From NCBI GenBank assembly GCA_037128175.1, contig JBAXWY010000041.1:1-25995 (forward strand): DNA of 25,995 nt, in the 5' to 3' direction. Under the pieces are notes generated by a model that worked only from the letters and a program-made list of their open reading frames with translations, had not been told where the DNA came from and did no database searches. Positions 1 through 25,995 of the stretch are shown piece by piece. Every line of letters begins with the position of its first letter. Within the stretch, counting starts at the first letter, position 1. Source of the DNA: Methanothrix sp. (lineage in GTDB: Archaea > Halobacteriota > Methanosarcinia > Methanotrichales > Methanotrichaceae). The translations under genes were made by a program, and so were the position numbers.

Positions 1-272
1 GGGCCGAGAATGCGAAAATTATTACAGGATGGATTGAAAGTGCGGAATGTAGGATTAATTGCCAATAAAGAGGAAACCTGCTCTTTCTCAGCCATCTAAA
101 GTAATATCTACTAAGAATATTTATTTATCTAAATTCTCTAACTGCGTGGGGTGGGGCTTCGAGTGGCTCATGAAAAGCTGGAGAAGTCAGGCAATCGTCT
201 GTTGAAGCCCACATCCCGCAGATGCACCTTCCTAAACCTAGCCATTTCAAATGCTAGACTGCATATTTCCTT

Positions 273-1229
273 TTATCCCATCTTCTCCCTCACCGGCGCC
301 AGTATCTCGTTCATGCACTCTGCGCAGGCCTTTTTGAGATCCATGGGGTGCAGGGCCCCGCTCACGTAGTCCGCTTCCATTGTCTCGTAGTTCTGATAAG
401 AAACATCCCCGCCGAACTTGGCAGGTCTCTTGATAGTCATCCCCGCCTCAATCCTGGGGAAGACGTGATACTTGCATATGGCCAGCACGGGATTGTTCTC
501 CACCACTTTTGCGGGACAAAAGGCGCTCTTGATCTTCTTTTCCACGTCCTCTGCCGGCTCGTCCACAGCAATGTTGTTTCCCTTGGAGGAGGACATCTTC
601 TCTCCATTCAGGCCGGCGATGAGAGGCGTGTGCATGCACACCGGCGCGGGCAGGCCCAGGCGGGGCAGCTCCTCACGAGCCAGCATGTGAATCTTCCTCT
701 GATCAATGCCGCCCACTGCCAGGTCGATCTTCAAATCGGCGATGTCGATGGCTTGCATGAGCGGGTAGATCATCTGCGATACCATGGGGTTCTCCGCACT
801 TCTGGAGACCTCATCCATGCTCCTCTTGGCTCGGTTGAGCGTGGTGTTCCTGGCTATCTGCAGAATCTTAAGCATGTAGTCCGGCTTGAGCTGATAATCT
901 GTGCCGTAGACAAACTCCGTTCTCTCCGGGTCTAAGCCCAGGGCCATGAAGCAGTCCCGGTTGTAGTCGGCAATTTTTCTCACCTCTTCCAGGGTGCCCT
1001 TCTCATTGAGGAAGGCATGCAGATCGGCTAAAAGGACGACGACGTCAAAGCCCACCTTCTGCAGGTCCAGGAGCTTATTGACCGTGAGCATGTGGCCCAG
1101 ATGTACCTTGCCGCTCGTCTCGTAGCCCACGTAGGCGCGCGGCCTGCGGCTCTGCTCCAAAAGGCCCTTGAGTTCGTCTACCGTCACTATCTCTTCAGTA
1201 TTTCTCATCACCAGCTCAAGCTTATCCAA
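273..1229 (-). CDS. tyrS: Tyrosine--tRNA ligase (archaeal type)
   Basis: AYVGYETSGKVHLGH (HIGH-like), YPLMQAID, GGIDQRKIHM and KMSSS motifs. Start moved from 1301 to TTG at 1229 (MDKLELV...), which is preceded by a GGTGA RBS-like sequence. Confidence 0.95.
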   Translation of the reverse strand: MDKLELVMRNTEEIVTVDELKGLLEQSRRPRAYVGYETSGKVHLGHMLTVNKLLDLQKVGFDVVVLLADLHAFLNEKGTLEEVRKIADYNRDCFMALGLDPERTEFVYGTDYQLKPDYMLKILQIARNTTLNRAKRSMDEVSRSAENPMVSQMIYPLMQAIDIADLKIDLAVGGIDQRKIHMLAREELPRLGLPAPVCMHTPLIAGLNGEKMSSSKGNNIAVDEPAEDVEKKIKSAFCPAKVVENNPVLAICKYHVFPRIEAGMTIKRPAKFGGDVSYQNYETMEADYVSGALHPMDLKKACAECMNEILAPVREKMG

Positions 1230-1329
1230 TGCACATTCACCAATCCTCACAAGAGGAATGGGGATGTATAATGCTTTTGGTTCATGTTCATAGGAAAACA
1301 ATTAATACTACCGTTGTTGATGGGCTGCC

Positions 1330-1512
1330 ATGCATAGGGGTAACTTTAGCCTGCCACGCCCTGGCTTAAGCCGCGAGAAGAATCTGGTTCTCATACTACT
1401 GGCCATCCTGGTGGCCCTGGTTCTCTGGGGAACCTTCTGGTGGCTGATGAGAATAGTGCTCTTTGTAGTAGTAGTCTACATTATCTATCAGGTGCTCAAG
1501 CAATACGTTTAG
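1330..1512 (+). CDS. Small membrane protein (two hydrophobic helices)
   Basis: 60-aa ORF with two long hydrophobic stretches, filling the gap between tyrS and mobA. Confidence 0.6.
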   Translation: MHRGNFSLPRPGLSREKNLVLILLAILVALVLWGTFWWLMRIVLFVVVVYIIYQVLKQYV

Positions 1513-1540
1513 AAATTGGTCTCATCCCGGCTCTACCTAT

Positions 1541-2188
1541 CTACCCGGGCCCGTGATCCAGCCAGAGCGCTCTGGCCTTTTCCAGATCTTCTCTGGTATT
1601 CAGATTAAAGAAGGTGAGAAGATCGGGATCCAGGGGGCGCAGCAGATCTACACAGACACGTCTGACGCGTAACTCCTGTAGTGGTGCATGAATTCTGCGC
1701 TCCGCCTTTTCCATAGCCCTCTCGCAGGCCAGCAGCATTTTTTTGCGGTGGTAGACGCAGTGAAGCGGCTCGAAAAAACCATTACTCTGCACGGGAACCG
1801 CCGCGTCAAAGTCCTCTTCGCCGGCCAGCTCGAAGAGCCTCTCGATTACCTGAAGGTTTAAAAACGGCAGATCGCACCCCGTGGCGAAGGCAAAGTTCCC
1901 ACGCGCTTCCTTCATCCCGGCAGAGAGGCCCGCCACCGGCCCAAATCCCGCCACGCGATCCCAGGTGAAGGTGACTTTCGGCTCCGCGGGAGGGGCAAAA
2001 TCCGAGATTATCCCTTCCAGGCGTTCGGCATGAGCCCCATCCCGGGCCACTACTACTATTTCATCAGCCGTCATGCTGAGCCGCTCCGCAGTCCAGCAGA
2101 TGAGCGGCTTTCCTTCGAACTCCAGGAGCGACTTTTCCGCTCCCAGGCGGCGGCCGTTTCCGCCGGCCAGGATCACTGCGGAGCGCAT
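1541..2188 (-). CDS. mobA: Molybdenum cofactor guanylyltransferase
   Basis: AVILAGGNGRRLGAEKSLL, GPVAGL, GCDLPFL, EPLHCVY and FFNLNTREDL motifs. Confidence 0.9.
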   Translation of the reverse strand: MRSAVILAGGNGRRLGAEKSLLEFEGKPLICWTAERLSMTADEIVVVARDGAHAERLEGIISDFAPPAEPKVTFTWDRVAGFGPVAGLSAGMKEARGNFAFATGCDLPFLNLQVIERLFELAGEEDFDAAVPVQSNGFFEPLHCVYHRKKMLLACERAMEKAERRIHAPLQELRVRRVCVDLLRPLDPDLLTFFNLNTREDLEKARALWLDHGPG

Positions 2189-2820
2189 AGCCTCCAGCCG
2201 CTCTCTTTGCAGTCCTCCTCCAGAGCCTTTAGAAGGGCTGCTTTGGGATTGGATTGCTTGACAAGGCTATGCAAAACAATATGCTCACGGCTTACCGATG
2301 CCGTACTCTCCCCTGCTTTGACAAGAATGCTCTTGATGAGAACCTCGTTTACCCTTCCCCCCGCCCGGCCCACCTCTTCATAGGCCAGCTTCTGAGTGAT
2401 GCGGTTGCCAAAGACTATGCATCCCACGCCGTCCCAGGCTCTGATCTTCGCTTCGCCGCCGCCTGCGCCTTTCTCACCTGCACCATCTGCGGCGTCGGCA
2501 TCTTCCCTGCATATTACGTCCACCTGCAAACTGGACCCAGGTGTGAGGTAAATTCTTCTGCGCCGGGAGAGCCTGGCCGATATTTCGGTGACCTCTCCCA
2601 CCAGCAAATCCCCCCGCCTCCAGACCTTCTCCCTGCCGTCAGAGATCTGCAAAGTGGCGCCTAGCTCTCTGGCTCTGTCTGCCAGCTCCTGATCATTTTT
2701 GATCTGCCCGGAGTAAAGCTCCTCTTCCAGCTTGGGGCAAGGGCCTACAAAAGCGATGGCCCGCCGATCGGCTCCAATTACTGCCTCCCGGCTGGCTGCC
2801 AGTGCTATGACCAGGGACAT
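2173..2820 (-). CDS. DUF2121 / Connectase-like protein (proteasome beta-subunit-related Ntn fold of methanogens)
   Basis: N-terminal (M)SLVIA..AVIGADRRAIAF, LEEELYSGQIKNDQEL, LVGEV, RRRIY, FGN..TQK and TASVS match the MJ0548/DUF2121 family as I recall it. Ser1 is the expected nucleophile after Met removal. Confidence 0.8.
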   Translation of the reverse strand: MSLVIALAASREAVIGADRRAIAFVGPCPKLEEELYSGQIKNDQELADRARELGATLQISDGREKVWRRGDLLVGEVTEISARLSRRRRIYLTPGSSLQVDVICREDADAADGAGEKGAGGGEAKIRAWDGVGCIVFGNRITQKLAYEEVGRAGGRVNEVLIKSILVKAGESTASVSREHIVLHSLVKQSNPKAALLKALEEDCKESGWRLCAPQ

Positions 2821-2865
2821 ATCAAATCCTCTTCATTTTAGTTGCGGATGTCATGTCGGTTAGGC

Positions 2866-2905
2866 GCTTTGTGCGTCCTTTGTGAGCTTTGTGATCTTTG
2901 TGGTT
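2866..2905 (-). repeat. ~9-bp periodic CACAAAG element
   Basis: Minus strand reads AACCACAAAG-AT-CACAAAG-CT-CACAAAG-GACG-CACAAAG-C, between folD and the Connectase gene. Confidence 0.8.
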
Positions 2906-2926
2906 TATTTTCGCTGCATTTTATGC

Positions 2927-3766
2927 TTACTTAGCCTGGTTCTCCGTCGCCAAAACGGTCTGGGAGAGCAGCATGGCCACCGTGAGCGGTCCTACCCCGC
3001 CCGGAACTGGGGTTATGGCCGAGGCAATATCCTTTACGGCCTCGTAATCCACATCGCCCACCGTCTTATCTCCAACCCGGTTGATGCCCACATCAAAGAC
3101 AATGGCCCCTGGCCGGACCATCTCCTTCTTGATCAGGGCCGGAACGCCTGCGGCTACTACCAATATCTCAGCATCTCGGGTGTGCTCGGCCAGATCTTTG
3201 GTAAAGACGTGGCAGACCTGCACCGTAGCATTGCGGCTGAGCAGCATGGCCGCCAGAGGCTTGCCGACAACATTGCTGTGGCCCACAATCACGGCCTCCG
3301 CCCCCTCCAGCTTCTTGCCCAGCCGCTCCAGGGCATAGATGATTCCCCTTGGTGTGCAGGGTACGAGGCGCTCCGTGCCCAGAAGAAGAGCGCCCATGTT
3401 CACCGGATGAAATCCGTCCACATCCTTCTCAGGCATTATGCTCATCATGGCCCTTTGCGGGCTCTGGCCTCTCGGCAGCGGCAGTTGCAGGAGAATGCCG
3501 TTTATGTCCGGACGGTCGTTCAGCTCCAATATTCTGGCTATGAGCTCTTCTTCAGAGCTGTTCTCGGGAAGCACCACATTCTCGGATCGAATGCCTACCC
3601 TAGTGCAGGCGGAATGCTTGAGCCGGATGTACATCTCTGAGGCGGGATTTTCTCCCACCAGCACTGTTGCCAGGCCCGGCACAATTGCCCTCTCTGCCAG
3701 CTTTTTTACCCTTCGGGCCGTCTCGACCTCAACCTCCGCCGCCAGAGCTTTTCCATCGATTATCAT
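2927..3766 (-). CDS. folD: Bifunctional methylenetetrahydrofolate dehydrogenase/cyclohydrolase
   Basis: [32 protein letters not shown] and [15 protein letters not shown] at 3766 overlaps the glyA stop (ATGA). Confidence 0.95.
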
Positions 3767-5010
3767 GCCAGGTCCGGATAGAGCGGGAACTGCCCGCACA
3801 GCTCACTGGCCTGTCTGCGAACGTCGGCTATCGTCTCTTCGTTCGTAATATCGCGAATCACTGAGGTGATCATATCGGCGATCTGCACCATCTGTTTTTC
3901 CATCATGCCCCTGGTTGTCATGGCAGGTGTGCCGATGCGAATGCCGCTGGTGACGAATGGCGTGGCCGGATCGAAGGGGATCATATTCTTGTTCAGGGTT
4001 ATGCCCGCTCTCTCGAGGGTTTCGTCGGCCACTTTACCGGTTATGCCTTCTTTGATCAGCTTGACCATCATGAGGTGGTTGTCCGTGCCGCCTGAGACCA
4101 GATCAAACTTGTTTTCCAGAAGCCTGTTCGCCAGGACACGAGCGTTCTTGACCACCTGGAACTGGTATTCTTTGAACTCGGGTGCCAGCGCTTCCTTGAA
4201 AGCCACCGCTTTTGCGGCTATGGCATGCATAAAAGGCCCGCCCTGAGTGCCCGGGAAGACGGATCTATCTACGGCAGCAGCAAGCTCCTCTTTACAAATG
4301 ATCAGTGCGCCCCTCGGTCCGCGCAGGGTCTTATGAGTAGTAGTGGTAACGATATCCGAGTAGGGCACGGGTGAGGGATGCGCGCCCACGGCACACAGGC
4401 CCGCGATGTGAGCTATGTCGGCCATGACCTTTGCCCCGACCTCATCGGCAATCTCGCGGACGACCTTGAAGTCTATGGTTCTGGGATAGCTGGAGGCGCC
4501 CACCACTATGAGCTGCGGCCTGTTCTTTCTGGCTATGGCCGCCATCTCGGAGTAGTCGAGCATCTCTGTATCGGGCGAGACGCTGTAAGGCACGATTTTG
4601 TACATCTTGCCCGAGAAGTTGACCGGGCTGCCGTGCGAGAGGTGGCCGCCGTGGGCCAGATTCATGCCCATGATGGTGTCGCCAAGCTTGAGCACGGAAA
4701 AGTAGGCTGCCATATTGGCTTGGGTGCCGCTCACCGGCTGCACATTGACATGCTCTGCGCCGGCAAAGAGCTTCTTGCAGCGCTCGCGAGCCAGATTCTC
4801 TGCCACGTCCACACAGGCCGTGCCGCGGTAGTAGCGTTTGCCTGGGTAGCCTTCCGCATACTTGTTGGTCATGACGCAGCCCTGGGCTTCCATGACGGCT
4901 CTACTTGCGAAGTTCTCAGAGGCGATCAGAATTATGTTATTTCGCTGCCGCTCCAGCTCAGCCTGGATCGCGGCTGCGATTTCGGGATCTTCAACGCTTA
5001 AAGGCTTCAA
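3763..5010 (-). CDS. glyA: Serine hydroxymethyltransferase
   Basis: [40 protein letters not shown] (PLP lysine), GGTDNHL and SGIRIGTPA. Confidence 0.97.
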
Positions 5011-5078
5011 TCAAATCACCGGTATATCATATCAGGATTGGAGGAGATGCAATGAGGAGAGCAAAATAGATTATGGTG

Positions 5079-5127
5079 GTAAACTACCCAATTCCTCCCA
5101 CTCCCTGAAGAGAGCGGGTCTTCCTGG
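5079..5127 (+). mobile_element. Isolated IS200/IS605-type end hairpin (remnant)
   Basis: CAATTCCTCCCACTCCCTGAAGAGAGCGGGTCTTCC: CCCACTC/GAGCGGG stem around CCTGAA. Shares the ATTCxTCCC..CCTGAA..GGGTCTTC layout with the element at about 25920-25950 (minus strand). Confidence 0.5.
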
Positions 5128-5194
5128 TGTTTTACTTTGACACCGTTTTGTAGAAACCATAACTCTTTATTATCTGCAGTTTTAAGGACATGAG

Positions 5195-5647
5195 ATGCTA
5201 AAGCGTGCCAGGATTATTGCCGATTACCAGTTTGGTAGAGGTGCAGGCGAGGCCCTTTTTCTTGATGACACAACCTACAGCCTCTCCAAAACGCGGCGGC
5301 TTAGGTACCTCTACTCGGGAAAGGAGAGGATCGTCACAGTTCGGGCCAGCGACAACCTCTTGACGCTCAGCATGATGGGCGCAAGACGGCTGCACGCCCG
5401 GTTCGAAAGCCCCCATCTGCGGGTTGTGGCTTCGGAGGATGCCGCGCCATTCGTCGCCAAAGGCGGCAATCTCTTTGCCAAGCATGTTTTAAGCGTGGAC
5501 CCACAGATTCGGGCTGGGGAAGAGGTGCTGGTTGTGAACTCTCAGGATCAACTGCTGGCCACGGGAACAGCCGTGCTCGCGCCTGAGGAGATGCTACAGA
5601 TCAAGCGCGGCATCGCGGTTGCTGCCAGAAAGGCCGCCGAGCATTGA
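5195..5647 (+). CDS. PUA-domain protein, likely the stand-alone C-terminal subunit of split archaeosine tRNA-guanine transglycosylase
   Basis: IADYQFGRGAGEALF, TVRASDNLLTLSMMGARRL, then PUA (FVAKGGNLFAKHV..IRAGEEVLVV..LLATG). Confidence 0.8.
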   Translation: MLKRARIIADYQFGRGAGEALFLDDTTYSLSKTRRLRYLYSGKERIVTVRASDNLLTLSMMGARRLHARFESPHLRVVASEDAAPFVAKGGNLFAKHVLSVDPQIRAGEEVLVVNSQDQLLATGTAVLAPEEMLQIKRGIAVAARKAAEH

Positions 5648-5681
5648 TCGGGCAGCCTTTTTCATCTTTTCTTTATAATTA

Positions 5682-6842
5682 TCACACTCTTCCCAGAGCT
5701 GATATGCCTCTGAACCTCTCCACCGCTTCGGCTATACACTGGGCCACATAGTCTACCTCTTCCGTTGTGTTCGATCGGCCCATGGTGATTCTCAGGGAGC
5801 CGTGGCAATCTTCCGGCTGGAGGCCCAAAGAGAGCAGCACGTGGCTGGGCTGCAGCTTATGCGAGGAGCAGGCCGATCCCGTGGAGACGGCTATGCCTTT
5901 GGAGTCGAGGAAAAGCAGCAGCGATTCGCCTTCCACATATTTGAAGCCGAAATTCAGGCTTCCGGGAAGCCTTCCCTTCATGGTTCCATTGATCCAGGCA
6001 TCCTTGACCTTTCCCAGGACCTGGCTTACAAGTTGATCCCGCAGCTTTGTCAGCCTCTGCCCCTCTGCGGCCATGCCTTCACAACACAGCTCTGCCGCTT
6101 TTGCCAGGCCGACGATGCCCGCCACATTCTCCGTTCCCGAGCGCAGGCCTCTTTCGTGCCCGCCGCCCTGGACGATGCTCTCCAGTTTTGTGCCCCGGCG
6201 AATGTAGAGCGCTCCCACGCCTTTGGGCCCGTAGAGCTTGTGGGCGGAAAGAGAGAGCAGATCGACACCAAGGGCGTTTACATCTGTGGGAATCTTGCCC
6301 ACGCTCTGCACGGCATCAGTATGCAGGTAGATGTCCTTTTCCGCAGCCAGTTTGCCAATCTCCTCCAGCGGCTGGATGGTTCCTATCTCGTTGTTGGCGT
6401 GCATGACCGAGATGAGAATGGTGTCGGGGCGAATGGCCGCCTCAAGTGTTGCCAGGTCCACCAGTCCCTCGCTCGTCACGGGCAGGTAGGTGACGGCAAA
6501 GCCCTCTTTTTCCAGTTTGCGGCAGGTTTCCAGGATGGCAGGATGCTCGACGCAGGTCGTGATAATATGTTTGCCCTTATCCTTATTGCGCCGAGCTATG
6601 CCTTTTAAGGCTAAATTGTCGGACTCTGTGCCCCCCGAAGTGAAGATGATCTCCTCCGGCATCGCTCCCAGGAGTTTTGCCACCTTCTCTCGGGATTCTT
6701 CCAGAGCCTCTTTTGCCTCCAGGCCAAAGCTGTGCAGGCTGGAGGCATTGCCGAACTTATCGGAAAGGTAGGGCATCATGGCCTGCAAGACCTGCGCCGC
6801 CACGGGAGTGGTGGCAGAGTGATCCATGTAAATACGCTTCAT
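5682..6842 (-). CDS. iscS: Cysteine desulfurase (IscS/NifS, group I)
   Basis: IYMDHSATTP, FTSGGTESDN, HTDAVQ, SAHKLYGPKG and STGSACSS (catalytic Cys). Start moved to ATG at 6842. Confidence 0.95.
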   Translation of the reverse strand: MKRIYMDHSATTPVAAQVLQAMMPYLSDKFGNASSLHSFGLEAKEALEESREKVAKLLGAMPEEIIFTSGGTESDNLALKGIARRNKDKGKHIITTCVEHPAILETCRKLEKEGFAVTYLPVTSEGLVDLATLEAAIRPDTILISVMHANNEIGTIQPLEEIGKLAAEKDIYLHTDAVQSVGKIPTDVNALGVDLLSLSAHKLYGPKGVGALYIRRGTKLESIVQGGGHERGLRSGTENVAGIVGLAKAAELCCEGMAAEGQRLTKLRDQLVSQVLGKVKDAWINGTMKGRLPGSLNFGFKYVEGESLLLFLDSKGIAVSTGSACSSHKLQPSHVLLSLGLQPEDCHGSLRITMGRSNTTEEVDYVAQCIAEAVERFRGISALGRV

Positions 6843-6942
6843 CGCTGAGAAATATGGGATGCTAAGGTAAATAGATGACGAACTTGGACCTGCCAATCCA
6901 GTATGAGAAACTATAAGTATGCAGCAAAAGGACGGGGAAATC

Positions 6943-7194
6943 ATGAATCTGTCCATCCCATTATTTTCAACGCCGCTATTGATTGCCGCGGCCCTCATCG
7001 CTTTGGGCTTCATAACCTATCTCTTCTCGGCCAGGCTTGGTGTGATTCTCATGGGCGCCGGCAGCGTGATCATGGGCGCGGTGGTCATATTCGATCTGCC
7101 CAACGGCATGGGACTGCAAAGCCTGGTTCTCTTCGGAATTACTGTGCTGGTGGGGGGATGGATGATGTATGTGGGAGTGAAGAACAGAGGATAA
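6943..7194 (+). CDS. Small membrane protein (about three TM helices)
   Basis: Highly hydrophobic ORF. Probable start at ATG 6943 (alternative 6919). Confidence 0.7.
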   Translation: MNLSIPLFSTPLLIAAALIALGFITYLFSARLGVILMGAGSVIMGAVVIFDLPNGMGLQSLVLFGITVLVGGWMMYVGVKNRG

Positions 7195-7263
7195 TAGATC
7201 TATCAAGAATAAATTTATATATCATCATTTACTATTAATATCTCGATCAGAAGGGATGTTAAA

Positions 7264-8181
7264 ATGAATCGAATTTCAGCTCCGGTAAAGATACTGCTAT
7301 TGCTAATTTTTTTTATATCTCTGACGTCAATTGCAGCTATGGCACAGGGTCCGGCCACCATCTATTTCGCAGATGCAATGGAAAACCCAGGAAAGGTTTA
7401 CTCGTCTGCTATGAGCGGAAGTGAGAATGTCTATTTCGCCCGCCCGTCCGGAAACATCTACACCTTTGCCTTCCATCCTTATGTGCCAGAGAAGCTATAC
7501 TATGTGAATGCTAATGATAATAAGATCTACCTGGCCACAAGGACCACAGGCGGGACCTGGACTACTACGGATCAGGTGGCCTACACGCATAGCACTTATA
7601 TCAGGGACCTGGAATACTACCCAACTGATTCCGGCGGACTTGAGATCTATTTTAGCGAGTCTAGTGGAGCTGGCGCAGACGGTCAGATCTACCTCTTATC
7701 AGGAGGGGCTGCAACTCCCTATTATACCGTGAGGCTCTCAGATGTCGATGGTTTTTGGGCAGGAGATTTCATCCATGACTCGGATGGCAATCTTTACCTC
7801 AGCTCAGGAAACCAGATCCCTGCCTCTATCTATCGAGTATCCGGCGGAACTGTCAGCAGGATCTACACCAGCAATAATGCTCCAATAACCGGCATGGCCT
7901 ACCGGGATGGAAGCATTTACTATGCCAATTGGGGCAATGAGATCCACCGCCTGGTGCTCTCAACGCTGGTTGATTCAGTCGTCAGGTCTCAGCCCGGACA
8001 CACCTGGATCTCAGATGTAGGACTTTCATCATTCGGCGCTACGACTGGGGTATTGGCAGACGCATCCGGCATCAGAAACTCAGGAATAGTGCCAAATGTC
8101 ATGGGAAAGATAGGGATGTCAAAGAACCCAATTGACCAATTGAATCCTCAGCCTGAGCCACCCAAACCCAAGTATTATTAA
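7264..8181 (+). CDS. Secreted beta-propeller-like protein with C-terminal LNPQPEPP motif
   Basis: Signal peptide (KILLLLIFFISLTSIAAMA), repeated blade-like units (KLYYVN, EIYFSE, DSDGNLYLSS, RDGSIYYANW), and upstream TTTATATA. Confidence 0.75.
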   Translation: MNRISAPVKILLLLIFFISLTSIAAMAQGPATIYFADAMENPGKVYSSAMSGSENVYFARPSGNIYTFAFHPYVPEKLYYVNANDNKIYLATRTTGGTWTTTDQVAYTHSTYIRDLEYYPTDSGGLEIYFSESSGAGADGQIYLLSGGAATPYYTVRLSDVDGFWAGDFIHDSDGNLYLSSGNQIPASIYRVSGGTVSRIYTSNNAPITGMAYRDGSIYYANWGNEIHRLVLSTLVDSVVRSQPGHTWISDVGLSSFGATTGVLADASGIRNSGIVPNVMGKIGMSKNPIDQLNPQPEPPKPKYY

Positions 8182-8188
8182 GAATTGG

Positions 8189-8237
8189 AAGAGGGGCGAA
8201 AAAAGACCCAATTGTCCAGTGTTTTTTGTCCCCTCTT
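8189..8237 (+). terminator. Inverted repeat / putative terminator
   Basis: AAGAGGGG-CG-AAAAAA ... TTTTTT-GT-CCCCTCTT followed by T-runs, just downstream of the stop codon. Confidence 0.5.
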
Positions 8238-8350
8238 TTGGCACATGTTTTTGGGCTCTGCACCTTTGGCCACCCGTCCGCTAAAAGATATCACCGTCCG
8301 ATAGCATTGAGGCTCGGAGAGGAAGCGAAGCCTTGTCCCCGGGACCATGG

Positions 8351-8364
8351 GAAATCCTTATATG
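8351..8364 (+). promoter_or_regulatory. BRE/TATA box of the tRNA gene
   Basis: GAAATCCTTATATG about 30-40 nt upstream of the tRNA 5' end. Confidence 0.55.
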
Positions 8365-8393
8365 CCACCTCTGCATCCTAGGGTGCGCCATGC

Positions 8394-8466
8394 GGGGCCA
8401 TAGGGTAGCCTGGTATCCTACAGGACTGGGGGTCCTGTGACCGGCGTTCAAATCGCCGTGGCCCCA
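8394..8466 (+). tRNA. tRNA-Pro (GGG)
   Basis: Acceptor stem GGGGCCA/TGGCCCC plus discriminator A; anticodon arm CAGGA-CTGGGGG-TCCTG; T arm CGGCG-TTCAAAT-CGCCG. No intron and no encoded CCA. Confidence 0.95.
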
Positions 8467-8563
8467 TTAAAGTGCTCTTTCGTTAGCGATTTTTAATTAA
8501 GTTGAGTCTTTATGTGTCACAGGATTGTGTCCTTTTCTCCCAGGAGATTTATCTTTGCAACTA

Positions 8564-8704
8564 ATGAATATAAATGAGTAGATAAAAAATACAACTGATT
8601 TTGAACCTGCCTTGAAGAGATTCCGGCGCTATCTTGAAGGCCAAGGAATGATGGAAGCCACTGTAACCGGCTATTTAGGCAACGTAGGAAGATATCTCAA
8701 ATTT
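8564..8704 (+). pseudogene. Tyrosine recombinase/integrase N-terminal (SAM-like) remnant
   Basis: Frame reads MNINE*IKNTTDFEPALKRFRRYLEGQGMMEATVTGYLGNVGRYLKF, fitting the F..YL..G....T...Y...V..FL pattern of integrase N-termini. In-frame TAG at 8579, truncated at about 8704, and located 100 bp after a tRNA. Confidence 0.65.
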
Positions 8705-9045
8705 TTACCCCTTGGATTCTCCTGGCAATCAGGAAGCTATTTGTAGGCGGAGTCAGTACATCTTGAATCCCGATTATTACCATTGTGGGTGCACCAATGG
8801 CATTCAAGCGTCCATCCACATCGAAAGCCATGGGACTAAAGCTGGGCCTCGTAGGCCGAAAGCGTGCCCGGAAAAGACTGGCCTGAATCTTCCGCCCCAC
8901 TGTATCCGGATGAGCATAAATGAAATATCCGATGCCATTTTGCGGGGCTATTCCCGCCTCTCACCTACTCCCTCCCGAAACATAGGCAGGATCAATCCCA
9001 AGGCCCTTCATCAGGCCCACAGTATCCCCGGCCACCCGGCTCAAT
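8697..9045 (-). pseudogene. Alpha/beta hydrolase remnant
   Basis: Fragments in different ORFs: AGDTVGLMKGLGIDPAYVSGGS* (degenerate nucleophile elbow) and FDVDGRLNAIGAPTMVIIGIQDVLTPPTNSFLIARRIQG. N-terminus and catalytic His region are missing. Confidence 0.65.
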
Positions 9046-9069
9046 GGCACAACCGGGGCCGGGCTGACC

Positions 9070-9176
9070 GTCGCGCCCCGCCCGCGTGCTCCCGTGCCCG
9101 TGAGCGAGTGGCAGCTGCCGGGCACCCGGGCCCGCCTGGCCGCCACCCACAGGGCTGCCGGGCCGGGAGGACGAGA
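9070..9176. repeat. GC-rich hairpin repeat, copy 1
   Basis: CGCGTGCTCCCGTGCCCGTGAGCGAGTGGCAGCTGCCGGGCACCCGGGCCCGCCTGG..., aligns along its length with copy 2. Confidence 0.85.
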
Positions 9177-9264
9177 GTCGCCAGGCTCCGGATGGATTTT
9201 CATGAGACCTTGGCGGGAAAAATTGTTTCTTGCTGTATCGAGTTTGCAATTATAAAGATAGAGT

Positions 9265-9428
9265 CCTCTGTGAGTCCTCCGTGCGCTCTGTGTCTCTGTG
9301 GTGGTAGTCCGTAAACCGTTGGTTATAACCAGTGGCTAACGACGTTTTCAACCACAGAGTTCACAGAGTACGCACAGAGCGACGAACTAACAACTGGAAA
9401 ACCATAGTAACCTGAGGTTAGCCACTGG
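9265..9428. repeat. Two head-to-head CACAGAG-periodic elements joined at a GGTTATAACC palindrome
   Basis: CTCTGTG repeats (9265-9305) and CACAGAG repeats (9351-9380) around the palindrome at 9321-9330. Perfect 12-bp inverted repeat CCAGTGGCTAAC (9329-9340) / GTTAGCCACTGG (9417-9428). Confidence 0.8.
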
Positions 9429-9464
9429 AAATAGCTAAGAGTCGCTTTAGTTTCAGCTTTGCCT

Positions 9465-9572
9465 CTCGCCCCCCGCCCGCGCGTGCTCCTGCGCCCGTAA
9501 GCGAGTGGCAGCAGCCGGGCTCCGGGCCCGCCTGGGCCGCCACTCACAGGGCTGCCAGGCCGGGAGGGCGAG
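9465..9572. repeat. GC-rich hairpin repeat, copy 2
   Basis: Nested pairings CTCGCCC/GGGCGAG, CCTG/CAGG, GCCC/GGGC and GAGTGGC/GCCACTC. Confidence 0.85.
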
Positions 9573-9628
9573 CGCCTGCTAGCAAACCCAAGGCCAAAAG
9601 AGTCCACAATGACGCCATGATTAGGTTT

Positions 9629-10021
9629 TTATTTTAACTCGGGTATCTTGCGTCCTTTTTCAGTGCGGTCAAAATCTGCATCGAAGCTTATTATCTGCAG
9701 GCCGTACTTCTGTGCGACGGCGTATTGGTAGGAATCATCAAAATCCAAACGGAACCTTTTCGAGACTTCTGCCAGAGCGAGAACCTCTTCCGGATCCAAC
9801 CCGATCACAGTTATTCCGGTCTTTATTATTACGTCCTTCACGAAGCTGACGTAGGTTTCATGTCTATTCCTCTGGAAAAGAAAAACACCAATGGAATGAA
9901 GTGAGAAATCCGTTATAAAAAGATCTGTGGATGGATTTTCGATAAACAAATGCTTGGCGGCCTTGCTCTTTTCTCGTTGCAGCAAGATTTACAAAAATAT
10001 ATTCGTGTCCAGGAGGTACAT
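9629..10021 (-). pseudogene. PIN-domain (VapC-like) toxin with a premature stop at codon 11
   Basis: ATG at 10021 overlaps the antitoxin stop (TGATG). Reads MYLLDTNIFL*ILLQREK with TAA at 9991-9989; the rest is intact (ITDFSLHSIG, LDFDDSYQY, IISFDADFD). Confidence 0.85.
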
Positions 10022-10227
10022 CAGGCTCCTCGCATCTTTCCGATCTCGTGCTGGAGTTCTACAGAAGAATACTGCTCACCCAGATCCGCAAGGGCTCCTT
10101 CCCAGTCAAAAGCCGGCACCTTTTGCTTCTTTTTAGATCTTTTCTCCAGCAAGAATTCTGCATAGCTCCGAACTTCTTTTTGAATGTCAAGAGGCAATTG
10201 CTCAACGAACCTAGCGAGGGTTGTCAT
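10021..10227 (-). CDS. DUF2281-family antitoxin
   Basis: QLPLDIQKEVRSYAEFLLEK...FDWEGALADL..YSSVELQH, translationally coupled to the PIN gene. Confidence 0.8.
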   Translation of the reverse strand: MTTLARFVEQLPLDIQKEVRSYAEFLLEKRSKKKQKVPAFDWEGALADLGEQYSSVELQHEIGKMRGA

Positions 10228-10314
10228 TTTTCTCAATAAAATATAGGATGCCCAAGCTTTTAATATTTATCGGCAAGGATGATTTCTCCTAATTTTTAAC
10301 TTAGTTTTTCCTGA

Positions 10315-10414
10315 GCCCGCACGCGTGGCTCCCGCGCCCGTAAGCGAGCGGACGCAGCCGGGCTCCGGGCCCGCCCGCACACGTTCGCACTTGGGCACGG
10401 GAGGCCGGTCGGGC
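10315..10414. repeat. GC-rich hairpin repeat, copy 3
   Basis: Shares GCGCCCGTAAGCGAG and GCAGCCGGGCTCCGGGCCCGCC with copy 2. The 3' arm is diverged but still complementary to the 5' arm. Confidence 0.8.
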
Positions 10415-10498
10415 CTGAGGGTCAGGCGGAGGCGGCTTTTCCAAGGGGCTGGGTTTTGGAGACGATTGCGATTTGCGGTTAATATTAGCAGATAATTA

Positions 10499-10556
10499 TA
10501 ACCTGAAAACTAACGATTTCACCACAAAGGCACGAAGGCACAAAGGACGCGCAAAG
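10499..10556 (+). repeat. CACAAAG-periodic element with TAACC leader
   Basis: TAACCTGAAAACTAACGATTTC-ACCACAAAGG-CACGAAGG-CACAAAGGACGCGCAAAG. Confidence 0.75.
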
Positions 10557-10594
10557 AGATTCGAGGCAGTCTCCGGCTTGACGATCCTTGCGGG

Positions 10595-10726
10595 CCGTGG
10601 GCAGGCCTCGCCCGGCTCTCGCTCCTGGCCGCTGCCATAGGCCTCCGGGCTGCGCCGCTCATCAGGGCAGACTGGCTTGCCTGGCGGGGACTAGGGGGCA
10701 GGAGGCCAGGCGGGCCAAGACCACGG
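10595..10726. repeat. GC-rich long imperfect hairpin 4
   Basis: CCGTGG/CCACGG, GGCCTCGCCCGGC/GCCAGGCGGGCC (imperfect) and CTCCTG/CAGGAG nested pairings. Confidence 0.6.
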
Positions 10727-10784
10727 ATTCACGCGAAGGCGCGAAGTTCCGATGAAAGAAGGACAATTATGGGCTGCTGCGCCG

Positions 10785-10862
10785 CCTGCCAGGCGGGCCC
10801 GGCTGCCCGAACACGCGTGCTCGGGAGAGGCGACAGCCGGGCCCTGCGCTGCATAGGGCAGG
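10785..10862. repeat. GC-rich hairpin 5
   Basis: Perfect 11-bp inverted repeat GGGCCCGGCTG (10795-10805) / CAGCCGGGCCC (10834-10844) enclosing CCCGA-ACACGCGTGC-TCGGG; outer CCTGCC/GGCAGG. Confidence 0.7.
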
Positions 10863-10915
10863 AAGATTTCATGGCGCTGAAAGGAGGACTGGACAACTGG
10901 ATTGCAGCCAATGGA
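10841..10915 (+). pseudogene. Possible rhodanese-domain C-terminal fragment
   Basis: ALRCIGQEDFMALKGGLDNWIAANG resembles the rhodanese L...G...v..L.GG...W motif; no active-site loop upstream. Confidence 0.4.
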
Positions 10916-11059
10916 AACGAAGGAGAACGTGCGCTCCCCTGTCAGCTATGCAGTGCGCCCAAGGGCGGAGCATCTTGCCGAAATCCACACAATACATTTT
11001 ATTGATAAAAAAGAAGTTTCGGATGGGGCCCCCGTAGCCCCATCGTTCTCTAATTTTCC

Positions 11060-14000
11060 TCAGTGCACCATCCTGCGATAGAGATATCCTGCCAAAGATA
11101 TTCCTATCGCCGCGAAGAGCGCCTCAAAACCGGGCGTTTCCTTTTCCACTGGCTTAGCCGGAACCGGCAAGGAGGTTTGGCCTAAAGTCGGCACTATGTT
11201 AATCTCATGCTCCGGTAGGGTGAGTGTCCTGCTCATGCCCTTCTCATCGGTGTAATTGACATAGGAAGCCAACTTCGGCTGGTTTACATCAGCAGGCAGT
11301 TTCCAGCAGAAGACCGCCTGGAAATCTGTGCTCCAGCAGCCGGAAAGATCGCCAATATCCCAGGTGATAGTAGTGGTAGTCCAATCCTTGCTGTCTCCGT
11401 TGAGACGGACCTTGCCTTGATCATCGGTTGTCGTGCTGTTGAGCAGAGCCAGATAGTTGGGCAGCACCTCAACAAGATGCACATTCTTCATCTTCGAGCC
11501 AGCAGTGGCCGTCTTGACGAGAGCTTCACCCAGCGCGGAGAGATCTTTGAGCTGGATGACATATCCGTTTTGGTTCTTGGCCAGGTTGTTGAGCATCCGG
11601 GAGGCTTTTGTATCCTTCATATCACCTACTACTATAGCGAATATCGTATAACCAGATAAACGTGCATCTGCGATATTCGCCGGCTTTATATATCCACTAT
11701 CGCTGGCGTCAGTAATGAAAACGATCTTCTTTTCTTTTCCGCCAACGATGCCGGCATCGTCAAAAGCTTTCAGAGCCGTATCAAGGCCGGTCGAATAGTT
11801 GGTATACTCGCCTTCAGCGAACTTTATCTTAGCTCCTCTGGCTGCAACTTCCGTGTAGTTATCAATGAGAGGCACCTCTATCCTGCTGTTTTTCTCATCG
11901 CTCCATGAGACCAGTCCGATCCTTGTAACGTGCTTCTTATCGTTTGCCGCAATATCTCCGGCAAGCTTTTGCACACCCTCGATTGCCGATTCGCTGAGAT
12001 TGTTGATGCTGGGTGAGTTATCGACAGCGATCACAATATCGGTGGGAATGTCCGCAATGTCCCCCAATGTACGGGATGGACAGAGCGTGATATTATAGTC
12101 GATGACATAGCCGTTATCCCTATCGATCTTCTCGGCAGAGATATTGCTTACATCCTTTATCACGGTGATCTCCGAATCGGTGCTGATGGGGTTCTTTGGC
12201 TCATCATTGATTCTGTGACAGCGCAGACAATAGTAGTTGCCGAAGGACTGCATATTGCTGACTCCAATGCTTAAATTGACTATTCTGATAGTGGGCGTTG
12301 TGCTAAGCCAGCCCTCAACAGTGGTCTCAGTTACGATATAGGCTCCTGGAGTCAACCTTTCCAAGGCAGTGATTCCATCCCCGTTGGTAGTCCTTGCAGT
12401 AAATACACTGCCGTTGGGGCATTTGACTGTGAAAATCCAGCCAGGCAAGCCGCTTTCGCCCGAATCATATATTCCATTTCGGTTTGTATCATTGAACTTA
12501 AATATTTCAACCCGGCTCGATTTGACATTGCCGAAAGGCGGCACAACAACATCTTCACCAGCTTTGATATCTACAGAAACGGCCAGAAGCGTTGTATTGA
12601 TCCAGCCATTTTGCAGAACCTCTCTGACGATATACCTTCCCGGCATCAGGCCTTTTGCAGTAGTGATGCCTTCAATATTAGTGGCATCTGTGGGGATTGT
12701 CCTGCCGTCCGGACCCTCTATATTGAAACTCCAGCCCGGCAAACCTTCTTCAGCACCATCTTGCTTGCGATTAAGATTTGTGTCGTTGAACTTCTTGAAG
12801 ATGAGACTGTTGACCCTATTGCCGAATTCAACCAACTGTGTTGGAGCTTTGCTTGATATCCTCACCTGCCGTGGATTGGATGTGGTGCATATCCAGCCCG
12901 GCTTGTCCGAGAGTTTTTCCGTAATAGTGCAGACGGCCTCAGGCAGCACTCCGGGAAGAATAACACTAATCCTGCCATCGACATCAGTGACGTAGGTTTT
13001 CGTAGCGTCCTGGTATGTGACGCTATACTCCCATCCTTCTAGCGGATATCTTTTGCCGTCGTCTTCGCCCTGATCCCTAATTCCGTTTTTATTGGCATCA
13101 TAGAACTTTTGGATGGCCAGGTTTACAGGCGGAATTCTGTTAAGGAATCTGCTTTGGCTGACATCTCCCGGAGCAAGCTCAACCTCTTGATCTCGCTGTA
13201 ACTCATAACCATCCTTAGGCACTTCATGGATGATGAATTTGCGTGCAGGCGGCTGGCAGGGATTGCCCGGGTCCGATGTGAAATCAACTACAAATGATGC
13301 CATTCCGCTTTCGTTGGTTGTAGCAGTTGGATTTCTAACCCCCGGACCTTGGAGACTAAAGGTCCAGCCCGCTCGCTCCTCGCCTGCATCAGCATTCTTG
13401 TTATCGTTTTTATCCTCGTACTTGCGCACAACGATTAATCCTGATTCAGGTACATTGAGAATGTCTAATACCTTTTCTTCATTGGGACCAAGTAAGACAT
13501 TTTGATCCTTTACCCGTATCCAGCCGTCTCTTGGCTCCTCGTGGATGATGTAGGTGTTTCTGGGCAGCTCTCCCGGCCTTGCCGGGTCGGATTTGAATCC
13601 GATATCGAATACGGCAAATCCGCTCTCATTGGTAGAAGCCCTCAGATTGGCGCCGGGACCAGTTAAGGTAATAGCCCAGTTGGAGCATCCTTCTTCCCTG
13701 TCATACTTGTTGTTGCCATTGATGTCCTCGTACTTGTGGATGATGATTCTGCCGCCCAGGATGACGTTCTCGATGGGCATAGTAGTGATATCTCCGGGAT
13801 ACAATTCCTTAACCATGGACTGGACGGGCACCCATCCTGCCCTCGGGGCCTCGGTTATGGAATATCTCTGCATGGGATTATCATTGGGAAGTCCGGTGAC
13901 GGACTGGAAGGGTATATCGGTTACAACTGCGATGCCAGTGCTATTGGTGGTCACCTTCTGGGAGAAATCAGGACCATCAATGGATGTCACCTGGAAGGCC

Positions 14001-14881
14001 CGGTTGGGAAGACCTTCACCTTCATCGTAATAACCGTTCTCATTCCGATCCTCGAATTTTTGGATTACAAGAGAAGCAGGCTTTAGCCTGTTAGCAAAGT
14101 AAAGTTTCTTTTCGCCCTTTTCTACAGTGTACACACCATTATTCAGCTCTTTTGGAGGTGCAGATTCCCATCCCTTTGAGGCTTTGCGGAGTGGGTCTTC
14201 GGTAATGGAATATTTATCTCCCACGGCGGCAGGATCAATGTTTATCGTTCCATTATTTCCTGTTTCAACCGTAGTGGCTTTGCCATTGGGATCCACTACC
14301 CTGAACTCCCAGCCGCGCAGGCTCTTCTCTGTTCCCTCATCGAACTTTCCATCTCCATTAAGATCCTCGAATTTTATAATTATAGGAGTTCCTGCTGGGA
14401 CCACGTTCAAGGAGACATATGCCCCTGCGTCGGGAAAGTTAATATCAGTAGTCACAATGTCAATGCTGGCTATGTAAACTCCTTCTTTGTCCTCATCGCT
14501 GAGAATCCAGGTGACATTATTATTTATCGTCCTGTTCGAAATCACTTTTAATGGGAAGGGTTTAGGACTAATTCCACCATCTTTCCTGGTGATGTTTAAA
14601 TAGCCTCTCTTAATATCGTAATTCAGCGTGGGTATAACAACGCAGTGAAGCTTAATAGTATTTCCTGGATATAGCAAAATAGGCTCAGGAAATTTATATA
14701 AGACCTCTTTATCATGTATTTTATTCTTAATTTGAATTTCCTTTATAATCTGTCCTTCCTGGGCCATAACTGCAACAGATCCGATCATGCCAAAAATCAT
14801 AATCATAGTTGCAATAGTCTTCCAGGACAGATTTTTGCTAGGTTTTGATTTACACCCTTCTTTTTTCTTATTATCAGCCAA
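11060..14881 (-). CDS. Large cell-surface adhesin-like protein: signal peptide, 7 CnaB/SdrD-B-like repeats, vWA domain, PGF-CTERM anchor
   Basis: Seven I.K(F/Y).D.N.(N/D)...D repeats; DIVIAVDNSPS (MIDAS DxSxS) and IVFITDA; C-terminus ETPGFEALFAAIGISLAGYLYRR. Confidence 0.9.
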   Translation of the reverse strand: MADNKKKEGCKSKPSKNLSWKTIATMIMIFGMIGSVAVMAQEGQIIKEIQIKNKIHDKEVLYKFPEPILLYPGNTIKLHCVVIPTLNYDIKRGYLNITRKDGGISPKPFPLKVISNRTINNNVTWILSDEDKEGVYIASIDIVTTDINFPDAGAYVSLNVVPAGTPIIIKFEDLNGDGKFDEGTEKSLRGWEFRVVDPNGKATTVETGNNGTINIDPAAVGDKYSITEDPLRKASKGWESAPPKELNNGVYTVEKGEKKLYFANRLKPASLVIQKFEDRNENGYYDEGEGLPNRAFQVTSIDGPDFSQKVTTNSTGIAVVTDIPFQSVTGLPNDNPMQRYSITEAPRAGWVPVQSMVKELYPGDITTMPIENVILGGRIIIHKYEDINGNNKYDREEGCSNWAITLTGPGANLRASTNESGFAVFDIGFKSDPARPGELPRNTYIIHEEPRDGWIRVKDQNVLLGPNEEKVLDILNVPESGLIVVRKYEDKNDNKNADAGEERAGWTFSLQGPGVRNPTATTNESGMASFVVDFTSDPGNPCQPPARKFIIHEVPKDGYELQRDQEVELAPGDVSQSRFLNRIPPVNLAIQKFYDANKNGIRDQGEDDGKRYPLEGWEYSVTYQDATKTYVTDVDGRISVILPGVLPEAVCTITEKLSDKPGWICTTSNPRQVRISSKAPTQLVEFGNRVNSLIFKKFNDTNLNRKQDGAEEGLPGWSFNIEGPDGRTIPTDATNIEGITTAKGLMPGRYIVREVLQNGWINTTLLAVSVDIKAGEDVVVPPFGNVKSSRVEIFKFNDTNRNGIYDSGESGLPGWIFTVKCPNGSVFTARTTNGDGITALERLTPGAYIVTETTVEGWLSTTPTIRIVNLSIGVSNMQSFGNYYCLRCHRINDEPKNPISTDSEITVIKDVSNISAEKIDRDNGYVIDYNITLCPSRTLGDIADIPTDIVIAVDNSPSINNLSESAIEGVQKLAGDIAANDKKHVTRIGLVSWSDEKNSRIEVPLIDNYTEVAARGAKIKFAEGEYTNYSTGLDTALKAFDDAGIVGGKEKKIVFITDASDSGYIKPANIADARLSGYTIFAIVVGDMKDTKASRMLNNLAKNQNGYVIQLKDLSALGEALVKTATAGSKMKNVHLVEVLPNYLALLNSTTTDDQGKVRLNGDSKDWTTTTITWDIGDLSGCWSTDFQAVFCWKLPADVNQPKLASYVNYTDEKGMSRTLTLPEHEINIVPTLGQTSLPVPAKPVEKETPGFEALFAAIGISLAGYLYRRMVH

Positions 14882-15092
14882 GAAAATATCCCTCCAAAAG
14901 ATCTTGTTTAGTAATAGCGAATGAAGGTAAATCTTCGACCGTAATATAAGTAAATTTCTCCTTGTTCTTTCGCATGTGGAGTCCTGAAACTCTTGACGTT
15001 ATATACTCATCAAAGGAGCATGGGAATAAAGAGTAAAACGGTTCCCACCGCTGCAAGCTGGATGATATTCATTTCAAACTAAAAGTGAAACG

Positions 15093-15232
15093 GCGGCGGC
15101 GCACCAACGCAGCAAGCTGCTGGGCATCCAAGACGCCGCCGCATAAAAGGGGAACCAGGTTAAGCAGATCCAAACCTAAGTCGAACACGCATGCCCTTTA
15201 TCCCCGATGCGAGCATCGGGGTATTGTGATAA
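15093..15232 (+). mobile_element. IS200/IS605-like non-autonomous mini-element or remnant
   Basis: Hairpin GCAGC-AA-GCTGC inside GCGGCGGCG/CGCCGCCGC (15093-15142), and perfect stem CCCCGATGC-GA-GCATCGGGG (15202-15221) followed by TATTGTGATAA. Confidence 0.55.
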
Positions 15233-15544
15233 AATAAATGTCCCAGTGGAATGAGCTGCAACGATGGAACTTGCGCCTGTCCTAGCGGCAAGATAGAATG
15301 TGATGGAACTTGCGTGGATACTCCAAAGGATGAAGATAATTGCGGATCGTGCGGAAATAAATGTCCTAGCTTCATGAGCTGTGAAGGTGGTAACTGCTCA
15401 TTTACGCCATTTGACTTGCTGATAATTATAGATTCATATGAAGAATGCTCATTTCTCTCAGTAATTTTTTTAATATTAAGAGATCTAGCCATAATTTGGC
15501 TTGTGTTTATATGCATACGTTTATCAAATCGTGGAAAATTATAA
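15233..15544 (+). pseudogene. 5'-truncated Cys-rich (Stig1-like) repeat protein fragment
   Basis: NKCPSGMSCNDGTCACPSGKIECDGTCVDTPKDEDNCGSCGNKCPSFMSCEGGNC (CVD...D..NCG.CG..C pattern). The frame opens mid-repeat right after TAA at 15230. Confidence 0.6.
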
Positions 15545-15741
15545 AATTATTGCTAAAAAATAGTTCTATGTATAATGATATAACAAGAATCGACCATTAT
15601 CCTAGTATTATACTAGTTATATTCATCTATTTCATAAGTTTTATCGAACTTATAAGGTGGGCACATAATTGCCTCCAGTAGGAATGTCGAACAATATATA
15701 TTTTAATAATAATATTAATACTAATAATAATATAAAGTTAT

Positions 15742-17070
15742 TTATACCAAATCATACCTCACCAGCCCCCCCCATCCTTTTCCCCCAAAATTCGCATAGA
15801 TCCCCACATCCCCCTTCTTGGCAGTCACATTCCCTTCGAACAGATCCACCCCTCGCATCGCGAGATGCGTCCATTCCTCCCCGCACACCACAGCCACCTC
15901 TTGGGCACCCGGAACCCTGATCAGGAACAGGTAGCTCGACCCGGCCAACAGTTTGCCCTCCAATGGCCCGTAGAGATAGGCCCCGGCTTCGCGGAACTTT
16001 TCGAAAGCCATGGGAAAGCCGGCGCCCCCGCCGGAAGCAGCATTGATCCGGTATTCTAAAACGGAGTTGTAGTCGCCCGGCTCATCCTTCTGCTTGGCAT
16101 ACGCCTTCAAAATATAGCTTCCAGGCCCAGGAAACTGTGCATAAATATCATACCGCTCTTCGTCTCTCTGGCAAAATGTGCGGCCATCCAGCGTCCCCCC
16201 CGCCATCCGGTGGTCCGCATACTCCAGCTTTGCCATCATCAGCACATCCTCCGGAGCATAAATGGAGACATTGATCTGCTTATCCGCGCTTATCGTACCA
16301 TTTTTTTGGCCAAGCTTCAGGCCCAGGTTAAAAAATTCCGCTTTCAGAAAGACCCAATTCTCAAACTCCCGCTTGGAAACGGGCTTGTCAAGAAGCTGCC
16401 ACTGGGCGTCCTCCGGGAAGTGATCAAAGATGAACTGGTTGGGCGGCGTCATAAAAAGGTGATCATCGAAGCGGCGCACGTACTTGCCGTCCCCGCTCAC
16501 ATATCCCGCCCCCCAGGTAGAGTCCATCAAATACCAGGTCCCGTTTATCTTCACTGCATTCCAGGCATGATTGGCGGGACCGGAGACGTTCTTGCCCGGC
16601 TGGTAGCCGTATCCCTTTCCGTAGCCGCTGATCCTCACGGCCTCCAGCCCCGCTTCTTTGGCCAGGGAGAGGAAGAGATCGGAATAGCCGTAGCAGACCG
16701 ATTTTCGGCTCTTCAAAACATCCTCTGAATTAGTGGCCCCGCTGCCTCCCTTAAAAAGAACCTCCACATTGTAGTCGATGTTCTCGGTGATCCAACGGAA
16801 TATGGCTCTGGCCTTCTCGCGATCATTTTTTGCCGGCTCGATCAAGTAGGCAGCCAGGGCTTGTACCGAGCTTTCGGCTGAGGCGGGTACATTCAAAGCA
16901 TGACGGTCAATTTCCTCATAACTATAATTTAGAGTGGCGTTAAAATCATTGGGTGCAATTGCTGCTAATCCATTTTCAGCAGCCTTCTCCAGGGCTCCTG
17001 GCGCAACAGATATGGCCATCACAGCCAGCGTTTGTAGCATTAGAATGATTAAAATAGTTATTATTTTCAT
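15742..17070 (-). CDS. Secreted transglutaminase-like protein (kyphoscoliosis peptidase/Cyk3-like)
   Basis: Signal peptide; KARAIFRWITENIDY; Cys-His-Asp triad in VCYGYSDLF, NHAWNAV and MDSTWGAG; FIFDHFP...WQLL; beta-rich C-terminal domains. Confidence 0.85.
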   Translation of the reverse strand: MKIITILIILMLQTLAVMAISVAPGALEKAAENGLAAIAPNDFNATLNYSYEEIDRHALNVPASAESSVQALAAYLIEPAKNDREKARAIFRWITENIDYNVEVLFKGGSGATNSEDVLKSRKSVCYGYSDLFLSLAKEAGLEAVRISGYGKGYGYQPGKNVSGPANHAWNAVKINGTWYLMDSTWGAGYVSGDGKYVRRFDDHLFMTPPNQFIFDHFPEDAQWQLLDKPVSKREFENWVFLKAEFFNLGLKLGQKNGTISADKQINVSIYAPEDVLMMAKLEYADHRMAGGTLDGRTFCQRDEERYDIYAQFPGPGSYILKAYAKQKDEPGDYNSVLEYRINAASGGGAGFPMAFEKFREAGAYLYGPLEGKLLAGSSYLFLIRVPGAQEVAVVCGEEWTHLAMRGVDLFEGNVTAKKGDVGIYANFGGKGWGGLVRYDLV

Positions 17071-17107
17071 GAACACCACCAACGTCAGAATCAAACCTTA
17101 TTTATAT

Positions 17108-17190
17108 TTTTCCATTTTTTTGTTAGTAGCTCTGTGCGTTCTCTGTGAACTCTGTGCCTCTGTGGTGGAAACGTCATTAGACGCTGGTTA
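17108..17190 (-). repeat. CACAGAG-periodic element, close copy of 9326-9400
   Basis: Minus strand reads TAACCAGCGTCTAATGACGTTTCCACCACAGAGGCACAGAGTTCACAGAGAACGCACAGAGCTACTAACAA..TGGAAAA. Confidence 0.85.
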
Positions 17191-17226
17191 AGATGACTTG
17201 ATTTATTCCATTACCTTTATTTTATC

Positions 17227-17970
17227 TTACAGCACGATTTCCATCATGTCATGGCCCAGCGGCCATTTCTTGAGAGCCATTTCGTGGGGCGGATAAAGGT
17301 GGCTCAGGTGCGTGAGCAGCAGCCGTTTCGCGCCCAAACTCTCTCCCAGGGCCATGGCCTCGTCTGCCGTCATGTGCTTACTGATGGTGTAGCCCGGCGG
17401 AGTAATGGCATCCGCCAGCATCAGATCGGCATCCTTCATCAGCTCCAGGCTTTGTGCCGGAAGCTCCATCTTGGTGTCGCTGGTGATCACCACCACTTTA
17501 TTGCCGTCGTCAATTCGTACCCCAACTGTCTCCGTGGGCGGATGGTTGACTGGAAAGAGGGTGAACTGCATTCCTGCAATATCAAAGGGCCGATAGGCTA
17601 GGACGTCATGGCGCACGGGATTTAGGAAATAAAGATAGTTTAGGATATAGTCCATGGTGTCCTTCAAAGCATAGACATCCACATGGCTTTGCACCCGGTG
17701 AAAATCCCCAAAGCCGGCATAATGATCGTAATGGGCGTGCGTCCAAATCACGCCGTCCACACTGGATATATCCTTCTTCAAAAGCTGCCAGCGCAAATCA
17801 GGGCTGCTGTCCACCAAAACCCGGCCTTCATCTTCATCCGACTCGATAAGGATGGAAAACCTCATCCTGCGGCTGCGTCCTCCTCGCAAGGCATCCATGC
17901 AGGCCGGACACTTGCAGCCGATCTTGGGTGTGCCGATGGCGTCACCCGTGCCCAGGAGCGTGACCTTCAT
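17227..17970 (-). CDS. MBL-fold metallo-hydrolase (PhnP-like)
   Basis: LLGTGDAIGTPKIGCKCPAC, THAHYDH (HxHxDH), VNH, TSDT and LTHLSH. Confidence 0.9.
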   Translation of the reverse strand: MKVTLLGTGDAIGTPKIGCKCPACMDALRGGRSRRMRFSILIESDEDEGRVLVDSSPDLRWQLLKKDISSVDGVIWTHAHYDHYAGFGDFHRVQSHVDVYALKDTMDYILNYLYFLNPVRHDVLAYRPFDIAGMQFTLFPVNHPPTETVGVRIDDGNKVVVITSDTKMELPAQSLELMKDADLMLADAITPPGYTISKHMTADEAMALGESLGAKRLLLTHLSHLYPPHEMALKKWPLGHDMMEIVL

Positions 17971-18000
17971 GCCGTCCTCATGCCGTCCGCATTTCGTACT

Positions 18001-19293
18001 TCATGCCGTAACGCTCCGCTTGTAATCAGATATCCTGCGCCGGAACTCATCTACAGAAATATCCAGATCTTCCTGGGTTAGATGTTTGCGATCCTCCAGG
18101 AGTGCATTGAGCACGGCTTCCCTGATCACCAACCGCAGGTCCGAGCCCGAGTAGCCCTCCGTCGCGCCTGCTAACGCGGCCGTATCTACGTCGGCATCAA
18201 TGCGAGACAATACCTTGTCCAGGATCATGCGCCTCATATCCTGGTCCGGCAGTGGGAAGCTCAATACCTTGTCAAACCTCCTCCAGGCAGCATAATCCAG
18301 TAGCTGAGGGTGATTGGTGGCCGCCAGGAGCAGAACGCCGTGCTCCACCAGGCTGATCTCATCTATGGCTTTTAGGAGCGAGTTGACGGCCCTCTTCATG
18401 GCTCCATGCTCATCCGAGGTCCTGGTCTTGGCCACGAAGTCGAACTCATCAATAAGCAGTATGCAGGGGGACAGCCTCTTGGCCAGCTCAAAGACCTTGT
18501 CGATGTTCTTAGAGGTCTCTCCCAAATACTGGCTGGTGATCATGGAGAGGCGAACCTCTACAATGGGAAGGGAAAACCAGCTGGAAAGAGCCCGGGCGGT
18601 AGAGGTCTTGCCTGTACCCGGCGGGCCGACAAAAAGAAGCTTGCCTATTTCATAAAGTCCGATCTCTCGCAGGTATTGCCGGTTTTTCAGAGCCTTGCCC
18701 ATCTTTTCTATCTCAGACTTCTGATCCTCAGTTAAAATCAGGCCGGCAATGTTGTCCCTCACATCCTCGGGGGCCTTGATGTAGGCCAGCTTGAGAAGAT
18801 CTTCCGCCTCCTTGGAATCCTTACAAAGTTCCTTTATCTTGGCATCGATCCACTCCCGGTCGGCAGAGAGAGGCTTATTGGCTTTTCTGGCCTGTGCATA
18901 GCTCACATCCAGAGAATCATAGTTCTCATAGAGGTAGGCCAATGTGGGATTCGATTTGATCCTGGCCAGGTCCTTTTGATTGGCGAACCACTTGGCCGCC
19001 ACATCGAATACAGTCAGCCGGAGCTGGGAGCCAAATTCCTCAAAAGCCACAAACGTAAGATCTTTTACGACCGCTTTGACATTCTCAATGCCATAAATCT
19101 TCTGTGCATCGGCGCTGGTTACATAAATCGGCCTTTTGACACTCTTGGTCTGCACATCGAAGTAATGCTTGCGAATGTTGGGGGGCAGGTCGTCTTCAGT
19201 CAAATTTTCTGTGCGGTTATAAATATCAGCAGTTAGCAGCAGCTCTGCAACATCAATAGCACCAAACTTCTCCAAGCCATTTTCTACGCCCAT
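18001..19293 (-). CDS. AAA+ ATPase with an uncharacterised N-terminal domain
   Basis: Walker A GPPGTGKT, pore loop SQYLGET, Walker B LLIDEFD, SRH ATNHPQLLDYAAWRRFD, and GYSGSDL. Confidence 0.92.
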   Translation of the reverse strand: MGVENGLEKFGAIDVAELLLTADIYNRTENLTEDDLPPNIRKHYFDVQTKSVKRPIYVTSADAQKIYGIENVKAVVKDLTFVAFEEFGSQLRLTVFDVAAKWFANQKDLARIKSNPTLAYLYENYDSLDVSYAQARKANKPLSADREWIDAKIKELCKDSKEAEDLLKLAYIKAPEDVRDNIAGLILTEDQKSEIEKMGKALKNRQYLREIGLYEIGKLLFVGPPGTGKTSTARALSSWFSLPIVEVRLSMITSQYLGETSKNIDKVFELAKRLSPCILLIDEFDFVAKTRTSDEHGAMKRAVNSLLKAIDEISLVEHGVLLLAATNHPQLLDYAAWRRFDKVLSFPLPDQDMRRMILDKVLSRIDADVDTAALAGATEGYSGSDLRLVIREAVLNALLEDRKHLTQEDLDISVDEFRRRISDYKRSVTA

Positions 19294-19374
19294 CTTTAAA
19301 GCTCCATGGAACTGAACTAAACTAGTGGCCTATAAAAAGAGATAAAGCTTTCCATTCGTCAAGTCTGCAATTCG

Positions 19375-20439
19375 TCAAGCTTCCCGGTTATTTATGGCCG
19401 CCCGGTAGGCCGCCAGGAGAAAACCATAGAGTGTGGGGCCGACAATCACGCCGATGATCCCAACCACGAATATGGGGGCGGTGTACGCGAGCAGTGTGAC
19501 TATGGGGTGTATCCTGGCGCTCTTCATGGCCAGATGGGGGCGGATTACATTCTCAGGTATCACCATGAGCGCCACTGTTCCGAATACCATGATTATCAGG
19601 AAACGGATCATGTCCCCCATGAACAGATAATAGAGAGCCATGGGAATGAATACGAAAGGCGGCCCGAGCATGGGTATGAGGGTAAAGATGCCCACAATTG
19701 CCCCCATCAAATAGGGATAGGGCACGCCCAGCATGGAAAAGCCAATAGCCGCCAAAACGCCGCTTAACATAGATGTGGTGAAATAGACGGTGAAAAGGGT
19801 GTTATAGATGCTGTTTAGCTCGTGCAAAAAATCTACTACAATTCCTCGCTTCTGCTTGGGAATCAGGTCCACAGCCTTGGCCATGAACTCTTTGCCGTCT
19901 ATGAGAATGTAGTACGTGAAGAATACCACTACGATCAACTGGGCAAAGAGTACAGGCAAATTGGAGGCAAATGAGGTTAGCTCTCTTTGTGCAATGGGAA
20001 AGAGCCAGGTGGCTATGGTTATGGGAATGTCGCTTATCTCCTGTACGTTTTTAAGTATAATGACATTTACGTAATTATAAACCCAGCCGGGAAGAACGCT
20101 CATGGCCCATTTGTCGATCTGCTGGGTTAGGGCAGTGAACTGGATGCCAGATAAGGCTCCCGATTTTTCCAGATTGGATATCTCCACCAGGAGCACAGTG
20201 GTGATGCCAAGCAATATGGCCAGAATAAAGACGAACACAATCAAAATGGAGAAGAATGAGGAGATCTGCCTTTGCCGTGTCAGACGAAAGAAGGCGGCAT
20301 AAAGTGGCTTGAGGAGAAATACCATGACTATGCTCAGCAAAATAGTGGTTAGGAAATCCTTGGTCAGGTACACGGTGGCGAGAAAGACCAGAAAGACCAG
20401 GGCTCCTGCTGCCATGTCAAAGCGACGGCTGAAATCCAT
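19375..20439 (-). CDS. AI-2E family transporter
   Basis: Multiple TM helices; FLLKPLY, YYILIDG, LIPMLGP, ENVIRPHL, IHPIVTLL and GIIGVIVGP. Confidence 0.88.
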   Translation of the reverse strand: MDFSRRFDMAAGALVFLVFLATVYLTKDFLTTILLSIVMVFLLKPLYAAFFRLTRQRQISSFFSILIVFVFILAILLGITTVLLVEISNLEKSGALSGIQFTALTQQIDKWAMSVLPGWVYNYVNVIILKNVQEISDIPITIATWLFPIAQRELTSFASNLPVLFAQLIVVVFFTYYILIDGKEFMAKAVDLIPKQKRGIVVDFLHELNSIYNTLFTVYFTTSMLSGVLAAIGFSMLGVPYPYLMGAIVGIFTLIPMLGPPFVFIPMALYYLFMGDMIRFLIIMVFGTVALMVIPENVIRPHLAMKSARIHPIVTLLAYTAPIFVVGIIGVIVGPTLYGFLLAAYRAAINNREA

Positions 20440-20503
20440 GGGTATGACTATCTCCTCTTAACAGTAAAACTTTTCTGTTTTATTCCGATCGTTCCCAATT
20501 CAC

Positions 20504-21259
20504 CTATTCCGGATTCAGTTTGCCGTCGATTCCCACCACAAAGCTCTTTTGCGGCACATCCTTTCCTGATCGCATCACAGCCTCCGCTACCAGGGTCTCA
20601 AGCTGAGAACAGCAGGGGACGGTCATGTGCAGTACAGTAATGTCCCGGATCTCGTTGGCCTTGAGAATCTCGATGAGTTTGTCCACAAAGGATGCAGTAT
20701 CATCCAGCTTGGGGCAGCCCACCAGGGCGACTCTGCCTTTGATGAAATCTTTCTGAATGGCGGGATAGGCAAAGGCGGTGCAGTCCCCGGCCACCAGCAG
20801 GCGAGCGCCCTGCAGGTATGGAGCCCAGGGGCGAACCAGTCTCATCTGAATAGGCCATCCGGAAAGCTCATTTGCGCTGTCTTGTCCTTCATGTGAGAAA
20901 TCTGCCTTTGCCCTTTGATCCGGCTTCAGTGTAATTGGCATGGTGCAGGGCGTGACCTTAGTAGCGGTGACATCCGCTCCGCAAGCATGTTGCTTAAGCT
21001 TATGTTCATGCTCATGCCCGGTGACCAAGCTCTTATGCTCTTTGGCCGCCTTCTCGTCAAATTCTTCAACCTCGCGCTCCTCGATGGTCAGAGCACCCTG
21101 ACGGCAGACAGCCAAACAGGCGCCCAGGCCATCGCAGAAGCTGTCGCTCACCACGCGAGCTTTTCCGTCCACAAGCTCGATGGCGCCTTCAGCACAGGAG
21201 GTGATGCACTCGCCGCAGCCGTTGCAGAGCGACTGGTCGATCTTGATTATCTTTCTCAT
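20504..21259 (-). CDS. 4Fe-4S dicluster protein with Cys-containing C-terminal domain
   Basis: CNGCGECITSC and CDGLGACLAVC; His-rich linker; WPIQMRLV, AGDCTAF, GCPKLDD and VPCC. Confidence 0.88.
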   Translation of the reverse strand: MRKIIKIDQSLCNGCGECITSCAEGAIELVDGKARVVSDSFCDGLGACLAVCRQGALTIEEREVEEFDEKAAKEHKSLVTGHEHEHKLKQHACGADVTATKVTPCTMPITLKPDQRAKADFSHEGQDSANELSGWPIQMRLVRPWAPYLQGARLLVAGDCTAFAYPAIQKDFIKGRVALVGCPKLDDTASFVDKLIEILKANEIRDITVLHMTVPCCSQLETLVAEAVMRSGKDVPQKSFVVGIDGKLNPE

Positions 21260-21329
21260 TACGGCTTATTAGCGCTCTCAAGCCATAAAAGACAATAGCA
21301 CGATAATTAAAAAAAAATTAGGTGCAAAA

Positions 21330-21803
21330 TTATGGCGCATCAAGCCAGGACCGGGCATATACCAGCCAGCTATCTCTGCCGCATCTTCCCTCCGTCAGAG
21401 ATAACAGATCGCAGGTGCTTCCATCTGAAAACGCGCACATTGTAATATCGCCATAGGGCGTATGAACGCTCCTAAGAATGCCTCCACTGCTCCTGCAGAT
21501 CGTTTCCGCTGATGGGGTCCACGTGCTCCCGGGCTCGGATACATACCCCGGCAAAATATTTGGTTTTAGGCTCCGGCTGCAAGTCCCTCGGAAAAATGCC
21601 TGGGAGTCGCACCAGCTCTTATCCGGGAAGGTGCACATTCCCTGATCACCATTAATTCCGGGTGATGTGCTGTAAAGATAGCCTGACTTCACACAGTAGG
21701 AACGTGCCTGGTCGGCAGAATCTTGTGCCGCTGCCGCCAGCATGCCTGAGGACAGAAATGCCAGGATACAGATGCCTGACAGAATATTCTTGACAAATTT
21801 CAT
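21330..21803 (-). CDS. Secreted protein with two DUF333-like Cys repeats
   Basis: Signal peptide; YCVKSG..GMCTFPDKSWCD..FFRGTC and ICRSSGG..MCAFSDGSTCD..EGRC. Confidence 0.75.
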   Translation of the reverse strand: MKFVKNILSGICILAFLSSGMLAAAAQDSADQARSYCVKSGYLYSTSPGINGDQGMCTFPDKSWCDSQAFFRGTCSRSLKPNILPGYVSEPGSTWTPSAETICRSSGGILRSVHTPYGDITMCAFSDGSTCDLLSLTEGRCGRDSWLVYARSWLDAP

Positions 21804-21819
21804 TTCTTCATCCCTCCGA

Positions 21820-22710
21820 TTATGGCACCACCAGGCCGAAAATTGCCCATCTCCAGTCAGTTCCCTTCATGCGAGGCAATTGATTTTGGCTTTCCTTAGG
21901 AAGCACTATTTGTACGCTCTCGCCAAAATTACTGTAATCTGTCTGTTCATGCAAAGTCGACTGTATGGTAAAGTTTTGCTCTTCTATCTTGAGGATCGAG
22001 GGCGTAAGGGTCAGGCTTGAATCAATTTCAATTCTCCTTAACAGAGAGGTCTGTTTGGAAATCCAGGCTGTGACTGAGACATTGCTGTTGCCCTGAATTG
22101 AGGTGTTGTCGAAGTCAAAGTTCCTGTTGTCGAATTCGTCAGGCAGTGGGAAGGGCGAAGAGAGGTATGATGCAAAGATCTGCGTACCCAAAATGGTCTC
22201 TTTGATCAATGGGATCGGCTCTCCGGCAAGCTTGTAGCAGTCCTCACCGTCAATCGTCTGTGTGCCTGTGATCAACAGGTTGCTGTAGGTTAAAAGCTGT
22301 GCCTGGCCGGGAAGCTCGTTATAGTCCGCCATGACGCCGTCCGGATTTGTGATGTTAAATTGGGTCCAGTTCTCTCCTTCTTTCCAGAACTCCGTACCGT
22401 TCAGGAAGTATCCTTGCCAGGTGAGGACTTGACCATTTCCAATATCCGTAAGCTGATGGCTCCACCAGCCGGACTGTGCCGTCAGGTTCACTTTTCCTTT
22501 GGTGGCCTTGATGGCAGCGAATTTGTCTTGTAGCGATTCATTGCTGTAGATGATAGTGCTTTCTGCAGAGCGGGAATAAGTATAGCTGGTGAGATTGTCT
22601 GCGGACGCGGTCATCATCTGCTTGAGCTGATCGACGCTGATATCCTCTGCAAAGACAACGGGGAGACATAGCAGGGAAATAAAAGCGATGATCGTGAGAA
22701 TAATTTTCAT
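21820..22710 (-). CDS. Secreted hypothetical protein (possibly LolA/LppX-like fold)
   Basis: Signal peptide; TIDGEDCYKL, WISKQTSLL and YSNFGESVQIVLP pattern; GGAGG RBS upstream. Confidence 0.7.
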   Translation of the reverse strand: MKIILTIIAFISLLCLPVVFAEDISVDQLKQMMTASADNLTSYTYSRSAESTIIYSNESLQDKFAAIKATKGKVNLTAQSGWWSHQLTDIGNGQVLTWQGYFLNGTEFWKEGENWTQFNITNPDGVMADYNELPGQAQLLTYSNLLITGTQTIDGEDCYKLAGEPIPLIKETILGTQIFASYLSSPFPLPDEFDNRNFDFDNTSIQGNSNVSVTAWISKQTSLLRRIEIDSSLTLTPSILKIEEQNFTIQSTLHEQTDYSNFGESVQIVLPKESQNQLPRMKGTDWRWAIFGLVVP

Positions 22711-22872
22711 GCAAAACCTCCAGAGGTAGATGGGTTCAACTTAGCTATAAATATTTGTTTGTTTCCGGTTTACAGTGGACGAAACAAAATTATTCATTTA
22801 AAAAAATTTAATAATTTTGCGACATACATACCTGGAAGGACTTCTTCATTCCCACGTTTTCGGCCCTTCCCT

Positions 22873-23289
22873 TCACGGGTTCTTTCTTCTTCCCAGCACC
22901 ATCTGCCTGGTAGCCCTCTGTGACTCGATATTGCGCCTGCATTCCGGACAGATCCGGATCCATTCCAGGCCATCCGAGTCCTTTTGCATGTTGGCAGGCA
23001 GAACTGACTCGATCCTCCTCAGCATGGGCTCTGTGGCATAGCGCGATTGGCAGATCTTACAGGCCACCAGCTCAAAGGAAACATCCGGCTCCGGCACGCT
23101 CTTGTCGTATGGCACCAGCGCCAGCGCATGGCCCGGACAAAATTCCACGCAGAGATCGCACTCCTCTTTGCACCTCTTCCAGTGCAGGCTTCGCATCTCT
23201 CCGGTATCGGTACGGACGATTTTTTGACTGGGACAGACATTGGAGCAGGATTTGCAGCCCAGACATAGATCTGCATCAACTTTTATCAT
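22873..23289 (-). CDS. 4Fe-4S dicluster protein
   Basis: CLGCKSCSNVCP and CKEECDLCVEFCP, plus CKIC/CPEC. ATGA overlap with the upstream gene. Confidence 0.88.
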   Translation of the reverse strand: MIKVDADLCLGCKSCSNVCPSQKIVRTDTGEMRSLHWKRCKEECDLCVEFCPGHALALVPYDKSVPEPDVSFELVACKICQSRYATEPMLRRIESVLPANMQKDSDGLEWIRICPECRRNIESQRATRQMVLGRRKNP

Positions 23290-23726
23290 CTTCCGCCTCC
23301 GCTAGCGGCTGCGCGCGCCGCTCGGGAGCGCGCCCGGCGAGATGCCTGCTGGAAATCTGTGGATAGAGCATTGGCCGGACAGGTGATAACGCATGCAGGT
23401 GCGTTGCGGCCCTCGCACAGATCGCACTTGTGGGCGATCTTGTCCGTCCAGACCACTCCGAAGGGACAGGCCAGCCGGCATAGATCGCATCCGGTACACT
23501 TTTTTGCATCAAAGACTGTGCGCATCTCCTCATCCTTACGTAGCGCCCCGCTAAAGCAGGCCATGGCGCAACCGGCCTCCTCACATTGATGGCAGAATAT
23601 GGGGACCGAGGCCTGATCTCCCACAAAATGCACATTGATGTGTCCGATGCCTGCGTGCACGCGCTGGCAGGCCACCTCGCAGGAGCGGCAGCCGATGCAT
23701 CTAGAAATGTCAATGTAAACAGGCAT
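23286..23726 (-). CDS. 4x[4Fe-4S] electron-transfer subunit (HycB/HydN-like)
   Basis: CIGCRSCEVAC, CHQCEEAGCAMAC, CTGCDLCRLACP and KCDLC..PACVITCP. Confidence 0.9.
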   Translation of the reverse strand: MPVYIDISRCIGCRSCEVACQRVHAGIGHINVHFVGDQASVPIFCHQCEEAGCAMACFSGALRKDEEMRTVFDAKKCTGCDLCRLACPFGVVWTDKIAHKCDLCEGRNAPACVITCPANALSTDFQQASRRARSRAARAAASGGGR

Positions 23727-23797
23727 TTAATCCCTCCGGTAAATCCGGCATGTATTTAGTTTCATTCACACAAGCCTTCATTCCTGCCTTCCCTTCC

Positions 23798-24661
23798 TCA
23801 TTCCTGCTCTGTTTCCGTCATGCGACACCTGTGCACCTCTTCAACGCCATGCGCCTGCAAGGCTTCTTTCTCCTCCGCCTGGAAGGCAGAGAGGCGTAGC
23901 ATTAGTAATTCGTAGTTCACCTGGTGCCCGTCAAACTCCGGCCCGTCCACGCAGGCCAGCTTCGTCTCTCCACCAACCTCGACTCTGCAACTGCCGCACA
24001 TGCCCGTGCCGTCAATCATGATAGGGTTGAGGCTGACGATGGTCTTAATCTGACGAAGACGGGTGATATCGCTGACCAGTTTCATCATGGGTACGGGCCC
24101 GATAGCCACTACCAATCCAGGGGTCTCTCTTTGCAGGGCCTCCTCTAGAAGCTGTGTCACCAGTGCTTTCTGCCCCAATGAACCGTCATCCGTGCAGATC
24201 AAGAGCACATCGGAGACGGCGGCCATCTCCTCTTGAAGGATGACAAGCTCCTTTGTGCGTGCCCCCATGATGCTCACCACCCGGTTTCCCAGGCTCTTCA
24301 GCTTCTTGGCGATGGGATAGAGTACCGCCAGGCCCGTCCCCCCGCCTACACAAATGGCTGTCCCCACTTTCCCGACTTCCGTAGGCCTGCCCAGGGGTCC
24401 GGCCACATTCAGATAATAGTCGCCCTCCTGCAGGGTCTTGAAGAGTGCCGTGGACCGGCCTACCTTGTGGAAGATGATGGTAATGGTCCCTTTCTTCGCA
24501 TTTATGTCGGCCATGGTCATGGGGATACGCTCTCCACTCTCATTGGCCCTGAGAATCACGAACTGCCCCGGCTGGGCAATTCGGGCGATCTTGGGCGCCT
24601 CAATCTCATTGAGAATGATATCTCCGCCAGCCATCTCCCTGCGCACCACTATCCTGTACAT
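23798..24661 (-). CDS. NfnA/SudB-like FAD/NAD-binding 2Fe-2S subunit
   Basis: AQPGQFVIL, GERIPMT, GPLGRP, VGGGTG, TDDGS, AIGPVPMMK, SLNPIMIDGTGMCGSCRV and ACVDGPEFDGH. Confidence 0.92.
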   Translation of the reverse strand: MYRIVVRREMAGGDIILNEIEAPKIARIAQPGQFVILRANESGERIPMTMADINAKKGTITIIFHKVGRSTALFKTLQEGDYYLNVAGPLGRPTEVGKVGTAICVGGGTGLAVLYPIAKKLKSLGNRVVSIMGARTKELVILQEEMAAVSDVLLICTDDGSLGQKALVTQLLEEALQRETPGLVVAIGPVPMMKLVSDITRLRQIKTIVSLNPIMIDGTGMCGSCRVEVGGETKLACVDGPEFDGHQVNYELLMLRLSAFQAEEKEALQAHGVEEVHRCRMTETEQE

Positions 24662-24820
24662 GCGAGCCTCAGCGAAGGGTATTTTGTTTTATATAAAAAT
24701 TTCATTGGCGATTAACTTCCCTGCTTAATATTATTATCATTTAAAATAAAATATCGTATTTTATATGATCTTCCGCCTTCCGCCGTCAGCCTTACAGCTC
24801 GTAGACCAGAGGTTTTCTTA

Positions 24821-25087
24821 TCATCCTTCGTTCTCATCTTCCGCGGTGTGTGCGTTAGGCAAGAAATCTTGTTCTTTGTCGTTTCCTCTTATATTCTCCA
24901 CATCGTATCCGGTTTCTTTCGAAACTTTTGATTCCAGAACCCACATAATTTGCTCTGGCTCATACGTGTCTCCTGTGGAATAACACCTTACCATTGGAGC
25001 GCCGATAAATTCTACCCGTAAATTGCACAGCGGGCAAATCGCTACTACAACTTCTCCTTTTTCATTCTTCTTTTTGGTATTAAACAT
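24821..25087 (-). CDS. Small hypothetical protein (CxxC, acidic tail)
   Basis: 88-aa ORF with a GGAGA RBS and AICPLC. Confidence 0.55.
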   Translation of the reverse strand: MFNTKKKNEKGEVVVAICPLCNLRVEFIGAPMVRCYSTGDTYEPEQIMWVLESKVSKETGYDVENIRGNDKEQDFLPNAHTAEDENEG

Positions 25088-25341
25088 GGGTTTTCATCTC
25101 CTTATCTTCTCTACCCCTGTACCCCAAACGAGATAAACATTCGGTCTGGCTACTCAAAGTTCAGTATTGGCTCAAACGGGTTCTAAAATGTTTCTCGCCT
25201 CATGTCTCGCGTTTTTCATTTTGCTTTTATGAATCCCTCCGCGATTCTTTTCGTCAAGACCCAAAAGTCACTCGTGGCAAAACTCCCAAAGCATAGATAG
25301 ATAAGCAAAAAGAAGGATACCGCAAAGGAAGGTTTTAGGCC

Positions 25342-25839
25342 ATGTCCAAAACAGAGACGTTTCTAAAAGAGGCATTTGCCGGCGAGTCGCAGGCCAATCG
25401 CAAGTACAGCGCTTTTGCAACCAAGGCAGATAAAGAAGGATTTGCCCAGGCGGCCAGGCTCTTCCGGGCTGCTGCGGCAGCAGAAGAGGTTCATGCCGTA
25501 AACCATCTGCGAGTTTTAAAAGGCATCAAGTCCACCAAGGAGAACATGCAAGCGGCCATATCCGGAGAGGACGAGGAATGGGAAGCGATGTATCCGGAAA
25601 TGATTGAGACTGCCAAGGCAGAAGGCAATAAGGCGGCAGAAACATCCTTCCACTATGCCAATGAGGTGGAGAAGATTCATTCCAGGCTTTACAGGAAGCT
25701 CTTAGCAGACCTTAGCTCCGGCCAGGAGACTTTCCCCTACTTCGTCTGCCCCTACTGCGGCAACACGGTGGAGCGAGAAGCGCCCGGTGTCTGTCCCGTC
25801 TGCGGATGCGAAGGCAAGCTCTTCATGAAAGTTGATTGA
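25342..25839 (+). CDS. rbr: Rubrerythrin
   Basis: AFAGESQANRKY, EEVHA, GEDEE..MYP, EKIH, and C-terminal rubredoxin-like CPYC/CPVC. Confidence 0.93.
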   Translation: MSKTETFLKEAFAGESQANRKYSAFATKADKEGFAQAARLFRAAAAAEEVHAVNHLRVLKGIKSTKENMQAAISGEDEEWEAMYPEMIETAKAEGNKAAETSFHYANEVEKIHSRLYRKLLADLSSGQETFPYFVCPYCGNTVEREAPGVCPVCGCEGKLFMKVD

Positions 25840-25851
25840 TCTTTCTGTTTT

Positions 25852-25883
25852 TGAGAGGAGACGTATAGGCCGGTCTCCTCTCA
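25852..25883 (+). terminator. Inverted repeat after rubrerythrin
   Basis: Perfect 11-bp inverted repeat TGAGAGGAGAC / GTCTCCTCTCA, preceded by a T-rich tract. Confidence 0.5.
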
Positions 25884-25892
25884 CCTGATAAT

Positions 25893-25962
25893 TTTATCTT
25901 GTCGAGGTACAGAGGTAGAGAAGACCCCAGATTTCAGGCGGGGGATGAATCGTACCCCTGTC
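25893..25962 (-). mobile_element. IS200/IS605-type right-end-like hairpin (element may extend beyond the window)
   Basis: Minus strand reads GATTCATCCCCCGCCTGAAATCTGGGGTCTTCTC...GATAAA; same layout as 5089-5127. Confidence 0.5.
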
Positions 25963-25995
25963 ATGATTACTTTCGCTGCGCACTAATTGACTTAA

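Follow-up and report, generated by a model that had tools for sequence, protein, structure and literature searches.

Integrons are, to our knowledge, the only well-understood system which builds arrays of swappable gene cassettes. Their attC sites are imperfect palindromes of 57-141 nt which carry two boxes, R'' (RYYYAAC) and R' (GTTRRRY), and whose bottom strand folds in a conserved manner. Where attC sites are clustered without an integrase, the term is CALIN; IntI and the attI site at the array head are absent by definition. The pdif modules of Acinetobacter plasmids are discrete, Xer-dependent and often of the toxin-antitoxin type; their 28 bp sites alternate in orientation. The BIMEs of E. 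coli and the NIMEs of Neisseria, together with dRS3 repeats and 'minimal mobile elements', are modular repeats in varying orders in which a short conserved repeat bounds variable modules. In these bacteria whole-gene cassettes between conserved flanks vary among strains, probably by recombination. We know of no kilobase-spaced polar arrays of toxin-antitoxin operons among BIME or NIME elements. Methanothrix comprises acetate-using methanogens which are environmentally dominant and among the most abundant methane producers on Earth.

The window, i.e., the whole stretch of 25,995 nucleotides analysed here, contains a small array, in decay, which belongs to a class of gene-cassette arrays specific to Methanothrix. 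Five GC-rich islands, H1 to H5 (9014-10862; 60-nt windows with at least 72% GC at a genome GC of 50.8%), are interleaved with two periodic elements carrying CACAGAG or CACAAAG and with a PIN/DUF2281 pair. Mapping of the islands and of the content of the gaps confirms the alternation of GC islands with periodic elements and toxin-antitoxin cargo which a sequence-only reading had noted. From left to right the cores of the repeats lie on the strands - - + + +, i.e., two arrays of opposite polarity abut at H3. The minus-polarity array runs leftward from DUF2281-PIN via H2, MITE-A and H1 to the ORF fragments, up to tRNA-Pro; the plus-polarity array runs rightward from H3 via the P-core module, H4, the tail and H5 to a further fragment (Table 1).

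Table 1. Features of the variable region, in window coordinates.
Feature	Position	Strand	Evidence or content
tRNA-Pro(GGG)	8394..8466	+	ARAGORN; Rfam tRNA 55.6 bits
XerA-like tyrosine recombinase N-terminal remnant, 44 aa (weak call)	8612..8746	+	PF13495 E 0.009; tblastn
Frame-broken ORF pieces, read earlier as a 'hydrolase remnant'	8697..9060	-	FSH1 E 0.32 only
H1 island	9014-9198		GC-rich windows
Junction repeat H1	9066..9186	-	core GCCAGGCGGGCC, minus strand, 9129-9140
MITE-A ('paired CACAGAG elements')	9225..9441	.	two P-cores diverging from a GGTTATAACC centre; ends degenerate
H2 island	9453-9595		GC-rich windows
Junction repeat H2	9463..9586	-	core GCCCAGGCGGGCC, minus strand, 9525-9537
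PIN toxin gene, broken	9629..10021	-	Pfam PIN E 3.4e-11
DUF2281 antitoxin-like gene, 71 aa	10021..10236	-	Pfam E 3.5e-14
H3 island	10304-10454		GC-rich windows
H3, head-to-head junction	10305..10420	.	degenerate minus core ~10366-10376; plus core GCCGGTCGGGCC 10404-10415
P-core module ('CACAAAG element')	~10440..10570	+	TATAACC..CTAACGA..CCACAAAG, then heptamer repeats
H4 island	10562-10743		GC-rich windows
Junction repeat H4, right GC arm of composite unit	10575..10725	+	core GCCAGGCGGGCC 10705-10716
Tail module	10726..10770	+	CACGCGAAGGCGCGAAG at 10730-10746; conserved in composite unit, profile positions ~421-472
H5 island	10761-10862		GC-rich windows
Junction repeat H5, variant of the composite unit's left GC arm	10770..10865	+	core GCCAGGCGGGCC 10788-10799
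'Possible rhodanese remnant' of the earlier reading, unsupported	10866..11005	+	conserved beside last junction repeat in G118

The islands had been taken for GC hairpins, i.e., for folded single-stranded sites. This was not borne out. In folding energy H1 to H5 do not stand out from dinucleotide shuffles (z = 0.22, 0.34, -0.49, 0.50 and -1.60), and RNAalifold runs on alignments of 12 and 16 sites gave neither a consensus long hairpin nor covariation. A search of Rfam 15 with positions 8300-11100 (E up to 1) returned the tRNA as the sole match. What is conserved is the sequence: H1 to H5 are GC-rich repeats of ~90-200 nt with a common quasi-palindromic, polar 12-nt core, GCC(R)G(K)CGGGCC, at the end. 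H1 and H2 are 88% identical across 108 nt, and the left halves of H3 and H2 are 88-92% identical over the 48-61 nt compared (88.5% for 61 nt). No attC boxes were found in these repeats, in agreement with the earlier remark that canonical attC ends are missing.

In the genome the core motif has 47 matches, compared to 9 with a reversed control; for an 18-nt form of the core the numbers are 34 and 4. The composite of H3, the P-core module and H4 has 189 profile matches. Within each of the arrays on contigs C14, C17, C19, C44 and C51 every core match is on a single strand. The repeats are mosaics of modules: 12 aligned copies agree in their right half, and their left half is of three types. On C14 (32.5-34.2 kb) composite units follow one another in tandem with no cassette, and two genomes differ by exactly one 275-bp unit with a 24-bp repeat at its bounds, a tandem gain and the one clean case of presence versus absence. 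Terminal inverted repeats or target-site duplications of the GC-rich junction repeats were not seen in the alignments.

The periodic elements recur as well, with ~100 relatives by core matches across the genome. As a single kind of element they do not hold together: the paired one is in a cassette position and has the features of a conventional MITE, and the single one belongs to the composite junction unit as one of its modules. The family represented at 9225-9441, termed MITE-A, is multi-copy, non-coding and ~225 bp long, with 17-bp inverted ends and 8-9-bp target duplications. In a 17-copy alignment the terminal inverted repeat GGYTCYTCGCTRTTTC is present in most copies, and A/T-rich target duplications of 8-9 bp flank at least five (C1, C20, C66, C6, C3); the ends of the window's own copy are degenerate. 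Copies are often at contig ends in this genome, and read depth is ~70-fold that of the flanks. By these features MITE-A is an ordinary MITE. The likeness, confined to 9225-9441, extends to size, inverted ends, target duplications, copy number and assembly breaks; unlike a typical MITE, it has no autonomous partner with its ends in this assembly, and the P-core inside it also occurs in the composite junction unit. Each half of MITE-A is homologous to the P-core module at 10440-10570. The P-core is strongly conserved between species, and its heptamers change in concert within a copy, being CACAGAG, CACAAAG or CGCAGAG. One composite-unit copy lies ~35 bp upstream of the start of a housekeeping gene, and in some copies a T5 run follows the tail.

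The supposition that this is a cassette-like array was borne out outside the window: at least eight further loci of this Methanothrix genome carry such arrays, in which the same junction repeats separate toxin-antitoxin cassettes. Of 58 other genomes of the genus, 26 contain an exact 16-nt pattern (a reversed control has 0-1 matches per genome), and 14 of the 15 clusters of at least three sites counted from the genus-wide table are strand-uniform. A second repeat family on C4 has five direct copies ~1 kb apart, each ending in GGGCGCGGTCGGGCC; these separate PIN pairs, a Fic/DUF433-like pair and a helicase-HNH gene, the latter two labels being readings of ORF translations, not Pfam assignments. 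According to Pfam the array cargo comprises PIN/DUF2281 twice, PIN, HicAB, ParE/RelE, HepT/MNT, DUF4258/MqsA-like and MazF. Two-gene type II toxin-antitoxin operons make up most of the cassettes; a few consist of further small genes or defence genes, of gene fragments or of a MITE. Arrays covering ~1.3% of the genome contain 10 of 38 PIN/HicA/ParE matches (compared by hand). The direction of the cassette genes is opposite to that of the sites in C44, C14, C19 and the window, the same in C51 and C4, and mixed in C17.

In the window itself decay is evident. The PIN gene has a premature TAA at codon 11 (9989-9991), and the ortholog in the relative G118 is intact with 130 aa. Of the three gene remnants named in the sequence-only reading, the integrase retains weak support: beyond its Pfam score, tblastn aligns it with the N-terminus of an intact XerA-like integrase on C5 (47% identity, 36 aa) and with C38 (40%, 45 aa). 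The hydrolase has FSH1 at E 0.32 as its sole Pfam match, and the rhodanese has none up to E 5. DNA resembling the 'hydrolase remnant' is present three times beside junction repeats in a relative's array (L126rc 176-352, 6129-6255 and 7572-7843), and 10375-10952, which overlaps the rhodanese-labelled part, is 78.5% identical to G118.

The content between the repeats differs between close relatives (G000 versus G118, and other MAGs), as the earlier reading had anticipated. All genomes compared are metagenome assemblies in which repeats can be misjoined; the same architecture is present in one long-read relative, G118. The C44(+C11) array and the L131 array of G118 are situated between the same housekeeping genes, namely ilv genes and flavodoxin-like/DJ-1 genes. 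Identity is 94-98% in the flanks and 91.6% in the first PIN cassette; no further cassette matches at 85% or above. The window array, 2.4 kb, faces a counterpart of >11 kb in G118. There the PIN/DUF2281 cassette alone reaches 95.9% identity and is flanked by the same polarity switch as in the window; the rest gives 77-84% matches, i.e., repeat sequence, or no match of at least 150 bp in G000. The window cassette recurs in two other genomes at 90-96% identity, and the homology spans 9514/9515 to 10363-10376, i.e., from core to core. The RelE and HicB cassettes of C44 are found at 95% identity in another MAG with their order swapped. Contigs of another metagenome join ~9051-9149 to 9470-9561, skipping 402-457 nt; they contain one junction repeat and no MITE-A, and thus differ by one period. 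An ~8 kb inversion between G000 and G118 lies beside the array. Neither circular intermediates nor an empty site were seen for the arrays.

Homology breaks cluster at the cores. Among 21 distinct ends of blocks at least 90% identical within arrays, six are located within 15 bp of a core, compared with 4.8% for random positions, an about sixfold enrichment. The other 15 are further away, and some junctions are at other short GC-rich identities, e.g., GCCGGGCC or GGGCCC; homologous or microhomology-mediated exchange fits this equally well.

A recombinase does not adjoin the arrays, as had been surmised. In this genome no tyrosine recombinase or Y1 transposase is within 6 kb of any unit match; this holds for all six PF00589 matches and for the four Y1_Tnp loci. 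Serine recombinases, IS110 and DDE_Tnp_1 have no match in the genome. IS200/IS605-type or REP/RAYT hairpin elements were rejected in view of the distance of the Y1_Tnp loci from unit matches; the locus on C8, the one with flanks read, has small hairpins of its own which are unrelated to the junction repeats. The two XerA-like integrase families tested have a patchy distribution which does not follow that of the arrays: both are missing from G076 (97% complete, 9 core sites), and many array-less genomes carry them.

Repeat families with a polar core, toxin-antitoxin cargo, turnover and homology breaks at cores lead us to favour, tentatively, integron-like cassette arrays with a new kind of site and a recombinase acting from elsewhere. 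Cassettes would be gained, lost and reshuffled by recombination at the core or within ~15 nt of it, and the exchange partners may be junction repeats of the same array, of other arrays or of incoming DNA. The logic would be integron-like, a cassette with its own 3' site, with the site read as double-stranded sequence instead of as a folded attC and the recombinase encoded elsewhere in the genome; such site-specific exchange, and an enzyme reaching the arrays from another locus, are what we infer. Points against this reading are the failure to find a recombinase, the block ends away from cores, the cassette genes which face either way relative to the sites, the lack of circular intermediates and empty sites, and the possible misjoining of repeats in metagenome assemblies. 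With some hesitation we put forward the wider proposition of a second archaeal cassette-capture system unrelated to integrons: polar, GC-rich sites of ~100-200 nt, read double-stranded and ending in a GGTCGGGCC-type core, with a putative recombinase encoded elsewhere, may assemble and reshuffle toxin-antitoxin and defence cassettes at many chromosomal loci of a Methanothrix subclade. A close rival, which we consider possible if somewhat doubtful, dispenses with a dedicated system. Lineage-specific mosaic intergenic repeats of the BIME, NIME or BOX kind and MITEs would pile up in dispensable toxin-antitoxin and defence islands, and cassettes would differ by homologous recombination, unequal crossing-over and microhomology; same-direction arrays would persist because inverted copies would invert or break the chromosome. 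The constant right and threefold left halves of the repeats, the cassette-free tandem units on C14 and the 275-bp unit difference fit this explanation, as do the several GC-rich identities which serve as junctions, the evidence from MITE-A that transposition contributes, the lack of a recombinase co-occurring with arrays and the inversion beside the array. Left unexplained are the unrelated toxin-antitoxin families each placed between repeats, the same GGTCGGGCC core at the cassette-proximal end of two otherwise different repeat families, and the enrichment of block ends near cores.

It is unlikely that the composite unit, i.e., P-core plus GC arms, is a small-RNA gene or a promoter/leader module, in which TATAACC would serve as an archaeal TATA element, the heptamer run would form the 5' leader and the GC arm a structured RNA; the arrays would be clusters of such genes among toxin-antitoxin loci. 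P-core conservation, the concerted heptamer changes, the T5 runs and the copy ahead of a housekeeping gene agree with this; an Rfam match, consensus structure and covariation are absent, indels vary the GC arms, and cassette turnover is left unexplained. The sole RNA-library run covers a small share of the stretch with low-depth contigs unable to show transcription. Very unlikely, too, is a tRNA-anchored island formed by successive site-specific integrations at tRNA-Pro, with a decayed integrase and hairpins as att relics. Homology with the closest relative, G013, does end exactly at the tRNA 3' end (8467) with different genes beyond, another relative has an IS at the same point, and the integrase remnant starts 146 bp past the tRNA. 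Yet the rest of the genome contains no stretch of more than 15 nt from the tRNA 3' end, core and tRNA are unrelated, and other arrays are located between housekeeping genes without a tRNA. In G118 the same array is ~10 kb from an inverted tRNA-Pro; with the linkage lost in G013, G001 and G118, it is only in this genome that the tRNA bounds the variable region on the left, and the anchor assumed in the earlier reading is not conserved. An assembly artefact, in which high-copy repeats wrongly joined in a metagenome-assembled genome merely simulate the alternation, is hardly plausible. In the one public run which covers the whole stretch, contigs break within 9290-9382 (MITE-A) and 10537-10541 (P-core), so that the joins across these high-copy cores rest on the original assembly, and many contigs of the genome end in MITE-A. 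The unique sequence on either side of each break is covered without differences, however, the long-read relative shows this cassette between repeats of the same kinds and with the same polarity switch, and similar arrays exist in the 26 other genomes. Least credible is the idea of a canonical integron or CALIN whose attC sites have diverged beyond recognition by eye. The polar sites, the variable toxin-antitoxin-rich cassettes and the missing adjacent integrase resemble CALINs, and GTCGGGC of the core matches the R' box at 6/7 positions. The archaeal-integron paper includes in its supplement a Methanotrichaceae MAG of the genus Fen-7 with a count of 2, which probably refers to attC sites (PMC9668308). 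Against this reading, an inverse-core partner is absent, no R'' partner was seen in the aligned sites, there is no conserved hairpin, none of the arrays has an IntI-type integrase nearby, and the cassettes are mostly two-gene operons in both orientations.

Integron-like arrays with a new kind of site would bear on the open question of how cassette arrays and their sites originate. In Methanothrix the genomic outcome is the same: the sites are polar, and cassettes rich in toxin-antitoxin genes turn over rapidly at chromosomal loci which stay fixed. It is reached with unrelated sites and without a linked integrase. Should a recombinase be found, the cassette system would be a new one, and the enzyme a possible tool in Methanothrix, for which genetic tools are lacking. 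If there is none, the arrays show to what extent mosaic repeats can imitate an integron by plain recombination, which calls for caution with 'CALIN-like' assignments in metagenomes. A full-text literature search yielded no paper on these repeats.

Compared with known systems, pdif modules are similar in that short recombination sites bound the modules and the recombinase is encoded elsewhere; the Methanothrix sites differ in being long and direct, and a link to XerA was not shown. With BIMEs, NIMEs and minimal mobile elements the arrays share modular repeats, a short bounding repeat and strain-variable cassettes, whereas the sequences are unrelated and the lineage is archaeal. A further likeness is to chromosomal integron cassette arrays, above all CALINs. 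The arrays are polar with short cassettes whose content varies between strains, same-direction site-like repeats stand between them, the cargo is rich in toxin-antitoxin genes, several arrays per genome have no adjacent integrase, content is very different between close relatives, and homology blocks tend to correspond to a cassette plus the site on one side. In contrast to chromosomal integron arrays the Methanothrix arrays have no R''/R' boxes or conserved folded hairpin of the attC type and no IntI-type recombinase with attI at the array head. Their sites are ~90-200 nt long, GC-rich and mosaic, with the GCC(R)G(K)CGGGCC core; their cassettes are mostly two-gene operons in either orientation, some positions are occupied by a MITE or non-coding modules, and arrays can abut head-to-head.

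The following is established for the region 8394-11005 and its kin. There are lineage-specific, polar cassette arrays with a toxin-antitoxin bias and rapid turnover at fixed loci, and two repeat families carry a conserved core at their cassette-proximal end, where homology breaks are in excess. The genome assembly comprises 2.96 Mb in 98 contigs (GC 50.8%), the window being the complete contig C41. Five GC-rich islands (H1-H5) alternate with periodic elements and a PIN/DUF2281 cargo; this alternation, initially read by eye, holds, and all gap contents were located.

Landmarks of the array region
Feature	Position	Strand	Remark
tRNA-Pro(GGG)	8394-8466		left border
GC-rich island H1	9014-9198
Paired CACAGAG element	9225-9441		between islands
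GC-rich island H2	9453-9595
PIN/DUF2281 pair		minus	between islands; Pfam E 3.4e-11 and 3.5e-14
GC-rich island H3	10304-10454
CACAAAG element	about 10440-10570		between islands
GC-rich island H4	10562-10743
CACGCGAAGGCGCGAAG motif	10730-10746		between islands
GC-rich island H5	10761-10862
Surface-protein gene, 1273 aa	11060-14881	minus	right border

H1 shares 88% identity with H2 across 108 nt; H3 is 88.5% identical to H2 in its first 61 nt. A premature TAA interrupts the PIN toxin gene at codon 11 (9989-9991, minus strand), and the DUF2281 gene is still open. The PIN ortholog in the long-read relative G118 is intact (130 aa) and otherwise nearly identical. Judged from the reading frame, the window's toxin is probably dead. 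The supposed integrase remnant survives as a weak match (PF13495, E 0.009) with 47% identity over 36 aa to the N-terminus of an intact integrase. The hydrolase remnant, with FSH1 at E 0.32 as its sole Pfam match, and the rhodanese remnant, with no Pfam match, likewise have poor support. At the right border, the C-terminus of the surface protein resembles what we take to be a PGF-CTERM-type archaeal sorting signal; only the 3' end of its gene and the adjacent spacer (window 10981-11135) match G118 (E at most 1e-8).

A profile built from 10305-10765 (H3, the CACAAAG element, H4 and the tail) finds 189 matches in the genome, the short ones being P-cores, i.e., the module common to this composite unit and to both halves of the paired CACAGAG element. 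Long matches cluster on C14 (32.5-36.3 kb), C44 (18.8-24.2 kb), C17 (41.5-49.7 kb), C19 (19.0-24.5 kb) and C51 (14.0-15.8 kb), further on C52, C9, C11 and C69. The consensus order is left GC arm, P-core, right GC arm and tail; the CACAAAG element and the CACGCGAAGG motif therefore belong to one unit as its modules. Heptamers are uniform per copy, CACAGAG, CACAAAG or CGCAGAG, and concerted over its 3-4 repeats (examples are window 10520-10560, C44 20090-20130 and C19 20208-20515). Database loci with the window's repeats belong to Methanothrix or Methanotrichaceae MAGs.

According to Pfam the cargo between units consists of toxin-antitoxin operons: PIN/DUF2281 in the window and on C19; PIN with antitoxin, a lone UPF0150/HicB-like gene, ParE/RelE and HepT/MNT on C44; DUF4258/MqsA-like and HicAB on C14 and C69; MazF and RelB/ParE on C17; ParE and HicAB on C51. 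When compared by hand, 10 of the 38 genome-wide PIN, HicA and ParE matches (15, 13 and 10, respectively) fall into arrays which make up roughly 1.3% of the genome. A strict polarity of genes relative to the sites is ruled out by C51, C4 and C17.

The GC arms have a core in common, GCC(R)G(K)CGGGCC, with 47 matches versus 9 for the reversed control; the 18-nt form GAGGCCGGTCGGGCCTGA, at up to 3 mismatches, gives 34 versus 4. GGGCCCGCCTGG, considered as a universal apex motif, has 9 exact copies only and was replaced by this broader core. Inside each array the cores lie on one strand. Those of the window are on the minus strand at 9129 and 9525 and on the plus strand at 10404, 10705 and 10788; therefore arrays of opposite polarity meet at H3. 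An identical polarity switch flanks the same PIN/DUF2281 cassette in G118. On C44, cassette starts immediately follow the cores at 20305, 20906 and 21625. Of 58 other genomes of the genus, 26 contain the exact 16-nt pattern (0-1 matches per genome for the reversed control); by our own count from the genus-wide table, the sites share one strand in 14 of 15 clusters that have at least 3 of them. A scan of viral contigs returned 27 matches to the 16-nt core, about the chance number as estimated from a rough collection size, and none of them fits the unit profile.

A second repeat family is found on C4 at 70.8-78 kb. It comprises five direct copies at intervals of about 1 kb; they are GC-rich, 150-200 nt long and have GGGCGCGGTCGGGCC at the end. 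Between them lie PIN pairs, a Fic/DUF433-like pair and an 882-aa helicase-HNH gene; the latter two labels come from reading ORF translations. The helicase-HNH-like gene is AT-rich and fills one cassette position (4203-6851 of the extracted locus L129).

The paired CACAGAG element is a MITE, here called MITE-A. It is about 225 bp long and in most of 17 aligned long copies has the terminal inverted repeat GGYTCYTCGCTRTTTC; in the same alignment two P-cores, laid out as TATAACC..CTAACGA..CCACAGAG and then heptamer repeats, diverge from a centre, GGTTATAACC. Matching A/T-rich flanks of 8-9 bp surround copies on C1, C20, C66, C6 and C3. A BLAST search with 9196-9454 yields 134 matches in the genome, about 100 of which span its core, 9262-9320, many at contig ends; read depth over MITE-A exceeds that of its flanks about 70-fold. 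Two more P-core/MITE-A fragments lie in the window at 2823-2907 and 17108-17191. No transposase-bearing copy between such ends is present in the assembly: among 55 terminal-repeat matches, 9 pairs are 150-250 bp apart, these being the MITE copies themselves, and no pair is spaced at 400-6000 bp. For the P-core pattern there are 34 matches in the window's genome; 24 of 58 other genomes of the genus also have it, as against 0 of 46 genomes of the family's other genera (reversed controls 0). A housekeeping-looking gene on C12 (11872-12237) has a P-core copy about 35 bp before its start codon and directed at it, a placement which fits a mobile promoter or leader role.

Cargo between conserved repeats differs among relatives, as had been anticipated. 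In G118 the window's array exceeds 11 kb and carries IS21, acylphosphatase-fusion genes, HicAB and a ParE-like pair. Only the PIN/DUF2281 cassette is 95.9% identical; everything else either is repeat sequence that matches at 77-84% or lacks a match of 150 bp or more in the window's genome. The common block spans 9514-10363, from one core to another, and a second MAG shares 9515-10376. The IS21-type element occupies a cassette position (15044-17248 of locus L126; IstA 497 aa, IstB 235 aa). The array on C44 (with the end of C11) and that of the G118 locus L131 lie between the same housekeeping genes, flavodoxin-like/DJ-1 versus ketol-acid reductoisomerase/ilv. Identity is 94-98% in these flanks and 91.6% in the first PIN cassette; the other cassettes have no match at 85% or above. 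A TnpB (OrfB_IS605) gene lies at the edge of this G118 array (14433-15407 of L131). In another MAG the RelE and HicB cassettes of C44 recur at 95% identity, but their order is reversed; a unit separates them. In contigs from a different metagenome, about 9051-9149 is joined to 9470-9561, which leaves one junction repeat without MITE-A.

Homology with G013, the closest relative (93-96% identity), ends at 8467, one base past the tRNA; beyond it G013 has different genes. These genes sit on C73 of the window's genome (446-3327), with P-core matches at 363-451 and 3349-3438, a bracketing which suggests rearrangement through these repeats. By ORF translation they are Zn-type alcohol-dehydrogenase-like, CobT-like and acylphosphatase-like. 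In G118 the tRNA-Pro lies about 10 kb from the array, inverted along with window segment 273-7203. In locus L128 (G118:C1:232001-250000) the counterpart of window 273-8466, a segment that begins close to the contig start and includes tRNA-Pro, is flipped with respect to the array. The breakpoints are the tRNA/array border and a point close to the window's left end, at which the contig stops.

Accretion anchored at tRNA-Pro is, considering the divergence of G013 past the tRNA and the remote, inverted gene of G118, very improbable. An assembly artefact, for which the many repeat copies at contig ends might speak, is hardly credible alongside the block shared with a long-read relative. RNA genes are improbable. 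RNAalifold on 12 H1/H2-type copies and, separately, on 16 short and long sites gives covariation terms of about zero and no hairpins other than small invariant ones, among them the core's GGCC..GGCC stem. Rfam reports nothing in the whole window at the gathering threshold, where even the tRNA is missed, which looks like a filter effect; by E-value, 8300-11100 contains the tRNA alone (55.6 bits). A single RNA-library run covered 7% of sampled words in low-depth contigs and is too thin to inform on transcription. Nor did the islands hold up as folded sites: folded as ssDNA, H1-H5 do not differ from dinucleotide shuffles (z = 0.22, 0.34, -0.49, 0.50 and -1.60). Thus 'hairpin' denotes imperfect palindromy in very GC-rich DNA, with no demonstrated structure.

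Homology blocks of 300 bp or more with identity of 90% or higher have 21 distinct ends inside arrays; 6 of these are no more than 15 bp from a core, versus 4.8% for random positions. Read in the orientation of the core, 12 aligned H1/H2-type copies have a constant half upstream of it, and their downstream half is of three unrelated types, one being the 'hydrolase' DNA. Tentatively, we prefer a putative recombinase, encoded elsewhere, that would direct recombination to the core. Directly behind this comes plain homologous or microhomology recombination among mosaic repeats, a possible reading which would accommodate the other junctions, located at different short GC-rich identities, and would leave the excess at the core to be explained. 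'Go-back' joints in read contigs, considered as evidence of circles, match the periodic layout of other arrays and were discarded. The genome has two intact XerA-like tyrosine recombinases, both under the XerA equivalog cut-off, plus fragments, and four Y1 transposase loci; resolvase, IS110 and DDE_Tnp_1 have no match. As expected from the sequence-only reading, no recombinase is encoded beside the arrays: tyrosine-recombinase and Y1 loci are all more than 6 kb from any unit match. Across 59 genomes the two XerA-like integrase families, both sporadic in the genus, do not correlate with arrays. At the thresholds used both are absent from G076 (97% complete, 9 core sites) and from G012 (19 core sites, only 75% complete).

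A full-text literature search, conducted mostly at abstract level, returned no description of these elements. A canonical integron, to which the arrays compare in their toxin-antitoxin cassettes, is the least probable of all readings. The main text of the archaeal-integron paper makes no mention of Methanothrix (PMC9668308). Its supplement, in a table seen without column headers, lists one Methanotrichaceae MAG, from another GTDB genus, with a count of 2, which we take to be attC sites (PMC9668308).

Follow-up and report, generated by a model that had tools for sequence, protein, structure and literature searches.

Repeats of about 100 bp with an extreme GC content, which we have named W, together with a sister module, M, form a genus-specific family whose copies separate the small gene cassettes of chromosomal arrays. 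W probably serves at the DNA level as a recombination substrate of these integron-like arrays rather than as a folded RNA. Most cassettes are type II toxin-antitoxin pairs carrying their own promoters. Exchange between co-oriented W copies would insert, delete, duplicate and reorder these cassettes, while exchange between inverted copies would generate head-to-head chimeras, a candidate for which (copy 3) is present in the window, the 25,995-nt stretch of Methanothrix sp. contig JBAXWY010000041.1 analyzed here.

Three copies lie on one strand of the window at approximately 9076-9177, 9473-9574 and 10316-10375, as an earlier note on this DNA had reported, and the motifs quoted in that note are present in the sequence. 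These are real repeats: copy 1 is 83% identical to copy 2 over 100 ungapped nt (88% over 108 nt by blastn, E 1.3e-30), copies 2 and 3 are 88.5% identical over 61 nt by blastn (E 7e-15), and a 48-nt core is common to all three at 81-92% identity. Copy 3 has only the 5' half of the repeat in common with the other two. An nhmmer W profile placed copy 1 at 9083-9177 (+ strand, E 1e-22), copy 2 at 9474-9574 (+ strand, E 2e-22), and copy 3, as a 5' half alone, at 10321-10373 (+ strand, model positions 5-58 of 102). Their GC contents are 81, 76 and 73%, respectively, versus 50.8% for the genome. GC-rich islands are common genome-wide (591, with 84 linked by blastn and 407 singletons), and the majority are unrelated to W or M. 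The 3' half of W also contains a candidate G-quadruplex motif (GGG runs), but one of the runs is interrupted in both window copy 1 and window copy 2, and likewise in a sizeable minority of 40 aligned W copies (at least 13, with A at column 120).

The left flank of this repeat-rich region is formed by a tRNA-Pro(GGG) gene (8394-8466, + strand, ARAGORN), followed by a 44-aa tyrosine integrase remnant from the N-terminal SAM-like domain (8612-8746, + strand; PF13495, E 0.009, below the cut-off). We considered this remnant as the source of an array recombinase and rejected it: a truncated 202-aa homologue adjoins tRNA-Pro in genome G020, where there is no array, and the remnant belongs with the tRNA rather than with the array. 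A non-coding repeated module of undefined strand and with broken frames (8796-9070) matches two places in genome G012 at 80-83% by blastn, is also matched in G065, G015 and G020, and adjoins W copies in other genomes; by eye, its - strand resembles a degenerate alpha/beta-hydrolase fragment. Between copies 1 and 2 is an ORF-less segment, cassette G, whose sole content is one member of a dispersed family of elements about 255 nt long (9218-9447, strand undefined) with arrays of CACAGAG heptamers around GGTTATAACC. Copies 2 and 3 bracket a toxin-antitoxin pair, in agreement with the earlier note: a PIN-domain (VapC-like) toxin gene (9629-10021, - strand; PF01850, E 3e-11) and a DUF2281 antitoxin gene (10021-10236, - strand; PF10047, E 3.5e-14), with a one-base overlap between the DUF2281 stop codon and the PIN start codon. 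An in-frame TAA (codon 11, 9989-9991) interrupts the PIN gene, which is 94% identical to an intact copy at locus L043. Searches of plasmid and phage collections with window positions 9060-10430 returned no match.

W occurs widely within the genus. Of 58 further genomes of the genus, 25 matched copy 2, and the region 10300-10900 matched 17 of 24 same-genus genomes and none of 16 from other genera. In the window and eight further loci, nhmmer found 65 W matches, all but one of them on the majority strand of their own locus, with one copy per cassette; the 55 segments between W copies are mostly 0.3-1.2 kb long (five exceed 4 kb). Genome G000 contains 29 W/M matches on 10 contigs, 25 of them in five clusters (contigs C14, C44, C41, C17 and C19). 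Copies are more alike within a locus (78.0% identity) than between loci (72.5%), a gap reached in none of 2000 permutations, and this likeness could stem from local duplication alone. The literature searched, which excluded most subscription journals, held no account of W/M repeats.

At least 30 of the 55 inter-W segments are toxin-antitoxin pairs, those 30 representing four recurrent types: PIN+DUF2281, HicB-like+HicA, ParE, and DUF4258+MqsA-like. Some of the remaining cassette types encode an acylphosphatase or DUF433, and two have no ORF. Shared cassette types are ordered differently in all nine arrays. The order of the PIN and DUF4258 cassettes, for example, is reversed between G065 and G064, genomes in which cassettes about 90% identical to the window PIN-DUF2281 cassette have different neighbors. 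This comparison of PIN cassettes fits equally well with a whole W moving along with its cassette.

Several W copies have a mosaic composition. Five carry an M-type 5' half. Four of these immediately adjoin the right side of a HicBA cassette, each with a different right-hand neighbor, whereas an M-type 5' half is absent from all seven W copies on the left side of HicBA cassettes. In G064, a 3.3-kb stretch is duplicated in tandem, with W copies at both ends and at the junction. From these comparisons we infer that recombination inside W produced the patterns. A crossover position within the repeat is suggested by one cassette type and by an association scan comparing W, column by column, with the left and right cassette types, which had low power and was suggestive.

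The M module occupies 10374-10421 (+ strand; identified by motif scan, nhmmer and arm complementarity) and ends in GGAGGCCGGTCGGGCCTGAGGG; a motif scan of the genome found 26 M sites. It is followed by a conserved spacer module (10422-10560, + strand) with an AT-rich palindrome at approximately 10483-10510 and CACAAAG heptamers at 10523-10545, a spacer that also follows M units in contig C44. Beyond the three copies of the earlier note, further GC-rich units lie at 10562-10727 and 10760-10868; this region (10560-10870, + strand) holds two more units of the M kind, with an M-like motif at 10668-10716 and a degenerate unit at 10760-10868. The long palindrome of copy 3 consists of the W 5' half (10321-10373) joined to M (10374-10421), and it is strong only because that half is fused to M, its inverted counterpart. 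Aligned directly to W, reverse-complemented M scored weakly above shuffled sequences (27 versus 18.5 +/- 3.1, maximum 31); therefore, the relationship between the two modules rests on the hybrid copies, a 50-nt blast match (82% identity, E 3.6e-6) and arm complementarity.

As the agent of the proposed W-by-W exchange, we lean towards host homologous recombination over a dedicated recombinase acting in trans, although repeats of 100 bp that are about 75-90% alike are poor substrates for homologous recombination, which counts against the explanation we prefer. We speculate that the extreme GC content of W is a by-product of frequent gene conversion.

It is possible, but doubtful, that W and M are instead the sites of a dedicated site-specific system, an analogue of integrons, in which a recombinase encoded elsewhere in the genome excises circular cassettes and inserts them at W. 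The arrays do follow an integron-like grammar. By the criterion given in Ghaly et al. 2022 (PMC9668308), a study that includes archaeal CALINs (attC clusters that lack an integrase), arrays of attC type have at least two co-oriented sites less than 4 kb apart, one per cassette, and the W arrays agree with this. As in sedentary chromosomal integrons and CALINs, the cassettes are short and accessory, each has one repeat of about 100 bp, and successive repeats share an orientation and are spaced at less than 4 kb; toxin-antitoxin cassettes are frequent, some cassettes lack ORFs, an integrase is often not nearby, repeats are more alike inside a genome, and relatives differ in cassette order. The only Methanotrichales genome in Data S1 of that paper belongs to genus Fen-7 and has two attCs and no IntI (PMC9668308). 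The genome-specific center of W, flanked by conserved inverted 11-mers, would also suit an enzyme that needs matched crossover regions.

No candidate enzyme emerged from our searches, however. The best TIGR02249 match to an integron integrase in G000 (99.8% complete) scored 40.7 bits, below the 265-bit cut-off, no serine recombinase was found in that genome, and its six tyrosine-recombinase (PF00589) matches are all on contigs other than those with arrays. Likewise, no tyrosine or serine recombinase domain occurred in the ORFs scanned at nine loci (L052 and one giant ORF were left out). An IS4-family transposase, the sole recurrent large neighbor of arrays, lies beside three of them; it was rejected as the recombinase on finding no homologue in G000.

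The sites themselves also differ from attC. In attC, the 5' core box, R'', reads RYYYAAC and the 3' core box, R', reads GTTRRRY; the 40-copy W consensus, CGCGTGCTCCCGCGCCCGTGAGCGAGCG...CAGGGCTGCCGGGCCGGGAGGGCGAGCGCC, has neither the AAC nor the GTT box at its ends. Whereas attC sites conserve a hairpin while their sequence varies, W conserves its sequence without covariation. Unlike those of integrons, the W cassettes have their own promoters and repeats of 75-80% GC, and the apparent site of exchange is within the repeat, not at the 3' edge. As a tentative idea that we think unlikely to be right, this archaeal genus may have evolved, separately from integrons, its own system for capturing and shuffling cassettes, in which a putative recombinase encoded elsewhere would act on W and M sites to store and reorder toxin-antitoxin and other small accessory cassettes at a few chromosomal hotspots.

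Transposition offers another route by which repeats could multiply, with W as a selfish MITE- or REP-like element that merely accumulates in toxin-antitoxin islands. W resembles MITEs in being small and non-coding with imperfect inverted ends (the 11-mers are offset inward from the conserved ends by a few bases), and it resembles REP/BIME sequences in being GC-rich, extragenic, near gene 3' ends, partly palindromic and lineage-specific. The genome has five Y1_Tnp transposase matches, on contigs C8, C28, C14 (about 20 kb from the array) and C31, but these loci contain no W/M match. REPs are 20-40 nt long, dispersed in hundreds of copies and tied to a RAYT gene; W, in contrast, is about 100 nt long, confined to a few arrays and unlinked to Y1 transposase genes. 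Nor does W behave as a MITE: no target-site duplication was evident in 41 copies (shared words of 3.78 nt between a copy's own flanks versus 3.69 +/- 0.14 for mismatched flanks), the clustered W/M matches are not dispersed, each cassette has a single W on one strand, and a parent IS sharing its ends was not found. The MITE-like element at this locus is the CACAGAG element between copies 1 and 2, not W, and we regard spread of W by transposition as improbable.

A further prospect is that W acts in cis on the cassette transcripts, as a 3' end, terminator, insulator or mRNA stability element, and is simply copied along with its cassette. Copy 2 begins 55 nt past the stop codon of the window PIN gene, a W/M unit lies 2 nt past a HepT-like gene on contig C44, and 15 of 21 Pfam-supported ORFs in L043 and L044 are consistently antisense to W. 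However, the W consensus has no T-run of the archaeal-terminator kind, the HicBA genes have the opposite orientation relative to W, W also accompanies ORF-less cassettes, and the mosaic copies and shuffled cassette order are left unexplained. In metatranscriptome X1 (contigs only, 9% of sampled words), the CACAGAG element had a summed depth of 88-182, compared with 2-6 for W, values that give neither transcript ends nor strand, add together repeat copies and related organisms, and may include DNA; two X1 contigs join copy 1 to copy 2, skipping 402 and 428 nt. As the whole account of W, a role in transcripts is quite improbable, but it can hold alongside recombination at W.

The earlier note had proposed that each copy folds into a nested stem preserved by compensatory changes, and that the structure is under selection, pointing to a structured non-coding RNA or a single-stranded DNA site for recombination or transposition. 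Compared with shuffled sequences, RNA folding gave + strand z-scores of -0.86 (copy 1) and -0.52 (copy 2) and, in the same order, - strand z-scores of -0.56 and -1.97. Copy 3 was the sole standout (-3.14 and -3.50), and its palindrome is explained by two modules having been joined. The six values obtained with DNA parameters were +0.04, -0.20, -0.49, -0.95, -2.59 and -1.74. Copy 2 on the - strand reaches about -2.0 with RNA and -2.6 with DNA parameters. Across 45 W copies, mean z against dinucleotide shuffles was -0.22 (+ strand) and +0.12 (- strand); these scores are a weak test, since shuffles at 80% GC also fold well. A nested stem in each copy, beyond what base composition provides, was not confirmed.

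Covariation was likewise not detected. RNAalifold returned seven consensus pairs (-2.35 kcal/mol), and two explicit structures evaluated on 40 copies were equivalent to shuffles in both paired cells (67.8 versus 67.7%, and 78.1 versus 77.8%) and covariation score (0.077 versus 0.077, and 0.059 versus 0.058). No complementary covarying columns were found in the W alignment. The changes read as compensatory (CCTG/CAGG versus CCCG/CGGG) fall in GCTCC(T/C) and GCC(A/G)GGCC, whose T/C and A/G vary independently across the 40 copies (pair 44-120 was C-G in 24 and unpaired in 13, and pair 37-125 was C-G in 18 and U-G in nine), and the apparent replacement of stem arms in copy 3 reflects a different module, M, rather than compensating mutation. 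The arms of one conserved inverted repeat of 11 bp (CTCCCG.GCCCG / CGGGC.CGGGAG) are able to pair in 90% of cells, which leaves room for a hairpin or a protein-bound inverted site. The window had no Rfam match at the gathering threshold, and at permissive E-values the best sub-threshold matches (E 0.9-1.6) were unrelated. A structured RNA or single-stranded DNA hairpin site with a fold maintained by selection is largely refuted and highly improbable, judged by two of the conditions for refutation that the earlier note had set: 40 aligned copies lack covariation, and 45 copies fold no more stably than dinucleotide shuffles. The recombination-site part of the proposal fits the arrays, the shuffled order, the mosaics and the W-bounded duplication, but action through single-stranded DNA or a hairpin finds no support.

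These results correct an attractive false lead, that of a new structured RNA with compensatory changes, and indicate that palindromes in very GC-rich repeats need a family-level covariation test before they are believed. If our reading of W as a recombination substrate is true, integron-like cassette arrays without attC or IntI would exist in a major lineage of acetate-using methanogens, and surveys based on attC models and IntI would overlook a class of gene-shuffling platforms. W arrays would then provide a concrete system for asking about the origin of cassette arrays.

In a source genome of 2.96 Mb (98 contigs, 50.8% GC; the window is all 25,995 bp of contig C41), the three GC-rich repeats of the window lie on one strand. 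Copies 1 (9076-9175) and 2 (9473-9572) are 83% identical without gaps, and a 48-nt core common to all three copies (9088-9135, 9485-9532 and 10328-10375) is 81-92% identical. By blastn, copies 1 and 2 match at 88% over 108 nt (E 1.3e-30), and copies 2 and 3 at 88.5% over 61 nt only (E 7e-15); their GC contents are 81, 76 and 73%, respectively. These comparisons bear out the three same-orientation copies described in the earlier note, and the toxin-antitoxin pair that it placed between copies 2 and 3 is present as a PIN gene (9629-10021) and a DUF2281 antitoxin gene (10021-10236), both on the minus strand. The PIN (VapC-like) toxin gene carries an in-frame TAA at codon 11 (9989-9991, minus strand) and, this stop aside, is 94% identical to an intact relative; a downstream restart would drop the N-terminal LLDTN segment. 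The adjacent antitoxin gene is intact, and the pair looks like a toxin-antitoxin cassette in decay. Further GC-rich units occupy 10562-10727 and 10760-10868.

Positions 10300-10900 found matches in 17 of 24 genomes of the same genus and in none of 16 from the other genera of the class, and copy 2 matched 25 of the 58 further genomes searched in the genus, most of the genomes compared being fragmented assemblies, in which repeats often drop out. An nhmmer profile of the ~100-nt repeat, here termed W, located 65 copies in the window and eight fetched loci, with 64 in the orientation that predominates at their locus. Between successive copies lie 55 segments, most of them 0.3-1.2 kb, which single-linkage clustering resolved into ten recurrent types and seven singletons: A (PIN plus DUF2281; 11 segments), B (HicB-like UPF0150 plus HicA; 10), C (no ORF; 5), D (ParE; 5), E (DUF4258 plus an MqsA-like zinc finger; 4), F (acylphosphatase domain; 4), G (no ORF; 3), H and I (2 each) and J (DUF433; 2). 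Toxin-antitoxin cassettes account for 30 or more of the 55. The type F proteins, found in arrays of three genomes (loci L046, 11005-11664 and 12890-13159; L048, 6381-6923; L051, 3343-3927), are an unexpected cargo alongside such pairs. Of 21 ORFs with Pfam support in arrays L043 and L044, 15 run antisense to W; HicBA cassettes consistently share its orientation.

RNA folding z-scores for copies 1, 2 and 3 were -0.86, -0.52 and -3.14 on the plus strand and -0.56, -1.97 and -3.50 on the minus strand; the DNA z-scores were +0.04, -0.20 and -0.49, and -0.95, -2.59 and -1.74. Single-sequence folds were unremarkable save for copy 3, which alone stands out on RNA z, and the nested stem drawn earlier for each copy was not sustained. 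In an alignment of 40 of the 45 full-length W copies from genomes of the genus (five whose 5' half differs were excluded), RNAalifold found only seven consensus pairs, at -2.35 kcal/mol. When the minimum-energy structure of copy 2 was projected onto this alignment, 67.8% of cells were paired compared to 67.7% after shuffling, and the covariation score was 0.077 in both cases (255 of 500 shuffles at or above the observed value); a nested structure near the one first proposed gave 78.1% compared to 77.8%, and 0.059 compared to 0.058 (184 of 500 shuffles). The sole well-paired helix, CTCCCG.GCCCG with CGGGC.CGGGAG (90% paired), pairs because both arms are conserved; partners at its variable positions change independently, and a mutual-information scan of the alignment found no complementary covarying columns. 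The 45 copies folded no better than dinucleotide shuffles (mean z -0.22 on the plus strand and +0.12 on the minus strand), with two and none, respectively, below -2, and Rfam gave no match. Selection on structure can thus largely be set aside, covariation equalling that of shuffles in 40 copies and folds resembling dinucleotide shuffles in 45, the two outcomes that the earlier note had itself named as telling against its proposal.

The arm replacement in copy 3, taken for a compensatory change, has another probable origin, copy 3 being a join of modules. Its 5' half (10321-10373) is W, and its 3' half (10374-10421) is a sister module, M, whose last bases are GGAGGCCGGTCGGGCCTGAGGG. With four or fewer mismatches allowed, the source genome contains 26 M sites, mainly clustered on contigs C44 and C14, and M in reverse complement takes the place of the usual 5' end in five of 45 otherwise normal W copies from other genomes; the W-M join of these hybrids is also present in a copy on contig C17. 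The 5' arm of copy 1 and the 3' arm of copy 3 are 71% complementary over 35 nt. On its sequence, copy 3 is best read as two 5' arms placed head to head rather than as a product of compensatory evolution. Aligned directly to W, reverse-complemented M scored only weakly above shuffles, so the homology of the two rests on the hybrid copies. The M-type arrays of the source genome (C44, 18800-24191, nine units, running into the contig end; C14, 32800-36300, seven units) each keep to one strand, and their M units, several within a few bases of a stop codon, separate PIN, HicAB, RelE-like, HEPN/MNT and DUF4258 pairs, identified by eye from ORFs with Pfam confirming the same families in relatives.

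No two of the nine arrays have the same string of cassette types: G B. C D B E B G in genome G016; G A in the source genome;. C A E D B in G065; H F I C F. B A in G012; B B D A in G062; B A J D B A J D. E A A in G064; A B. F in G020; C A C I H F E in G015; and. A. in G051. The PIN-DUF2281 cassette of the window has ~90% identical counterparts with different neighbours in G065 and G064, the likeness beginning where the W downstream of PIN has its 5' edge and stopping just short of the next W; PIN and DUF4258 cassettes adjoin in both genomes, in reversed order. In G064, a tandem duplication of 3.3 kb (identities 97.6 and 94.5%; L044, contig C6, 9864-13297 and 13196-16548) repeats the B A J D block and has W at its ends and junction. 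An M-type 5' half is found in five W copies, four of which immediately adjoin a HicBA cassette on its right side and have E, G, A and one unclassified segment as their own right neighbours; it is absent from all seven W copies on the left side of HicBA cassettes. This association indicates that the 5' half of W moves together with its left-hand cassette and that W copies are mosaics, the crossover position resting on a single cassette type and on an association scan that is weak. Copies of W are 78.0% identical within loci and 72.5% between them, a gap reached in none of 2000 permutations, and their central part tends to be particular to each genome. The window array is syntenic with those of G012 and G015, where MBL-fold, transglutaminase-like and VWA genes likewise adjoin it, and differs from them in content. 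In G012 (contig C1; L046 and L053) the counterpart of window 273-8479, which ends at tRNA-Pro, runs inverted with respect to the array and the genes on its far side, and an IS4-family transposase gene lies at the inversion junction.

Types C and G contain an AT-rich palindromic element with CACAGAG heptamers; the window carries it at 9218-9447, in the gap separating copies 1 and 2 of W, with half copies at 10483-10560, 17103-17168 and 2867-2902. Dispersed and ~255 nt long, the element is sharply bounded, with imperfect terminal inverted repeats of ~17 nt and a centre, GGTTATAACC, between divergent CACAGAG/CACAAAG heptamer arrays. With 110 pattern matches genome-wide, 20 full-length copies that align well and several at contig ends, it looks MITE-like; we would guess that its TTATAA centre could be a two-way archaeal promoter. 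It reached the greatest summed depth of all (88-182) in the one metatranscriptome compared, a value from contigs only that says nothing firm on expression. The source genome also holds 591 islands with at least 72% GC over 80 nt (68 kb together), of which 84 group with others by sequence similarity and 407 stand as singletons.

The W and M arrays share the grammar of a sedentary integron or CALIN but fail three of the four defining features tested. The best integron integrase score in the source genome was 40.7 bits (cut-off 265), and the W consensus has no attC boxes. Published archaeal integrons were identified through attC models, and Data S1 of that work lists one Methanotrichales genome, of a different genus, with two attCs (PMC9668308). 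W copies lack target-site duplications, plasmid and phage collections gave no match, and we found no published description of the repeats in a literature largely outside subscription journals.

The source genome has six tyrosine recombinase matches, all on contigs other than that of the window; no serine recombinase was found there, and among the scanned ORFs of nine array loci no recombinase domain appeared, the transposases there being of the IS66, IS630, IS4, IS21, IS110 and IS256 kinds. Two candidates were rejected: an IS4-family transposase beside three arrays, which has no homologue in the source genome, and a 44-aa integrase remnant in the window (8612-8746), which goes with tRNA-Pro, a homologue in G020 (202 aa, truncated; L056, 1116-1724) lying beside that tRNA where there is no array. 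A full homologue of this tyrosine integrase family (313 aa) sits at the end of contig C5 of the source genome (L071, 4686-5627). If cassettes are exchanged at W and M, host homologous recombination or gene conversion is in our judgement about twice as probable as a dedicated recombinase acting in trans, and we lean toward it.

With moderate confidence, and from sequence comparison, we propose that W and M are the junction repeats of chromosomal cassette arrays, places at which cassettes would be exchanged at the level of DNA.
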